Source: Bacteroidales bacterium UBA6088 (GTDB taxonomy: Bacteria; Bacteroidota; Bacteroidia; Bacteroidales; UBA932). From it: a stretch of 64,000 nt of DNA. The stretch is from NCBI GenBank assembly GCA_002428635.1, contig DIXE01000025.1, forward strand, positions 713 through 64,712. Direction: 5' to 3'. The notes beneath the pieces were generated by a model. That model was not told where the DNA came from. It did no database searches and was given only the letters and a program-made list of their open reading frames with translations. Positions 1-64,000 of the stretch are shown piece by piece; position 1 is the first letter of the stretch; each line of letters starts with the position of its first letter. Both the position numbers and the translations under genes were made by a program.

Positions 1-1021
1 AATCCAGTCCTGAGATAACATCCCATTCAATCCTGCAGTCGCATTTTTTACTTATAAGTGCCGGAAGTTTTACCCTCCCAATATCCTCACAGTTAGAGTG
101 ATGAGAACAAGACTCCAGAATCAGCAACTTGTCGCCCTCTTTGAGATTGTCAATAGCCCTTGTTCCCTTAAGATAATGTACAAACGGGCCCTTGCTTCTG
201 GCAAGCAGAAGACTGAAACCTGTCAGTGGAATATCTTCAGGAACTATTTTTGAAACCTCATTAAACGCCTGACTATCTGTAACCACAAGTTTTGGTTTTA
301 CCGCTGCACTCTTTAGATAAGATCCAAGATTACCGGGCTGGAGAACGATAGCGTTGCCTCCCTTGTCAAGCACATCCCTTATAGCATTGACCTGAGGAAG
401 GATAAGCCTCCCCTCAGGAGCCTCGCTGTCAACAGGGCATACAAGAACTATATTGTAATCTTTCTCAACCAATCCTTCCAGAATGGTCATTTGTGAAAAT
501 GCTGTCTCGTTGAGTTTTTTTACGATATGAGAAGTCAGAACTTCGACAAGCTTTTGCTGCTCAGACTCATCAAAAATATTACAGGAGAATTCAATCACTT
601 CGTGACCGTATTTTTCTTTAATTGCTGTAGCAACCTTCTCCTCAAGAGAGATAATATCAGATTGATTGTGTACAAGCAGAACAGGTAGTTCCTGGTCCCT
701 GAAACTCTTTAAAAGTTCCTTTTCGTATTTATCAATTGTGTTGTTGGTAAAGAGTAGCAATGCAATATCAATCTGCGAAATAATCTTACGACTGCTCTCA
801 ACCCTTCTCTTGCCCAGATTCCCCTCGTCATCTATTCCTGCAGTATCGATTATAACAACCGGACCTAATCCGAATATCTCCATTCTTTTTCTAACCGGAT
901 CTGTAGTGGTTCCCGGAACCTCTGATACAATAGCAATTTCCTGCCCTGTAAGTTTGTTTATCAGAGAGCTCTTCCCTGAGTTCCTTTTACCAAACACCCC
1001 GATATACTTCACATTGCTCAT
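1..1021 (-). CDS. hydF: [FeFe]-hydrogenase H-cluster maturation GTPase HydF (3' end truncated by the window edge)
   Basis: Not in the ORF track because no stop lies inside the window. Manual minus-strand translation from ATG at 1021 gives MSNVKYIGVFGKRNSGKSSLIN (G1 P-loop), GTTTD (G2), DTAG (G3), then VLVCPVDSEAPEGRLILPQV, VVTDSQAF and ESCSHHSNCEDIGRVKLP, all HydF signatures. Confidence 0.92.
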   Translation of the reverse strand, partial: MSNVKYIGVFGKRNSGKSSLINKLTGQEIAIVSEVPGTTTDPVRKRMEIFGLGPVVIIDTAGIDDEGNLGKRRVESSRKIISQIDIALLLFTNNTIDKYEKELLKSFRDQELPVLLVHNQSDIISLEEKVATAIKEKYGHEVIEFSCNIFDESEQQKLVEVLTSHIVKKLNETAFSQMTILEGLVEKDYNIVLVCPVDSEAPEGRLILPQVNAIRDVLDKGGNAIVLQPGNLGSYLKSAAVKPKLVVTDSQAFNEVSKIVPEDIPLTGFSLLLARSKGPFVHYLKGTRAIDNLKEGDKLLILESCSHHSNCEDIGRVKLPALISKKCDCRIEWDVISGLD

Positions 1022-1141
1022 AATTTCCTGTATTAGAAATATTTTTTAAAAAAAGATAAATCTTTACTCAAAGGTAACCTTTTTTTGTTTTTGTATATTT
1101 CAACACCGATTATAAGAATATGTTTGCGAAAAATTACCGAG

Positions 1142-1273
1142 ATGAAAAACAAAAGAACAAAATTTTTACTTTACATTCTTTTTGCTTTGGCAGCTGCCTT
1201 GATATTTTTTATTATCCTTAACTGGGACGGTTTTATGATTGGAATTAGGGCAGGTTCGCAAATGGCTGAATAA
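1142..1273 (+). CDS. Putative small single-pass membrane protein (43 aa)
   Basis: ATG at 1142 gives MKNKRTK-FLLYILFALAAALIFFIILNW-DGFMIGIRAGSQMAE: basic N-terminus followed by one hydrophobic helix. It fills an otherwise empty intergenic gap. Confidence 0.4.
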   Translation: MKNKRTKFLLYILFALAAALIFFIILNWDGFMIGIRAGSQMAE

Positions 1274-1319
1274 AAAGAGTCTCTTAACAGATAAATGCTG
1301 ATATTAAAAATAATTACTA

Positions 1320-1327
1320 TACCTTTG
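1320..1327 (+). promoter_or_regulatory. Bacteroidota sigma70-type -7 promoter element for deaD
   Basis: TACCTTTG matches TAnnTTTG, 20 bp upstream of the GTG start. Confidence 0.55.
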
Positions 1328-1347
1328 CCGTTTTCAAAATTCATAAG

Positions 1348-3132
1348 GTGATTACATTTCAGCAACTCAATCTAAATCAAGACATTCTTAACGCTATTAC
1401 CGACCTTGGGTTTCAAACCCCAACTGAAGTTCAGCAAAAAGTCATTCCTAAACTACTTACAGGAAACCGGGACATAGTTTGTCTGGCACAGACCGGAACA
1501 GGAAAAACGGCTGCTTTCGGGCTGCCTCTTTTAAACGATATCTCTACTGAATCAAGAAAGGTTCAGGCCCTTATACTAAGCCCCACCCGGGAGTTATGCA
1601 GGCAGATAACTGCAGATCTTAAAAATTACGGCAAGTATATTAATGATCTTGGCATTACTGCTGTTTACGGTGGTGCAGCAATTGATTCCCAGATAAAGGC
1701 TCTGAGAAAGGGATGCGAGGTTATCGTAGCCACTCCTGGAAGAATGAACGACCTGCTGGACAGGAAAGTTGTAGATCTGGCCTGTGTCAGAACACTAATT
1801 CTGGACGAAGCAGACGAGATGCTTAATATGGGATTCAAGGAGGAGCTGGACTTAATACTGGAAAGAGTTCCACAAGAGAGAAGAACTCTTCTTTTTTCTG
1901 CAACAATGCCAATGGAGATTGAGGCAATTGCCCGGAATTATATGTCCAATCCTGAGATTATTACTGTTGGTCCAAGAAACTCAGGTTCAAACAACGTAAA
2001 GCATTACTTCTATATGGTCCAGGCCAAGGATCGCTATCTTGCACTTAAAAGAATTGCAGACTACAATCCGGATATATATGCAATGATATTCTGCCGTACC
2101 AGACAGGAAACCCAGGAGGTAGCCGACTGGCTTATACGGGACGGATACAATGCCGATTCCCTTCACGGTGAGCTTTCGCAGGCACAAAGGGATCTTGTTA
2201 TGAAAAGGTTCAAGGAGAAGAAACTTACTCTTCTGGTGGCAACTGATGTGGCTGCAAGGGGAATAGATGTTAACGACCTGACACATGTAATCAACTACAA
2301 CCTGCCTGACGAAGCAGAACAATATACACACAGGAGCGGGAGAACCGGAAGAGCAGACAAGAACGGGATATCAATTGCTATCATTAACAGTAGGGAACAG
2401 CACAAGATACGCCAGATCGAGAAAGTATTAGGCAAAAGTTTTGCAGCAGCAAAAATTCCCACTGGCGAGGAGGTTTGCTCTATGCAAATGCTTCATCTTC
2501 TCAAGCAGGTTGAAGAGACTGAGGTCAAAGATGAGATTGGTGAATATCTGAACATTATTAGTACCAAATGGGACGGGATTAACAAGGATGAGCTGATTAT
2601 GAAGATGCTTTCAATCGAGTTCAACCGTTTTCTGGATTACTACAAACACGCTCCCGATCTCAACATAAGGGAAGAACCCGGAAGAAGATCTACCGGATCT
2701 TCAAAAGACAACAAATACCCGGCAACAGAAAAGGATCACTGTAACATTAAGCTAAGTCTTGGTTACAGGGCAAACATCACTCCCCGCCATATACTCAGAC
2801 TTTTTTCCGCCAGCGGTGTATCCGGTAAAAATGTCGGTAGTATAGACATTCAGAATGAATTCTCACTAATCTCTGTGCCCTCCAATATGGCAGAATATAT
2901 ATGTGAAAATCTTAACGGCACAGAATACCGCGGAAGAATTCTCAAGGTTCAGAAAGAGGGAGCAACTGCAGAACGTTTCTCCAACGGGAACGGCAATCGC
3001 AACAGTAATCGCAACAGCAACAGAGAAGATTACCAGAGTCCCTGGCCAAGAGGTGACAAAAGGATAAGCAGAGATGGGTTCAAACGAAAAAGCTCAGGAA
3101 AGCCCTCCTCAGGCAAGAAAAGAAAAAGATAG
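1348..3132 (+). CDS. deaD: DEAD-box RNA helicase with C-terminal DbpA-type RNA-binding domain
   Basis: Q motif (GFQTPTEVQ), AQTGTGKT, PTRELC, TPGR, DEAD, SAT, ARGID, HRSGRTGRA, plus a basic C-terminal tail. Confidence 0.9.
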   Translation: MITFQQLNLNQDILNAITDLGFQTPTEVQQKVIPKLLTGNRDIVCLAQTGTGKTAAFGLPLLNDISTESRKVQALILSPTRELCRQITADLKNYGKYINDLGITAVYGGAAIDSQIKALRKGCEVIVATPGRMNDLLDRKVVDLACVRTLILDEADEMLNMGFKEELDLILERVPQERRTLLFSATMPMEIEAIARNYMSNPEIITVGPRNSGSNNVKHYFYMVQAKDRYLALKRIADYNPDIYAMIFCRTRQETQEVADWLIRDGYNADSLHGELSQAQRDLVMKRFKEKKLTLLVATDVAARGIDVNDLTHVINYNLPDEAEQYTHRSGRTGRADKNGISIAIINSREQHKIRQIEKVLGKSFAAAKIPTGEEVCSMQMLHLLKQVEETEVKDEIGEYLNIISTKWDGINKDELIMKMLSIEFNRFLDYYKHAPDLNIREEPGRRSTGSSKDNKYPATEKDHCNIKLSLGYRANITPRHILRLFSASGVSGKNVGSIDIQNEFSLISVPSNMAEYICENLNGTEYRGRILKVQKEGATAERFSNGNGNRNSNRNSNREDYQSPWPRGDKRISRDGFKRKSSGKPSSGKKRKR

Positions 3133-3135
3133 GTA

Positions 3136-4491
3136 TCAACGTTTTTTCAGCCTTATCCCAAGCTCTTTAAACACCATATACGTCCATCTCCAGTGCTGAT
3201 ATACCAGTTGGGTCAGCAATGGTACAAGTATCAGGGCAAATATTCCTCCATCTGCAAATTCCATTGCAATAATCAGGATAATCAGAGTTGCAACAGCCGT
3301 CAGAGATTGGGCCTTGTAATGAGGTACAGCGTTACGGGAGAGTAAGACAGAGGTCGAAAGATATGTGAGTGCTTCCATGAGTGCAGCCGCAAACAAAAGC
3401 ACCATAAATTTCCTGTCCAGCAGAGTAGTAGAGCTTTTTATAAGATCAATCGCCCAGTCTCCGAATAAAAGAGTAAAGAGTGAGGCAGCAAGGAATATTA
3501 CAATTGCAATAAATCCCGATTTGAGATAAATTCTCTTCACTTCCATCTCCTCTGTCTTGACTCTGGCTTCTGTCAGGCGTGGATAATAGGTTCCAAACCA
3601 AACCAGTGAGAGAGTGTATGTGAGGTCAACAATTATCTTGCTGGTTCCATATGAACCCATAACAGCCAAAGGAATATACAAAGATCCTATGATTACCAGC
3701 ATCCGGTTTGTAAATATCCAGCTAAGGCTTGCCAGACCAGACTTATACGCAGTGGCCCATAAAATTTTAAGCAGATCTTTCCAGTCGGGGCCCTTGCCTG
3801 CATCTTTTAGCCCGGCAGTTGTTACAGGGTCATAAAAAGAGCGTCTTGCCAGATAACGATTTAAAACAGTTGCGCCTATCTGTCCGATAACCATTGAAAT
3901 CAGTCCGGCACCGCCAAGAAGCAGTAATACAGCTATTATTATATGTACGCACTGGGAGAAGACAATAATCTGCCTTGATCTTTTAATCATACCCCTGCCA
4001 ATGAGAATTGCATCATAGAAGTAGGTGTAGAACTGGAAGCAAAGCAAAACCCCGTAAAGATACCAGGCTACTCTGGCAGCATCAGCATCTCCCTGAAATC
4101 CGTTCAGCAGCTTTTCTATGTAGAAGTATCCGGCAGTCAGAAATATCAGAAGCATAAGCAGAGACATACCTCCATAATAATACTTCATTGCACTGAGTGA
4201 ACCTTTGAGCAAAGGATAACTAATTCCGTCACCCTCTCTGCTCTCTGCTATGCCTTCTCTTACCAACTCTTTTGCTCCGGAAAAAATGTATGTCACAGAT
4301 CTGGAAAAGGTCTGGAAGAAGCCGAAATCAAGCAGATATATCAGAGAGTTCAGACTTATCATTATACTCCAGAGCCCAACCTCCTCAGACGGAAGCATTC
4401 TCAATATCAGAGGCAGAACAATCAAACCGGAGGCCATTCTCATAAAAGTGGCCCCATAGTTCCAGAAAAGATCTGCCTTAGATATTTTCAT
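3136..4491 (-). CDS. O-unit flippase-like polysaccharide export protein (Wzx/MOP superfamily)
   Basis: About 12 hydrophobic segments. N-terminal ADLFWNYGATFMRMASGLIVLPLILRML...EVGLW and DFGF..TFSR patterns are typical of Wzx-like flippases. Confidence 0.72.
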   Translation of the reverse strand: MKISKADLFWNYGATFMRMASGLIVLPLILRMLPSEEVGLWSIMISLNSLIYLLDFGFFQTFSRSVTYIFSGAKELVREGIAESREGDGISYPLLKGSLSAMKYYYGGMSLLMLLIFLTAGYFYIEKLLNGFQGDADAARVAWYLYGVLLCFQFYTYFYDAILIGRGMIKRSRQIIVFSQCVHIIIAVLLLLGGAGLISMVIGQIGATVLNRYLARRSFYDPVTTAGLKDAGKGPDWKDLLKILWATAYKSGLASLSWIFTNRMLVIIGSLYIPLAVMGSYGTSKIIVDLTYTLSLVWFGTYYPRLTEARVKTEEMEVKRIYLKSGFIAIVIFLAASLFTLLFGDWAIDLIKSSTTLLDRKFMVLLFAAALMEALTYLSTSVLLSRNAVPHYKAQSLTAVATLIILIIAMEFADGGIFALILVPLLTQLVYQHWRWTYMVFKELGIRLKKR

Positions 4492-4497
4492 TTTATA

Positions 4498-5742
4498 CTA
4501 GAATACAAACTTTGCCATAAACTCAAGCCGGTTGTTGTAGTTGATATCGAACCTTCCGGTAGGTTTCAGGTATTGATCAATTGTTTCTGCCCACTGGGCA
4601 AAGGTTAAATTATATTCAAGCCCGAATATAAGCTTTTTTGATAGAGAGTACACAACTCTTGGTGATATTCTCGTAAACCATTCCAGTTTCTGATCCCTGA
4701 AGAAAAGATCAGATGTTGATTCCAGATCAACCGGGTCTTTGGTTCCCATATTTCTTTGATATCCGTAAAAGAGTCCGATTTTATAATTTTTGAAAGCCGG
4801 AGTTTCAAAATCTCCCCAAAGAGAGAGGGTTCTCATATTGGTGTAGTCAAAATCCAGAATGCTTGATCCTCCGTTATACGAAACCTTTCCGTATCCGCCA
4901 AGCATATTGTACATTGAGAGGTTATCCCCATAAATCCCCCAAAGTTTCAGAGAATATCCTTCGATTGAAACCTTAAAAAATCCGTTTATGTCAAATCCGC
5001 CTACAGCTGTTGAAATTGGCTTGTTAGTAGCGTCTTTGGATCTAGGTTTAAACATCTTGTACCCGAAAGTTACACCACCGAAAAGTTTATCAGGATCACC
5101 GAATTTCAATTGTGCATGAATGTCAGGCAAAACAGCCAGCATTTGGGCGTTTGCAGGACCGGTTGAGTTGTGGCCGGAGTAAAAATCTGCCGCAGCTAAA
5201 AATGTGATGCCTTCTGCAAATTTCCCCGAATATCTCACCTGCATACCTCTGTGGAGAGAATTAAAGGGATATCCGGACCCGAATGCAACTGTACCTGCCG
5301 AGACCTCCTTTACAACAGTAAGATGGTCTGTCTGCCCAAACAGCAGAGAGTTGTTTTTCCAATTAAGGTTCAGGTAGGCGTGTCTGAGATTTAACATTCC
5401 AATGTAAGATTCCCCGGATCCAAGGAAATCAGCTTCTATGTATGTGTTTATATAGGTATTTTTCAGTTTTATTCCTGAAACTGAAAAACTCAGACGGGTT
5501 GATGCGATAGAAAAATTAAGTGAATTACTGATATTCAGGTCATCTCCGATAGAATTGAAATTTGGCATTAGGGGATATTTGTACTGAAGACCATTCCTGC
5601 CGGCCTGAGAACGATAGTCGTCAAAAAAACTCTTGAATTCAATAAATCCGCCAAGCTTATACACCGGTTCTTCATCCTGTGCCATTAGCGTTAAAGGAAC
5701 AAGCAGGCAGGTTATCAAAATAATTGAAATACTCTTTTTCAT
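4498..5742 (-). CDS. Outer-membrane beta-barrel protein (DcaP-like porin)
   Basis: Signal peptide, alternating amphipathic beta-strands, IEADF...LRHAY and LLFGQT motifs of DcaP-like porins, C-terminal Phe (AKFVF). Confidence 0.6.
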   Translation of the reverse strand: MKKSISIILITCLLVPLTLMAQDEEPVYKLGGFIEFKSFFDDYRSQAGRNGLQYKYPLMPNFNSIGDDLNISNSLNFSIASTRLSFSVSGIKLKNTYINTYIEADFLGSGESYIGMLNLRHAYLNLNWKNNSLLFGQTDHLTVVKEVSAGTVAFGSGYPFNSLHRGMQVRYSGKFAEGITFLAAADFYSGHNSTGPANAQMLAVLPDIHAQLKFGDPDKLFGGVTFGYKMFKPRSKDATNKPISTAVGGFDINGFFKVSIEGYSLKLWGIYGDNLSMYNMLGGYGKVSYNGGSSILDFDYTNMRTLSLWGDFETPAFKNYKIGLFYGYQRNMGTKDPVDLESTSDLFFRDQKLEWFTRISPRVVYSLSKKLIFGLEYNLTFAQWAETIDQYLKPTGRFDINYNNRLEFMAKFVF

Positions 5743-5884
5743 AGTTTATTGATTGTTGAAGTTTGTTTAATAAATAATTATTCAAAGATAATAACTTTTC
5801 AATATAGTATCACCTTTTACTAATTTCATGGTTGCAAATGATAAAAAAGGCTGCCTACTTTTTAGACAGTCTCTTATCTTTTTG

Positions 5885-5956
5885 TAGCCCCACCGCGACT
5901 CGAACGCGAATCTGAAGTTTAGGAAACTTCCGTTCTATCCCTTGAACTATAGGGCC
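5885..5956 (-). tRNA. tRNA-Arg(CCT)
   Basis: Reverse complement folds as a cloverleaf: acceptor GGCCCTA/TGGGGCT, D-arm GTTC/GAAC, anticodon arm GAAGT-TTCCTAA-ACTTC, T-loop TTCGAGT. CCA is not encoded. Confidence 0.93.
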
Positions 5957-5987
5957 CTGGTATATTTTTGTCTGTATAGGAAAATGC

Positions 5988-6983
5988 TCAACTATTGTAG
6001 CCCCATTTATAATAGAGAGCTCCCCAAGTAAATCCTGCTCCAAAAGCAGAGAGTATAAGAGTATCGCCTTTTTTGAAATTTTTCTCAAATTCCCATAAAA
6101 CCAAGGGAATTGAAGTTCCGGCAGTGTTGCCGAATTTTTGGATATTAATCAGAATCTTTTCCCTGTTTAACCCCATTCTCTTTCCTGTTGCCTCGATAAT
6201 TCTCAGATTTGCCTGGTGAGGAACCAGAAAAGCAATATCTTTTGCAGTAAGATTGTGTTTGTCCATAATCTCAACTGAAACATCTGCCATTCTGCTTACA
6301 GCATATTTGAAAACAACCTGACCATCCTGATATACAAAGTGTTCCCTGTTTCTCACGCTCTCTTCAGAAGAGGGATAAAGAGAACCCCCAGCCTTTTGGT
6401 AAAGATACTGTCTTCCGACACCGTCAACGTGAAGTATTGAATCCAGCAGTCCGAGATTGTCATCTTCTGAAGGTTCTACCAACATTGCCACCGCAGCATC
6501 CCCAAAAAGCGGGCAGGTAGTCCGGTCCTGATAATCGATAATTGAAGACATTCTCTCTCCGGTTACAATCACTACCTTCTTGGCTCTTCCTGTTTCGATT
6601 ATAGGTGCTACAGAAGATAATGTAAAAATGAAACCCGAACACCCTGCATTGATATCGTAGCCCCAGGCATTCATTATTCCGACCTTGTCGCAAATAATGT
6701 TTGCCGTTGCAGGAAACATCATATCAGGAGTAACAGTGGCGCAGATAAGCATATCAACCTCATCAGGAGATGTTCCTGTCTTTTTCAGCAATCTACTGAC
6801 TGCCTCGGCACCCATATGGGATGTGCCCAAACCGTCTTCCTTGAGTATTCTCCTCTCTTTTACCCCAATTCTGGTCATTATCCACTCATCAGTGGTATCC
6901 ACCATAGTTGAAAGTTCATCATTCGTAAGGATATAATCCGGAAGATAAGCTTCAATACCTGTTATTACTGCCTTTTTTCTCAT
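5988..6983 (-). CDS. fabH: 3-oxoacyl-ACP synthase III
   Basis: Catalytic triad motifs AGCSGF, PHQANLRII and GNTAG; LFGDAA. Confidence 0.96.
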   Translation of the reverse strand: MRKKAVITGIEAYLPDYILTNDELSTMVDTTDEWIMTRIGVKERRILKEDGLGTSHMGAEAVSRLLKKTGTSPDEVDMLICATVTPDMMFPATANIICDKVGIMNAWGYDINAGCSGFIFTLSSVAPIIETGRAKKVVIVTGERMSSIIDYQDRTTCPLFGDAAVAMLVEPSEDDNLGLLDSILHVDGVGRQYLYQKAGGSLYPSSEESVRNREHFVYQDGQVVFKYAVSRMADVSVEIMDKHNLTAKDIAFLVPHQANLRIIEATGKRMGLNREKILINIQKFGNTAGTSIPLVLWEFEKNFKKGDTLILSAFGAGFTWGALYYKWGYNS

Positions 6984-7041
6984 AATATCCCAGTTTGTTT
7001 ACATAAATCGGGCCGAAGAGAGCAAAAAAATTTATGAAATG

Positions 7042-7227
7042 TTATTTGGAGGCTGTTTTTTCAACCATAAGACGACCTCTGTAGTAGCCGCATTCGGGAC
7101 ATACACGGTGATAAAGAACTGTTGCTCCGCAGTTTGAGCAGTTTGCCAAAGTTGGAACTTCAGCTTTGTAATGAGTTCTTCTCTTATCTCTGCGTGTTTT
7201 GGAAATTCGATGTTTGGGATGTGCCAT
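7042..7227 (-). CDS. rpmF: 50S ribosomal protein L32
   Basis: MAHPKHRISKTRRDKRRTH, Zn ribbon CSNCG...HRVCPECGYY. Confidence 0.97.
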   Translation of the reverse strand: MAHPKHRISKTRRDKRRTHYKAEVPTLANCSNCGATVLYHRVCPECGYYRGRLMVEKTASK

Positions 7228-7242
7228 TACTGTTAGTTTTAT

Positions 7243-7770
7243 TTAATTATTTATCAAATCTTTTAAAGAGCCTAAAGGAGTGTTTAATTCCTCCGGTTTA
7301 TCTGCATTTAAACTTTTGTCGAGTATCCTGATCATTTCCGGATTGCACTTTCCTTTTGGATGAACCCTCTGCAAAGGAAGTGAAAGGCATATATAATCAT
7401 AAAGGAACTGTTTAATATTCAACTCACTTTCTGATGGATCCAGAATTAGCACCTCATCAGACTCAAAGCCGTTGTCCCGTTTTTCGTATTTAACTATAAG
7501 ACTGGCCTTTGTCTTTACGGGCAAAGAGAGCTCTTCCAGACATCTGTCACACTCCACAACAACCTCTCCTTCAATTTCAGATTCCAGCCCAATCCAGGAT
7601 ACTTCTCTGTTGAGCGACACATTTGCAACCATTGAAGCATTGATTATTTGAGAGTTGTCAAATTCCTCAAAGAATGGTTTTTCAATCCGGAAACTGTAAT
7701 TATGTTTCCCGACCGACAGCCCCTTCACTGAAATTACAAACTCTCTGTCAATACTATTCATCATTAGCAA
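7243..7770 (-). CDS. yceD: YceD/DUF177 family protein (23S rRNA accumulation)
   Basis: ECDRCL motif, LSLPLQRVH...C, canonical position upstream of rpmF. Confidence 0.88.
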   Translation of the reverse strand: MLMMNSIDREFVISVKGLSVGKHNYSFRIEKPFFEEFDNSQIINASMVANVSLNREVSWIGLESEIEGEVVVECDRCLEELSLPVKTKASLIVKYEKRDNGFESDEVLILDPSESELNIKQFLYDYICLSLPLQRVHPKGKCNPEMIRILDKSLNADKPEELNTPLGSLKDLINN

Positions 7771-7804
7771 AATGAGCCGACAAAGTTAAACTTTTTTTTC
7801 ATAA

Positions 7805-9613
7805 TTACAACCCGGACGCCCCTTTTCTTCTTTTCCGCTCATTTTCGTCAAGATATATCTTCCTCAATCTAATTGAATTAGGCGTTACCTCAACCATCTC
7901 ATCCTCCTTGATATACTCAAGAGCCTCCTCAAGACTGAAAATTATCGGAGGTGGCAGTGTTGCCTTGTCATCAGTGCCGGAAGCACGGATGTTGGTAAGC
8001 TTTTTGGTTTTGCAGATATTGATTCCAAGATCCTCTCCTCTTGTATGTTCTCCGACAACCTGCCCGGTATAGATCTCCTGCCCCGGAAATATGAAAAATC
8101 TGCCCCTGTCCTGAAGCTTATCCATTGAATATGCAATAGACGTACCTGTTTCAAGTGCTATAAGAGAACCGTTTGATCTTTTTTCTATCTCACCCTTGTA
8201 TGGCTCATAACCTTTGAATCTGTGAGATACAACAGCTTCTCCCTGAGTAGCTGTCATAAGATTAGAACGCAAACCGATAAGGCCTCTGGCGGGTATTTCA
8301 AAATCAAGATGCACTCTGTCTCCTCTGTGATCGATGTGCATCAGACTTGCTTTTCTTCTGGTAGATATCTCGATGGCTTTTCCGGTCATCTCCTCCGGCA
8401 GGTCAATGGTTAAATGCTCAATAGGTTCACAACGCACTCCATTAATGGTCCTGTCCAGAACTTTCGGCTGTCCTATCTGCAGCTCAAACCCCTCTCTTCT
8501 CATTGTCTCAATCAGGATGGACAAATGAAGAATACCCCTTCCGTTAACAATAAAGGACTCGGATGTCAGTCCATCTTTAATTTTAAGCGCCAGGTTCTTC
8601 TCCAGCTCTTTTTCAAGTCTCTCTTTGAGATGCCTGGATGTGACAAGCTTACCCTCTTTCCCGAAAAAAGGAGAATCGTTGATTGTGAAAAGCATACTCA
8701 TTGTCGGCTCATCAATGGCAATTGGAGGCAGAGCCTCAGGATTTTCATAATCGGCAACAGTGTCTCCGATTTCAAATCCATCTATTCCCACAACAGCACA
8801 TATATCTCCACATTCCACCCTGTTGCACTTAACTTTCTCAAGACCCCTGAATATCATAAGATCCTTGATCCGGCTCTTTTCCACAATCCCGTCTCTCTTG
8901 CACAAAGAGATATTCATTCCCGATTCCAGAACTCCCCTTGAGATCCTGCCCACAGCAATCCTGCCCACATAAGGAGAGTATTCAAGAGATGTTATTAGCA
9001 TCTGAGGAGTTCCCTCCACAGCCAAAGGTTCAGGAATAACTTCAAGAATAGTATCAAGCAGAGCTGTTATGTCGGTTGTCGGTTTTCTCCAGTCGTGAGA
9101 CATCCACCCCTGTTTTGCACTTCCGAAAAGGGTTCTGAAATCAAGTTGCTCTTCGGTTGCATTGAGAGAAAACATAAGGTCAAAAACCTGTTCGTTTACT
9201 TCGTCTGGTCTGCAGTTTGGTTTATCAACCTTATTAATTACCACTACCGGTTTCTTGCCCATCTCAATTGCCTTTTGCAGCACAAATCTTGTCTGGGGCA
9301 TAGTACCCTCAAATGCGTCAACCAGCAGCAGAACTCCGTCCGCCATATTCAAAACTCTTTCAACTTCACCGCCAAAATCGGCGTGACCCGGGGTGTCGAT
9401 AATATTAATCTTGTAATCCTTATAGGGGACAGATACATTTTTAGCCAGAATTGTAATCCCTCTTTCCCTCTCCAGATCATTGCTATCCAGCATCAGTTCA
9501 CCCATTTTCTCCGCATCCCTTGATATCATAGACTGTAATATCATTCTGTCTACAAGGGTGGTTTTGCCATGGTCAACATGAGCAATTATTGCGATATTTC
9601 TTATTTTTTGCAT
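7805..9613 (-). CDS. typA: Translational GTPase TypA/BipA
   Basis: Start refined to MQKIRNIAIIAHVDHGKTT (ATG at 9613). ERERGITI, DTPGHADF and NKVD motifs; C-terminal EVTPNSIRLRK. Confidence 0.97.
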   Translation of the reverse strand: MQKIRNIAIIAHVDHGKTTLVDRMILQSMISRDAEKMGELMLDSNDLERERGITILAKNVSVPYKDYKINIIDTPGHADFGGEVERVLNMADGVLLLVDAFEGTMPQTRFVLQKAIEMGKKPVVVINKVDKPNCRPDEVNEQVFDLMFSLNATEEQLDFRTLFGSAKQGWMSHDWRKPTTDITALLDTILEVIPEPLAVEGTPQMLITSLEYSPYVGRIAVGRISRGVLESGMNISLCKRDGIVEKSRIKDLMIFRGLEKVKCNRVECGDICAVVGIDGFEIGDTVADYENPEALPPIAIDEPTMSMLFTINDSPFFGKEGKLVTSRHLKERLEKELEKNLALKIKDGLTSESFIVNGRGILHLSILIETMRREGFELQIGQPKVLDRTINGVRCEPIEHLTIDLPEEMTGKAIEISTRRKASLMHIDHRGDRVHLDFEIPARGLIGLRSNLMTATQGEAVVSHRFKGYEPYKGEIEKRSNGSLIALETGTSIAYSMDKLQDRGRFFIFPGQEIYTGQVVGEHTRGEDLGINICKTKKLTNIRASGTDDKATLPPPIIFSLEEALEYIKEDEMVEVTPNSIRLRKIYLDENERKRRKGASGL

Positions 9614-9678
9614 ATTCAGGCCGCAAAAGTAGATAAAAATATTATTTTTGCAGGTCAATTTAATGAAAATAATCCCCA

Positions 9679-11208
9679 ATGTCAGAAAAAATAATAATTT
9701 TAGACTTCGGATCTCAGTTCACCCAACTTATAGGGCGGAGAATCAGAGAGTTGAATGTTTACTGCGAAATTGTACCTTTTAACCGGTTCACCGGTAAGGA
9801 GGATAATCTCAAAGGCGTAATTCTTTCCGGAAGTCCTTTTTCTGTCAAAGACCCAAATTCTCCTGTACCTGATCTTTCTACAGTCAAGGGTAAAATTCCC
9901 ATTTTAGCAATATGCTACGGAGCACAATGGATTGCCCAGAATTTCGGAGGAGAGGTATTTTCGACAGGCAGCAGAGAATATGGGAGGGCAATTTTAGAGG
10001 TGAAAGAAGCCGGTTCTCCCCTGTTGTCAAAAATTCCGGACTCATCACAGGTTTGGATGTCCCACGGGGATACAATCACAAAACTTCCGGGCAATGCAAC
10101 AGTTCTGGCATCAACAGAAGATGTTGAAAATGCTGCATACAGAATAGTCGGCGAGGATACATTCGGAGTTCAGTTTCATCCTGAGGTCTATCACACTGCA
10201 CAGGGTGCCAGAATACTGGAAAATTTTGTCATAAACATATGCCACTGCAAAGGTGACTGGACACCCGACTCTTTTATAGAAAGTTCTGTAAAACAATTGA
10301 AAGAAAAGATTTCAGGAGACAGAGTTATACTGGGTCTCTCAGGCGGTGTAGATTCAAGTGTGGCGGCAGTCCTGTTAAACAGGGCAATAGGAAAAAACCT
10401 CTTTTGCATTTTTGTTGACAACGGATTACTAAGAAAGAACGAATTCGCCTCTGTGCTGGAGTCATACAGAGATATGGGACTGAATGTAAGAGGTGTTGAC
10501 GCCTCTTCAATATTTCTGGATGCCCTTAAAGGAATAGCTGATCCTGAAAAAAAGAGAAAAGCTATCGGCAAGGTTTTTATTGATGTGTTTGACAGTGAAG
10601 CTCACAAAATAGAAAATGTAAAGTGGCTGGCACAGGGAACCATATATCCTGACGTCATTGAATCTGTATCGGTTAACGGACCCAGTGCCACAATCAAGTC
10701 GCACCACAATGTGGGAGGCTTGCCGGATTATATGAAACTTAGTGTTGTTGAACCTCTGAAGGCCCTCTTTAAAGACGAAGTCAGAAGAGTTGGTAAAGCC
10801 CTGGGGATTAAAGACGAACTCCTTTCGAGGCATCCTTTCCCCGGCCCCGGACTTGGAATCAGAGTTCTCGGAGAAGTTTCTCAGGAAAAACTGAACATAC
10901 TTAAAGAAGCTGACCATCTTTTCATAAACTCTCTTAAAGAGTCTAATCTCTACAACTCTGTATGGCAGGCAGCAGCTATACTTTTGCCTGTCAGGAGTGT
11001 CGGAGTGATGGGAGACGAAAGAACTTATGAGTACACTCTCGTTCTTAGGGCCGTAACCTCAACAGACGGAATGACAGCAGACTGGGTTCATCTTCCCTAT
11101 GAGTTTCTGTCAAAGGTCTCCAGCGAAATCATCAACAAAGTAAAGGGCATAAACCGGGTTGTTTACGATATCTCCTCAAAACCACCTGCAACCATTGAGT
11201 GGGAGTAA
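9679..11208 (+). CDS. guaA: GMP synthase (glutamine-hydrolyzing)
   Basis: LDFGSQ, ICYG (catalytic Cys), [32 protein letters not shown]. Confidence 0.98.
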
Positions 11209-11210
11209 CC

Positions 11211-12122
11211 TTATCTTCTCGGATGGCATTTCAGGATACCATCTCTCCATTTTTCACTGTTTACGTGAGTGTATATCTCGGTTGTGAGAATGCTTTCATG
11301 GCCCAGCATCTGTTGCACAACTCTCAGGTCTGCACCGTTTTCAACCAGATGCGTAGCAAAAGAGTGTCTGAATGTATGAGGTGATATCTCTTTTCTTATT
11401 CCGGCTTCCTGACACTGTTTCCGAACCATCAGAAACACCATCTGTCTGCTTAGCTTTCCTCCTCTTCTGTTCAAAAAAAGAATATCTTCACACCCTTTTT
11501 TGATACTTATCACCCTCCGCACACTCATATAGATCTCCACAGATTTTATTGCCGGATCCCCTGTGGGAATCAGACGCTGTTTATCTCCCTTGCCAATAAC
11601 CCTGATAAAACCCTCCTGAAAGAAAAGATCTGATATCCTAAGATTTACAAGTTCACTTACACGAATTCCGCAGGAGTACATCATCTCGAGCATCGCTCTG
11701 TTTCTGTGCCCCTCTTCTACAGACAGATCGACAGAAGAAATTATATCATCTATCTCGCTCACAGAAAGAACTTCGGGCAGATGTGGCTTCATTTTTGGAG
11801 AATCAAGCTTTTCGGCAGGGTTGTTTGTAATTATTCCCTCTCGTTCGAGGAAGCGGAAGTAGGACTTGAGCGAGCTGATAACTCTGGCCTGAGACCTCTT
11901 TGAAAGATTATTATTCAGCTGATTTTCAATAAATCGTGTTAAGTTTTCTGTGTCTGTTGATTTTATTCCGTCAGAAAAACTTTTTGGATCTATACTGAGA
12001 AATGTCAGCAATTTGTTTATGTCTGAACAATAAGACGAAACAGTATTGCCAGAAAGAGCCAATTCCAGCCTCAAATATGAGGCAAAGTCAGCAATGGTGT
12101 CGTTATAATACTTCCTTTTCAA
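11211..12122 (-). CDS. xerD: Site-specific tyrosine recombinase XerD
   Basis: About 300 aa. RNRAMLEMMYSCGIRVSEL, GKGDKQR, HTFRHSFATHL, LGHESILTTEIYTH. Confidence 0.88.
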   Translation of the reverse strand: MKRKYYNDTIADFASYLRLELALSGNTVSSYCSDINKLLTFLSIDPKSFSDGIKSTDTENLTRFIENQLNNNLSKRSQARVISSLKSYFRFLEREGIITNNPAEKLDSPKMKPHLPEVLSVSEIDDIISSVDLSVEEGHRNRAMLEMMYSCGIRVSELVNLRISDLFFQEGFIRVIGKGDKQRLIPTGDPAIKSVEIYMSVRRVISIKKGCEDILFLNRRGGKLSRQMVFLMVRKQCQEAGIRKEISPHTFRHSFATHLVENGADLRVVQQMLGHESILTTEIYTHVNSEKWRDGILKCHPRR

Positions 12123-12161
12123 TAAATTGAGTTACTTTTGCCTCAAATTTAAGAATATTTT

Positions 12162-13580
12162 ATGAACGAAAAGAAGACAAAGATAATCTGCACAATATCA
12201 GACAAAAGATGCGACAAAGAGTTTATCCGCTCTCTTTACAATGCAGGTATGAACATTGTCAGGATCAACACAGCCCACACAACGCCGGAATCTGCCCTCA
12301 ATCTGGTAAAAAATGTGCGTGAAGTCTCAGACAAGATTGCTCTTCTGGTTGACACAAAAGGTCCCGAAATACGCCTTACCGCGATGGATCCCGTTGATGG
12401 TTTCAAAGTATCGCCGGGAGATAATGTCTTCTTTGGGGAGGGTACAGGCTCTGTCTCCTCCGGAGAGATGCTCTTCACAAACTACCCCGGATTTGTATCC
12501 CGCGTACCACCGGGTATAAATATTCTGCTGGATGACGGGGAGATTTCTCTTACCGTTGTTCAAAAGAACGGAGAGATGCTTGAATGCAGGGTGAATAACA
12601 GTGGAGTTATAAAGGGGAAAAAGAGCATAAATATTCCAAATTTGCCGATAGATCTGCCTGCCGTTTCTGAAAAAGATAAAGAGTTTATTCTTTGGGCTAT
12701 CGTGAATGAGATTGATTTCATTGCTCACTCCTTTGTAAGACGCCGGGAGGATATTGCTGCTGTTCAGTCAATACTGGACCACCACAACAGCCCCATCAAA
12801 ATTATTGCAAAAATCGAAAACCAGGAGGGAGTAAACAACATTGACGATATCTTGTCACATTGTTACGGAGTTATGGTGGCCAGAGGAGATCTCGGAGTAG
12901 AGATTGATTATCAGAAAATACCGATTATACAAAGAGAGATAATTGAAAAATGTCACAGGCGCAAAAAACCTGTGATAATTGCAACCCAAATGCTTCACTC
13001 GATGATTGAGCATCCCAGGCCTACACGTGCCGAGGTTACCGATGTTGCAAATGCAATTTTTCAAAGCACCGATGCAATAATGCTGAGCGGAGAGACAGCA
13101 GCAGGCAGATATCCCGTAGAAGCAGTTTGTACAATGACAAAAATTGCAATGGAAGTTGAGGATTCACACGAGCCATTCTACAACCTGAGGCTGGAGGGTG
13201 TAACTGCACCTGTTGCAGCAGTTCTTGCGGGAGGGATCGTGGATGCCGCCTCAAGACTCCCTATCAAGGCAATCTTGTTTGACACTAGGACCGGAAGAAC
13301 CGGAAGGTACATCTCAGCATTCCGGCCCAAGGTTCCGGTTTTTGCAATGTGCTACTCTCCCAGAGTTATGAGAGAACTCTCCCTCTCGTACGGAATTTGT
13401 GCATACACCATTGATCTGATGGATTCAAAGGATGGTTTCATCAAAACATCAGTAAAGAGACTTCTTAAAGACAAGAGATTTAACAGAAGAGATTTAATCG
13501 GCATAATTGCAGGTAGTTTTGGCCCTGCAGCCGGCGCAACCTTTATGGAAATTTCATCTGCCCGAAATATGATAATATAG
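12162..13580 (+). CDS. pyk: Pyruvate kinase
   Basis: KTKIICTI, RINTAH, DTKGPEIR, IIAKIEN, MVARGDLG, ATQML.SM...PRPTRAE, MLSGETA. Confidence 0.97.
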   Translation: MNEKKTKIICTISDKRCDKEFIRSLYNAGMNIVRINTAHTTPESALNLVKNVREVSDKIALLVDTKGPEIRLTAMDPVDGFKVSPGDNVFFGEGTGSVSSGEMLFTNYPGFVSRVPPGINILLDDGEISLTVVQKNGEMLECRVNNSGVIKGKKSINIPNLPIDLPAVSEKDKEFILWAIVNEIDFIAHSFVRRREDIAAVQSILDHHNSPIKIIAKIENQEGVNNIDDILSHCYGVMVARGDLGVEIDYQKIPIIQREIIEKCHRRKKPVIIATQMLHSMIEHPRPTRAEVTDVANAIFQSTDAIMLSGETAAGRYPVEAVCTMTKIAMEVEDSHEPFYNLRLEGVTAPVAAVLAGGIVDAASRLPIKAILFDTRTGRTGRYISAFRPKVPVFAMCYSPRVMRELSLSYGICAYTIDLMDSKDGFIKTSVKRLLKDKRFNRRDLIGIIAGSFGPAAGATFMEISSARNMII

Positions 13581-14204
13581 GCAGAGCTCCTTTAATCCGC
13601 AAAGAGAACATTTGGGTTTTCTGGCAACACATATGTATCTGCCGTGGAGTATCAGCCAATGGTGAGCTATTGCTCTTTTATCCTCAGGAATGTTTTCTGT
13701 AAGGTCTTTTTCGACAGCAAGCGGGTCTTTTCCCTCAGAGAGCCCCAGCCTTCTTGATACTCTAAAAACGTGAGTATCAACCGCTATAACCGGCTTATTA
13801 TATATTACCGAAGCAATTACGTTTGCACTTTTCCTGCCTATTCCGGGAAGCTTCATCAGTTCAGAGGGTTCATCTGGCATCCTGGAAGAAAAAACCTCCG
13901 CAACCATTTTGGCCATTGAAGAGAGATGTCTGCTTTTACTATTCGGATATGTGACTGAGGATATAAGCCGAAAGATCTGTTCTGAACCGGCCTGAGCCAT
14001 TGCCTCAGGTGTAGGGTATATCTTAAACAGCTCCTTTGTAACAATGTTCACTCTCTTGTCGGTACATTGTGCAGAGAGTATTACCGCAATGGCAAGCTGA
14101 AAAGGATCACTGTAGGCGAGTTCGGTTTGTACAACAGGCATCTCTCTTTCGAACCATTCGATAATCCTGCTGTATCTCTCAACCCGGTTTTTCGGGCTAT
14201 TCAT
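13554..14204 (-). CDS. nth: Endonuclease III
   Basis: ILSAQCTDKRVN, HhH LPGIGRKSANV, VDTHV, FCL motif CVARKPKCSLCGLKELC. Confidence 0.96.
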   Translation of the reverse strand: MNSPKNRVERYSRIIEWFEREMPVVQTELAYSDPFQLAIAVILSAQCTDKRVNIVTKELFKIYPTPEAMAQAGSEQIFRLISSVTYPNSKSRHLSSMAKMVAEVFSSRMPDEPSELMKLPGIGRKSANVIASVIYNKPVIAVDTHVFRVSRRLGLSEGKDPLAVEKDLTENIPEDKRAIAHHWLILHGRYICVARKPKCSLCGLKELCLYYHISGR

Positions 14205-14937
14205 AAAGCAACTGTGTAAAGTCTATCTCCTGAGCCTCGTCAATTTCACGACACTCCAGGTTTTCGCAAAGCATTATCCTGCCGGGATAGCGTTTAAAAA
14301 GAGATCTGTTATGAGTTACCATTATCACAGCACTGTTGTTTTCTCTGTGAATCCTGATAATAAGCTCCATTATTTCACAGGCAGTATCACCATCGAGGTT
14401 TCCTGTAGGTTCGTCGGCAAGAATCAAAGGAGGATTGTTAAGCAAAGCTCTGGCAATGGCGACTCTTTGTTGTTCTCCTCCTGATAACTGATGGGGCATT
14501 TTGTGCGATTTGAGCAACATCCCTACACTGTCAAGCTTGGATTCAATTCTTTTTTCGATCTCTCTTTTACTCCTCCAGCCGGTTGATTCCAGAACAAATT
14601 TTAAATTGTCAAAGACCGATCTGTCTCCAAGAAGTTGAAAATCCTGAAAAACAACACCTAGTTTTCTCCTTAGCAAAGGTATCGACCTCTCTTTTATCTT
14701 TCTGAGATTGAACCCGGCAACCTCTGCAACTCCCTTTGTGACAGGGATTTCTCCGATAAGAGTTTTGATTATGGAGGTTTTGCCGCTTCCCACTCTCCCT
14801 ATGATATAAACAAAATCAGAAGGATAAACAGAAAAGCTAAGGTCAGATACTATCAGGTTATCTTCCTTAACAATGTCTATGTTCTTAAGTCTGACTACAG
14901 GTTCGGGTGAGTCTGATGGCATAAAATTTGTCGTCAT
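14197..14937 (-). CDS. ftsE: ABC ATP-binding protein, FtsE-like
   Basis: Walker [49 protein letters not shown]. No ftsX is adjacent. Confidence 0.7.
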
Positions 14938-14999
14938 TATATCTGCAAATTTACTAAATTTGAAGTTTAATTCTACTTTTAGATTAAATTATTTATCTG

Positions 15000-17900
15000 A
15001 TGAGCAACCCTGTAAAATTATTTTTTTCTGTTTTTGCAATTATACTTCTTTCATTTGGGGTTTTATCCCGAGTTGGAGGTCAGGAGCATATAGGATATTC
15101 ACGACATTATGACAAGGGTGTGGAGTTGTTCAGCAAAGGGCTCTTCAAGGCAGCAGACCTGGAATTTCAAAAAGCTGTGCAACTCGCCGGTAATTCATCA
15201 GAAATTGCAGTTTCTGATGCAGAGGCATACAGGGCACTAATCTCAATAGAGCTCAAAAGAAAGAATCTGGATGCAGATGTTCACCGTTATGAGAGCATCT
15301 ATCCCTTTTCCAGCCAGCTTGAGACAATAAGGCTCAAGTATGCCTCTCATTACTTTGATCTTGAAGACTATGAAAGAAGTCTTGACATTCTCAACCGCAT
15401 AGAGGGAAAAAATCTGACCAGTGAACAAAAGACTGAATACGACTTCAGGCTGGGATTTGCTCTTATGCATACAGGGAAACCCACTGATGCACTTCCCCTT
15501 TTTGAGGGTGTATTCAAAGGAGACCATCCAACCTACACCAACGCAGCCGGCTATTATGCCGGGCACATATATTACAGTCTGAACAGATTTGACAAGGCAA
15601 TTGAAAAATTTTACGCTATAAGGGAGGATCCCAGATTTTCACTTTTATCCGGTTACTATATGCTGGAATCAAACTTTATGCTCAAAAACTTCAATGAAGT
15701 TGCACTTAAAGGAGAAGATCTTTACTTAAAGCTTGAAGGAGAGCTCAAAAGCAGATGTGCAAGGGTGCTTTCAGAAGCCTTTTTTGCCACAGGCAACACA
15801 GATAAGGCAAAATATTACTTTGAAAGGTATAGTCTCACGTCAAAAGAACTGACCCGTAACGACATTTACTATATGGGGACGATATCTTTCAAACTCAGGA
15901 ACTTCAGAACTGCAGCCGAATCTTTTACTCAGGTTATTGCCATCAACGACAGCATATCTCAAAATGCAAACTATCACCTGGGATACTGCTACACAGAGAT
16001 GAAAAATAAACAGCAGGCACTTTTATCCTTTAAAAGAGCTGCAGAAGAAGATTGGGACCAGTTAATAAAGGAGGATGCCCTCTTTAATTATGCAAAACTA
16101 TCATTTGATCTCAACTCTGATATCGCACCTTTCCGGAAATATCTGAGCCAGTACTCTCCACCCGACACAAAGTTCAATGAGATCCAGAACTATGTTGCAA
16201 GTTTTTATCTTCTGGGTAAGGATTACAAATCGGCAGTAGAAGCCCTCTCCTTAATAAGACAACCGTCAGAAAAAGATATTCTCAACCTGCAGAAAGCCTC
16301 TTTCTTAAGGGGTTTGCAGCTTTTCGACCTTGGCAGTTTCAGGGAGTCCGTGGCTTACCTTAAGCAGTCTGTAGAAAATTCAAAATACAATTCTGACATC
16401 AAAGATCTTGCAAATTTTTTTCTTGCTGAGGCATATTACAGGGACAACAAGTTCCAGAGTTCTGTAAATATCAACCGTGAACTTGTAACCGGAAATCCCG
16501 GATTCAGAAGAACATCAAAGTATCCGCTGGCAGTTTTTAATCTCGCCTACGGATATTTCAAGCTTTCGGATTTTAAAAATGCCGGTGAATGGTTCGGCAA
16601 ATTTATAGCATCCCCTTCAGGAGCTGCCGCCTACCTTGCAGAGGCCAGACTAAGGATGGGAGACTGCCTCTTTATGCAGAGAGACTATGCTTCTGCCGTT
16701 GAAACATACAGCAAGGCAGCAGGCAGCGATCCGGTAGAGACTACCTACGCAAAGTACCAGATGGCAATTTCATACGGACTATTAGGAGAAGATCAGAAGA
16801 AGATAGATATACTGCAGGATGTTATAAACAGTGGAAACAAGAACCGCTACTACCCGGAAGTTCTTTATGAGCTGGGAAGGACTCTTGTGCAAAACGGTCA
16901 GAATCAAAAAGCTATGGAATGTTTTTCTGAACTCGTCAACGATTTCAGACAAAGCAACTTCTATACTAAATCCCTGCTCGAAATGGGGCTTATCAGCTTC
17001 AATCAAAATGATACAGACAAAGCCATAACATTTTATAAAAGAATACTTCAGGAGAATCCAATGTCGCCGGAGGCACAAAACGCTCTGGCAGGACTTGAGA
17101 ATATCTATCAGGAGAGAGGACAAGCAGATGAATATCTTGCCTTTATTGATCAGCTTGGAATCTCCTCTTCAAAAAGCCCTGATGAAAGAGAGATAATGGT
17201 ATTCAACTCTGCAGAAAAACATTATCTATCCGGCAACTACCCTTCAGCTACAGCTTCACTCACCTCCTACCTGAACAGATACCCTGACGGTTCAAAAATC
17301 ATACAGGCTTACTACTATCTCGGAGAATCCCTGCAGAAGACGGGCAAACCTGAACAGGCCAGAGACGCTTATCTCAGGGTGATGGAAAAGGGATCGGGAT
17401 CTTTTTCTGAGCTTGCAACACTCAACTACTCACGTATATCATACAGTATGCAGGACTATCAGGAGGCTCTGAAAGGATTCTCTTCTCTGAGTCTGATTGC
17501 TGTCCTTGAGAACAACAAAATTGAAGCTTTTTTGGGGAAGATAAATTCTTTCTTTATGCTCAGACAATTAGAAAACGCTATTGCAGAGGCTTATAACTCA
17601 TCAAGATTCAACCTTTCCGAGCAAGAAACAGAGAGCGTAAAATATATTTTAGCCAAATCCCACTATCTTCTTGGAGAGAGATCAAAAGCAATTCCATTGC
17701 TCAAAGAACTTTCCGGAAACAAAATTACGCCAATAGGAGCCGAATGTGCATACCTGATAATTTCCAATTATTTCGATAATGGAGATTTTAACTCAGTAGA
17801 GAAGGAAGTCTTTTCTCTTTCAGATTCCGGTACTCCTCAAAAATACTGGCTGGCAAAAAGTTACATCTTGTTGGGAGATAGTTACGCCGAGCGTGAAAAC

Positions 17901-18017
17901 TGGGAACAGGCTGAGGCTACGTTCAGGAGCATATTGGAATCATACAAACCTGAATCTGAAGATGATATTGCTGAGCAATTAAAGATCAGGCTTGAAAAAA
18001 TTAAAAACCGTGAATAG
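15000..18017 (+). CDS. Large exported tetratricopeptide-repeat protein
   Basis: Signal peptide, then about 1000 aa of repeated TPR-like helical pairs (e.g. AGYYAGHIYY, ANYHLGYCY, AVFNLAYGYF, ARLRMGDC, VLYELGR). Confidence 0.85.
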   Translation: MSNPVKLFFSVFAIILLSFGVLSRVGGQEHIGYSRHYDKGVELFSKGLFKAADLEFQKAVQLAGNSSEIAVSDAEAYRALISIELKRKNLDADVHRYESIYPFSSQLETIRLKYASHYFDLEDYERSLDILNRIEGKNLTSEQKTEYDFRLGFALMHTGKPTDALPLFEGVFKGDHPTYTNAAGYYAGHIYYSLNRFDKAIEKFYAIREDPRFSLLSGYYMLESNFMLKNFNEVALKGEDLYLKLEGELKSRCARVLSEAFFATGNTDKAKYYFERYSLTSKELTRNDIYYMGTISFKLRNFRTAAESFTQVIAINDSISQNANYHLGYCYTEMKNKQQALLSFKRAAEEDWDQLIKEDALFNYAKLSFDLNSDIAPFRKYLSQYSPPDTKFNEIQNYVASFYLLGKDYKSAVEALSLIRQPSEKDILNLQKASFLRGLQLFDLGSFRESVAYLKQSVENSKYNSDIKDLANFFLAEAYYRDNKFQSSVNINRELVTGNPGFRRTSKYPLAVFNLAYGYFKLSDFKNAGEWFGKFIASPSGAAAYLAEARLRMGDCLFMQRDYASAVETYSKAAGSDPVETTYAKYQMAISYGLLGEDQKKIDILQDVINSGNKNRYYPEVLYELGRTLVQNGQNQKAMECFSELVNDFRQSNFYTKSLLEMGLISFNQNDTDKAITFYKRILQENPMSPEAQNALAGLENIYQERGQADEYLAFIDQLGISSSKSPDEREIMVFNSAEKHYLSGNYPSATASLTSYLNRYPDGSKIIQAYYYLGESLQKTGKPEQARDAYLRVMEKGSGSFSELATLNYSRISYSMQDYQEALKGFSSLSLIAVLENNKIEAFLGKINSFFMLRQLENAIAEAYNSSRFNLSEQETESVKYILAKSHYLLGERSKAIPLLKELSGNKITPIGAECAYLIISNYFDNGDFNSVEKEVFSLSDSGTPQKYWLAKSYILLGDSYAERENWEQAEATFRSILESYKPESEDDIAEQLKIRLEKIKNRE

Positions 18018-18026
18018 GGCTGCATT

Positions 18027-19865
18027 ATGAAATCAATCATAAACATAACATTTACAATTGTCGCGCTGTCAATAACAACTTCTTTTTCGGGGCAGCAGAA
18101 GATAGACCCTACTCTCGAGGTCAAAAGAGATTTTGATGTCAATCTGCTTGAGATACAGAAAAAGAAGATAAGGACTGACTTTGAGGACACAATCGGAAAA
18201 TTTGATCTCAATTTCAAATACTCAATTTTTGACAAACCTATTACAAATCTTTACGAGTTTACACCCATCAGATATGCCAGGCCAGAAACACCTGCAACTC
18301 TCAGGCATTCTCTTTTCTACTCAGATGCAGGCATAAACCTTCCATTCAATCCCCATCTTGATTTGTATCTCCAACCAAGGCTGCCCGGCTCACTTTCACT
18401 GGTATTTTACGGCAGACACAACTCCTATCTCGACAAGATCAGACTTATGGAGGATATTAACGGCACTCTGTCAAGAGGAGAAGAAAAAGTTTCTGCCCCG
18501 TCTCACACCAACAATCTGGGTGTAGAACTCAAATACAATTACAACGGAGGGAGAGTTGGCTTTAATATTGATTTCGAAAATAACCGCTTCTCCTATTACG
18601 GATACGATCAGGAAAGAGATCAGATTGCTCACCCGATGCCTGATTCATATATGGAGATATGGGAGCCGGTGTTTCAAACCCTTCCCAGAATTTTTACAAA
18701 TTCCTTCTTAAAAGATACTCTGTCTCACAGATTTGACAGTTTTTTTGCAAATGCCTTTCTGGAATCTGCCAACGGAACCAGATTGCCATTCTATTACAGA
18801 GCCTCATTCCAATACGGATACCTTAAAGACCGGCCATCTTACCGCCCGATGCTGTCCTCTGTCCCGGCACAACTTATTAACGACAGACCAGATTTTGAAG
18901 AGACATATTTTTCTGCATCCGGAGCCTTAGGATATATTTTTGCCACTCATCACAGGTTTGTTGCAGATATTAGCTATCAGGCATCAAACAGTGTAGCATC
19001 CAATTCTTTGGACAGATATGATCTGGAGATTCACCCCCACTATGTTTTTAACAGAGGAAAATGGATATTTGAAATTGGGCTCAAGTTCAACAAGTATGTA
19101 GATCCATCAATGGAGGCCTTCAACATCTTTTTTAGCGGAAATCTTTCATACAAGGTAGCAGACAATATTCTCTGGCTGTATGCCTCGGCAGACGGGAGAA
19201 ACAATTTCAGGAACTACCGGGGAATGTTGAGAGAGAATCCCTGGATTACTTCAAATATTGAGGTAAAAAACACAGAAGAGCCACTTGCAGTTAGAGCTGG
19301 TGCCAGAGGTCAAGTCTCAGACCGTCTGTCATTTAATATCTGGGGTGGGTACAATAAATACACCAACTTTTTGACCTATATCCACATGTCTGATATCTGG
19401 GCCGGTCCCCTGAACACATTCTGGGCTATGTACAAGGATATGTACAGATACGGATTTGGTGGGGAACTCTCGTGGAAATCAAAGAATTTTGAAGCAGGAA
19501 CTAGTTTTGAATACTCCAGTTACAAAAACAGAGACTCCTCGACAGTTTACAATCTTCCGCCATTTCAGTTAAAGGGTTTTGCCAGATACAACTACAGAAG
19601 CAGAATCTTTGCCGATGCAAGCATACATTATCGTTCAGGCAGTCCTACCCTGTTGTACTTCCACCCATATACCGGAGTTAATGCTGCAGATCAGAGCAAA
19701 ATTCAACCTTTTACTATGCTAAATCTGGGAATTACTTATGCATTCAATAGAAAAATCTCTTATTATTTCTTGATTAACAACATCTTAAATACCAACGAGT
19801 CCTATTATCCACTTTATGGAAATCCTGGAACAGGAATCGGTGCAGGTATCAAGCTTAATCTCTAA
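18027..19865 (+). CDS. Outer-membrane beta-barrel protein (TonB-dependent-receptor-like C-terminus)
   Basis: Signal peptide, amphipathic strands, FTMLNLGITY...FLINNILN near the C-terminus as in TBDT barrels, ends GIKLNL. Co-oriented with the TPR gene, 9 bp gap. Confidence 0.65.
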   Translation: MKSIINITFTIVALSITTSFSGQQKIDPTLEVKRDFDVNLLEIQKKKIRTDFEDTIGKFDLNFKYSIFDKPITNLYEFTPIRYARPETPATLRHSLFYSDAGINLPFNPHLDLYLQPRLPGSLSLVFYGRHNSYLDKIRLMEDINGTLSRGEEKVSAPSHTNNLGVELKYNYNGGRVGFNIDFENNRFSYYGYDQERDQIAHPMPDSYMEIWEPVFQTLPRIFTNSFLKDTLSHRFDSFFANAFLESANGTRLPFYYRASFQYGYLKDRPSYRPMLSSVPAQLINDRPDFEETYFSASGALGYIFATHHRFVADISYQASNSVASNSLDRYDLEIHPHYVFNRGKWIFEIGLKFNKYVDPSMEAFNIFFSGNLSYKVADNILWLYASADGRNNFRNYRGMLRENPWITSNIEVKNTEEPLAVRAGARGQVSDRLSFNIWGGYNKYTNFLTYIHMSDIWAGPLNTFWAMYKDMYRYGFGGELSWKSKNFEAGTSFEYSSYKNRDSSTVYNLPPFQLKGFARYNYRSRIFADASIHYRSGSPTLLYFHPYTGVNAADQSKIQPFTMLNLGITYAFNRKISYYFLINNILNTNESYYPLYGNPGTGIGAGIKLNL

Positions 19866-19964
19866 CAGATAAGTACTTACACTTGCTTTAACCGGGTGTA
19901 ATTTTCATCATTTTTATTAGGAATTTTAATCTTTTTTCCCTTACTTTGTTTTTCTAAAAAGTAG

Positions 19965-22890
<2,926 letters not shown>

Positions 22891-22900
22891 CAATAATCAA

Positions 22901-24154
22901 ATGGACATTTTTGAAAGATTAACCAACGACGAAGGCGGTCCGCTCGGACAATACAGAAAAAAAGCCCACGGATACTTTACATTTCCCAAACTGGAAGGCC
23001 AGATACAGCCCAGAATGATATTTAACGGAAAAGAGGTTCTTGCCTGGACATTCAACAACTATCTCGGACTTGCCAACCATCCGGAGGTAAGAAAAGCAGA
23101 TGCAGATGCTGCTGCAAAGTGGGGACTGGGTTACCCGATGGGCGCCAGAATGATGTCTGGGCACACAAAGCTTCACGAACAGCTTGAAAATGAGCTTGCA
23201 GAATTCGAACTTAAAGAGGATGCATATCTGTTCAATTACGGATATCAGGGTATGGTATCCACAATAGACGCCCTTGTAAACAGACACGACATAATTGTTT
23301 ATGACTCTGAGGCTCACGCCTGCATAATGGATGGAGTAAGGCTCCATATGGGACAGAGAATTGTATATCCACACAACAATATTGAGAAATGCGAGAAGTC
23401 ACTTGCAAGAGCAGCAAAGCTTGTAGAAGAGACCGGAGGAGGAATACTTCTGATTACAGAAGGTGTTTACGGAATGACAGGAGATCTCGGAATTCTTGAC
23501 AAGATTGTAGAGCTTAAGAAAAAATTCAGGTTCAGAATACTGATTGACGATGCACACGGATTCGGGGTTATGGGAGACAACGGCAGAGGTACTTCTGAAC
23601 ATTACGGAGTTATGGATGAAATAGATCTCTATTTCGGAGCTTTCGCAAAATCAATGGCTTCTATAGGCGGATTCGTTGCAGGCCCGTCATCAATAATCAA
23701 TTATCTTCGCTATAACCTTCGTTCCCAGATATATGCAAAATCACTGCCTATGGCTCTTGTAGAAGGAAACCTCAAGAGACTTGAGCTTATCCGTACACGC
23801 CCGGAACTTCGTGAAAAATTGTGGACCATAACAAGAGCTATGCAGGAGGGTCTCAGGAAGAGAGGATTCGACATCGGGAAAGCAGAAGCCTGTGTAACAC
23901 CTGTATTCCTTCAGGGAAATGTAGCCGAAGCCACAAATATTCTAATTGATCTGAGGGAGAACCACCGGATATTCTGTTCAGCAGTGATATATCCCGTAGT
24001 TCCAAAAGGTGTTATAATGTTCAGGATAATCCCTACCGCTATGCACTCTCTCGAAGATGTCGAGTATACTCTTAACGCCTTTGGCAAGATTGCCGAAAAC
24101 CTTAAGAAAGGTCTTTACAAGGCAGAGGAGATGCAGGACAAAGCCCTTGAATAA
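22901..24154 (+). CDS. PLP-dependent alpha-oxoamine synthase, most likely cysteate acyl-ACP transferase (SulA/CapB, sulfonolipid synthesis)
   Basis: AOS motifs NNYLGLA, GARMMSG, TEGVYGMTGD, DDAHG, FAKS. N-terminus MDIFERL...GGPLGQY..KAHGYFTFPKLEG and RSQIYAKSLP resemble the SulA/CapB clade as I recall it, rather than BioF, KBL or SPT. Confidence 0.72.
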   Translation: MDIFERLTNDEGGPLGQYRKKAHGYFTFPKLEGQIQPRMIFNGKEVLAWTFNNYLGLANHPEVRKADADAAAKWGLGYPMGARMMSGHTKLHEQLENELAEFELKEDAYLFNYGYQGMVSTIDALVNRHDIIVYDSEAHACIMDGVRLHMGQRIVYPHNNIEKCEKSLARAAKLVEETGGGILLITEGVYGMTGDLGILDKIVELKKKFRFRILIDDAHGFGVMGDNGRGTSEHYGVMDEIDLYFGAFAKSMASIGGFVAGPSSIINYLRYNLRSQIYAKSLPMALVEGNLKRLELIRTRPELREKLWTITRAMQEGLRKRGFDIGKAEACVTPVFLQGNVAEATNILIDLRENHRIFCSAVIYPVVPKGVIMFRIIPTAMHSLEDVEYTLNAFGKIAENLKKGLYKAEEMQDKALE

Positions 24155-24187
24155 TTATTTAAACTTAAATTTAGTTCTCCTGTAAGT

Positions 24188-24994
24188 ATGCTAAGAGACA
24201 AAGTGGTAATTATTACCGGGGCAAGTTCCGGTATAGGTCTTGCTGCAGCAAGGGAGTTTGCGTCGAGAGGGGCATATGTGGTACTTGCTGCCAGGAACAT
24301 TTCTAGACTAGCTGAAATTGAAAAGGAGTTATCAGAAATTACCCGTGTGCTTTCTGTAAAGTGCGACGTAACCCTGGAAGAAGAATGCAAACACCTGGTT
24401 GACAAGACAGTTGAAAAATTCGGAAAAATAGACTGTCTTGTCAATAATGCAGGCATCTCTATGAGAGCTCTTTTTAAAGATCTCGACCTCAAAGTAATAC
24501 GGGAACTTATGAATGTAAACTTTTGGGGAACTGTCCACTGCACCAAATATGCACTTCCCTGGCTTTTGAAAACACAGGGATCTCTGGTTGGTGTTATCTC
24601 AATTGCTGGCTTCAAAGGATTACCGGGCAGAACCGGTTACTCTGCATCCAAGTTTGCAATCTACGGATTTCTGGATACAATAAGAATAGAGCACCTTAAG
24701 GATAATCTTCACGTAATGATCTTTGCCCCCGGATTCACAGCATCCAATATCAGAGAAAAGGCCCTTGTATCAGATGGTTCAGAGCAAGGTGAAACCCCCA
24801 GAGACGAAGATAAAATGATGAGTGCTAGGAAGTGTGCGCGACATCTGGCAAACGGGGTGGAGAAGAGGAAGCGCCAGATAGTGCTGACATTTACAGGTAA
24901 ACTTCTGGTATTTCTCAATAAATTTTTCCCCGCTTTAGTTGACCGGCTTGAATATAATTTTATGAAAAAAGAGCCCGGATCTCCCCTCAAATAG
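24188..24994 (+). CDS. SDR oxidoreductase, probable 3-ketocapnine (3-dehydrocapnine) reductase
   Basis: TGASSGIG, NNAG, YSASK. Lies 33 bp downstream of the AOS gene, as for capC/sulB-type reductases. Confidence 0.65.
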   Translation: MLRDKVVIITGASSGIGLAAAREFASRGAYVVLAARNISRLAEIEKELSEITRVLSVKCDVTLEEECKHLVDKTVEKFGKIDCLVNNAGISMRALFKDLDLKVIRELMNVNFWGTVHCTKYALPWLLKTQGSLVGVISIAGFKGLPGRTGYSASKFAIYGFLDTIRIEHLKDNLHVMIFAPGFTASNIREKALVSDGSEQGETPRDEDKMMSARKCARHLANGVEKRKRQIVLTFTGKLLVFLNKFFPALVDRLEYNFMKKEPGSPLK

Positions 24995-25051
24995 GCAAAT
25001 CATTATCTTTTACTGATTTTTTCTAAAAATTGCTGGTCGAAGTATAAGATG

Positions 25052-25990
25052 CTATATTTGAGGCGATAATGATGCAATATTAGAGGCGATAATATCGACT
25101 AATCTTTTTCTGGCCTCTACACTGGCCCACCCAATGTGAGGAGTGAGCAATATCCTGTCTTTGTGCCTGATATGCAAATAGGGATGGTCTTGTTCAAATG
25201 GCTCGTTAACATACACATCCACACCGGCACCGGCAATTATTCCTTGATCGACAGCAAAGGCAAGATCCTGTTCGTTTACAATTCCACCTCTCCCCAAATT
25301 GATTAATATTGAGCTCTTTTTCATCCACCTCAGCTGCTCAATTGTTATAAGATTGTTTGTCCGCTCATTAAGAGGCGCGTGAATTGAAACAATATCTGAC
25401 CCCGAAAGCAGTTCTTTAAGTGAAACCGAAGGGTACTCCCCGCAATGGTTTGTTCCACTGGTAGAGTAATAGCTGACATCTGCCCCAAAGAGCCCGGAAA
25501 CCGAAGCAACCCTCTTTCCAATGTTTCCCATTCCAATTATTCCGAACCTCTTTCCGTTAATCTCACTAAAGGTCTCAATCACATTTGTGTAAATGTTACT
25601 TTTTGAATAGGACCCATCCTTTACATAACTGTCAAAATAATTGAGTTTGCCTGTGAGTCCGAGAATCAGTGTGAAAGTAAGCTGTAGAACACTCTCGGTA
25701 GAGTAACCAACAACATTTTTGACCGGAATGCCCCTTTTATGAGCATAATCAATGTCCACATTGTTTGTACCTGTGGCTGCAACACAAATAAGTTTAAGTT
25801 GAGGAGCAGAATCTATTGCAAATCTGTCCACCACCACCTTGTTGGTGATAATCACCTCTGCCTGAGCAACTCTCTCTCTAATCTGACCAGGTAAAGTCAC
25901 AGGCCATTTTGTAAGTTCTCCCAAAGCCTCTATGGGAGAAAGAGATACATCCTCCCCTACTGTTGCCGAATCAAGAAATACAATTTTCAT
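25052..25990 (-). CDS. D-2-hydroxyacid dehydrogenase (glycerate/hydroxypyruvate reductase-like)
   Basis: ATGTNNVD, GIIGMGNIG, HAPL, INLGRGGIVNE, DVYVNEP, TPHIGWAS. Confidence 0.88.
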   Translation of the reverse strand: MKIVFLDSATVGEDVSLSPIEALGELTKWPVTLPGQIRERVAQAEVIITNKVVVDRFAIDSAPQLKLICVAATGTNNVDIDYAHKRGIPVKNVVGYSTESVLQLTFTLILGLTGKLNYFDSYVKDGSYSKSNIYTNVIETFSEINGKRFGIIGMGNIGKRVASVSGLFGADVSYYSTSGTNHCGEYPSVSLKELLSGSDIVSIHAPLNERTNNLITIEQLRWMKKSSILINLGRGGIVNEQDLAFAVDQGIIAGAGVDVYVNEPFEQDHPYLHIRHKDRILLTPHIGWASVEARKRLVDIIASNIASLSPQI

Positions 25991-26065
25991 TTCAAAATTA
26001 ATGTTGATTTAACACAAACAAAAAAACCAAAATATTGTATTTCAATAATTTGGCTTTTCGTCTAG

Positions 26066-26149
26066 TGCCCAGAACAAGACTCGAACTTGCACACCGTAAC
26101 CGGCACTACCCCCTCAAAGTAGCGTGTCTACCAATTTCACCATCTGGGC
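26066..26149 (-). tRNA. tRNA-Leu(GAG)
   Basis: Acceptor GCCCAGA/TCTGGGC, anticodon arm CTACT-TTGAGGG-GGTAG, long variable arm, T-loop TTCGAGT. Confidence 0.93.
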
Positions 26150-26238
26150 TTGGCGGTGCAAAGATAACAGGATTTTTCATAGATTGAAAAAGTTTATAAA
26201 AAAATTGTAACTTAGCATAAATTATCTGATTCTAGAAT

Positions 26239-26805
26239 ATGAACGAAAATTTTAAAAAGCAGATTGCCCGCATTGATGATATTGTCGAAATCAGCAAAAT
26301 CTTGAGCAGCAGCACACAATTACTTGAGAGCATTTCAAAATACAAGAAGCATCCTTACGATCCTCAATTTTTTCGTGACGGATACAAGGTTCCTATGAAT
26401 TTCCATAAAAAAGGTGATACAATCTATCTTTTGGGAGATTATCACATCAAAAGCGAAGACAACAGTTCCTCAGTAGAGATATTATACGAAGCCATCAGAA
26501 TGGATATGGTGTGCAGTGCTCATCCCCTTACAAGAACAGGGCTGTTTTGCGGACTTGTCGAGGCTTGTTCGGTGAACAGGCTTGGGTTTGACATAACCTC
26601 AGACGCTGAGATTCCAGACAAGGAATTTCTTTTCAACGACAAGAATTCCTCAATTCTGATATCTGTAAACTCAGAGAAGGAGGGAAAATTTGTTGACTAT
26701 ATTTTCAAAAACGGCATCAGACTCACTCTGCTAGGCCACGTTACAAAAGGAGAGCTGAGGCTCGACGAACTATCATTCGGATTTATTGACCAGTTTCTGG
26801 AGTAA
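26239..26805 (+). CDS. Stand-alone AIR-synthase/PurL C-terminal-like domain protein
   Basis: KKGDTIYLLG, SAHPLTRTGLFCGLVEAC (cf. PurL SAHDxSxGGLxxxLxE), EFLF...ILISV and LLGHVTKG resemble the last PurM-like domain of PurL. Confidence 0.55.
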   Translation: MNENFKKQIARIDDIVEISKILSSSTQLLESISKYKKHPYDPQFFRDGYKVPMNFHKKGDTIYLLGDYHIKSEDNSSSVEILYEAIRMDMVCSAHPLTRTGLFCGLVEACSVNRLGFDITSDAEIPDKEFLFNDKNSSILISVNSEKEGKFVDYIFKNGIRLTLLGHVTKGELRLDELSFGFIDQFLE

Positions 26806-27515
26806 TGGTCCCACTGCACACCGGCAGAGATTCGATTGCCTCAATGTTCAACAGTATCTCCGCGAGGTATGATCTTTTAAATCATCTTCTCTCCTTTGGA
26901 GTTGACAGATTCTGGAGAAGAGCTGTTGTAAGGAGAATTCAGGCAGAAAAAGTAGTTAATGTACTTGATATTGCCTGTGGAACCGGAGATCTTACCATAG
27001 CTCTCTGGAAAAAGGGATTAAATGTTACAGGCGTTGATATTGCAGAAAAAATGGTCGAAATTGCCAAAAAAAAATCTTCGGTATTGAATATCAGTGAAAA
27101 AGCTGCTCCTCAGTACATTATTGCTCCGGCTGAGAGTCTTCCTTTTGGGCACAACAGCTATGACGCAGTTACAATCGGTTTTGGGATACGAAATTTTGAA
27201 GACAGAAAAAAGGCTCTGTCAGAAATAAAAAGAGTGCTTAGACCCGGCGGATTTCTTGCAGTTCTGGAATTTTCAACAGCCAGGAATCCCGTGTGGAGAA
27301 AAATTTTCTGTTTCTATTTTTTTAAGATCCTCCCAATTATTGGCAGGATAATATCTAATGATTCTCAGGCTTACAGATACTTACCTGAATCTGTAAGGAA
27401 ATTTCCAACCCCGGCGGAATTTTGTGAGGAGCTCAAAATATCCGGATTTGAAAAATTAAGTGCAATATCCAAAACAGGTGGTATTGCAGTAACATATTTT
27501 GGCTACAAAACTTGA
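26805..27515 (+). CDS. menG: Demethylmenaquinone methyltransferase (UbiE/MenG)
   Basis: MFNSISARYDLLNHLLSFGVDRFWR, LDIACGTGD, GFGIRN, YRYLPESV..FP. Confidence 0.93.
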   Translation: MVPLHTGRDSIASMFNSISARYDLLNHLLSFGVDRFWRRAVVRRIQAEKVVNVLDIACGTGDLTIALWKKGLNVTGVDIAEKMVEIAKKKSSVLNISEKAAPQYIIAPAESLPFGHNSYDAVTIGFGIRNFEDRKKALSEIKRVLRPGGFLAVLEFSTARNPVWRKIFCFYFFKILPIIGRIISNDSQAYRYLPESVRKFPTPAEFCEELKISGFEKLSAISKTGGIAVTYFGYKT

Positions 27516-28993
27516 ATATGACAGTGCACGAGAGCATAACACTGGGCTTTTATCTGGTATATTACATACTGGCCATAGTTGCATCTGCCAGGATAATATA
27601 CCAACGTCTGGATCCGGTCAAATCTCTCTCCTGGGTGGTTGTCATTCTCCTTTTACCATATCTGGGACTTATTGTCTATCTGCTCTTTGGACAAAACTTC
27701 AGAAAGACAAAGATATACAACAGAAAGGGGGTCCGGGATGAAAGATACAGAAGGTTTATGAGCAACAATCAGATGAAGCAGTTCAGATCATTCCCCGAAT
27801 CAATTCCCCGTGAGTTGCAGAAATATCTTAAAATGGTAATGCTGAACCTTAAGGGTAACGGAAGCATTGTGGGCCTCAATAGCGAAATTGAGCTCTTCTT
27901 CTCAGGCAGAGAAGCTCTTGATTCAATGTACGAATGTATCTCGTCTGCAAAGCGTCATATCCACCTGCAATCATATATAATTGTTGACGACACTACCGGA
28001 AAACTGTTCAGAGACCTTCTGATCAAGAAATCTGCCGAAGGAGTTGAAGTGAGGCTGATGTATGACGATGTGGGCTGCTTCAGCCTTAGTAAAAGCTTCA
28101 CCGACAAACTTAAGAATGCCGGAATTGAGGTGCTTAAATTCGCTCCTGTAAGGTTTCTGTCACCTACTTCCAAGATTAACTACAGGAATCACAGAAAAAT
28201 TCTGGTTGTAGACGGTGTGACAGGATTTCTGGGCGGTGTTAATATTGCTGACCGTTACTATCATGGCGGGAATTTTGAGGAGTGGAGAGATACTCACATA
28301 AAAATTTCAGGAGAATCTGTGCTTGCACTCCAGTCAAGTTTTCTTTTGGACAGGTATTTTGTGATAAAACAGCAGTTCAAGCGCAAAAAGAAATATTTTC
28401 CCGCTATAAGCCAGATGGACATAAAGCTCGAAGAGAGCAATGCAAAATACTATTCACAAATAATTACATCCGGCCCCGACAGCGATTGGGCAAGCATAAT
28501 GCAGTGTTATTTTCTGGCAATCTCCAACGCCAGGAAAAATGTATTTCTCATTACCCCCTATTTCACTCCTAACGAATCCCTGCTGAATGCATTAAAGATT
28601 GCAGCCCTCGGAGGAGTAGATGTGTCTATAATGATACCTGAAAAGAGCGACACAACTCTGGCCTACTGGAGCTCTATGTCCTATGCTACAGAACTGCTCG
28701 AGGCAGGAGTAAGGGTTTATCTTTTCAGAAAAGGCTTTAACCATTCAAAAGTTATAAGTATAGACGGTGAATTCTGCATCATTGGATCAGCAAATTTTGA
28801 CAACCGTTCTCTTGACCATAATTTTGAAATCACAAGCATAATTTATAGTAGCGAAGTAACATCAGAGGTTGACAGACAATTTATCAAAGACACTGAACGA
28901 TGCAAGTCCCTTGCCGGCTCAAAATGGGCCAGAAGAAGTGTCCGGAATAAAATTAAAGAGTCATTTGCCAGATTGTTGAGTCCTTTGCTGTAA
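27512..28993 (+). CDS. cls: Cardiolipin synthase
   Basis: N-terminal TM/PLD-N region, two HKD motifs (NHRKILVVD, NHSKVISID), GSANFD.RS. Confidence 0.95.
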   Translation: MNMTVHESITLGFYLVYYILAIVASARIIYQRLDPVKSLSWVVVILLLPYLGLIVYLLFGQNFRKTKIYNRKGVRDERYRRFMSNNQMKQFRSFPESIPRELQKYLKMVMLNLKGNGSIVGLNSEIELFFSGREALDSMYECISSAKRHIHLQSYIIVDDTTGKLFRDLLIKKSAEGVEVRLMYDDVGCFSLSKSFTDKLKNAGIEVLKFAPVRFLSPTSKINYRNHRKILVVDGVTGFLGGVNIADRYYHGGNFEEWRDTHIKISGESVLALQSSFLLDRYFVIKQQFKRKKKYFPAISQMDIKLEESNAKYYSQIITSGPDSDWASIMQCYFLAISNARKNVFLITPYFTPNESLLNALKIAALGGVDVSIMIPEKSDTTLAYWSSMSYATELLEAGVRVYLFRKGFNHSKVISIDGEFCIIGSANFDNRSLDHNFEITSIIYSSEVTSEVDRQFIKDTERCKSLAGSKWARRSVRNKIKESFARLLSPLL

Positions 28994-29013
28994 AAATATA
29001 CAACCCAGGGACA

Positions 29014-30249
29014 ATGCTAAAAAAAATTCTTCTGCTAACTCTTTCTGTAGTCTTAACAAATCACACTCTAAGTGCTTTCTTATTGCAGGCATCGCCGGAA
29101 GACACTCTCAATCTCTCCTGTAAAAAACCGGGAACTTTGATAAAATGTTTTGTTCCTTCAGCACCTTTTCTGCTTTCTGGTGTTATGTTGGTAAACAAAG
29201 GGAATAGTTTTCAATTGCTTAGAAATGAGTATGTCCCATCCTTCAGAACCTCTGCGGACGACTTTACTATGTTTGTTCCGTCTTTGATGATATTTGGACT
29301 TAAAGCGGCCGGAGTCAAGACTCAGAGCAGTTGGAGGTCTCTCTCTCTGAATTATATTATTTCGGCCTCAATAATGGGGACGATTACATTGGGATTGAAG
29401 AATTCCGTTTCCTCCAAACGTCCAGATTTTACGAACAATAAGAGCTTTGCCAGTGGTCACTCAGCGTTTTCGTTTATGGGAGCTCAAATTGTATCCAGAG
29501 AATACGGGAAAGATCACCCCTGGATAAGCATCGGAGCCTATGGATTCGCAACAGCTACAGCTCTGATGAGAGTCCTTAACAACAAACATTATTTTCAGGA
29601 TGTGCTTATGGGAGCCGGAATCGGTATCCTATCCGCAGAAGCAGGATACGCCACCGGAAGACTGATTCTTAAAGAGGGCAGGAAGGGAAAACCTGATTAC
29701 TGGATAGAGGAGGATAAGTTTAGTAAACCTTTGCTTAAGTTTTCAATGGTAACCGGCTTCAACAATGTGTTAAACAAGGTGCAATCCGGGAAATACACAA
29801 CTCTGAAAGTTAAGCAGGGTGTTACTTTTGGAGCAGAAACAGCCTACAATGTTTCGGAAAGATTTTCTGCAATTCTATCCGGTCACCTCAACAGCGCCCC
29901 TACTGTAATTGAAAGAGCACAGTTTTCAATAACAGGACCAGTACTTAGCTGGCAATCAGTTGTTTTTCAACCCGAATTTTCCTATGATGTTCACAGGAAC
30001 GGCTCTCTTGCAATTAGAGCCGGAGGCGGTTATGCCGGAGTGTCTCAAAGAGATTCATACAATTATTCAATATTATCTCTGTCAGGGCTTTCTCTGAACG
30101 CAGGCATAAATTATACTTATCGCCCGGACAGCCAGCTACAGTACAGATTATTCACAAGTTTTGAAGAGATCTTCTTAAAAAGTGACACAAAAAGCCTTAC
30201 ATCTCTAAGTTATGGTGCAGCAATCTCAATGTGCATTGGAAAGAGATAA
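29014..30249 (+). CDS. PAP2-family phosphatase fused to a C-terminal beta-strand-rich (outer-membrane-barrel-like) domain
   Basis: PAP2 motifs KNSVSSKRPD, SFASGHS, RVLNNKHYFQDV. The last ~190 aa show alternating aromatic/Gly strands (GVTFGAETAYNV, AIRAGGGYAG, LNAGINYTY). Confidence 0.72.
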   Translation: MLKKILLLTLSVVLTNHTLSAFLLQASPEDTLNLSCKKPGTLIKCFVPSAPFLLSGVMLVNKGNSFQLLRNEYVPSFRTSADDFTMFVPSLMIFGLKAAGVKTQSSWRSLSLNYIISASIMGTITLGLKNSVSSKRPDFTNNKSFASGHSAFSFMGAQIVSREYGKDHPWISIGAYGFATATALMRVLNNKHYFQDVLMGAGIGILSAEAGYATGRLILKEGRKGKPDYWIEEDKFSKPLLKFSMVTGFNNVLNKVQSGKYTTLKVKQGVTFGAETAYNVSERFSAILSGHLNSAPTVIERAQFSITGPVLSWQSVVFQPEFSYDVHRNGSLAIRAGGGYAGVSQRDSYNYSILSLSGLSLNAGINYTYRPDSQLQYRLFTSFEEIFLKSDTKSLTSLSYGAAISMCIGKR

Positions 30250-30314
30250 TTTTTTAAATCCTTTCTTCATTTATGGCTATATTTGTCTGCAAAGTACAAG
30301 AAACATAAAGAAAA

Positions 30315-33056
30315 ATGAACCAGACCTTTACAATTATATCAGTTATATATCTGGTTACCACACTGATATCCCTTTTTGGTTCTTTTCTTGCCTGGCAGCG
30401 CAGAGATGTCAAAGGAGCTCTGGATATGGTGTACCTTATGATTGCATCTGCAGCAGGCTCTTTCTGGTTAATTTTTGAAAGTGCGGCAACTACAATACCT
30501 GATAAAATACTGTTTTCTAAACTGGAAATGACAGGCGGGATTTTTGTTCCGGTACTTTTTTTCATATTTGTCCTCCGCTTTACATCTATGGACAAATATT
30601 TGACGACAAAGAGCATACTGGGTTATGTCACTGTTCCTTCAATAACTCTGCTCTTTTTATTCACAAATGAATTGCACCATCTTTACTGGGCAGGGTTCTC
30701 TGATATCTCACAAAAGACAAACCTGATAGAATATTACCACGGTCCAATATTTTGGACAGGTTATGTACTATACAGCTACATACTCCTTTTTTTATCCACT
30801 GTATTTATTATCAAGTTCATAATTACTCACAAGCTTTCATTCAGAGGCCACGGGCTTGTCTTGCTCTCCGGAAGCATTTTACCCTGGTCAGCCAGTTTCT
30901 TTTATATAACAGGTAACAATTTTTTACCCGGACTCGACCTAGTTCCTATAGCCATGACTTTCAGCGGCTTGATTTTGATATACTCTGTTTTATATACACG
31001 TTTTCTAGATCTTATCCCGGTTGCAAGAGAGACTTTGGTAGAACTTATGCCTGGGGGAATTCTAGCTTTGGACAAGAAGAACAGAATTCAGGACATAAAT
31101 CAAAAAGCTATAAGCTATCTTGGAATCACAAATAAAAAACCCACAGGGATGCAACTGGTAATTTCTGATGGTCAGATTAATGCCCTTACAGAGGCTGTCC
31201 TGAGTGATAATATTTCTGAACAAGTGGAGATTACCCACGGAGATAAAACTGTAATTTTCTCAATTCACAAGGAGCCGTTAAAATCTCAACCCGGAAGCAG
31301 ACTGGTTCTTATCAGCGATATCACTGAACACATTATGCGCCAGAAACAGATTACAGCAGCACAGGAGAGCTACAAAAATATGTACTCAGTGTTCACCCTT
31401 ATGACTGATAATATGACTGACTTGCTTTGGGCCAAGGATATGGAGATGAATTATATTTTTGCTAACAGACCTTTCTGTGAAAAATTTCTGATGACCTCCT
31501 CCAAAAGCGAGCCCTTGGGAAAGACTCTCTCAGAAATGTCAATAATACAATCAGTTATTGATGATCAAAATTCCGGTTGGCCATCACTGGTAAACAGAGA
31601 CAAAAATACAGATCTGGAAGTTTTATGTACAGGCAAACCAACTGATTACAAGGATTCCTGGTTTGTAAACGGCAAGTTCATATATATTGATATCAGAAAA
31701 GCCCCCATATACGATGAAAAGGGTGAAATGATAGGACTTGTGGGCAGTGGGCACGATATTACCAGAGAGAAAAAAGCGGAATCTGAGATTTACAAGAGAG
31801 ATCTTTTGCTGGAATCTATTGCTAAGGCAACATCAATACTTATTCAGAGCGAAGAAGTTGAAGTAACCATTCAGAAGGTGATTGAACTTCTTGGAATTGC
31901 AACCAACTCCGGAAGTGTCAGATTATACCGCAATCACCCCGATCCTCTGGATGGCAAACCTCTGTTCAGTCTTGATTTCGAATGGTTAGACCAGTTGACT
32001 ACAACTAAAAGTGCAAAAGAGTTATTGCAAAATATCAGTTATTTCAATCATCTGCCAAGTTGGTACAACATTCTGAATTCGGGAGGATTTATTTCGGGTG
32101 ATATATCTGACTTTAGCGAAGAAGAACAAAATTCACTCAAAAAATTTGATATCAAATCCACTCTTGCTTCTCCGATTTTTGTTGAAAATTGCTTCTGGGG
32201 ATTCATAGTCTTCAGCCATTACATCACAGGAAAGAAGTGGTTGAGCTCCGAGGTGCAGATATTGTCAACAGCATCAAATACAATTGGATTTGCTATACAG
32301 AGAAGATTCAGAAGAGATGAATTAATAAAAGCAAAAGAGAGAGCAGAGGAGAGTGATCGTCTCAAATCGGCTTTTCTTGCAAATGTGAGTCACGAAATAA
32401 GAACTCCTATGAACGGAATCCTGGGCTTTACCGATTTTCTCAGAGAACCTAAATTATCTGTCGAGGACAAGGAGCAATACATTGGGATAATTGAAAAAAG
32501 TGGCAACCGGATGCTCAATATTATTAATGACATAATCAGCATTTCTACTTTGGAGGCAGGTTTCACCAAAATATATCCCGCTCTGGTCGACGTCAGTGAG
32601 CAGCTCGATTTCATACACAATTTTTTCCACCTTCAGACTCAGGAAAAGGGTATTGATTTTTCTGTAATAAACAATCTTGACAAAGACGAAACCACAATAA
32701 CAACAGATCGCGAAAAGCTCTATGCAATACTTACCAATCTCACCAGAAATGCCGTAAAATTCACAAAGAGCGGTTCAATTGAGATTGGGTGTTCCAGAAA
32801 AGGAGAAATTCTTGAATTTTATGTTCGCGACACCGGGATAGGGATACCCGAGGAAATGAGAGAAATTATTTTCGAGAGATTCAGACAAGGCAGCGATACA
32901 TACAACGCAGAATACGAAGGGACAGGTTTGGGCCTTTCAATTTCAAAAGCCTATACAGAAATGCTTGGTGGCAGAATATGGGTAGAAAGCGAACCGGGTA
33001 AAGGATCTACCTTCTACTTTACTATCTCTGATCTCAAATCAGAAAAAAGTAAATAA
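30315..33056 (+). CDS. Sensor histidine kinase (N-terminal 7TM, PAS/PAC, GAF, HisKA, HATPase)
   Basis: Seven hydrophobic helices, PAS (LLWAKD...FAN), PAC (APIYDEKGEMIGLVGSGHDIT), GAF, H-box FLANVSHEIRTPMNGI, N-box NAVKFT, G1 DTGIGI, G2 GTGLGL. No receiver domain. Confidence 0.92.
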   Translation: MNQTFTIISVIYLVTTLISLFGSFLAWQRRDVKGALDMVYLMIASAAGSFWLIFESAATTIPDKILFSKLEMTGGIFVPVLFFIFVLRFTSMDKYLTTKSILGYVTVPSITLLFLFTNELHHLYWAGFSDISQKTNLIEYYHGPIFWTGYVLYSYILLFLSTVFIIKFIITHKLSFRGHGLVLLSGSILPWSASFFYITGNNFLPGLDLVPIAMTFSGLILIYSVLYTRFLDLIPVARETLVELMPGGILALDKKNRIQDINQKAISYLGITNKKPTGMQLVISDGQINALTEAVLSDNISEQVEITHGDKTVIFSIHKEPLKSQPGSRLVLISDITEHIMRQKQITAAQESYKNMYSVFTLMTDNMTDLLWAKDMEMNYIFANRPFCEKFLMTSSKSEPLGKTLSEMSIIQSVIDDQNSGWPSLVNRDKNTDLEVLCTGKPTDYKDSWFVNGKFIYIDIRKAPIYDEKGEMIGLVGSGHDITREKKAESEIYKRDLLLESIAKATSILIQSEEVEVTIQKVIELLGIATNSGSVRLYRNHPDPLDGKPLFSLDFEWLDQLTTTKSAKELLQNISYFNHLPSWYNILNSGGFISGDISDFSEEEQNSLKKFDIKSTLASPIFVENCFWGFIVFSHYITGKKWLSSEVQILSTASNTIGFAIQRRFRRDELIKAKERAEESDRLKSAFLANVSHEIRTPMNGILGFTDFLREPKLSVEDKEQYIGIIEKSGNRMLNIINDIISISTLEAGFTKIYPALVDVSEQLDFIHNFFHLQTQEKGIDFSVINNLDKDETTITTDREKLYAILTNLTRNAVKFTKSGSIEIGCSRKGEILEFYVRDTGIGIPEEMREIIFERFRQGSDTYNAEYEGTGLGLSISKAYTEMLGGRIWVESEPGKGSTFYFTISDLKSEKSK

Positions 33057-33079
33057 AAAAGGCTCTTAATGAGCCTTTT
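33057..33079. terminator. Bidirectional intrinsic terminator
   Basis: AAAAGGCTC-TTAAT-GAGCCTTTT hairpin between the convergent kinase gene and tRNA-Arg/rplS. Confidence 0.7.
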
Positions 33080-33103
33080 AACTATTCGCAAAAACTATGT
33101 TTG

Positions 33104-33177
33104 TGACCCCGACAGGATTCAAACCTGTAACCGGCTGATCCGTAGTCAGCTACTCTATTCAGTTGAGCTACGGGGCC
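33104..33177 (-). tRNA. tRNA-Arg(ACG)
   Basis: Acceptor GGCCCCG/CGGGGTC, anticodon arm GCTGA-CTACGGA-TCAGC, T-arm ACAGG-TTTGAAT-CCTGT. Confidence 0.92.
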
Positions 33178-33189
33178 ATTTGAGGGGTT

Positions 33190-33564
33190 CTACTCCTCAA
33201 TATCCTTAACAATATTGTATTTCCTCTCTTTTATACGGGCTTTCTTGCCGGTCAGCTCCCTTATGTAGAAAATCCTTGCCCTGCGTACCTTGCCCCTTTT
33301 ATTAACCTCGATAGAATCAATAAAAGGTGAATCAGCGGGAAATATCCTCTCTACACCAACGCCGTTTGACATTTTCCTTACTGTAAAAGTAGCAGTGGTT
33401 CCTTTTCCCTTTCTCTGGATAACAACACCACGATACTTTTGAAGCCTCTCTTTAGTCTCCTCCTTGATCTTATAGGTTACGGTTATTGTGTCTCCGGCCT
33501 TAAAATCGGGTAAAACTTTTTTCTCCTGTGCAAATGACTGCTCTGCGATCTGAATTAAATCCAT
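33190..33564 (-). CDS. rplS: 50S ribosomal protein L19
   Basis: [39 protein letters not shown]. Start refined to MDLIQ (33564). Confidence 0.97.
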
Positions 33565-33702
33565 TATAATCAATTTATTAATGCAACATTACAGACTCTT
33601 GCGTTCGTATAAGCGGTTGCTAAAATTTTGGAGTGCAAATGTATGAATAATTTTTATTTAAGCAAAATTAATTGCCGAATTCCCTGATTAGAAAAACACT
33701 CT

Positions 33703-35412
33703 CTACCAGACAAACCCGATTTTCACCCTTGAAATATTATTTCTGTTATCGGCAACCGATACCTCAAGTTCGTGTGCTCCTCCCTTTTTAATTCTTAAAG
33801 GATTCAACTTCACAGTCAAAGAATTGCTTTTGGGATCGTGATTGTACAACACCCATTCCCCGTCAATCTTTACTTCAAGAGATTGTATCCCGGAAATATC
33901 ATCCTTAACAGTGAATTTCAAAGAATTTCTTCCCGACAAGTTCTCATTCCTTTTAAAATGTGGAACAACAACGGGAGGTATTGTATCAAGAGATATTGCA
34001 TACTTACCGAAAGAAGAGATTGATGTTTCAAAACGGCCTTCTCTCCACTCGCCTCCGCAGTACTGTAATCCACCTGACTCTTTTAGTCTTACGATAAATA
34101 ACTTTTCGGCAGGCAAATTGTTGCCGGGTAAAGAGAGTGATAATTTTGCCTGATTATGAAGTGGCACTTCCGGATTTCCCAGGCTCCAGACCTTGCCACC
34201 TGCTGCAGGGATAGTATCTGCGGAGAAAATAATAGACCTGTATAGTGAACCTGTTGGCAGAGTAAGCAGAATATCTCCCATCTGAAATCTGTTTGGGAGA
34301 TACCAGGGCATTATCTGTTGTTTGTCACTTAGCTGTGTAAGGTCAGAAACAGGCGGTTTAACGGTTGCTTTAACTTTAAAGGACCACTCTGTAATATTTC
34401 CTGATATGTCGCCCGCAACAATCCTTACAGTGTGTACTGTGTCTCCGGTAACAATAAAAATGCCGTCACCCCGCGATGCTATATTTTGTCTAAGACCGTT
34501 CCCCGGCTCAACATAACTTTTAACCATCGATATCCCGTACTTCTGCTTCTCACTGTATTCGACTATAGAATTAATGTACTTTCCCTTGTCAAAAGGAATT
34601 TTGTCAGGTGTAAAACTGAATACAAGGGTGTCATCCAGAAAAAAACTGTAGGTATGAATTGCCAGTTTTGCGTAAGTGCCTTCCATTTTGTCAATTGCAT
34701 CTACAGCAACATAAAAGGTGTCGGATACTGCAACGATTGACTTTGGTTCAGCGTTGTAAGAGGAGAGCAAAGTACTCTCAGGAAGATATTTGGCATTTTG
34801 CAGAGAGTAAATATTCACCCTTCTAATCTGAGGCGGTGTTTTGTCCGGAATGCTGTATTTTGCTGTGGTGACAGGATTAAGTGGGATCTGCCTTTGAGTC
34901 TCCCTTATTTCAAAATGGAGATGGGGCCCTCCGGAAGAGCCTGAATTTCCGGCATTGCCTATCAGCTCTCCTTTTTTAACAGGGAACTTAAGACTGTCAG
35001 GATATAGATTTACCTGAAAACTCCTTTTGCTGTACTGCATCTCTTCTACCCATTTTGCCACATTGGGGGTAAAATTCATCAGGTGACCGTACAAGGTTGT
35101 CGTTCCATTCGGATGGCAGATGTATAGTGCATGACCATAACCTACGGGTGAAACGGATATTCTGGAAATATAACCGTCCATTGCAGAATATACCGGAGCA
35201 CCGGAAACTCCTCCTACCCTCAGATCTATTCCCGAGTGGAAATGTGTAGATCTTAATTCACCATAATTTCCTGATAATGAAATGGGTAAATTCAGTGGCA
35301 ATCTGTATTTATCATCCTCGCCTACATTTGTAGAATAAGATTTGGGACTAAGCTGGATGCTTAAGTAAAAGAGCAGAACAATTTTAAAAATAAATGGATT
35401 TCCTTTGATCAT
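33703..35412 (-). CDS. M23 family metallopeptidase (long Bacteroidota form)
   Basis: Signal peptide, ISLSGNYGELRSTHFHSGIDL, YGHL, GNSGSSGGPHLHFEIR. Confidence 0.88.
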   Translation of the reverse strand: MIKGNPFIFKIVLLFYLSIQLSPKSYSTNVGEDDKYRLPLNLPISLSGNYGELRSTHFHSGIDLRVGGVSGAPVYSAMDGYISRISVSPVGYGHALYICHPNGTTTLYGHLMNFTPNVAKWVEEMQYSKRSFQVNLYPDSLKFPVKKGELIGNAGNSGSSGGPHLHFEIRETQRQIPLNPVTTAKYSIPDKTPPQIRRVNIYSLQNAKYLPESTLLSSYNAEPKSIVAVSDTFYVAVDAIDKMEGTYAKLAIHTYSFFLDDTLVFSFTPDKIPFDKGKYINSIVEYSEKQKYGISMVKSYVEPGNGLRQNIASRGDGIFIVTGDTVHTVRIVAGDISGNITEWSFKVKATVKPPVSDLTQLSDKQQIMPWYLPNRFQMGDILLTLPTGSLYRSIIFSADTIPAAGGKVWSLGNPEVPLHNQAKLSLSLPGNNLPAEKLFIVRLKESGGLQYCGGEWREGRFETSISSFGKYAISLDTIPPVVVPHFKRNENLSGRNSLKFTVKDDISGIQSLEVKIDGEWVLYNHDPKSNSLTVKLNPLRIKKGGAHELEVSVADNRNNISRVKIGFVW

Positions 35413-35422
35413 ATCAGTCAGT

Positions 35423-36589
35423 CTATGAGAACATCTTCTTCATCCTGTCAAAGAAATTGCGGTCGTTTTTATCCGGGTTCGGTTTAAAGTTCTCGGACTG
35501 TCTGAGTCTCTCCAAAAGCTCTTTCTCCTGTCTGTCAATTTTTCCCGGAGTCCATATCTGAATATAAACCAAAAGGTCTCCTGTCCCGTAACCGTTTACG
35601 TCAGGAAGTCCTTTTGACCTTAATCTCAATATCTTTCCCGACTGAGTTCCGGGTTCTATCTTAATCCTCAGTTTGCCATCGACAGATGGTATCTCGGCAT
35701 CTGCGCCCAGAATTGCATCCGGAACAGAGATAAACAGAGAATATATAAGATCGTTTCCGTCACGCTGAAGTTCCTTGTGCTCCTCCTCCTCGATAACAAC
35801 CAGAAGATCGCCGTTAATACCCCCTCTTTTTGCCGCATTGCCCTTTCCCTGAACAGTAAGCTGCATACCCTGCCCTACTCCGGCTGGTATTGTGAATGTA
35901 ATCTCCTCTGTCTCTTTTATCAGTCCATCGCCTCCACACCTGCTACAAGGCTTTGTAATCCTTTTTCCCTCTCCCGAACAGGACGGACAAACAGAAGACG
36001 TCTGCATTGTTCCCAGTATGGTTTGTGTCACCCTGGAGACCTGTCCTGTTCCCCTGCAGGTATCACAGGTGCGTATATCACCCTCTGATCTGGCACCCTT
36101 ACCGTTGCACTCAGGGCACATTACCTGTTTGCTGATTTTCACCTTCTTCTCGGTCCCGTGAGCTATCTCCCTGAGATCAAGTTTTACACGAATCCTGATA
36201 TCTGAGCCCCGGTTAACCCTTCTTCCACCCCGGGACGATCCTCCAAAACCGCCGAAATTACCGAATGCACCACCAAAATGTCCTCCGAAAATATCGCCGA
36301 ACTGACTGAAAATATCCTCCATAGAGAAACCCTGTCCGCTGAATCCGCCGGCAGCAGAATTTCCAACGCCGGCGTGCCCGAACTGGTCATATTTGCTTTT
36401 TTTATCGCTGTTGCTGAGTATATCATATGCTTCTGCAGCCTCTTTGAATTTCTCTTCTGCCTCCTTGTCCCCCGGATTTTTATCCGGATGGTACTTAAGG
36501 GCCATCTTCCTGTAAGCCTTCTTAATCTCTTCTGCAGAGGCATTCTTTGCAACCCCAAGCACTTCGTAATAATCTCTTTTAGCCATCAT
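35423..36589 (-). CDS. dnaJ: Chaperone DnaJ
   Basis: J-domain with HPD, G/F-rich linker, four CxxCxGxG repeats. Confidence 0.98.
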
Positions 36590-36593
36590 TTTG

Positions 36594-37208
36594 CTATATA
36601 CCTACAATTACCTTTGCAAAACGGATTACTTTTCCCTTGAGCAGATAGCCGTTTTGAACAACATTGATGATTTTGTTGCGGCTCTTTTTGTCCGGAGCTG
36701 GATACTGAGCCACTGCTTCGTGAAAATCCGTGTCCAGTACGCCACCCAAAGCTTCCATCCTTTTAAGTCCCCTTGACTCTAAATAACTGTATAATTTATT
36801 GTATATTAGTTCTGTACCCTCAATGGCAGCTTTGTGATCCCCTTCAGAATTTCTCAAAACTTCAAGAGCTCTTTCACAATCATCTAAAACCGGAAGTATT
36901 CCTTTAATTGTATCCTCAGCAGCTGTAACAATGAGATCAAGCTTCTCTCTTGAGGTTCTGCGGCGATAATTATCAAACTCGGCAGCCAGTCTGATATATT
37001 TATCGTTCAAGAGATTGATCTTTTCGTTGAGATCTTCTGCTTCGGGGCACTTCTGTGCCTGATCACTCTCAGCCTGATCGTTAACATTTTGTCTGTCAGC
37101 GGAATCAGCTCCGGCATTCTCTTTGACTGTCTCATTGGTTACATCCTTCTGCACCGTCTCCTTAGACTCATTCTTATCGGAATGGCTCTCTTTTTTGTGA
37201 ACTTTCAT
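36594..37208 (-). CDS. grpE: Nucleotide exchange factor GrpE
   Basis: [42 protein letters not shown]. Confidence 0.97.
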
Positions 37209-37253
37209 ATATTTATTTGTGTGTATTCAATTAAGTTGATGTAAGTGCTTCAA

Positions 37254-37293
37254 GCAAATAATCTGCCAAATGCTGCAACAGGACAAATTGGCA
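37254..37293 (-). promoter_or_regulatory. Sigma54-like -24/-12 element with upstream TGCCA-N3-TGTCM motif (grpE-dnaJ)
   Basis: Minus strand reads TGCCA-att-TGTCC-tgttgcagca-TTTGGCAGATTATTTGC. TGGCA-N6-TTGC has canonical GG-to-GC spacing. The same architecture lies upstream of dnaK. Confidence 0.55.
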
Positions 37294-37307
37294 CATCAGC
37301 AGCAGAT

Positions 37308-37985
37308 TCAGCCGTTAAGGCAAATATTCAAAAGCATCTGCCTGTTTACTATGCTTATATTCCTTCCTTCCATTACAATAATCCCGTCTCTTACAAATTC
37401 TGACAACACGCGACTGACACTTTCCCGGCTTGCATCCACAAGGTTTCCCATCTCCTCCTGATTGATCGACAGAGTAAATTTTTCTGAACGGTAAATCTCA
37501 TCGGCAAATTCCAGAAGAACTCCGGCAATCTTTCCCCTTATATGCCTCTGAGTACGGTTAACGCACTTCTGATAGGACTCCAGTTCGCTTTTGCAAAGCT
37601 CAAGAATTATCTGGTTGCTAAAGTCAGAGTTTAAATTCAGCAATTTCCGGAATGTAGTTATGTCTATGAAACAAACCTCAGAAGGCTCCACTGCAGTTAC
37701 AGAATACTGGTTTACTTTGTCGCCGAAAGTTGTTGGCAATCCAAGATAATTCCCCTGGCTTACAATTCTTACAACCTGTGTGTAGTAAGGTCCCTGAATA
37801 TGTATCTTGGCAAGACCTGTCCTCAGGTAGGCAACATTGGTAGAATAGGTTCCCTGCTTAATTATTGAGTCTCCCTTTTTGAATTTTACTGTTACGCAGT
37901 TTGCAGACAACTTTTCACTCTCTTTGGCTGTCAGTTTTTCTGCAGCTTTTGACTTCATTGTGCAGAAGTTACACTTGTTATCCAT
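37308..37985 (-). CDS. Crp/Fnr family transcriptional regulator with FNR-like cysteines
   Basis: cNMP-binding beta-roll, HTH QEEMGNLVDASRESVSRVLSEF, Cys5-x2-Cys8, Cys30 and internal SEVC105FID. Confidence 0.9.
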   Translation of the reverse strand: MDNKCNFCTMKSKAAEKLTAKESEKLSANCVTVKFKKGDSIIKQGTYSTNVAYLRTGLAKIHIQGPYYTQVVRIVSQGNYLGLPTTFGDKVNQYSVTAVEPSEVCFIDITTFRKLLNLNSDFSNQIILELCKSELESYQKCVNRTQRHIRGKIAGVLLEFADEIYRSEKFTLSINQEEMGNLVDASRESVSRVLSEFVRDGIIVMEGRNISIVNRQMLLNICLNG

Positions 37986-38021
37986 TTGTATCCGTCAAAA
38001 TTTTTGCAAATATAGAAATAA

Positions 38022-38037
38022 TGTGACCAATATCACA
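38022..38037. promoter_or_regulatory. CRP-type operator TGTGA-N6-TCACA
   Basis: Perfect TGTGAccaataTCACA in the divergent spacer between the Crp/Fnr gene and the dsrE-tusA-hdr operon. Confidence 0.75.
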
Positions 38038-38129
38038 ATTTTTATAGTTTAAAATCATAGCTCAATTTGCTTGCATTTATGCTTATAATTGCTTACTTTG
38101 CACATAAATAAAATTTAATACAAATTACT

Positions 38130-38696
38130 ATGCAAGAGGATTTACAGCAGAAGATTGACCAGTTAAGCAACGAGGTCGAAAATCTGCAAAAAAAGGTAAA
38201 AACTATTCAGAACAGCAGAAAAGACCAGCTATCCATTGCCTGTGTATCGGGAGATATGGACAAGATACTGGCCACAATGATTATTTCACTTGCAGCGGCT
38301 GCAATGGATACAAAAGTCAAGATATTTTTCTCATTCTGGGCTCTGTCTGCTCTGAGGGATCCAAAAAAGAATCCGAAAGGTAAAGACATCATCTCAAAAA
38401 TGTTCGGTTTTATGCTGCCAAAAAGTAAGAACAACCTTGGTCTGTCAAAGATGAATATGTGCGGAATGGGACCTGTGATGATAAAATATCTTATGAAAAA
38501 GCACAACGTTCTCTCTCTGGACGATATGTTTAAAACCGCAGGAGAACTTGGAATCGAAATAATTGTTTGTGAAATGTCTATGGGTCTTATGGGATTCAAA
38601 AAGGAGGAGATGATAGATTATCCTCACCTCACTTATGCAGGAGCTGCAACATTTGTAACCGATGCCGGAGAGAGTGCAGCACAACTATTTGTATAA
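38130..38696 (+). CDS. DsrE2-type (DsrE/DsrF/DrsH-like) sulfur-carrier protein
   Basis: SGDMDK..A.MII...AAAM, IFFSFWAL..LR, LSKMNM.GMG..M, conserved VCEMSM Cys, GAATF. Confidence 0.85.
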   Translation: MQEDLQQKIDQLSNEVENLQKKVKTIQNSRKDQLSIACVSGDMDKILATMIISLAAAAMDTKVKIFFSFWALSALRDPKKNPKGKDIISKMFGFMLPKSKNNLGLSKMNMCGMGPVMIKYLMKKHNVLSLDDMFKTAGELGIEIIVCEMSMGLMGFKKEEMIDYPHLTYAGAATFVTDAGESAAQLFV

Positions 38697-38725
38697 TTAT
38701 TATTAAACCAATAAAATTTAGAAAA

Positions 38726-38977
38726 ATGACACAGGATGAACTGAGAGCTCTGCAAGTAACAAAGAGCGTAGATGCAAGAGGAACAGCTTGCCCCGGACCC
38801 CTGCTCGAAGCAAAAAAGGCACTTGGCACTATTGAAGAGGGAGAAATTATGGAGATCCTCTCTGCCGATGAAGGCACCAAGGTGGATATCCCAAAGTGGT
38901 GTACCAAGCAGGGGCACGATTATCTGGGAACAGTAGAGGAGAACGGTTACTACAAAATTTACATGAGAAAGAATTAA
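38726..38977 (+). CDS. tusA: TusA-family sulfurtransferase
   Basis: VDARGTACPGPLL (CPxP), LSADEGTKVDIPKWC...GH. Confidence 0.9.
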   Translation: MTQDELRALQVTKSVDARGTACPGPLLEAKKALGTIEEGEIMEILSADEGTKVDIPKWCTKQGHDYLGTVEENGYYKIYMRKN

Positions 38978-38986
38978 ACAAGAGCA

Positions 38987-39370
38987 ATGTCAAAACAGGC
39001 AAAGATCCTTGTATTCTCAACCGAAAAAATTTCTGACCCTGCCATAGATATGGCGGGATTACTCAAGCTTCACTATTCTCCGCAGGTATATACAATTGCA
39101 CTCAGATGTTCCAGTTCGATAAAGCCAAGATGGATCATACACGCTTTTGAGAAGGGATTTGACGGAGTATTTATTGCTGCAGACGGCAGCGATTGTGCGT
39201 TTAGTGAGAGCTGTACAGAAAAAACCGGAAATATTGTTAGTCAGACTCATAAACTTATGCAGCAGAAAGATATTGACCCTGCCAGACTCAGAATGGCAGC
39301 AATATGTTCCGTCTGCAGCGAATCGTTTGTAAAACAGATCAAAAGTTTCAATGAGTATCTGTTAAAATAG
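38987..39370 (+). CDS. MvhD/FlpD-like hydrogenase iron-sulfur subunit (divergent)
   Basis: IALRCSSSIKP..I..AFEKGFDGVFI, IDPARLR...ICSVC..F. Confidence 0.8.
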   Translation: MSKQAKILVFSTEKISDPAIDMAGLLKLHYSPQVYTIALRCSSSIKPRWIIHAFEKGFDGVFIAADGSDCAFSESCTEKTGNIVSQTHKLMQQKDIDPARLRMAAICSVCSESFVKQIKSFNEYLLK

Positions 39371-39379
39371 AGAAGTACA

Positions 39380-40681
39380 ATGGAAAAAGAGAAAATAAAC
39401 CTTTTCTTTGACGCAATGGTCATTGGAGGGGGAATTGCAGGGGGAGAATCCGCCTTAAATCTGGCAAACAATGGATACAAGGTTATTATTGTAGAAAAGG
39501 ATCTCTCCATAGGGGGAAAGATGATAATGTTAAGCAAGGTATTCCCAACGCTGGACTGCTCTGCCTGCATCACAACCCCAAAAGTATCTGAAATCTCAAG
39601 ACATAATAACATCACAATTTTTACCGAGAGCGATGTAAACTCTGTAGTAAAAATGGGAGAGAGACACTTCAGGGCAGAAATTACCAGGCGTCCCAGATAT
39701 GTTGTAGCCGAGGATTGTACCGGCTGCCAGAAATGCGAAGAGGCTTGTCCTGTTATTGTAAAGGACCAATACCAGTATAATCTTATCGGCAGAAAGGCAG
39801 CTTTTATTCCTTTCTCCATAGCCAGTCCCAAAATTGCAGCGATTGACATTGAAAACTGCACTCTTTGCGGAGCCTGTGAAAAGGCTTGCCCGTCGAACTG
39901 TATAGATTTCACACAAAAGGCTCTGGATTATGTGATTGATATAAAAAGTGTAGTGGTTGCAACCGGATTCAAGCTCTTCGACCCATTAAAAATCGAAAGG
40001 TATGGATTCGGCAAATTTAAGAATGTACTGACCTCTATGCAGATGGAGAGACAGCTTGCCCCTACCCGCCCATTTAACACAATACTCAGGCCATCAGACG
40101 GTAAAGTTCCCGACAAGATTGCCTATGTTTTGTGTGCCGGCTCAAGAGATGATTCCGAGGGGAATCCTATTTGCTCCCAGATTTGCTGTATGTACTCCAT
40201 TAAACAGGCTCAGCTGCTCATGGGAGCTCTTCCAATGGCAGACATTACAATTTACTACATTGACATAAGGGCATTTGGCAAGGGCTACGATGAGTTCTAT
40301 GAACAGGCAAAAGGGATGGGAGTCTCTTTTATAAAGGGAAAAATCGGCAAAATCACAAAGGGAGAAAGAGGAGACCTTACACTCAGGTACGAAGATGTTT
40401 CCACCGGAAAGATCAAGGAGGCACGGCACGATATGGTAGTTTTGTCGGTAGGTGTACTTGCAAACGATGAGGCTGTTCCTATGTTCAGATCAAACACTCT
40501 TTTGACAGATCCTCTCAATTACATAAGGCAGGAAGACCCAATAATCAGCCCGGCAAAGACATCCATAGAAGGGGTTTTTGTCTCCGGAACAGCCTCCGGA
40601 CCTATGGACATTCCCGACTCAATACTCTCGGCAGGTGCGGCAGCTTCACAGGCAACGGCCTATCTTAAGAGAATCAATTAA
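39380..40681 (+). CDS. HdrA/QmoA-like FAD and FeS flavoprotein (no N-terminal domain, has inserted ferredoxin)
   Basis: VIGGGIAG, KVFPTLDCSAC, CTGCQKCEEACP, CTLCGACEKACP, CAGSRD...CSQICCMYSIK, GTASGPMDIPDSI. Confidence 0.9.
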   Translation: MEKEKINLFFDAMVIGGGIAGGESALNLANNGYKVIIVEKDLSIGGKMIMLSKVFPTLDCSACITTPKVSEISRHNNITIFTESDVNSVVKMGERHFRAEITRRPRYVVAEDCTGCQKCEEACPVIVKDQYQYNLIGRKAAFIPFSIASPKIAAIDIENCTLCGACEKACPSNCIDFTQKALDYVIDIKSVVVATGFKLFDPLKIERYGFGKFKNVLTSMQMERQLAPTRPFNTILRPSDGKVPDKIAYVLCAGSRDDSEGNPICSQICCMYSIKQAQLLMGALPMADITIYYIDIRAFGKGYDEFYEQAKGMGVSFIKGKIGKITKGERGDLTLRYEDVSTGKIKEARHDMVVLSVGVLANDEAVPMFRSNTLLTDPLNYIRQEDPIISPAKTSIEGVFVSGTASGPMDIPDSILSAGAAASQATAYLKRIN

Positions 40682-40692
40682 CATTCAGCGGT

Positions 40693-42420
40693 ATGGAAAA
40701 AAGAATAGGTGTTTATATATGCGCTTGCGGAGGCAATATTTCTGATTATGTTGACATTGAAAAGGTAAAAGAGTCTATTACCGGAGAAAATGCAGTTTTG
40801 CTGGCAAAGACTACGATGTTTGCCTGCGGGGATGCCAATCAGAAGGATATGGATTCCGATATCAGAAAAAATGATCTTAACGGAATTGTGGTAGCATCCT
40901 GCTCACCCAAGCTTCACCTCTCAACCTTCAGGGCTGTAAGTGAAAGAGCAGGTCTCAACAAATACAACTATGTTCACGCAAACATAAGGGAACAGGCTTC
41001 CTGGGCACACTCCGATGATAAACCGGGAGCAACCGAAAAGGCAATACTGCTGGTAAAGGCAGCCATTGCTAAGGCAAGGCACGCCTCCTCACTGGAACCC
41101 ATTAAGATAAAATCAAAAAAGAGTGTAGCGGTTATTGGGGCCGGAATCGCCGGGATAAAGGCTGCACAGGCTCTGTCGGCAATGGGAGATAAAGTTTATC
41201 TTATAGAAAAGGAGAGTAAAATCGGGGGTAATCTTTTAAATATCAACAGAGTAAATCCCGAATCAGAAACTGGGGAAGAAATTGTCAAGAGGCTTTCCAA
41301 AGAAATTGAGAATGAAGAAAATATCACATTGCTCACAGGTCACAGAATAACCTCAGGTTCCGGAAATATTGGCGATTTTGTACTCACCCTTAAAGGCAAC
41401 AACAACCCTGGAGAGGATAATTTTCCCGAAAAAGAGATAAATGTGGGTTCTGTTCTTGTTGCAACAGGTTTTGAGAGTTACTCTCCCCTGACGGGTGAAT
41501 ACGGATACGGCCAGCTTCCCGGAGTGGTTACTCTTGCACAGTTCAACAAGCTGCTCAAGGGACAGAATGGAATGAGCTTTGTTGCTTTTGGCAAAGAGGT
41601 AAAAAGTGTCGCTTTCATTTACTGTGTAGGGAGCAGAGAGATAAAGGGAGACAATAAGTACTGTTCAAGATATTGCTGCAGCGCCGCAATTCAGAGTGCT
41701 CTGGATTTGTCAGAGAGATTCCCGGATTCTGACATTTATCACCTCACAAGGGGGGTAAGAAGCTATGGCAAGCAGGAGCTCCTGTACAAAGAAGCCAACA
41801 GAAGAGGCGATCTTTTTATTCAGTTTCCCGACAAAGAACCTCCGGTGATTGAAGAGAAAGATGACAAAATAATTATTAAGGTCAAGGATATTCTTAGCGG
41901 CAAAAGGGAGCTGGAAGCAGAGACCGATATAGTTGTGCTTGTAACAGGAATGGTTCCCGTACAGGACGATAATACCGGTAGCATATTCAAACTTCCAAGA
42001 GGCAGAGATAAATTCTACAACGAGATACATATGAAACTCAGACCGGTTGAAACAGCCATCGATGGTGTTACAATTGCCGGAGCCTGCCAGGGGCCAAAGA
42101 ATGCTTCCGAAAGCGTGAACTCTGCTCTGGCTGCAGCAGCCAAGTCCCACTCTCTTGTAAGTACCGGAGAGCTGGAGCTCGAACCAATCGTTGCCTATGT
42201 AGATGAAGATAAGTGTACCTGGTGCGATGAGTGCAGCAAAGCCTGCCCTTTTAACGCAATTTCTGTAATTGAGATGTTCCAAAAGAGTATTGCCCGGATC
42301 AACAAGTCAACCTGCAAAGGATGCGGAATGTGTCTTCCGGTTTGCCCGACAGACGCAATTGAACTTATATCATTTACCAACAAAGAGATAGAAGATATGA
42401 TTGATGTTCTGTCCCAATAA
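40693..42420 (+). CDS. HdrA/QmoB-like FAD and FeS flavoprotein (N-terminal domain and C-terminal ferredoxin)
   Basis: RIGVYICACGGNI, FAC, VVASCSPKLH, NIREQ.SWAH, VIGAGIAG, CVGSR...CSRYCC, GACQGPK, CTWCDECSKACP, CKGCGMCLPVCP. Confidence 0.9.
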   Translation: MEKRIGVYICACGGNISDYVDIEKVKESITGENAVLLAKTTMFACGDANQKDMDSDIRKNDLNGIVVASCSPKLHLSTFRAVSERAGLNKYNYVHANIREQASWAHSDDKPGATEKAILLVKAAIAKARHASSLEPIKIKSKKSVAVIGAGIAGIKAAQALSAMGDKVYLIEKESKIGGNLLNINRVNPESETGEEIVKRLSKEIENEENITLLTGHRITSGSGNIGDFVLTLKGNNNPGEDNFPEKEINVGSVLVATGFESYSPLTGEYGYGQLPGVVTLAQFNKLLKGQNGMSFVAFGKEVKSVAFIYCVGSREIKGDNKYCSRYCCSAAIQSALDLSERFPDSDIYHLTRGVRSYGKQELLYKEANRRGDLFIQFPDKEPPVIEEKDDKIIIKVKDILSGKRELEAETDIVVLVTGMVPVQDDNTGSIFKLPRGRDKFYNEIHMKLRPVETAIDGVTIAGACQGPKNASESVNSALAAAAKSHSLVSTGELELEPIVAYVDEDKCTWCDECSKACPFNAISVIEMFQKSIARINKSTCKGCGMCLPVCPTDAIELISFTNKEIEDMIDVLSQ

Positions 42421-42427
42421 TTCAAAA

Positions 42428-42703
42428 ATGATGATAGAAAAGAAAGAGACATTTAAGATATTGAGGGAACAACACAAGGTTCCCGAAAGTGTAAAAGAGA
42501 ATCTAAAGGATTTCAACAAGATAAAAAGATCAATTCTTCTGGCTCTTAAAGAGGAAGATCTCACTGTAGCCGAATTATCCGGAAAGCTTCAGATACCTGC
42601 AGACGAAATTGTTTACTATCTTCTCTCGCTGGTAAAGTTCGGTTTTGTAAAAACCGGAGAGATTGACAGTATGGACGAGTACTTCAAATATAAACTTAAG
42701 TGA
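42428..42703 (+). CDS. Small winged-helix (ArsR-like fold) protein
   Basis: ILLALKEEDLTVAELSGKLQIPADEIVYYLLSLVKFGFV..GE.....YFKY. Embedded in the hdr operon. Confidence 0.7.
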   Translation: MMIEKKETFKILREQHKVPESVKENLKDFNKIKRSILLALKEEDLTVAELSGKLQIPADEIVYYLLSLVKFGFVKTGEIDSMDEYFKYKLK

Positions 42704-42704
42704 G

Positions 42705-45346
<2,642 letters not shown>

Positions 45347-45347
45347 A

Positions 45348-45593
45348 ATGTTAAAACTGTTAATCATAGAAGCGTCCGGGAGCTGCATTTGTGAGGAGGT
45401 TGAATCTGTGACAATCCCTTCCCGTTCAGGCAGTTTTACGGTTTTTCCCCATCACGCCCCTCTAATCTGCATAGTCTCTAAGGGAGAGATACTCTATCGC
45501 AGAAAAGGGAGCGGCAGCAAAGAAAAACACTCCGTCAGGGGAGGTATAGCCCACATCGATAATAACAGTATAACGCTCTGCGTTGAGCAATAA
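45348..45593 (+). CDS. atpC: ATP synthase F1 epsilon subunit (beta-sandwich only)
   Basis: VTIPSRSGSFTVFPHHAPLI, VRGGIAHI; canonical position after atpD. Confidence 0.85.
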   Translation: MLKLLIIEASGSCICEEVESVTIPSRSGSFTVFPHHAPLICIVSKGEILYRRKGSGSKEKHSVRGGIAHIDNNSITLCVEQ

Positions 45594-45602
45594 CTTTTTA
45601 TT

Positions 45603-45998
45603 ATGAGTAAGTCAAAGAGATACAGACTGGTTTTTATCATTATGCTGCTTTATGCAGGAGTTGGAATAGCCGTAGGAATTCTTCTGAAAAAGTTCTTTCC
45701 ACAGTATTATTTCCCTCTCTATCCGATAATCCCCTCCTACTTTACTGTACTGGGATTTGTGATGCTTTGGGTGCTCCTGTTCACCCATGGAAACTCTCCT
45801 GCCAAAGTTGTAAATACTTATATGATGATGAGAACTATCAAACTTATTATTACTGCAGGATTCATACTGGTTTACAATATGGTAACGGAAGATTTCAGAT
45901 ACCCTTTTACCCTGATAACTATGGCATTCTATTTTTTCTTTCTGTTCGTTGAGACTTACCTTTTTATCAAGTTTGAGAAGGAGAGAATGGCAAAATGA
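45603..45998 (+). CDS. Four-helix membrane protein of the atp operon (AtpI-like)
   Basis: Hydrophobic 131 aa with YMMMRTIKL, between atpC and atpB. Confidence 0.65.
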   Translation: MSKSKRYRLVFIIMLLYAGVGIAVGILLKKFFPQYYFPLYPIIPSYFTVLGFVMLWVLLFTHGNSPAKVVNTYMMMRTIKLIITAGFILVYNMVTEDFRYPFTLITMAFYFFFLFVETYLFIKFEKERMAK

Positions 45999-47038
45999 AG
46001 CGTACAATGACACTTTTTGTCTCGGCAGTTGTTTTGCTGTTTACTACACCTCTTTTTGCAGAAAAGCCGGATATAAAAGGAATGATTAATGAACATATTC
46101 GCGATTCATACAGCTGGCATATAACCAGATTTAATGAACGCGAAGTGTCTTTACCACTACCTGTGATACTGATCAGCAAAGAGAGTGGTTTTAACGTTTT
46201 TCTCTCTTCCAGGCTTGAAGAGGGCAAGAGGTACAGAAGTTTCCTGATTGCTGAATCCGGCCAATTTGAGGGAAAAATTGTAGAGGTTTCTCAGAGTGGA
46301 TCAGAGAGACGGCCAACAGACCTTTCAATCACAAAAAATGCTCTTGCCATTATGATCAACAGCCTTGTCCTTATTCTTATCATAACAGCTACAGCAAGAA
46401 GATACAAAAAAGGGCCGCTAATTGTTCCTTCGGGATTTACAGGACTTATGGAGATGTTTATTATGGACATCAATGACAGTATGATAAAACCCTGTGTGGG
46501 AAAAGATTATCACAAATTCTCCCCATATCTGCTCACAGCCTTTTTCTTTATATTTGTCAATAACCTTATGGGACTCCTTCCGGCTTTTCCGGGCGGAGCA
46601 AACACAACTGGTAACATTGCCATAACAATGGTACTTGCTCTCTTCACATTCTTTACCATAAACATCTTTGGCACAAGAGAGTACTTTAGGGAGATATTTT
46701 GGCCGGATGTTCCCAAATGGATGAAGGTTCCAATCCCGCTAATGCCTATAATTGAGATGTTTGGCCTCTTCACAAAGCCATTTTCCCTAATGATACGACT
46801 TTTTGCAAATATTACAGCAGGCCATTCAGTTGTACTGGGGCTTTTATCTGTAATATTCATTACTGCAACTTCAGGAGCCTTGACCAGCGGAGGGATGACC
46901 ATTGTATCAATACTTCTGACAATATTTATGACAATAATTGAAATACTTGTCGCATATATACAGGCTTATGTCTTCACAATGCTCTCGGCCGTATTTATAG
47001 GTTTATCCAGAGTAAGGGAGGCTCACGCACACAATTAG
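45995..47038 (+). CDS. atpB: ATP synthase Fo subunit a
   Basis: NLMGLLP, KPFSLMIRLFANITAGH, LVAYIQAYVFTMLS. Confidence 0.96.
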   Translation: MKRTMTLFVSAVVLLFTTPLFAEKPDIKGMINEHIRDSYSWHITRFNEREVSLPLPVILISKESGFNVFLSSRLEEGKRYRSFLIAESGQFEGKIVEVSQSGSERRPTDLSITKNALAIMINSLVLILIITATARRYKKGPLIVPSGFTGLMEMFIMDINDSMIKPCVGKDYHKFSPYLLTAFFFIFVNNLMGLLPAFPGGANTTGNIAITMVLALFTFFTINIFGTREYFREIFWPDVPKWMKVPIPLMPIIEMFGLFTKPFSLMIRLFANITAGHSVVLGLLSVIFITATSGALTSGGMTIVSILLTIFMTIIEILVAYIQAYVFTMLSAVFIGLSRVREAHAHN

Positions 47039-47095
47039 GAACAACATTTTAAGTATTATTACAAATAACATTATAAACAATTAACAATCAATTTT

Positions 47096-47347
47096 ATGTA
47101 TTTAATTTCACTCTTACAATCAGGAATTGCCTCTCTTGAACTGGGCACTTTGGGTGCTGCTTTTGGAGCAGGTATGGCTGCCATTGCCGCCGCAATAGGC
47201 ATCGGAAAGATTGGGTCATCGGCAATGGAGGCCATTGCAAGACAACCTGAATTTGCAAACGACATAAGGATGAGTATGATTGTATCTGCAGCCCTTGTAG
47301 AAAGTGCCTCTTTGTTTGCCATTGTCGTATGCTTTATGGCTCTGTAG
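47096..47347 (+). CDS. atpE: ATP synthase Fo subunit c
   Basis: GIGKIG, ARQPE loop, AALVES carboxylate. Confidence 0.96.
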   Translation: MYLISLLQSGIASLELGTLGAAFGAGMAAIAAAIGIGKIGSSAMEAIARQPEFANDIRMSMIVSAALVESASLFAIVVCFMAL

Positions 47348-47378
47348 TAATTTAGGTTTCATTTAAAAATTTACAGAA

Positions 47379-47879
47379 ATGTCACTGCTGATACCGGAAA
47401 CCGGGCTGATATTCTGGATGACGATCTCTTTTGGAGTCGTACTGTTCATTCTCTACAGATACGGCTTCCCGATTATTGTCAGGATGGTGGAAGAGCGAAG
47501 GCAATTCATCGACAAATCTCTGCAAGATGCTCACGAAGCCAATAAACAGCTGGTTAACGCCTCAACCGAGAGAGAAAAGCTGCTCTCGGCAGCCAGAGAG
47601 GAGCAACTGAAGATTATTCGGGAAGCTACAAAATCCGGAGAAAAAATAATATCTGATGCCCGGGATGAGGCAAGAAGAGTCTCTTCGCTTGAGCTTGAAA
47701 AGGCCCGGGAGGAACTTTTGAGGGAAAGAGAGGACTCTTTGAGGAAAATCCGAAATGAGATGGCTGTTATATCCTTGGCAACTGCAGAAAAGATTCTCAG
47801 AAAAACACTCGATAACAGGGACTCCCAGCTGGAGATGATCAACAGCATACTTGATGAAAACATAGATTTAAGATCCTGA
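47379..47879 (+). CDS. atpF: ATP synthase Fo subunit b
   Basis: LLIPETGLIFWMTISF TM, then a long charged coiled coil. Confidence 0.93.
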   Translation: MSLLIPETGLIFWMTISFGVVLFILYRYGFPIIVRMVEERRQFIDKSLQDAHEANKQLVNASTEREKLLSAAREEQLKIIREATKSGEKIISDARDEARRVSSLELEKAREELLREREDSLRKIRNEMAVISLATAEKILRKTLDNRDSQLEMINSILDENIDLRS

Positions 47880-47883
47880 CAAA

Positions 47884-48426
47884 ATGCACAAAGTCAACAT
47901 ATCGGTAAGGTATGCAAAAGCTCTATATGCTTACTCATCTGCACAAGGAAATGAGCACAGGGTCTATGATTGTGTCAATATGCTGATAATGAATTTCGGA
48001 AAACTCCCAGCTTTGGCTTCTGCTTTGGAGAATCCGGCCATTAAAAGGGAAGAGAAGCACCAGTTGTTAGTATCTGCTTCAGGAAAATCTGTTCCTGCAG
48101 AACTTGAGAATTTTTTCGAACTAATTCTCGGAAACGACAGGGAAACAGAGAGTCTCAGAATATTTTTGAGTTTTGCCGAACTATACAGAAAGAGAAATAA
48201 CATTCACCTGTGCAGAGTGACCACTGCAGTTGACACAGACTCTCAGACCGGGAAGAGAATAACCGAAGCAGTCAAGAAGGCAACCGGCGGGAATGTTGAA
48301 ATCGAAAAAATAGTTGATCCATCCATAATAGGAGGATTTATATTGGAAGTTGAAAACAGGATGCTGGACGCAAGTATATCCGGCAAACTGAAACAGATCA
48401 GAAAGAATTTGACAGTTAGCGTATAA
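47884..48426 (+). CDS. atpH: ATP synthase F1 delta subunit
   Basis: [19 protein letters not shown]...DAS. Confidence 0.93.
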
Positions 48427-48436
48427 AGGTTTTATT

Positions 48437-50017
48437 ATGACAGAAAAAATTCGCACCAGTGAGGTGTCCGAAATATTGAGGGAACAGTTGGAAGGACTCG
48501 CCGGAAGCCATAAATTCCTGGAATCAGGAACGGTGCTTCAGGTCAGCGACGGAGTTGCAAGGGTTTACGGGCTAAACAATGTGGAATCTGGTGAGCTGGT
48601 AGAGTTTGACTCCGGGCTGGAGGCGATTGCAATGAACCTGGAGGAGGACAATGTTGGAGTTGTATTGCTTGGCCCCTCTTACCTCGTAAAGGAGGGTTAC
48701 AAAGTTAAGAGAACCGGGAAAATTGCGAATATCGGAGCCGGTAAATGCCTTTTGGGCAGAGTTATCAACTCCTTTGGAGATCCTCTGGACGGACTAGGTC
48801 CAATCACAGGAGAGAGATTCATAATGCCCCTGGAAAGAAAAGCCCCCGGGGTGATCTTCCGTCAACCGGTCAAAGAACCTTTACAGACCGGCCTCAAGGC
48901 GATAGATTCGATGATTCCGATTGGCAGAGGACAGAGGGAGTTGATTATCGGTGACCGTCAGACCGGGAAAACTGCCATAATTTTTAACACAATAATCAAT
49001 CAGAAAGAGAATTATATGGCCGGTAAACCGGTATATTGCATCTATGTTGCTATTGGGCAGAAAGGTTCGACAGTGGCCTCTCTCGTGAACAACCTAAGAG
49101 AGTACGGTGCAATGGAATATACTACGATAATATCTTCCACTGCCTCCGATTCCGCTGCAATGCAGTATTTTGCCCCCTTTGCAGGAGCAGCCGCAGGCGA
49201 ATTTTTCAGGGATACCGGAGAGCACGCACTGGTTATCTTTGACGATCTTTCAAAACACGCAGTTGCATATCGCGAACTCTCACTGATTTTGAGAAGGCCA
49301 TCCGGAAGAGAAGCATATCCCGGCGATATATTTTACCTGCACTCCAGATTGCTCGAAAGAGCAGCCAGAATTATTGACCAGCAAGAGGTTGTGCAAGAAA
49401 TGAACGATCTGCCCGAATGCCTTTCAGGTAAGGTAAAGGGAGGCGGCTCTCTTACCGCACTGCCAATAATCGAGACACAGGCCGGAGACGTATCGGCGTA
49501 CATTCCCACAAATGTTATTTCAATTACAGACGGACAGATATTTCTCGACACTGCCCTCTTCAATCAGGGGAACAGACCTGCAATAAATGTGGGAATCTCA
49601 GTATCAAGGGTTGGAGGAAATGCACAGGTAAAAGCGATGAAAAAGGTTGCCGGAACTCTTAAGATAGACCAGGCACAGTTTCGTGAACTGGAAGCATTTA
49701 CAAAATTTGGAGGAGATCTGGACTCAATCACCACCAGAATCATAGACAAAGGTCAAAAGAACGCCATACTACTCAGACAGCCAAACAGATCCCCAATGCC
49801 TGTAGAGGAGCAGATCGCTGTACTCTATTGCGGAACAAGAGACCTTCTCAGAGATATTCCACTGGATAAAGTAAGCCAGTTTGAAAACGATTTCCTGACA
49901 GAATTCAGAACATCTGATCTGCCTGCCAAAATCAGGGAGGGGATTTTCGATGATGATGTCACATCAGAAATTGAAAAGATCGCTGCCCGGATATGCAAAT
50001 TTCATACAAAAGCTTAA
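48437..50017 (+). CDS. atpA: ATP synthase F1 alpha subunit
   Basis: [45 protein letters not shown]. Confidence 0.98.
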
Positions 50018-50048
50018 CAACACAACATAACAGCACAAACAAAGTAGA

Positions 50049-50954
50049 ATGTCATCGCTAAGAGAGATAAAGGGCAGAATCGCAACAGTTGGCAACACAC
50101 TCAAGATAACATCGGCAATGAGCATGATATCTTCTGTAAAGCTTCACAAATCCCAGAACGTTTACATCAAAGCCAAAAAGTACGAGAATACCCTTTCACA
50201 GATTCTCAAAGCCACTTACGAGCAGGAAATACCCGATTTCAAATTTGGTGAGAAAAACCAGTCTGCAAAAACAACAAACCAGTCTTCAATCACTAAAAGC
50301 CAGGATTTATTAAAAAACATTACCCTTGTGGTGATTTCGTCAAATACCACACTTTGCGGAGCATTCAACTCCAACATAGAAAAGTTGGCAACTGATACTA
50401 TTAAAGAGTACCAGGACAAAGGAACCGGCTACATTCAGATTCTAACGATAGGAAAAACTGTTGCTAAGCATCTCAGTAAAAGGTTTCCGGGAGTAGAGTC
50501 ATTGCCTGACAAAATGGCTGATAGACCGGATACTAGGGAGATAGAGGAGCTCGCCTCCAGGTTGTCTGAGATGCACAAGAACGGAGAGGCAGATGTAGTG
50601 GAGTTTATTTATAACCACTTTGCATCAGCTTCTGTCCAGAAACCTGTCAGGGAAAGATTTCTACCTCTAATATTGTTTGATTATCAGGTAAAAGACTCCG
50701 AAAGGTACATCTATGAACCTGGTTTGCAGGAGATAAGAACAGATCTTATCAAGAAGTGTCTTGTCGCCAAAACAAATCTGATTCTTGCCGATTCCAGAGC
50801 AGCAGAACACTCTGCCAGGACCGTTGCAATGCAGATGGCCACCGACAACGCTCAAAAAATCCTCCAGGAACTTTCGCTGCAATACAACAAAATGAGACAG
50901 CAGGCCATTACAAACGAACTGCTGGATATTATGGGAGGATACTCATCAAGGTAA
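50049..50954 (+). CDS. atpG: ATP synthase F1 gamma subunit
   Basis: ITSAMSMISSVK, LCGAFN, EHSARTVAM..ATDNA, RQQAITNELLDI. Confidence 0.96.
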   Translation: MSSLREIKGRIATVGNTLKITSAMSMISSVKLHKSQNVYIKAKKYENTLSQILKATYEQEIPDFKFGEKNQSAKTTNQSSITKSQDLLKNITLVVISSNTTLCGAFNSNIEKLATDTIKEYQDKGTGYIQILTIGKTVAKHLSKRFPGVESLPDKMADRPDTREIEELASRLSEMHKNGEADVVEFIYNHFASASVQKPVRERFLPLILFDYQVKDSERYIYEPGLQEIRTDLIKKCLVAKTNLILADSRAAEHSARTVAMQMATDNAQKILQELSLQYNKMRQQAITNELLDIMGGYSSR

Positions 50955-50955
50955 A

Positions 50956-53511
50956 TTACAGCATTGCTGTTTTTCTTCTTTTTCTTATCGTTTTGTAGAA
51001 TTCGAACCAGGCTATGCTCGACAATCCAAGCAACCCACAAATCAGTGATGCAACTATCCCAATTCTCTCCATCTGAAACAGGTCAAGTAAAAACGGTATG
51101 TTCAGAACCATTATCAGAAAGAATATTGCACCGCCCACAACCCATTTTACACTTCCGTTTGGCGTTAAAATTATTTTAAATATGTTTTCGGACCAGGATC
51201 TGTTGGACAGAATCACGGCAATATTTGAAGATATCAGAGTTACAAAGGTAAGTGCTCTCACCTGATCCTCTGTATATCCAAGTCTGAACCCTGCAAAATA
51301 GACAATAAGGCATACCAGCAGTATCCCTATACCCTGCGAACAACTCAGTAATATTTTTTTGAATCCGAAAAAAGGAATTAAGGGATCTCTTGGCGGTCTG
51401 GACATTACATTTTTTTCTGCCTTTTCTGCCTCAAAAATAATTGAACAGGCAGGGTCTATTATCAGCTCAAGGAATACTATATGCACCGGCCAGAGTATCA
51501 GCGGCAGATCAGCAAAGAAAACCGGGATAAGCGAAAGTCCTGCAATAGGTATGTGGATTGCAAAGATATAACTCAATGCTTTCTGAAGATTGTCAAAAAT
51601 TCTTCTGCCCATCCTCACAGCACCTACTACCGAGGAAAAATTATCGTCCAGCAATACAAGTGACGAGGCTTCACGGGCTACATCAGTTCCTTTCTCTCCC
51701 ATAGCAATTCCGATATTTGCAGTTTTAAGTGCCGGAGCGTCATTGACCCCGTCACCGGTCATAGCTACTATCTCCCCGTTTTTCTTAAGAGCATTTACAA
51801 TTTTTAGTTTCTGTTCCGGTATAACTCTTGCAAAAATGTTCACATCCTTTATCTTTTCTCTTAATTCCTCTTCGCTCATATCCTGAAGTTCCTGCCCGGT
51901 AATCGTTTTTTCAGGATTGGACAGACCTATCTCCCTGCCAATATTGGTCGCAGTTACAGGATAATCCCCGGTAATCATAATAACCCTTATGCCTGCCTTT
52001 TTGCACTCTCTGATAGCTGCAGGAACATTTTCTCTCACCGGGTCAGAAAAAGCAATCAGTCCTATAAAGTGAAATTCAAATGCGTGTTGTTCAGAGGGAA
52101 GATCCTGGGGGTCAAGTTTTGCCTTGGCTACACCAAGCACTCTTAATCCTTTGGTGGCAAATACAGATACAGCTTTTTCATAATCTGCAACCATATTTTT
52201 GTCAAGGTGGCAAAGATCAAAAATTGCTTCCGGAGCACCTTTGGCAGCAATCGCCATGTCGTGTGTGGAGGGGTTTGTGAACACCCTTGACATAGCCATC
52301 ATCTCCCTGGAGAGTGGATATTCTTTCTCCATTTTCCAGTCCCCGTGTATGTGTTCCAAATCAATTCGTCTCTCATCTGCAATTTTTGTTATAGCCTGCT
52401 CCATAGGATCATATGGGTTAACCTGGCTGGAAAGAATTCCGTATTCAATAATCTCGTGAAATTCTTCCGGAATTATCGGGGCTTTGGATAAGTCAAGCAT
52501 ACTTTTCCCGTTATAGAGAGAGTTAACGCTCATTTTATTACAGGTCAGGGTGCCCGTTTTGTCGGTGCAGAGGACTGTTGCGGAGCCCAAGGTTTCTATT
52601 GCAGCTGCCCTTCTTGTAAGTACCGCCATTTTTGACATTCTCCACCCTCCCAAAGCAAGAAATATGGTGAGAACTACCGGAAACTCTTCTGGAAGCATTG
52701 CCATAGCCAGGGTTATTCCGGCAAGGAATCCCTTTACCAGATCTCCCCTTGTGAGAGTGTATATGACAATAACAGTTACACAAAGAAGCAATCCAATAAT
52801 TGCCAGTCTTTTAACCAGTACGCCCATCTCTTTCTTCAGCTTTGTAGGCTCCTCTTCAACCGATTCAAGGGCTTTTCCAATTTTACCTATCTCAGTGTTC
52901 AGACCGGTTGAGGTTACCTCGGCAATCCCATTACCCTGAACCACCATTGAGCCGGAATACAGGTACGGCAGTTCGTCTCCACCTGGAATTACCTTGCCAT
53001 CCTCCTGATACCATTCCCTTTTCCTGACCGGTACAGATTCTCCTGTAAGAAGTGATTCATCTGCCATAAGGTTCACACAGGAGAGAACTTTACAATCGGC
53101 AGGTACTCTGTCTCCCTCCTGCATTATTACGATATCTCCCGGTACTACCTCTCTCCCGGCAATCCTTATTGTCTGCCCGTCTCTTATGACCAGAGCTCTC
53201 GGACTCGCAAGATCCTTGAGTGCATCGAGCGCTTTTTCTGTCTTTCTCTCCTGAAAATACTCAATACCCATAACTACGAGCACAAAACTCATCAGCATTA
53301 TCCCCTCCTGCACATCTCCCAGTATGAGATAAAGTAATCCGCACACAACCAACAATATGAACATTGGTTCCTTGATAATCCCTACGGCTATCTGTAACCC
53401 TCCCCTCTTTTTGGATGAGGGTAATTCGTTAAAACCGTAAAGTGTCTCTCTTTTTTTTACCTCTTCTGAGGTGAGCCCCTGATAAGACTGATTGTAAACA
53501 GATGACTGCAT
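50956..53511 (-). CDS. Cation-translocating P-type ATPase (P2-like, PEEFP subfamily)
   Basis: TGES, DKTGT, KGAPE, MITGD, TGDGVNDAPAL; M4 motif PEEFP. Confidence 0.92.
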   Translation of the reverse strand: MQSSVYNQSYQGLTSEEVKKRETLYGFNELPSSKKRGGLQIAVGIIKEPMFILLVVCGLLYLILGDVQEGIMLMSFVLVVMGIEYFQERKTEKALDALKDLASPRALVIRDGQTIRIAGREVVPGDIVIMQEGDRVPADCKVLSCVNLMADESLLTGESVPVRKREWYQEDGKVIPGGDELPYLYSGSMVVQGNGIAEVTSTGLNTEIGKIGKALESVEEEPTKLKKEMGVLVKRLAIIGLLLCVTVIVIYTLTRGDLVKGFLAGITLAMAMLPEEFPVVLTIFLALGGWRMSKMAVLTRRAAAIETLGSATVLCTDKTGTLTCNKMSVNSLYNGKSMLDLSKAPIIPEEFHEIIEYGILSSQVNPYDPMEQAITKIADERRIDLEHIHGDWKMEKEYPLSREMMAMSRVFTNPSTHDMAIAAKGAPEAIFDLCHLDKNMVADYEKAVSVFATKGLRVLGVAKAKLDPQDLPSEQHAFEFHFIGLIAFSDPVRENVPAAIRECKKAGIRVIMITGDYPVTATNIGREIGLSNPEKTITGQELQDMSEEELREKIKDVNIFARVIPEQKLKIVNALKKNGEIVAMTGDGVNDAPALKTANIGIAMGEKGTDVAREASSLVLLDDNFSSVVGAVRMGRRIFDNLQKALSYIFAIHIPIAGLSLIPVFFADLPLILWPVHIVFLELIIDPACSIIFEAEKAEKNVMSRPPRDPLIPFFGFKKILLSCSQGIGILLVCLIVYFAGFRLGYTEDQVRALTFVTLISSNIAVILSNRSWSENIFKIILTPNGSVKWVVGGAIFFLIMVLNIPFLLDLFQMERIGIVASLICGLLGLSSIAWFEFYKTIRKRRKTAML

Positions 53512-53512
53512 A

Positions 53513-53923
53513 TTATCTCACAATTTTATTAACCAGCTTTTCAAAGGAATCAATCTCCTCCTGGCTGAGATTTTTAATCAATGCTCTGGCAATTGTTATA
53601 TGGGCTAAGTGGTGAAGCTGATTAAGTTCTTTCCCCTTTTCTGTAAGATGAAGGTGGGCGCTTCTCCTGTCGGTGTCAGATTTGACCCTGTAGATGCACT
53701 CTTTCTCGACCAGTTTGTCAATCGCCACAGTTACGGTGGGTTTGGTGATTTTAAGAATCCCTGCCAGTTCTGTTATAGTTGGATTGGCCAGGTCTGCAAC
53801 AGCTTCAATATAGTGCATCTGAGTCTGGGTTATACCTGAGGCATTTATCCTCTCTTTGGTCTGTTCCTCAGTCTGAGCCATATAATTTGAGAGCTTGGAT
53901 ACTGCTTCTGTAATTTTTTTCAT
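53513..53923 (-). CDS. MarR family transcriptional regulator
   Basis: TITELAGILKITKPTVTVAIDKLV, DRRSAHLHLTEKG. Start refined to MKKITE (53923). Confidence 0.9.
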   Translation of the reverse strand: MKKITEAVSKLSNYMAQTEEQTKERINASGITQTQMHYIEAVADLANPTITELAGILKITKPTVTVAIDKLVEKECIYRVKSDTDRRSAHLHLTEKGKELNQLHHLAHITIARALIKNLSQEEIDSFEKLVNKIVR

Positions 53924-53928
53924 AGCGA

Positions 53929-53956
53929 CAAATATAATTAGTTTCATCAAACTAAT
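53929..53956 (-). promoter_or_regulatory. marR promoter -7 element with adjacent palindromic operator
   Basis: TATATTTG on the minus strand (53929-53936) abuts the perfect inverted repeat ATTAGTTT-catc-AAACTAAT (53937-53956). Confidence 0.65.
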
Positions 53957-53975
53957 ATCAAAAATTTTAAAAAAA

Positions 53976-53997
53976 GAGTTGCGATATTTCGCAACTC
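53976..53997 (-). terminator. Intrinsic terminator of fba
   Basis: GAGTTGCGA-tatt-TCGCAACTC hairpin flanked by an A-run (left) and a T-run (right). Confidence 0.8.
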
Positions 53998-54020
53998 CCT
54001 TTTTAACAAATATTTAAAAA

Positions 54021-54983
54021 TTACATTTTATTATCACTCCCCAATACATTTACAATCTTATGTTTGTAAAGTTCTTTAAGAGCGTCCCGTGCCGGGCCAA
54101 GATACTTGCGGGGATCAAATTCCTCCGGTTTCTCGGCAAACACCTTTCTCACTGCGGCTGTCATTGCCAGTCTGCCGTCGGAGTCTATGTTTATCTTGCA
54201 CACAGCGCTTGCTGCGGCTTTGCGAAGCTGATCCTCGGGGATTCCGATGGAGTCCTTAAGCTTTCCGCCATAGCGGTTGATAGTGGCGACGATATCCTGA
54301 GGAACACTCGATGAGCCGTGAAGCACAATCGGGAATCCGGGTATTCGCTTTTCGATCTCGGCAAGAATATCAAGCCTGATCTCCGGTTTTTGGCCGGGTT
54401 TAAACTTGAATGCTCCGTGAGAAGTACCTATAGATATAGCAAGTGAATCTACGCCGGTTCTTTTAACAAACTCCTCAACCTCATCTGGTTGTGTATATGT
54501 ATGAGACTGTGCAGAAACATCATCCTCCACTCCTGCCAGCACTCCCAGTTCTCCCTCAACGGTAACATCATATTTATGAGCGTACCCAACCACCTGTTTT
54601 GTCAGTTCTACATTTTTGTCGAAAGGAAGATGAGACCCGTCAATCATCACAGAAGAGAACCCCATCTCTATGCAGGATTTGCAAAGTTCAAATGTGTCTC
54701 CGTGGTCAAGGTGAAGAACAATTGGAATATTTGCACCCAGCTCCTTTGCATACTCAACAGCTCCCTGGGCCATATATCTCAATAAAGTCTGATTGGCGTA
54801 CTTCCTTGCCCCGCTGGAAACCTGGAGAATAACCGGAGATTTTGTTTCAACACAGGCAGAGATAATGGCCTGCATCTGTTCCATATTGTTGAAATTGAAG
54901 GCTGGTATAGCATAACCACCCTTTACAGCTTTGGCAAACAGTTTCTTTGAGTTCACCAGTCCCAATTCTTTGTAAGAAATCAT
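54021..54983 (-). CDS. fba: Class II fructose-bisphosphate aldolase
   Basis: PAFNFNNMEQ, LHLDHG, VMIDGSH, VEGELG, GTSHG, LHGSS, KINID. Start refined to MISYKELG (54983). Confidence 0.96.
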   Translation of the reverse strand: MISYKELGLVNSKKLFAKAVKGGYAIPAFNFNNMEQMQAIISACVETKSPVILQVSSGARKYANQTLLRYMAQGAVEYAKELGANIPIVLHLDHGDTFELCKSCIEMGFSSVMIDGSHLPFDKNVELTKQVVGYAHKYDVTVEGELGVLAGVEDDVSAQSHTYTQPDEVEEFVKRTGVDSLAISIGTSHGAFKFKPGQKPEIRLDILAEIEKRIPGFPIVLHGSSSVPQDIVATINRYGGKLKDSIGIPEDQLRKAAASAVCKINIDSDGRLAMTAAVRKVFAEKPEEFDPRKYLGPARDALKELYKHKIVNVLGSDNKM

Positions 54984-55067
54984 TATAAGTAAAATTTTGA
55001 CTATTAAACAGAGTAAAGTTAGCATAATAATCTAACTTTGTCAACGAAACTGACCATTAAAAAATAT

Positions 55068-55112
55068 GGGCTCAGTACTGCTCAAAAACAAGGGCTCAGT
55101 ACTGCTCAAAAA
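55068..55112. repeat. Two-copy direct repeat (21-bp identical core, 24-bp period)
   Basis: GGGCTCAGTACTGCTCAAAAA at 55068-55088 and 55092-55112 in the fba/gmk divergent spacer. Confidence 0.85.
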
Positions 55113-55135
55113 ATAAGGGTTCAACGCCCGATGAA

Positions 55136-55729
55136 ATGTTTATGACAAAACCTGCAAAAGAGAACAGAGCTATGATCTTTTCGGCTCCGTCCGGATCCGG
55201 AAAAACAACAGTTGTAAGGCACTTGTTAAAAAAATACAATTCCTTAAGATTTTCAATATCTGCAACTTCCAGAGCACCCAGAGGAAGAGAACAGAACGGC
55301 AGAGAGTACTATTTTCTATCTCCCGATGAGTTCAGGCGTTACATTGAACTAGGGAAATTCGTTGAATACGAAGAGGTTTACGAAGACATGTTTTACGGGA
55401 CCCTGCAAAGCGAGGTGGAGAGGATCTGGAGCGAAGGCAAGGTGATATTGTTTGATATCGATGTCAAGGGTGGTGTAAATCTGAAAAAGCTATACGGTAA
55501 CAAAGCATTATCGGTCTTTATAAAAGCTCCGTCGATAGATGCCCTCAGGGAGAGACTGACAAAAAGGGGAACTGAAGCACCGAAAGCCATAGAGAAGAGA
55601 ATTCTCAAGGCACAATTCGAACTTACATTTGAGGATCAGTTTGACAAAGTGATTGTAAACGAAAATCTGGATAATTGCCTGCGCGAAGCAGAGCGAATAA
55701 CAGAGACATTTCTTTCCGGTAAGGAATAA
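55136..55729 (+). CDS. gmk: Guanylate kinase
   Basis: SAPSGSGKTT, SATSRAPRGREQNGREYYF, FYGT, DIDVKG. Confidence 0.96.
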   Translation: MFMTKPAKENRAMIFSAPSGSGKTTVVRHLLKKYNSLRFSISATSRAPRGREQNGREYYFLSPDEFRRYIELGKFVEYEEVYEDMFYGTLQSEVERIWSEGKVILFDIDVKGGVNLKKLYGNKALSVFIKAPSIDALRERLTKRGTEAPKAIEKRILKAQFELTFEDQFDKVIVNENLDNCLREAERITETFLSGKE

Positions 55730-55784
55730 CTAGCAAAACATTTCTCAAAAAAATATTTACTCATCTTAAAAATATTTACCCACG

Positions 55785-56318
55785 ATGGTTATTGCTCTCT
55801 ACTTTGGATCTTTCAACCCGATGCATACCGGTCACATACAGATATGCCGCTATCTGACGGCGAGAGAGGATGTGGATCAGGTACGCCTGATGGTCAGTCA
55901 CCAGAACCCCCTCAAAGGAGCAAGGAGTTCAACTGAAAGTAGCAGCAGGATGAGAAATGTGAAAAGAGCGGTATCCGTTTTCGGAGAAAAAATCAAAGTA
56001 TCAGGCCTGGAGTACACACTCAGGCACCCTCTTTACACCATAAACACTATCAGAGAGTTACGCAGAAGAGAGCCCGGTAATCGTTTTATTCTGGTTATAG
56101 GTGCCGATAATCTTGCAATCATCGAAAAGTGGCACAAGTGGGAGGAGCTGCTTAAAGAGACCGAAGTCTGGGTTTATCCCAGGAAAGGATATGATGCACA
56201 GGCTCTGTGTGCTAAATACGGGGCAAAATATCTGGATGCTCCGGTTGTGGATATCTCCTCTACCCAAATCAGAGAGGGAGAGGCGGCGGGAAAGGATATG
56301 TCCCGGTTCAGGGTGTAA
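55785..56318 (+). CDS. nadD: Nicotinate-nucleotide adenylyltransferase
   Basis: GSFNPMHTGH, YTINT, LVIGADN, KWHKWE, ISSTQIR. Confidence 0.93.
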   Translation: MVIALYFGSFNPMHTGHIQICRYLTAREDVDQVRLMVSHQNPLKGARSSTESSSRMRNVKRAVSVFGEKIKVSGLEYTLRHPLYTINTIRELRRREPGNRFILVIGADNLAIIEKWHKWEELLKETEVWVYPRKGYDAQALCAKYGAKYLDAPVVDISSTQIREGEAAGKDMSRFRV

Positions 56319-56340
56319 GATATTTCCGGGACAAACCGAA

Positions 56341-57030
56341 TCATTTTGTAAGATCTCTCCAGAGTTTCTCGTCAGGAGGGGGAGCCTCAATGAAGACTTC
56401 ATTTTTGCTAACGGGGTGAATAAACCTGGCACTTCGAGCATGAAGGGAGATGCCGCCGTCGGGATTTGACCTTCTGGCACCGTACTTGAGATCTCCCTTG
56501 ATTGGTGAGCCGATTTTGGACAATTGACATCTTATCTGATGGTGCCTCCCTGTAAGCAGCTTTACTTCAAGCAGATGATACCTATCTCCAGATGAAATGT
56601 GTTTGTATATAAGTTGTGCCTCTTTTGAGTCCGGCACCGGCACATCATAAGCAAACGAGCGGTTGAGCTTTTCGTTTCTGGTTAGATAATGGCTCAACTT
56701 TGCGGAGGGTTCCGGGGGCAGCTTTTCAACCACTGCCCAGTATATTTTATCCACCAGTCCGTCTCTGAAGAGTTCATTCATTCTTGTGAGCCCCTTGCCG
56801 GTCTTTGCAAAAATTACCACCCCGCTTACCGGTCTGTCCAGCCTGTGAGGAACACCAATGAAAGCTGCCCCCGGCTTATTATCTCTTTGGGCAATAAATC
56901 CGGCCACTATTTCACTCAGGGGGGTGTCACCGGTCTTATCACCCTGCACAATCTCTCCTACCCTCTTGTTTACGGCAATAAGATGGTTGTCTTCGTAAAG
57001 TATCTGCAAATCAGTACTGCTCCTGTTCAT
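56341..57030 (-). CDS. RluA family RNA pseudouridine synthase
   Basis: [44 protein letters not shown]. Confidence 0.92.
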
Positions 57031-57826
57031 TGGGAAAATCCCTGTTTTTTACATCGCTTATGTAGTTCTTGACAGCCTTAAACATTTCATCATAGAGATT
57101 GTGGTATCTCCTTAGAAATCTCGGAGAAAACTCCTGGGTGAGCCCCAGCATATCGTGCATAACCAGAACCTGTCCATCAACACCATTCCCGGCACCAATT
57201 CCTATCACCGGAATCCGCAGAGCATCGGCAACCCTTTTACCCAATGCGGCCGGGATCTTCTCCAGCACCAGAGCAAAGCATCCTGCATCCTCCAGCTCCA
57301 GAGCATCGTTCACCAGCTTCTCAGCCTCAGCCTCCTCTTTTGCCCTCACACTGTAAGTCCCAAACTTGTGTATCGACTGCGGAGTAAGTCCCAGATGGCC
57401 CATCACCGGGATCCCGGCCGAAAGAATCCTCCCTATCGACTCCAGAATCTCGTGGCCACCCTCTACCTTAACGGCATCGGCCTCAGACTCTTTCATTATC
57501 CGTATGGCACTCGAAACTGCCAGCTTTGAATTGCCCTGGTATGTTCCAAAAGGCATATCCACCACAACCATCGGATTTTTAACTGCTCTTACAACACTTT
57601 GCGCGTGGTATATCATCTGGTCGAGCGTTATCGGAAGAGTTGTTTCGTGCCCTGCCATCACATTTGCGGCAGAATCCCCCACCAGAATTATATCTATCCC
57701 GGCCTCATCAATTATTCTGGCCGATGTAAAATCATAAGCTGTAAGCATTGCAACTTTCTCACCTCTCTCCTTCATCTCCAGCAATCTCTGGGTGGTGATT
57801 ATTCTCTTTTTCCCCTCTACTGACAT
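57011..57826 (-). CDS. panB: 3-methyl-2-oxobutanoate hydroxymethyltransferase
   Basis: [49 protein letters not shown]. Confidence 0.97.
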
Positions 57827-57890
57827 AATAAAATCATTTTAAAAAATAAATACTGTCACAAAGCTAATAAATAAAAGAAAACAGGATATC

Positions 57891-57930
57891 TGCCACCTTG
57901 TCAGTTAAAGAGATTTGGCACAATGTTCGA
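57891..57930 (+). promoter_or_regulatory. Heat-shock-gene motif upstream of dnaK (TGCCA-N3-TGTCA-N10-TTTGGCAC; sigma54-like with degenerate -12)
   Basis: TGCCA-cct-TGTCA-gttaaagaga-TTTGGCACaatgTTCGA; same spacing as the grpE motif. Confidence 0.5.
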
Positions 57931-57979
57931 TGTATTTAAGGACAAAGCAGAAGAAAACAATTAAATTTTATCAAATATT

Positions 57980-59911
57980 ATGGGAAAAATTATCGGAATC
58001 GACCTTGGGACAACCAACTCCTGTGTTGCAGTAATGGAGGGGAACGAGCCCTCGGTAATAATCAACAGCGAGGGTAAAAGAACTACTCCATCTGTTGTTG
58101 CATTTGCAGACAACGGAGAAAGGAAGATTGGCGATCCTGCAAAAAGACAAGCAATTACAAACCCTCAGAGAACCATTTACTCCATTAAGAGATTTATGGG
58201 TGAAACTTTTGACAGAGTACAGACAGAGGTCAAAAGAGTTCCTTACAAAGTTGAGAGAGGAGAAAACAACACCTCCAGGGTAAACATAGACGGACGTCTG
58301 TACACCCCGCAGGAGATATCTGCAATGGTGCTCCAGAAGATGAAGAAAACTGCCGAGGACTATCTCGGACAGGAGGTGACAGAGGCCGTAATTACCGTTC
58401 CCGCATACTTTAGTGACTCTCAGAGGCAGGCTACCAAAGAGGCAGGTGAGATAGCCGGGCTCAAGGTGAAAAGGATTATAAACGAGCCCACCGCAGCAGC
58501 CCTGGCATACGGACTTGACAAAAAGAACAGAGATATGAAGGTTGCAGTCTTCGACCTTGGAGGCGGAACTTTCGATATATCAATCCTCGAACTCGGGGAT
58601 GGCGTTTTTGAGGTAAAATCCACAAACGGTGACACTCACCTTGGCGGTGATGACTTTGACCAGATGATCATAGACTGGCTCGCAGAAGAGTTCAAGAGCG
58701 AGAACAGCGGTCTGGACCTGAGAAAGGACCCGATGGCACTCCAAAGACTCAAAGAGGCTGCAGAAAAGGCAAAGATAGAGCTGTCCAGCCAGAGCACCAC
58801 AGAGATAAACCTCCCTTACATTATGCCTGTTGACGGAGTTCCAAAGCACCTTGTAAAGAATCTGACAAGGGCAAAATTTGAACAGATCTGCGACTCATTG
58901 ATTCAAAAGACAATGGAGCCCTGCCGCAAAGCCCTTTCAGATGCCGGATTAAAGGCTTCTGACATTGACGAGGTACTTTTGGTAGGCGGTTCAACCCGTA
59001 TCCCTGCAATCCAACAGATAGTTGAAAAATTCTTTGGTAAAACTCCCAGTAAAGGGGTTAATCCTGACGAGGTTGTAGCCGTAGGTGCTGCAATTCAGGG
59101 TGGCGTTCTTTCAGGAGATGTTAAGGATGTGCTGCTTCTGGATGTAACTCCCCTTTCTCTGGGTATCGAGACCTACGGATCGGTTATGACAAAGCTCATT
59201 GAGTCCAACACTACAATACCTACCAAGAAATCGGAGGTCTTCAGCACTGCCAGCGACAATCAGCCATCTGTGGAGATCCACGTTCTCCAGGGGGAAAGGC
59301 CTATGGCAAAGGACAACAAGACCATCGGACGCTTCCACCTGGACGGCATAGCTCCTGCACCCAGGGGTATTCCTCAGATTGAGGTAACCTTTGATATTGA
59401 CGCCAACGGTATCCTTCACGTTTCTGCTAAGGACAAAGGTACCGGCAAGGAGCAGAAGATCAGGATTGAGGCTTCCAGCGGGCTTACCGACGCCGAGATC
59501 AAGAGGATGAAGGATGAGGCTAAGGCTAACGAAGCATCCGACAAGGCTGAGAAAGAGAGGGTTGATAAAATCAACGGCGCCGATGCTATGATCTTCCAGA
59601 CAGAAAAGAATCTTAAGGATTATGGTGACAAAATTCCTTCTGAAAAGAGGGGTGCGATTGAAAGTGCTCTCTCAGCTCTGAAGGATGCTCACAAATCTGC
59701 CGATCTTGGGGCTATTGACAAGGCTATGGAGAGTATGAACGCTGCCTGGCACGCTGCATCAGAAGATATGGCCAAGGCTGCTCAGAGTGGTCCTTCCGGA
59801 GCTTCCGACAATACAGGTTCTTCACAAGGCCCAGACCAGGGAGGTTCACAGGGCGGCTCACAGGGAGGCGACAAAGAGGTTACCGATGTGGATTTTGAGG
59901 AAGTAAAGTAA
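57980..59911 (+). CDS. dnaK: Chaperone DnaK (Hsp70)
   Basis: [33 protein letters not shown]-terminal DVDFEEVK. Confidence 0.99.
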
Positions 59912-59925
59912 GCGTTTAAGCGAGC

Positions 59926-60122
59926 GGAATGCAGAAGCAAAGCATTTCGCAAAGCGAAATAAAAAGAAGATGTCCCGATAAATGACAAAGCTTGTTTTGT
60001 CAGAAACCGGGATATCTTTTTTTTTAGCGGGCCATTCGGCCTGCGGCTTCTGCATTCCCGAACGGGAGTGACAACCGGAGCATCCGGCAGGATGCGACGG
60101 AACTAAGCATTGCGAAGCAATG
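59926..60122. other. Nested multi-hairpin element downstream of dnaK, containing the probable dnaK terminator
   Basis: 13-bp perfect stem 59926-59938/60046-60058 encloses hairpins 59944-59960, AGATGTCCCG/CGGGATATCT and 59983-60002, plus a T9 run (60017-60025). Further hairpins at 60056-60067, 60080-60095 and 60108-60122. Confidence 0.7.
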
Positions 60123-60281
60123 TAAGAGAGCAACCCAAAATTTTTACACAGTAGTTAGTTTTTAGCTCGCGCAAGGAGACTGTGCTAAGTCCACCAACTG
60201 TTGCTGCCTTAATGCATCTTTTACACAGGTATAAACAAGTTTTGTGTAATTTTATCAAAAAGCTGCACTGATATTTTGAAC

Positions 60282-60305
60282 ATATACCAAGAATTGGTAT
60301 ATTTG
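60282..60305 (+). promoter_or_regulatory. parDE promoter -7 element overlapped by an inverted-repeat operator
   Basis: ATATACCAA-gaa-TTGGTATAT (60282-60302) overlaps TATATTTG (60298-60305). Confidence 0.7.
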
Positions 60306-60321
60306 AGAAAAATTTTCGACT

Positions 60322-60570
60322 ATGGCAAAGAATACATCAATTTTACTTGGCGAATACTTCGAAAACTATGTGAATGAAAAAATCTCATCTGGAAAGTTTT
60401 CATCTGTCAGCGAGGTTATTAGAACCGCGCTTCGACTTTTGGAAAATGAGGAAAATAGGTATAAAGCCTTGATTAAAGAACTTGAAATTGGCGAAGAGAG
60501 CGGATTTGTTAAAGACTTTGACCGAAAAGAAAATCTCAAAAATCTTCATGCTAAACACTTGAAGAAATGA
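60322..60570 (+). CDS. parD: Type II TA antitoxin, ParD family (ribbon-helix-helix)
   Basis: MAKNTSILLG..FENYV...ISSGKFSSVSEVIRTALRLLE..E; acidic C-terminus. Confidence 0.88.
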   Translation: MAKNTSILLGEYFENYVNEKISSGKFSSVSEVIRTALRLLENEENRYKALIKELEIGEESGFVKDFDRKENLKNLHAKHLKK

Positions 60571-60878
60571 GATACTTAATTAGCGAGACAGCAAATAGAG
60601 ATATCGAAAAAATATGGTTGTACACCTATGTAAATTGGTCGATTGAGCAAGCAGACAGGTATTATAATCTGATTTTGGACGAAATCGAATTTATCGCAGA
60701 AAACTTTGAAAGCGGTAAATCAGTTGACTACATTAAAAAAGGTTACAGAGCATCTTTGGTGAAGTCGCACATTATTTTCTACAAGAAATCCAAGAGTAAT
60801 GTTGTTGAAATAATAAGAGTTTTACACCAAAGAATGGACATTGAACACAGAATTGACAAATTATCGACAAGACGATGA
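60567..60878 (+). CDS. parE: Type II TA toxin, ParE/RelE family
   Basis: YLISETANRDIEKIWLYT..NWS.EQADRY, GYRASLVKSHIIFY, IIRVLHQRMD; ATGA overlap with parD. Confidence 0.88.
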   Translation: MRYLISETANRDIEKIWLYTYVNWSIEQADRYYNLILDEIEFIAENFESGKSVDYIKKGYRASLVKSHIIFYKKSKSNVVEIIRVLHQRMDIEHRIDKLSTRR

Positions 60879-61459
60879 CTGAAAAACAAGCCGAAAAACT
60901 CAGACAGAAAATCAAGCGAATAAAATTAGATTTTGCTGCTGACAAGAGACGCTGGGGCGGATACTATGATGACAGCCGAGGACTTCGCTACTTGCCAACA
61001 CAATATTACATCAAACTTGGTGACTTTCCCCAGGGACTTAAATATCTCAAATGGTTTCACAAAAACTTCCCGGACGACAGCGGCTTTCCGGACTTTTTAT
61101 TTGAATGGACAATCATTCTGTTCAAGACAGGCAACATTAGAGAAGCAGAGCAAAAAGCATTTGAGACATACTGCTCCAACACCTACATCTTTAACAAATT
61201 TTTCGGAAGACCAATTGTTCCGCTTGACAAATACGAGAACTCAAACATAGACATTTCTGCATATGCTGACTGCTTCAACTACTCGTGTCAACAACCTGAT
61301 CTTGTGGACTTCGGCGACTGGTTGGACAAATTCATCAAGACAGAAAAGTTTACTGAAGCTAGCCAAAAATTCATTGACCTCTACAAACGACTGAAAATAG
61401 AAGAAGACACTGAAACAAGAGGTTACCTAATCAGACAAGCAAGACAACTTGAAGAATAA
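60875..61459 (+). CDS. Hypothetical protein (194 aa, helical/TPR-like)
   Basis: Long open frame with ATGA overlap. DDSRGLRY, WFHKNFPDD.GFPDFLFEWTIILFKTG look like conserved-family motifs; no function recognised. Confidence 0.7.
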   Translation: MTEKQAEKLRQKIKRIKLDFAADKRRWGGYYDDSRGLRYLPTQYYIKLGDFPQGLKYLKWFHKNFPDDSGFPDFLFEWTIILFKTGNIREAEQKAFETYCSNTYIFNKFFGRPIVPLDKYENSNIDISAYADCFNYSCQQPDLVDFGDWLDKFIKTEKFTEASQKFIDLYKRLKIEEDTETRGYLIRQARQLEE

Positions 61460-61491
61460 CATTTCGCAGCACGATAAAAACACAAGAACCC

Positions 61492-61562
61492 AAAATCACA
61501 CCACAATGTGATTTTCACTTGCATATTTAAAAATAAGTCCTAACTTTGATGCTAAAATCACA
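61492..61562 (+). promoter_or_regulatory. hipB promoter with operator repeats
   Basis: AAAATCACA-N6-TGTGATTTT inverted repeat (61492-61515), TAACTTTG -7 element (61541-61548), third half-site AAAATCACA (61554-61562). Confidence 0.65.
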
Positions 61563-61567
61563 GTATA

Positions 61568-61777
61568 ATGTTAGTCAAGTATATTGGAGAAACCATAAAA
61601 AACAGGCGAAAAGAGTTGAGTATAACTCAACCCCACTTAGCCGAACTGGCAAAAGTGAGCACCAATACCCTCTATAAAATTGAACGGGGACAAGGGAATC
61701 CATCGTTAGACGTGTTGAACAAATTGGCAGAAGTGTTGGGAATGGAACTCAAACTTGAAGTGAAAAAGAAATACTGA
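61568..61777 (+). CDS. hipB: XRE/HipB-like HTH antitoxin-regulator
   Basis: IKNRRKELSITQPHLAELAKVSTNTLYKIERGQGNPSL. Confidence 0.85.
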   Translation: MLVKYIGETIKNRRKELSITQPHLAELAKVSTNTLYKIERGQGNPSLDVLNKLAEVLGMELKLEVKKKY

Positions 61778-61781
61778 GTAA

Positions 61782-62120
61782 ATGAGAGCAATGGAAATAT
61801 ACCGCAACGGAATTTTGGCAGGAATACTTACAGAAGAAAATCGTCAGCATTATGTTTTCAGGTATGATGACAAATACTTTAACGATTCCGGTAAATCGGC
61901 AATAAGTTTAACGCTGCCAAAAACACAAATAGAACACAGCTGCGAATTTTTGTTCCCGTTTTTCTTTAATATGATAAGTGAAGGAGTAAACCGGAAATTG
62001 CAAAACACCCTGTTGAGAATAGACGAAGAAGATGATTTCGGGATACTGGCAGCAACAGCACAATATGATACAATTGGAGCAGTAACCGTAAAACCAATAA
62101 GGCAAGATGAACTTAAATGA
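61782..62120 (+). CDS. HipA N-terminal-domain protein (HipS-like)
   Basis: IYRNGILAGIL, YVFRYD..Y, AISLTLP, LFPFF.NM.SEG, DTIGAVTV. Confidence 0.85.
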   Translation: MRAMEIYRNGILAGILTEENRQHYVFRYDDKYFNDSGKSAISLTLPKTQIEHSCEFLFPFFFNMISEGVNRKLQNTLLRIDEEDDFGILAATAQYDTIGAVTVKPIRQDELK

Positions 62121-63114
62121 ATTAAATTATTGTCCCGGAACTTTAGCAAAAGGATTTTCTTCCTACAGCCCAGGCTGCTTGCGGAATTTGTTTAACGGTA
62201 AAAAGGTAAATCATATTTTGCAATATGAGCAACCACAGATAAGTGAAGAAGTTGCCGAGGAGTTCATAGAAAACCGGAAACGTATATCCATATCCGGTGT
62301 GCAGGAAAAAGTGAGTTTTCTTTTGGAGAAAAATGTATTGCGATTGACACAGGAAGGGGAACAGGGAACATATATACTCAAGCCGATACCAAGAGATTTG
62401 AAAAATGTTGACCAGGTTCCTGCCAACGAACATTTGACTATGCAAATAGCCAAACAAGTATATGGACTAAAGACGGCAGAAAACGCATTGATTTTTTTCA
62501 AGAATGGTTCACCGGCCTACATCACCAAACGATTTGACATCAAAGAAAACGGAAGTAAATGGGGCAAAGAAGATTTTGCAACTCTGGCAGGAAAGACCAA
62601 AGACAATGCAGGTGCAAATTTCAAATATGCATACAGCTACGAAGAGGCAGGACAGTTGATTCAGAAATTTGTTCCTGCTTGGCAGATAGAAATAGAAAAG
62701 TATTTTTCTTTAGTTGTTTTCAATTTTCTGTTTTCAAACGGAGATGCTCATTTAAAGAACTTCTCTTTGCTTGAATCATCAAGTGGAGATTATTTGTTAA
62801 GTCCCGCTTATGATCTGATAAATACAAAACTGCATATTGATGATGTGGATTTTGCTTTGGATAAAGGACTGTTTGCAGATGATTATAAAAGTGAACAATA
62901 CAAGAAAAGCGGACATCCTTCCAAAAGCGATTTCAAGGAATTTGCCATTAGGATTGGAGTTACAGAAAGCCGTGTTGAGAAACTGCTGAATCCTTTTTTC
63001 GAAAAGCAACCACTTATGGAAACATTGGTCAGCCGTTCATTCTTAACTGAGACCAACAAAAGGGGATACTTGCTAATGTATAACACAAAAAGGAATCATT
63101 TAACAGCTCAATAA
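62107..63114 (+). CDS. HipA C-terminal-domain Ser/Thr kinase toxin (HipT-like)
   Basis: ISISGVQEK activation loop, YILKP, NEHLTMQIA, RFD, EDF, NGDAHLKNFS, LSPAYDL. Confidence 0.88.
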   Translation: MNLNELNYCPGTLAKGFSSYSPGCLRNLFNGKKVNHILQYEQPQISEEVAEEFIENRKRISISGVQEKVSFLLEKNVLRLTQEGEQGTYILKPIPRDLKNVDQVPANEHLTMQIAKQVYGLKTAENALIFFKNGSPAYITKRFDIKENGSKWGKEDFATLAGKTKDNAGANFKYAYSYEEAGQLIQKFVPAWQIEIEKYFSLVVFNFLFSNGDAHLKNFSLLESSSGDYLLSPAYDLINTKLHIDDVDFALDKGLFADDYKSEQYKKSGHPSKSDFKEFAIRIGVTESRVEKLLNPFFEKQPLMETLVSRSFLTETNKRGYLLMYNTKRNHLTAQ

Positions 63115-63298
63115 GATTGAAACACAGTGAGATTACAGAAGCACGAATAGCAAACAGCATATAGACGAACGCTTAGCAGCAAAAATTGCCTTCATTTTGC
63201 CCACGCACCTAAGCTCACCCACCACCAATCTGAAAAAAGACTATTTTATTGTTGATATGTTTTAATTATTTATTTTTCATTGTTTAAATAAAAAGTTT

Positions 63299-63320
63299 TA
63301 TATTTGACATTATTTGTCAA
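63299..63320 (+). promoter_or_regulatory. -7 element with overlapping palindrome (C-box-like operator)
   Basis: TATATTTG (63299-63306) overlaps TTGACA-ttatt-TGTCAA (63304-63320), 15 bp before the TTG start. Confidence 0.6.
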
Positions 63321-63335
63321 GTAAAAATTTTCAAA

Positions 63336-63638
63336 TTGAAGACAACTGGAGAAATACTAAGAGAAAAACGTGAAAAGAAAGGATTGCTTTTACGACACGT
63401 TTCTGCTCAACTCGACATAGACACAGCTATACTAAGCAAAATCGAGCGAGGGGAGAGAAAAGCAACAAGAGAACAAATAGTTAGATTGGCTGAGATTCTC
63501 GATATCAATAAAGAATCCTTAATTGTTAAGTATTTGAGCGAGAAGATTCTTTATGAACTTAAGGATGAGGACTTAGGGATCCAAGCACTTAAAGTCGCTG
63601 AAAAAACAATTAAATACGGTGTAACGAAAAACAAATAA
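63336..63638 (+). CDS. XRE-family HTH regulator, possible restriction-modification controller (C) protein
   Basis: GEILREKREKKGLLLRHVSAQLDIDTAILSKIERGER; TTG start; 1 bp before the methyltransferase. Confidence 0.8.
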   Translation: MKTTGEILREKREKKGLLLRHVSAQLDIDTAILSKIERGERKATREQIVRLAEILDINKESLIVKYLSEKILYELKDEDLGIQALKVAEKTIKYGVTKNK

Positions 63639-63639
63639 A

Positions 63640-64000
63640 ATGGCAGAACTATTATCAATTAAAGAGGCAAGCCAGTGGGCTAGTGAATATTTGGAAAAGA
63701 ATGTTACTACCTCTAACATTTCTTACCTAATCCAATATGGAAGGATTAAAAAAATTGGGGACAATGGCTCTACACAAGTTTATAAAGAGGAGTTAATCGA
63801 TTATTATAAAGACCAAAAAAAATCACGACAAGAAGAATGGAAAGAACAATTAGGAAGTGATTTAAATTGGGCTTTGTCTTTTGAGCAATACAAAGAAGCA
63901 GAAACAACAAAACATGTTCACAGACTGCATCCATACAAAGGAAAATTTATTCCACAATTAGTTGAATACTTTTTAGATGATCATAAAGATAAATTTAAAA
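63640..64000 (+). CDS. Site-specific DNA methyltransferase, N-terminal part (truncated by the window edge)
   Basis: Not in the ORF track because there is no stop. ATG 63640 gives MAELLSIKEASQWASEYLEKNVTTSNISYLIQYGRI...TTKHVHRLHPYKGKFIPQLVEYFLD. HxxHPYKGKFIPQL is typical of the N-terminus of amino-(N4C/N6A) methyltransferases; the catalytic motifs lie outside the window. Confidence 0.7.
   Translation, partial: MAELLSIKEASQWASEYLEKNVTTSNISYLIQYGRIKKIGDNGSTQVYKEELIDYYKDQKKSRQEEWKEQLGSDLNWALSFEQYKEAETTKHVHRLHPYKGKFIPQLVEYFLDDHKDKFK

Follow-up and report, generated by a model that had tools for sequence, protein, structure and literature searches.

A gene pair for the probable second and third steps of sulfonolipid synthesis in Bacteroidales bacterium UBA6088

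Two adjacent genes in a 64,000-nucleotide stretch (the window) of the genome of Bacteroidales bacterium UBA6088, an uncultured anaerobe, probably encode the enzymes for steps 2 and 3 of sulfonolipid (capnine/sulfobacin) synthesis by the published pathway, with cysteate provided by an archaeal-type synthase encoded elsewhere in the genome. By its sequence, the product of the first gene is a clear counterpart of the cysteate acyltransferase (CFAT) that starts sulfonolipid (capnine) synthesis. The second gene encodes an SDR that is the strongest candidate for the reductase step, and so a likely 3-ketocapnine reductase. Support for the pathway comes from homology, active-site conservation, gene order and cross-genome co-occurrence, and from these we infer the substrate, the product, the cofactor and the actual production of sulfonolipids by the organism.

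In the proposed pathway, the archaeal-type (threonine-synthase-like) cysteate synthase would convert phosphoserine and sulfite to cysteate. The CFAT would then form the PLP-cysteate external aldimine on Lys250, followed by decarboxylation, and condensation with acyl-ACP (or acyl-CoA) would give 3-ketocapnine. The SDR would reduce the 3-keto group to yield capnine; NADPH is its probable cofactor, and its C-terminal helix probably places it at the membrane. The features of the locus are as follows.

19877 to 19901, plus strand: terminator-like hairpin 3' of the preceding gene (consensus scan and direct reading; weak, pattern-level)
About 19944 to 19951, plus strand: near-match to the Bacteroidota -7 box, TTACTTTG, between the hairpin and the gyrB ATG (weak, pattern-level)
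19974 to 21983, plus strand: gyrB (DNA gyrase subunit B), 669 aa, opening the co-oriented block (translation)
21919 to 22890, plus strand: M23 peptidase with C-terminal LysM, 323 aa as called (Pfam PF01551 and PF01476)
22901 to 24154, plus strand: AOS-family gene, predicted cysteate acyltransferase (SulA/CapB/CFAT orthologue), 417 aa (PDB and NCBIfam scores, active-site residues)
24155 to 24187, no strand: intergenic spacer between CFAT and SDR, 33 nt (sequence reading, consensus scan)
24188 to 24994, plus strand: classical SDR, 268 aa, candidate NADPH-dependent 3-ketocapnine reductase (Pfam, NCBIfam, residues, synteny, co-occurrence)
25052 to 25990, minus strand: convergent D-2-hydroxyacid dehydrogenase gene (Pfam 2-Hacid_dh; NCBIfam NF006263, 430.6 bits, cut-off 389)

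The gyrB, M23/LysM, AOS-family and SDR genes share one orientation, and the coordinates of the open reading frames agree exactly with the first-pass annotation, which had described an AOS gene followed after 33 bp by an SDR, co-oriented with gyrB and the M23-LysM gene. The gaps of 10 nt and 33 nt, together with a gene order that is kept in about 45 related loci, fit a single transcription unit, and the CFAT-SDR pair is probably co-transcribed with gyrB. There is no terminator-like structure in the 33-nt spacer. The hairpin at 19877-19901 is likely to be the upstream boundary of the unit and the convergent dehydrogenase gene marks the downstream boundary. Sigma-70 promoter and terminator scans gave counts close to the shuffled expectation and are therefore uninformative. 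Across the 80 related loci, gyrB lies directly 5' of CFAT, or of M23 and then CFAT, in 51. Only the 29 closest loci have the M23 gene in between; in farther relatives CFAT follows gyrB directly.

The M23/LysM protein is predicted to be a cell-wall hydrolase or activator-type protein outside the lipid pathway. Its reading frame as called overlaps the end of gyrB, and translation may in fact begin at a later Met. The D-2-hydroxyacid dehydrogenase gene is kept at its position in 26 close loci only. We rejected it as a phosphoserine-pathway enzyme because its scores do not reach the PGDH cut-offs and its conservation is limited to the close family.

The AOS-family protein matches Aminotran_1_2 (Pfam PF00155, E=1.3e-33). 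Two characterised enzymes were used for comparison: SulA, the cysteate acyl-ACP transferase of Alistipes finegoldii (alfi_1224, PDB 7U7H; Radka et al. 2022, PMC9304779), and CapB (CoCFAT) of Capnocytophaga ochracea (PDB 28EH/28FA; PMC13692747). In a PDB search the protein scores 600.8 bits (E=1e-179) with SulA (7u7h) and 569.7 bits (2.8e-170) with the CFAT 28eh, against best scores of 245.8 bits for SPT, 202 for KBL and 139 for BioF. It also falls below the NCBIfam cut-offs for SPT (NF047600, 310.2 against 640), KBL (295 against 460) and BioF (284 against 426); the SPT model comes out on top because NCBIfam returned no CFAT model. By these scores the protein is closer to the characterised CFATs than to SPT, KBL, BioF or ALAS, and the genomic evidence supports the earlier proposal of a SulA/CapB-type cysteate acyltransferase.

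SulA aligns with the AOS-family protein over its full length without gaps, and the two share the PLP and marker lysines (the latter Lys281 in SulA and Lys280 here) as well as the active-site Asn, His and Arg. About one third of the residues differ, with 62% identity over a 76-residue C-terminal stretch, and SulA Thr248 is replaced by Ala. No genome in the sampled order matched this 76-residue SulA fragment at more than 78% identity. The A. finegoldii and UBA6088 genomes both have an archaeal/ThrC-like cysteate synthase. They differ in gene arrangement: in UBA6088 the AOS-family gene comes after gyrB and before the SDR, and in Alistipes the validated reductases are reported to be unlinked.

Of 21 active-site residues checked, 17 are kept in the AOS-family protein, as is the marker lysine. 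Among those kept are Asn52, Gly81, Ala82, Gly114, Tyr115, His139, Cys141, Glu187, Asp216, His219, Phe245, Ala249, Lys250, Lys280 and Arg375, all named in the two published studies (PMC9304779; PMC13692747), and 12 of these 15 are invariant among 79 related sequences. The PLP lysine is Lys250, in the motif FAKSMA, which aligns with SulA Lys251 and CoCFAT Lys250. Within the first-shell set around the PLP-cysteate adduct (Asn52, Phe113-Gly114-Tyr115, His139, Cys141, His219, Thr247 and Lys250), 7 of 9 residues are identical. The two that differ are position 113, with Tyr for Phe, and position 247, with Ala for Thr; both are natural variants that occur clade-wide, in 21 and 53 of the 79 sequences, respectively. 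Thr247 is a PLP-phosphate ligand in SulA and CoCFAT, and T247A in CoCFAT kept 19-48% of the activity (PMC13692747).

The residue numbering of CoCFAT coincides with that of the AOS-family protein. Its sulfonate contacts are all kept, as are Tyr115 and Lys280, both of which are essential by mutagenesis in CoCFAT (PMC13692747). Besides the two first-shell exceptions, CoCFAT Met277 is Ile and Phe278 is Tyr in the AOS-family protein. Capnocytophaga also differs in that its cysteate comes from the unrelated CapA (cystathionine-beta-synthase-like), which was not found in the UBA6088 genome.

The sequence RSQIYAKSLP, noticed in the first-pass annotation, is present at residues 274-283, with Lys280 within IYAKSLP. 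This lysine is invariant in the 79 related sequences. It stands where the genome's Kbl paralogue, which reads RPYLFSNSIP when aligned there, has Asn, and SPT has Ala at the position of the CFAT marker lysine (SulA K281, CoCFAT K280) (PMC9304779). The suggestion that the lysine could bind the sulfonate is not supported by published work: SulA K281A still binds cysteate normally (PMC9304779), and the structure of the C. ochracea enzyme with bound cysteate shows Asn52, His139 and Lys250 holding the sulfonate and Lys280 in contact with the PLP phosphate through its backbone (PMC13692747). We therefore describe the lysine as a family marker that is needed for catalysis, rather than as a demonstrated sulfonate ligand.

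The SDR matches adh_short (Pfam PF00106, E=2.4e-53) and NCBIfam NF004825 (307.8 bits, cut-off 215). It has the motif TGASSGIG at residues 10-17, Arg36, an intact tetrad (Asn111, Ser138, Tyr151 and Lys155) and a hydrophobic/amphipathic C-terminal helix. This SDR lies immediately 3' of CFAT in about 45 of the 80 named related loci, down to 59% CFAT identity, and this adjacency is kept across several families. In a sample of 201 genomes of the order, orthologues of the SDR (at least 48% identity) occur in 111, and 106 of these are CFAT-positive; there is no orthologue in any of the 28 genomes whose sole match is SPT-like. With the SDR orthologue present, CFAT-positive and CFAT-negative genomes number 106 and 5, and with it absent 46 and 44, a statistic that is inflated by kinship. 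The co-occurrence is not mere linkage, because the two genes are non-adjacent in most genomes having both.

AF_KCR1 of A. finegoldii (WP_009596236.1), which has been validated as a 3-ketocapnine reductase (Wu et al. 2024, PMC11211663), is a classical SDR like the window's. The stretch of its active site printed in Fig. S10 of that study (PMC11211663) is 22 residues long, and orthology is judged from these residues only: AF_KCR1 reads HGSIVGISSVAGLHGLPGRTGY and the window's SDR QGSLVGVISIAGFKGLPGRTGY, with 15 of 22 residues alike (11-18 of 22 for the orthologues). The motif GLPGRTGY is missing from the other 18 candidates in the figure. AF_KCR1 differs in that it is reported as unclustered with cfat, and its stated tagged mass of 30.4 kDa suggests that it is maybe somewhat shorter. 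A dehydrocapnine reductase of Ornithobacterium rhinotracheale, CapC, was reportedly described by Liu et al. in Biochemistry in 2022. CapC and the 3-ketosphinganine reductase BT_0972 of B. thetaiotaomicron (PMC9278070) share with the window's SDR its predicted type of reaction (SDR-catalysed reduction of a 3-keto long-chain base) and its place in the pathway, but their printed active-site stretches are dissimilar to it (about 6 of 21 residues alike for CapC). The window's SDR is not of the BT_0972 type, since the 28 sampled SPT-like-only genomes have no orthologue of it.

It could be that the CFAT is correctly assigned and that the adjacent SDR does another job, in another lipid or in housekeeping carbonyl reduction, with one or more unlinked SDRs reducing 3-ketocapnine. 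Both A. finegoldii and C. gleum have more than one validated reductase, encoded at scattered sites outside any cluster with cfat (PMC11211663); adjacency is therefore not required, and the SDRs may be redundant. Additionally, 46 of the 152 CFAT-positive genomes have no orthologue of the SDR, one sampled genome (G090) has a different SDR, 37% identical, inside its CFAT operon, and public records give homologues only the name 'SDR family oxidoreductase' (the relatives listed have at least 64% identity and nearly all exceed 70%). We nevertheless regard this explanation as unlikely, in view of the adjacency across several families, the near-restriction of the orthologue to CFAT-positive genomes and its absence from SPT-type genomes, even with the genes far apart, and the likeness to the printed stretch of AF_KCR1. 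The adjacent SDR is thus the best candidate for the reductase.

The first-pass annotation was right that there is no cysteate synthase gene within the 64-kb window; one is found on another contig of the same genome (contig 30, 100152-101441; TIGR03844, 473.7 bits, cut-off 324.9). Archaeal-type enzymes of this kind have been reported for Alistipes and Odoribacter (PMC10191378), and 39 of the 41 genomes with one in our sample are CFAT-positive. The search for capA that had been proposed as a check found no CapA-type enzyme in the genome (the best match is CysK-like, with 176.5 bits against the NF053679 cut-off of 600), the archaeal type being present instead.

Domains of PAPS reductase/CysD, APS kinase, ATP sulfurylase and sirohaem sulfite reductase (PF01507, PF01583, PF01747 and PF01077) gave no match in the 99.8% complete genome, and control genomes responded. 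With no recognisable sulfate-to-sulfite route, one pathway input, sulfite, is unaccounted for. This would suit a situation in which the genes are intact and there is no de novo pathway, sulfite not being made and imported cysteate or sulfite being used, or in which the genes are relics. We consider this very improbable, because the three genes are each intact and are conserved in the whole family, their catalytic residues being invariant, a conserved Hdr-like module lies directly 5' of the cysteate synthase gene in 3 of 3 sampled family genomes, and sulfidic habitats may supply sulfite or thiosulfate.

That the AOS-family protein is of the SPT or KBL/BioF type, and that the pair makes sphingoid bases or another non-sulfonolipid product, is very unlikely: the fold and chemistry are common to CFAT and those enzymes and the best NCBIfam model is SPT, but the scores (310 against a cut-off of 640 for SPT; 601 bits with SulA and 246 with SPT) and Lys280 argue against it, the genome has a cysteate synthase and a separate true Kbl (685 bits, cut-off 493), all six assayed CFAT-clade enzymes preferred cysteate (PMC13692747), and 19 SPT-like substitutions created no serine activity (PMC13692747).

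A link between cysteate synthesis and the sulfur-handling operon 13 kb away had been put forward as possible. Full-length orthologues of this Qmo-like operon are present in 11 of the 201 genomes. Only 3 of these 11 have the archaeal-type cysteate synthase, and the operon is missing from 141 of the 152 CFAT-positive genomes, so that we reject the link to cysteate synthase as stated. A looser link may exist, since all 11 genomes are CFAT-positive and 10 of them carry the Hdr-like module, which itself co-occurs with CFAT. The module, which is marR-adjacent, encodes a short HdrA-like flavoprotein, an HdrC-like ferredoxin and a membrane-domain/double-CCG HdrD/DsrK-like fusion, and lies directly upstream of the cysteate synthase gene on contig 30, as in all 3 sampled genomes of the family. 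It is not a general neighbour of cysteate synthase: the two are adjacent in 3 of 30 loci, all from one family, and the other loci have unrelated housekeeping neighbours.

For the sulfite link, the Hdr-like module is a better candidate than the Qmo-like operon. We tentatively suggest that in this family of strict anaerobes, which have no recognisable sulfate-to-sulfite route, an uncharacterised membrane-anchored Hdr-like complex might make sulfite for cysteate and sulfonolipids, through sHdr-like oxidation of protein-bound sulfane sulfur. In the few lineages where both occur, the Qmo-like/DsrE2/TusA operon of the window might supply the complex or act as its partner. We hold this reading to be less likely than not. 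No link between sulfonolipids and heterodisulfide reductases was found in the literature searched.

The CFAT-SDR pair is in itself ordinary, since the pathway is published and common in the order Bacteroidales. It adds another lineage to the likely sulfonolipid producers, namely environmental, probably vadinHA17-like Bacteroidales related to 'Bacteroidales bacterium CF'. The data also give a clean genomic argument as to which SDR subfamily is the dedicated 3-ketocapnine reductase in a large part of the order. This is useful because the candidates in the published work on the reductases were several, dispersed and redundant, with no clustering of their genes. More interesting than the pair is a sulfite-consuming cysteate synthase without a recognisable sulfite source and with an Hdr-like redox module in front of it. 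If the Hdr-like module were indeed the source of sulfite, it would become clear how sulfonate lipids are made by strict anaerobes that live in sulfidic habitats.

The first-pass annotation described an alpha-oxoamine synthase gene followed after 33 nt by a short-chain dehydrogenase (SDR) gene, both co-oriented with gyrB and an M23-LysM gene. This arrangement is exact, and the string RSQIYAKSLP noted in the synthase is present at residues 274-283. The genes of the block and those following it in the window are:

19974-21983, + strand: gyrB, co-oriented with the following three genes
21919-22890, + strand: M23 peptidase with LysM domain (Pfam)
22901-24154, + strand: alpha-oxoamine synthase, 417 aa (Pfam)
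24188-24994, + strand: SDR, 268 aa (Pfam), after the 33-nt gap
25052-25990, - strand: D-2-hydroxyacid dehydrogenase (NF006263, above cut-off), convergent to the SDR
26805-27515, + strand: UbiE/MenG-type methyltransferase
27512-28993, + strand: PLD-type cardiolipin-synthase-like protein
29014-30249, + strand: PAP2-domain protein

A hairpin resembling a terminator lies immediately 5' of gyrB, as does a near-match to the Bacteroidota -7 box, and nothing terminator-like was seen in the 10-nt and 33-nt gaps of the block. A 612-aa ORF without a Pfam match (18027-19865, +) lies between the gene for a 1005-aa TPR-repeat protein (15000-18017) and gyrB. The D-2-hydroxyacid dehydrogenase gene keeps its position next to the SDR in 26 close loci; as a candidate for phosphoserine supply it did not reach the phosphoglycerate dehydrogenase cut-offs, and no link is claimed. 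The last three genes form a quinone/membrane-lipid run just downstream (26805-30249, +).

The 417-aa synthase was searched against all solved structures. The two top matches, SulA of Alistipes finegoldii (7U7H; E 1e-179, 600.8 bits) and the cysteate-C-fatty acyltransferase of Capnocytophaga ochracea (28EH; E 2.8e-170, 569.7 bits), are full-length and far above the rest, the best serine palmitoyltransferase (SPT), KBL and BioF structures scoring 245.8, 202 and about 139 bits, respectively. No cysteate acyltransferase (CFAT) model was among the NCBIfam matches, and the scores for SPT (310, cut-off 640), KBL (295, cut-off 460) and BioF (284, cut-off 426) are well below their cut-offs. A clear Kbl is encoded separately in the host genome (685 bits, cut-off 493). 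These comparisons argue strongly that the protein is a CFAT, of the SulA/CapB type originally proposed.

Residue numbering in the window CFAT is that of the C. ochracea enzyme. In the cysteate-bound crystal structure the sulfonate is hydrogen-bonded by Asn52, His139 and Lys250 (PMC13692747); all three are retained, as are Gly114, Tyr115, Cys141, Asp216, His219, Lys280 and Arg375. The residues checked were those named in PMC13692747 and PMC9304779, and 12 checked positions are invariant among 79 related sequences. Natural variants relative to the C. ochracea enzyme are Phe113 to Tyr, Thr247 to Ala, Met277 to Ile and Phe278 to Tyr. The Thr that is a PLP-phosphate ligand (SulA Thr248, C. ochracea Thr247) is replaced by Ala in 53 of the 79; Ala247 marks the gyrB-linked clade as a whole, most of the 53 sequences coming from loci with gyrB directly upstream. 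Tyr replaces Phe113 in 21/79. Lys280 (SulA Lys281) is the published marker: SPT has Ala at this position (PMC9304779), and the host's Kbl has Asn. The earlier idea that this lysine binds the sulfonate was not adopted because SulA K281A is inactive with normal cysteate binding (PMC9304779) and because, in the external-aldimine structure, the lysine touches the PLP phosphate via its backbone (PMC13692747).

The SDR is classical, with TGASSGIG, Asn111, Ser138, Tyr151 and Lys155; its C-terminal helix is hydrophobic, and Arg36 suggests that it would use NADPH. Its NCBIfam family, NF004825, is named merely SDR family oxidoreductase, and public records give this name alone. A search with the CFAT recovered 80 named loci. 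In 51 of them gyrB is directly 5' of CFAT, with or without the M23 gene between, and in about 45 the SDR is directly 3'. The gyrB/CFAT/SDR order is seen down to 59% CFAT identity, and the syntenic records carry the labels Bacteroidales bacterium CF, Candidatus Egerieisoma, Cryptobacteroides and Merdivivens. Only the closest 29 loci carry the M23 gene, and CFAT stands alone in the records named as Marinilabiliaceae, Salinivirgaceae, Tenuifilaceae, Prolixibacteraceae, Lutibacter and Chitinophagaceae.

Across 201 genomes of the same GTDB order, sampled so as to balance its families, CFAT orthologues (E < 1e-160, identity >= 59%) are present in 152. SDR orthologues (identity >= 48%) are present in 111, of which 106 are CFAT-positive; four of the five CFAT-negative genomes are <= 93% complete. 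All 28 genomes in which the best synthase match is only SPT-like lack an SDR orthologue. The two genes are far apart in most genomes, so their co-occurrence is not mere linkage (Fisher p = 1e-13, overstated because related genomes are not independent). The paper validating the A. finegoldii reductase AF_KCR1 prints one active-site stretch per candidate, that of AF_KCR1 being HGSIVGISSVAGLHGLPGRTGY (PMC11211663). The window SDR has QGSLVGVISIAGFKGLPGRTGY at this stretch (15/22 identical) and a diverse set of 16 orthologues agrees with AF_KCR1 at 11-18 of the 22 positions; the motif GLPGRTGY is absent from the printed stretches of the other 18 candidates, CapC and BT_0972. Compared over these 22 residues, the window SDR is a probable orthologue of AF_KCR1. 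Taken together, synteny, phylogenetic profile and this resemblance tie the SDR to CFAT and make it a likely 3-ketocapnine reductase (KCR). It is one of several solutions to the reduction step, since several active SDRs per organism, without clustering with cfat, have been published (PMC11211663) and 46 CFAT-positive genomes have no orthologue of it.

The proposed search for capA found no CapA-type cysteate synthase in the host genome (2.27 Mb, 51 contigs, 99.8% complete), the model matching just a CysK-like protein, which scored 176.5 bits where the cut-off is 600. An archaeal-type enzyme is present elsewhere: one of six PALP-fold proteins, on contig 30, is identified as cysteate synthase by TIGR03844, with 473.7 bits against a cut-off of 324.9. 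The host thus resembles Alistipes and Odoribacter, for which archaeal-type cysteate synthase together with SulA has been reported (PMC10191378). Archaeal-type cysteate synthase is found in 41/201 genomes, 39 of them CFAT-positive. With CFAT in 152/201, this indicates that the sulfonolipid pathway is very common in the order.

Cysteate synthase requires sulfite. PAPS reductase/CysD (PF01507), APS kinase (PF01583), ATP sulfurylase (PF01747) and sirohaem sulfite/nitrite reductase (PF01077) gave no match in the 99.8% complete genome, although controls responded. This genome nevertheless encodes a sulfite-using enzyme. PAPS-reductase-family genes are present in other cysteate-synthase genomes (G029, G106, G115 and the congener G152). 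The first-pass annotation raised a possible link to the operon 13 kb from the pair, which is Qmo-like/DsrE2/TusA (37308-43793). The distribution of orthologues does not support this: full-length orthologues of the QmoB-like gene (40693-42420) occur in just 11/201 genomes, all CFAT-positive, of which three have archaeal-type cysteate synthase (about the base rate); the operon is missing from 141 of 152 CFAT-positive genomes, and also from the sister genus G006, which does have the lipid genes.

The cysteate synthase gene closes an apparent operon outside the window (G000:C30:96541-101441; L105:6542-11442, +). The genes are all on the + strand. The first is marR, after which come genes for a short HdrA-like flavoprotein of 354 aa, an HdrC-like 2x[4Fe-4S] ferredoxin of 110 aa and an HdrD/DsrK-like fusion of ~596 aa, in which a membrane domain is joined to two ferredoxin motifs and to two CCG domains. 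The cysteate synthase gene is last, its ATG sharing 1 base with the stop codon before it. This order is conserved in 3/3 sampled genomes of the host's family; in 27 loci of other families the module is not beside cysteate synthase and the neighbours are unrelated housekeeping genes. Orthologues of the short HdrA-like gene are in 73/201 genomes, 71 of them CFAT-positive, and the module lies beside or within the lipid operon in three further families. In G164, HdrA-HdrC-CCG is followed directly by CFAT; in G134, CFAT, a distantly related ThrC-like gene and Hdr-like genes form one co-directional cluster; and G090 has the same with an extra, different SDR. The ThrC-like gene (L138:7421-8305, -, in G134; L140:9477-10334, -, in G090), with CFAT and Hdr-like genes on either side, is 23% identical to the host's cysteate synthase and may be a third kind of this enzyme. 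That the Hdr-like module is linked independently, in separate families, to different genes of the pathway is good evidence that it would be functionally tied to sulfonolipid synthesis; the obvious candidate for its role is the supply of sulfite. A literature search gave no paper connecting sulfonolipids and heterodisulfide reductases. The short-HdrA module is carried by 10 of the 11 Qmo-positive genomes, the two modules lying ~4.5 kb apart on one contig in G174; given this overlap, the window's Qmo-like operon may have a looser role.

In summary, the window pair would act like the published SulA/CapB/CFAT and KCR steps, the first gene being a member, and is a further example of an already-known kind of system. 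It differs by two clade-wide active-site variants, by its conserved position behind gyrB and, unlike Alistipes and Chryseobacterium, by a reductase gene adjoining CFAT; these differences are minor. What is worth following is the sulfite source together with the Hdr-like module beside cysteate synthase.

Follow-up and report, generated by a model that had tools for sequence, protein, structure and literature searches.

Two HdrA-like flavoproteins with complementary losses, probable QmoA-like and QmoB-like partners in a Bacteroidales complex

In the methanogen HdrABC-MvhAGD complex (PDB 5ODC, 8RVU, 7BKB), HdrA has four domains and forms a homodimer whose two bifurcating flavins are equivalent. 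Cys197 of HdrA ligates the cluster in the N-terminal domain (N-domain) of its partner (PMC9012536); the low-potential path runs through this cluster, with residue 197 as a possible bridge to the FAD (PMC13518236). Lys409 contacts flavin N5 and Glu356 positions Lys409, and both residues have been proposed as bifurcation markers (PMC12054007; PMC6405883). We use the presence of this Lys/Glu pair in that proposed sense. Residue numbers are taken from alignments to 5ODC_A, with DC194xxC197, Glu356 as the second E of ELER, Cys386/399/403/404 as the cluster ligands and Lys409 as the K of CCMYAMK.

Not all HdrA modules are symmetric. In the tandem or fused HdrA of ANME archaea (HdrA5/6, 12/13 and 3/4) and the fused HdrA of Moorella MetFV-HdrABC-MvhD, the copy with an N-domain has no Cys197 and the copy with Cys197 has no N-domain, and a symmetry-breaking heterodimer has been proposed (Chadwick et al. 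2022, PMC9012536). The same authors describe HdrL-type fusions with an NfnB-like insertion inside the HdrA ferredoxin insert (PMC9012536). QmoABC of sulfate reducers and green sulfur bacteria (Desulfovibrio, Archaeoglobus, Chlorobaculum), which we compare by description, likewise has two HdrA-like flavoproteins beside QmoC, itself an HdrC-like iron-sulfur domain plus a haem-b membrane domain; the short flavoprotein (about 410–430 aa) is without the N-domain and the long one has two-[4Fe-4S] ferredoxin sites (PMC3333476). Bifurcation has been demonstrated for no Qmo complex and is still a hypothesis there (PMC3333476). A "type II" Qmo, closer to HdrA and with no assigned function, occurs in organisms that have neither Apr nor Dsr (Neukirchen et al. 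2023, PMC10504309).

We analysed a window of 64,000 nucleotides from Bacteroidales bacterium UBA6088 that contains two adjacent hdrA-like genes; all features given below lie on its forward strand except one regulator. HdrA-1 (QmoA-like, P0001, 433 aa; 39380–40681) consists of a flavin domain and an inserted 2x[4Fe-4S] ferredoxin. In a PDB sequence search it matches residues 139–564 of M. thermolithotrophicus HdrA (5ODC_A, E 9e-105), a span that comprises the thioredoxin-reductase domain and the inserted ferredoxin and includes neither the N-domain nor the C-terminal ferredoxin. Alignment places Cys60 and Cys63 of its DCSAC motif (residues 59–63; 39554–39568) at Cys194 and Cys197, Glu223 of MERQL (40046–40048) at Glu356, and Lys275 of CCMYSIK (40202–40204) at Lys409, the residue with the flavin-N5 contact role (PMC6405883, PMC12054007). 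The insert (about residues 105–180; 39692–39919) holds eight Cys for two [4Fe-4S] clusters, in CxxCxxCxxxC motifs at 113–123 and 160–170.

HdrA-2 (QmoB-like, P0002, 575 aa; 40693–42420) matches 5ODC_A over residues 3–233 and 318–640 (E 2e-112, same search), which corresponds to the N-domain, a flavin domain without the insert, and the C-terminal 2x[4Fe-4S] ferredoxin. Its N-domain (about residues 1–130; 40693–41082) carries Cys10/12/45/70 in the motifs ICAC (9–12), FAC (43–45) and ASC (68–70), and these four are invariant in 25/25 orthologues. Four conserved Cys in this domain are compatible with ligation of a cluster in cis only. At the positions of Cys194 and Cys197, both Cys are lost and Thr193 and Glu196 are found instead (41269–41280; PESET is residues 189–193). 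About 15 residues (235–247; 41395–41433), seen as a gap between the aligned stretches, stand in for the roughly 80-residue inserted ferredoxin. Asn285 of FNKLL (41545–41547) occupies the Glu356 position and Gln334 of CCSAAIQ (41692–41694) the Lys409 position. The C-terminal ferredoxin (about residues 495–560; 42175–42372; PF14697, E 3e-13) has CxxCxxCxxxC motifs at 508–518 and 541–551.

Methanogen HdrA is the best sequence and fold match to both proteins, sharing with them the FAD domain, the Cys386/399/403/404 cluster and the domain types. HdrA is also the top Foldseek match of their AlphaFold2 monomer models, with TM 0.83 to HdrA cores for HdrA-1 and 0.76 for HdrA-2, at moderate model confidence (pLDDT 70–77). 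Each protein has the GxGxxG FAD fold and the four cluster Cys of the HdrA family; neither combines in one chain the four domains, Cys197, Glu356 and Lys409 of a canonical homodimeric bifurcating HdrA, and the NCBIfam HdrA models score them at 333–489 bits against cut-offs of 1100–1400. Unlike in the methanogen enzyme, domains and key residues are split over two chains. HdrA-1 (Lys275, Glu223) carries the Lys/Glu pair proposed to mark a bifurcating site, and HdrA-2 (Gln334, Asn285) does not.

A sequence-only reading of this locus had listed these motifs and reciprocal domain losses and placed them on methanogen HdrA. Every one of them is present and, on alignment to 5ODC_A, falls where it was placed, at Cys194/Cys197, Glu356, Lys409, the N-domain and both ferredoxins. 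The portrait of HdrA-1 holds throughout, as does that of HdrA-2 for the N-domain, the C-terminal ferredoxin and the lost DCxxC. Its background facts on in-trans ligation by Cys197 and on the link of Glu356/Lys409 to bifurcation agree with the papers cited above (PMC9012536; PMC12054007; PMC6405883). Two further claimed losses in HdrA-2 need narrowing. That of the inserted ferredoxin is true of the window's sub-lineage, whereas most Bacteroidales orthologues (those of about 642 aa) retain a degenerate one-cluster insert; the deletion is lineage-specific and limited to that sub-lineage. That of Glu/Lys stands for the window and its orthologues but not for the fused relatives discussed below.

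The division between the two proteins is strict among Bacteroidales orthologues. Cys194, Cys197, Glu356 and Lys409 are all kept in 27/27 HdrA-1 orthologues, with the DCSAC Cys pair, all eight insert Cys and the cluster Cys252/265/269/270 (equivalent to Cys386/399/403/404) invariant. All 25 HdrA-2 orthologues are without these same four residues and retain the four N-domain Cys; the GxGxxG and other FAD-binding motifs, like the cluster Cys311/324/328/329 (the same four equivalents), are invariant. What replaces the marker pair in HdrA-2 varies: the Glu356 position is mostly Lys (Asn also occurs), and the Lys409 position is mostly aromatic or His (range H, Y, F, R, N, Q). Near the HdrA-2 flavin, the orthologue alignment has no conserved Cys beyond the cluster ligands and Cys465.

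Among the best 150 family representatives (50%-identity) of HdrA-2, 112 are single chains in which an HdrA-1-like half precedes an HdrA-2-like half, and some of these end in MvhD. The N-terminal half has the Cys-Cys-Glu-Lys set in at least 89 of the 112 (an alignment gap hides the Cys positions in 14 more). The C-terminal half never has Cys at 194/197 (0/112), carries the full set of four N-domain Cys in 103/112 and is without the inserted ferredoxin in about 108/112. Lys409 is kept in 77 of these C-terminal halves and both Glu356 and Lys409 in 56, and therefore a single competent flavin is a feature of the clade and not an architectural necessity; the Glu/Lys loss in HdrA-2 is clade-specific rather than a family rule. 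In a tree of the flavin core, the HdrA-1-type clade, including the N-terminal halves of the fusions, is monophyletic (support 0.80), and so is the HdrA-2-type clade with the C-terminal halves (support 0.97). The complementary pattern of N-domain and Cys197 in adjacent or fused copies is thus found in the window pair, in 25–27 orthologous pairs and in the 112 fusions, and the pair is one of a large and old family of asymmetric HdrA modules, some encoded by two genes and others forming one fused chain. We take the fusions to be the strongest new evidence pointing to a 1:1 heterodimer.

The pair lies in a conserved Bacteroidales operon, of which we found 29 loci, with the order Crp/Fnr (divergent), DsrE, TusA, MvhD-like, HdrA-1, HdrA-2, small HTH and QmoC-like. 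The complex is widespread in anaerobic Bacteroidales of digesters, sediments and hydrocarbon sites. The two hdrA genes adjoin without exception in the Bacteroidales loci compared, and in 24/27 of them the HdrA-1 stop and the HdrA-2 start overlap by 4 or 1 nt (range 1–4 nt). The Crp/Fnr-family regulator (37308–37985, reverse strand; Pfam cNMP_binding and HTH_Crp_2) also stands divergently beside the operon in 23 related loci. TusA and DsrE are constant companions across the loci compared. The DsrE2-like sulfur-carrier protein (38130–38696; PF13686 DrsE_2, E 3e-44) has an invariant Cys147 (17/17 orthologues), and its position is filled by one to three DsrE-family genes per related locus. The TusA sulfurtransferase (38726–38977; PF01206, E 3e-24) has an invariant Cys22 in its CPGP motif (25/25). 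The MvhD/FlpD-like protein (38987–39370; PF02662, E 2e-28) has a non-canonical Cys pattern: Cys41, 70, 76, 107 and 110 are invariant (25/25), and it has no counterpart of the N-terminal CxxC that Asgard HdrA-MvhD fusions carry in their MvhD part.

Downstream of HdrA-2, a small winged-helix protein (ArsR/TrmB-like, weak HTH_5/TrmB matches; 42401–42703) is encoded in 27 loci, and its real start is probably about 9 codons 3' of the listed TTG. In most loci its stop shares 1 nt with the start of QmoC. The QmoC-like subunit (42705–43793) joins an HdrC-like 2x[4Fe-4S] domain to a membrane domain in one chain; eight Cys and the four His of the membrane domain, His207/227/336/355, do not vary across 26 loci. 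Its start is probably the ATG at 42705, because orthologue alignments begin at residue 15 of the listed ORF. The NF038018 qmoC model covers it over the full length at 135.7 bits (cut-off 300), a low score that fits the divergent type II Qmo of PMC10504309.

With the order hdrA1-hdrA2-HTH-qmoC, QmoA-type and QmoB-type subunits are encoded beside a QmoC-like gene. QmoB contains an N-domain, and the division into a short and a long subunit is the same in Qmo and in the window pair. There are differences: QmoB in Qmo carries a fused C-terminal MvhD, whereas HdrA-2 ends after its C-terminal ferredoxin and MvhD is a separate upstream gene with an altered Cys pattern; the window operon, unlike QmoABC, includes DsrE, TusA and the small HTH gene. 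QmoABC is linked to AprBA/Sat, whereas a Pfam scan of 46 window ORFs found no apr (aprBA included), sat or dsr gene, and the conserved gene set of the 29 loci with 8-kb flanks has none either. The scan took in all ORFs of 300 aa or more, apart from those for the ATP-synthase alpha subunit and dnaK and one at 62107–63114, together with a minority of the shorter ones. No CCG/HdrB-type catalytic subunit or Apr partner is encoded near the pair. Compared with methanogen HdrABC, the complex is without HdrB and has QmoC in place of HdrC.

The complementary losses fit the published HdrA-heterodimer pattern, and the principle is not new (Chadwick 2022, PMC9012536). The ANME and Moorella pairs show the same N-domain/Cys197 complementarity, but those complexes are soluble, Hdr-type and from archaea and acetogens, whereas the window pair is quinone-linked via QmoC and from Bacteroidales; it goes beyond them in the Glu356/Lys409 loss and the stepwise insert loss in the N-domain-bearing copy. 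HdrL-type proteins are present among the best matches as representatives of 1300–1500 aa, in which about 450 aa interrupt the ferredoxin insert of an HdrA-1-like half that precedes an HdrA-2-like half; in contrast, window HdrA-1 has a plain insert and no NAD(P)H-binding module. A more distant relative is sHdrA of Hyphomicrobium denitrificans (PDB 6TJR; E 4e-38 to HdrA-1, 2e-31 to HdrA-2), a flavin-domain-only HdrA relative tied to TusA/DsrE-type sulfur relays. At about 340 residues, it lacks both a ferredoxin insert and an N-domain partner, and is part of the soluble sHdr complex with HdrB and HdrC.

Taken together, we consider it likely that HdrA-1 serves as the QmoA-like and HdrA-2 as the QmoB-like subunit of a conserved Bacteroidales complex (dsrE-tusA-mvhD-hdrA1-hdrA2-HTH-qmoC) and that they assemble 1:1 as a pseudo-symmetric HdrA-type dimer. 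The asymmetric heterodimer put forward in the sequence-only reading is, at the level of sequence, supported by the mapped motif positions, orthologue conservation, the adjacent or overlapping genes, and the same complementarity in the fusions; it withstood each of these checks, any of which might have overturned it. Viewed on the published HdrA structure, whose dimer has two symmetric low-potential branches, the parts lost (the HdrA-1 N-domain; Cys197, insert and Lys/Glu of HdrA-2) would correspond to one branch and the parts kept to the other. By analogy with the methanogen structures, HdrA-1 Cys63 is proposed as the in-trans ligand that would complete the [4Fe-4S] cluster of the HdrA-2 N-domain, so only one low-potential branch would survive, from the HdrA-1 FAD through the shared N-domain cluster to the HdrA-1 inserted ferredoxin. 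The mobile input arm would consist of the N- and C-terminal domains of HdrA-2 and the separate MvhD-like protein. Both subunits keep the ligands of the Cys386-type [4Fe-4S] cluster, and one of these clusters would supply the HdrC-like domain of QmoC with electrons, which would then move via haem b to menaquinone. Because its FAD-binding motifs are invariant, HdrA-2 should still bind FAD; since it is without the Lys/Glu pair proposed to mark bifurcating sites, the flavin there probably serves only for electron transfer or structure. A protein persulfide could be the third substrate, as the linked TusA/DsrE genes suggest.

The two paralogues could instead act apart, as homodimers or in different complexes, with adjacency reflecting co-regulation, the HdrA-2 N-domain cluster cis-ligated by four Cys, and the HdrA-1 Cys pair serving as a flavin-adjacent redox-active dithiol. 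The four invariant N-domain Cys, the DCxxC motif beside the flavin and the stand-alone HdrA-like flavoprotein crystallised alone (6TJR) agree with this. Yet 112 natural fusions link both types covalently in the same order, Cys194/197 is retained solely in the half without an N-domain, the genes overlap in 24/27 loci, and two distinct clades recur together; we therefore find separate action very improbable. A heterodimer that does not bifurcate is a more serious alternative, although still on the unlikely side. Electrons would then simply pass between a cytoplasmic partner (ferredoxin, or a carrier via MvhD, TusA or DsrE) and menaquinone, with each flavin converting two-electron into one-electron transfer. 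The Lys409/Glu356 marker is, after all, a proposal, the operon encodes no third-substrate enzyme, and it did not prove possible to show that purified QmoABC passes electrons from quinol to AprAB (PMC3333476). Linear transfer is, however, hard to square with ferredoxin-facing and quinone-facing branches on one flavin, or with an HdrA-1 that strictly conserves the full bifurcating unit (the Cys-Cys-Glu-Lys set, eight insert Cys and Cys386-type cluster).

Both flavins might also be functional and specialised, HdrA-1 bifurcating and the remodelled HdrA-2 site accepting a second substrate such as a persulfide or thiol from TusA or DsrE. The HdrA-2 FAD-binding motifs are invariant and its flavin is therefore kept under selection, the operon always has TusA and DsrE without a CCG-type catalytic subunit, and the substitutions in most orthologues, Lys for Glu356 and an aromatic side chain or His for Lys409, look like replacement, not random decay. 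Against this, the spread of residues at the Lys409 position argues against a precise catalytic role, and the HdrA-2 flavin has no conserved Cys beside it other than the cluster ligands and Cys465, which leaves this specialisation quite improbable in our judgement. The single-branch heterodimer itself can be pushed further, to a view that we hold only as doubtful speculation. The HdrA dimer of this clade would be reduced to a single complete bifurcating unit, with just one Lys/Glu flavin, one N-domain cluster ligated in trans and one inserted ferredoxin, and this unit would be joined to a quinone-reactive QmoC, to an MvhD-like protein that has been rewired and to a persulfide relay of TusA/DsrE. 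Such a minimal enzyme, bound to the membrane and bifurcating or confurcating, would couple three partners in fermenters: menaquinone, ferredoxin and protein-bound zero-valent sulfur. If so, decay of the second branch could be followed stepwise among living relatives, from the full insert to a one-cluster insert to deletion.

If the heterodimer model holds, it would fix the wiring of an uncharacterised quinone-linked complex. It would also provide a natural HdrA module of asymmetric build, in which bifurcation is confined to one site. Such a module would suit spectroscopy and mutagenesis better than the methanogen enzyme, whose symmetry makes the signals of its two equivalent flavins and cluster chains overlap. 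For these fermenting Bacteroidales, the complex may explain how they exchange electrons with sulfur compounds.

The open reading frames, domains and motifs that a sequence-only reading had claimed for two adjacent HdrA paralogues are all present, and at the HdrA positions it had assigned, in alignments to Methanothermococcus thermolithotrophicus HdrA (5ODC_A). HdrA-1 (QmoA-like, 433 aa) is encoded at 39380-40681 on the forward strand and is followed after 11 nt by HdrA-2 (QmoB-like, 575 aa) at 40693-42420 on the same strand. Methanogen HdrA was the top match of both in a PDB sequence search. HdrA-1 aligns with residues 139-564 of 5ODC_A (E 9e-105), which comprise the thioredoxin-reductase-like flavin domain and the inserted ferredoxin. 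For HdrA-2 the alignment falls into two blocks (3-233 and 318-640, E 2e-112) that cover the N-terminal Cys domain, the C-terminal ferredoxin and, between them, a flavin domain lacking its insert. By counting along these alignments, we numbered the reference residues as DC194xxC197, Glu356 (the second Glu of ELER), the cluster ligands Cys386, 399, 403 and 404, and Lys409 (the Lys of CCMYAMK). HdrA-1 has DCSAC (Cys60, Cys63), Glu223, Lys275 and eight ferredoxin Cys. HdrA-2 has four N-domain Cys (Cys10, 12, 45 and 70), with Thr193 and Glu196 at the positions of the Cys pair, Asn285 at Glu356 and Gln334 at Lys409; about 15 residues replace the ~80-residue ferredoxin insert. AlphaFold2 monomer models of moderate confidence (pLDDT 70 and 77) had HdrA chains as their top Foldseek hits (TM 0.83 and 0.76), and the HdrA-1 model matched the rigid 428-residue HdrA core of 8RWN over its full length.

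The literature bears out two points of background behind that reading. In methanogen HdrA, the N-domain cluster of one protomer is ligated by Cys197 of the other (PMC9012536). Lys409 touches flavin N5 and is held by Glu356, and the presence of these two residues is the proposed divider between bifurcating and non-bifurcating relatives (PMC6405883, PMC12054007).

Scanning one genome per species turned up the same operon at 29 Bacteroidales loci, including assemblies labelled Proteiniphilum, Fermentimonas, Parabacteroides, Mariniphaga, Rikenellaceae and Paludibacter, with flanks that vary between loci. All 27 HdrA-1 orthologues carry Cys-Cys-Glu-Lys at positions 194/197/356/409. None of these four residues occurs in any of the 25 full-length HdrA-2 orthologues; in most of them Lys replaces Glu356, and Lys409 is replaced by His, Tyr or Phe. 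Invariant in HdrA-2 are the four N-domain Cys, the Cys386-type cluster, all eight Cys of the C-terminal ferredoxin and the glycines that bind FAD; given these glycines, HdrA-2 has very probably kept its FAD. In 24 of 27 loci the end of the HdrA-1 gene runs 4 or 1 nt into the start of the HdrA-2 gene, an overlap that fits translationally coupled, stoichiometric production of the two proteins.

The loss of the inserted ferredoxin from HdrA-2, as originally proposed, holds for the sub-lineage of the window but not for most orthologues. These are ~642 aa long and keep the inserted domain in degenerate form (L002:8001-9926, L003:8001-9932 and about 18 other loci): the first CxxCxxC has decayed, and the trailing Cys-Pro and second motif (NCTRCGxCEKxC) are retained, which should suffice for one cluster. 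The ~575-aa deletion form, whose deletion site in the window lies at 41395-41433, is found only there and in the nearest relatives (L001, L006, L007, L010 and probably L014). The loss of the insert would therefore be late and lineage-specific, and the series looks like a stepwise, gradual decay.

Searched without a profile against 1.84 billion cluster representatives, HdrA-2 gave 11,044 matches, and we analysed the best 150. Among these, 112 are single chains in which an HdrA-1-like half (~440 aa) precedes an HdrA-2-like half (~560 aa), the order of the genes in the window; some have MvhD appended at the end. In the same 112 fusions from the best 150 of 11,044, the N-half has Cys-Cys-Glu-Lys in 89, with the Cys pair hidden by an alignment gap in 14 more. 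No C-half has a Cys at either 194 or 197, 103 retain all four N-domain Cys, and ~108 have no inserted ferredoxin. Glu356 is present in 73 of the C-halves, Lys409 in 77 and both in 56, and only 5 of 29 stand-alone HdrA-2-like representatives have both. By these counts, the architecture does not require the HdrA-2-like half to lose Glu and Lys. Among the best 150, many of the nearest HdrA-2 relatives are giant fusions of ~1300-1500 aa (P0135, P0144, P0145 and others), in which an insertion of ~450 aa resembling HdrL-type (HdrL/NfnB-like) proteins lies within the ferredoxin insert of the HdrA-1-like half, ahead of the HdrA-2-like half.

We rooted a tree of the flavin core on full-length Asgard HdrA. 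Bacteroidales HdrA-1 groups with the fusion N-halves (support 0.80), and HdrA-2 groups with the stand-alone HdrA-2-like proteins and fusion C-halves (support 0.97). The outgroup sequences (L030-L036 and L038, from Hermodarchaeota and other Asgard archaea) are four-domain HdrA fused to canonical MvhD, about 816 aa long, with DCxxC, Glu356 and Lys409 all present. The tree and the fusions together indicate that both types are old, travel together and have repeatedly been joined into one chain. A recent local duplication as the origin of the pair was rejected, since the two proteins fall into separate deep clades, each shared with fusion halves.

The fusions and co-travelling clades are strong indirect evidence for a 1:1 HdrA-1:HdrA-2 heterodimer and against independent homodimers, and we regard such a heterodimer as highly likely. 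The proposed asymmetric heterodimer is supported, as far as sequence comparison reaches, by the fusions, the complementarity of the two proteins, the clades and the gene overlap.

The pair belongs to one co-directional gene set that encodes a DsrE2-like protein (38130-38696), TusA (38726-38977), an MvhD/FlpD-like protein (38987-39370), HdrA-1, HdrA-2, a small winged-helix protein (about 42401-42703) and a QmoC-like subunit that combines a membrane domain with a two-cluster HdrC-like domain (about 42705-43793). The mechanical start of the last, a TTG at 42663 (ORF 42663-43793), is probably wrong; because orthologues align from residue 15, the ATG at 42705 (MAKIDRKF...) is the likely start. The MvhD-like protein has five invariant Cys (41, 70, 76, 107 and 110), including a C-terminal CxxC, but lacks the N-terminal CxxC pair found in the MvhD part of the Asgard fusions, and may differ from MvhD in cofactor and role. 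In 27 loci the winged-helix gene separates hdrA2 from qmoC, and in most of them its stop and the start of qmoC share 1 nt; its product, rather than acting as a regulator, could serve the complex as a subunit or adaptor. Related loci have one to three different DsrE-family genes before tusA (L002:5559-5984, L004:4913-5344 and others). These are of three types, 188-aa DsrE2-like, 141-aa DrsE_2 and 143-aa DsrE, and the DsrE2-like type is the only one in the window. Six loci (L012, L013, L016, L017, L018 and L029) share a conserved set downstream of qmoC: DUF134, two NifX-like (Nitro_FeMo-Co), ARMT1-like, radical SAM and CGGC-domain proteins, and MinD/Fer4 P-loop ATPases.

In the window, a divergent Crp/Fnr regulator lies upstream of the operon and F-type ATP synthase genes follow it. 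Scanning for sigma-70 promoters and terminators yielded nothing of use for a Bacteroidota operon. The other 46 ORFs scanned against Pfam are housekeeping genes; apart from the ATP-synthase alpha subunit, dnaK and one ORF at 62107-63114, they take in all those 300 aa or longer. No apr, sat, dsr or HdrB-type gene was found among the 46, and the operon itself encodes no CCG-type catalytic subunit. One of the 46 is a UbiE/MenG-type methyltransferase (26805-27515), which agrees with menaquinone synthesis in a host encoding a quinone-linked QmoC. Window DNA was found in DNA runs of a hydrocarbon metagenome, plus a few weak matches; four runs from a single 2013 sample of a hydrocarbon metagenome contain 39380-42420 in full, and no RNA run containing it was found.

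How might such a heterodimer work? In methanogen HdrA, the N-domain cluster sits on the path from flavin to inserted ferredoxin, residue 197 (selenocysteine in M. maripaludis) is a suggested bridge between the flavin and that cluster, and the N- and C-terminal domains move jointly with MvhD as a mobile arm (PMC13518236). Read against the published structure, the lost parts (the N-domain of HdrA-1; Cys197, the insert and Lys/Glu of HdrA-2) would amount to one of the two symmetric low-potential branches of the HdrA dimer, and the retained parts to the other. Low-potential electrons would leave the HdrA-1 flavin, cross a cluster shared by the HdrA-2 N-domain and Cys63 of HdrA-1, and reach the inserted ferredoxin of HdrA-1. 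The mobile arm would come from HdrA-2 together with the separate MvhD-like protein, and one of the two Cys386-type clusters would feed the HdrC-like domain of QmoC, haem b and menaquinone. It is formally possible that the HdrA-2 N-domain cluster is ligated in cis only, given that this domain has four conserved Cys of its own. We nevertheless consider in-trans ligation by HdrA-1, together with a single low-potential branch, the probable arrangement. Lacking both the Lys/Glu pair and a low-potential outlet, the HdrA-2 flavin is unlikely to be a site of bifurcation. That the complex truly bifurcates or confurcates electrons we suggest only tentatively; bifurcation has not been demonstrated for any Qmo complex (PMC3333476).

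Compared through literature descriptions, the pair with its QmoC-like subunit has the architecture of QmoA/QmoB/QmoC. Unlike in Qmo, MvhD is a separate gene, DsrE, TusA and an HTH gene are added, and no linked Apr or Sat gene was found among the window ORFs scanned. The window QmoC scores 135.7 bits against an NCBIfam qmoC cut-off of 300, in line with the 'type II' Qmo of Neukirchen et al., a group nearer HdrA, found in organisms without Apr or Dsr and unassigned in function (PMC10504309). Our literature searches found no published description of this operon in Bacteroidales. Tandem or fused HdrA with complementary N-domain and Cys197, giving symmetry-breaking heterodimers, were proposed for ANME archaea by Chadwick et al. 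(2022), who noted the same idea for the Moorella enzyme (PMC9012536). To these our analysis adds a quinone-linked HdrA-1/HdrA-2 member from Bacteroidales, the count of fusions, and an N-domain-bearing copy that has lost Glu356 and Lys409 clade-wide and whose insert appears to be disappearing stepwise.
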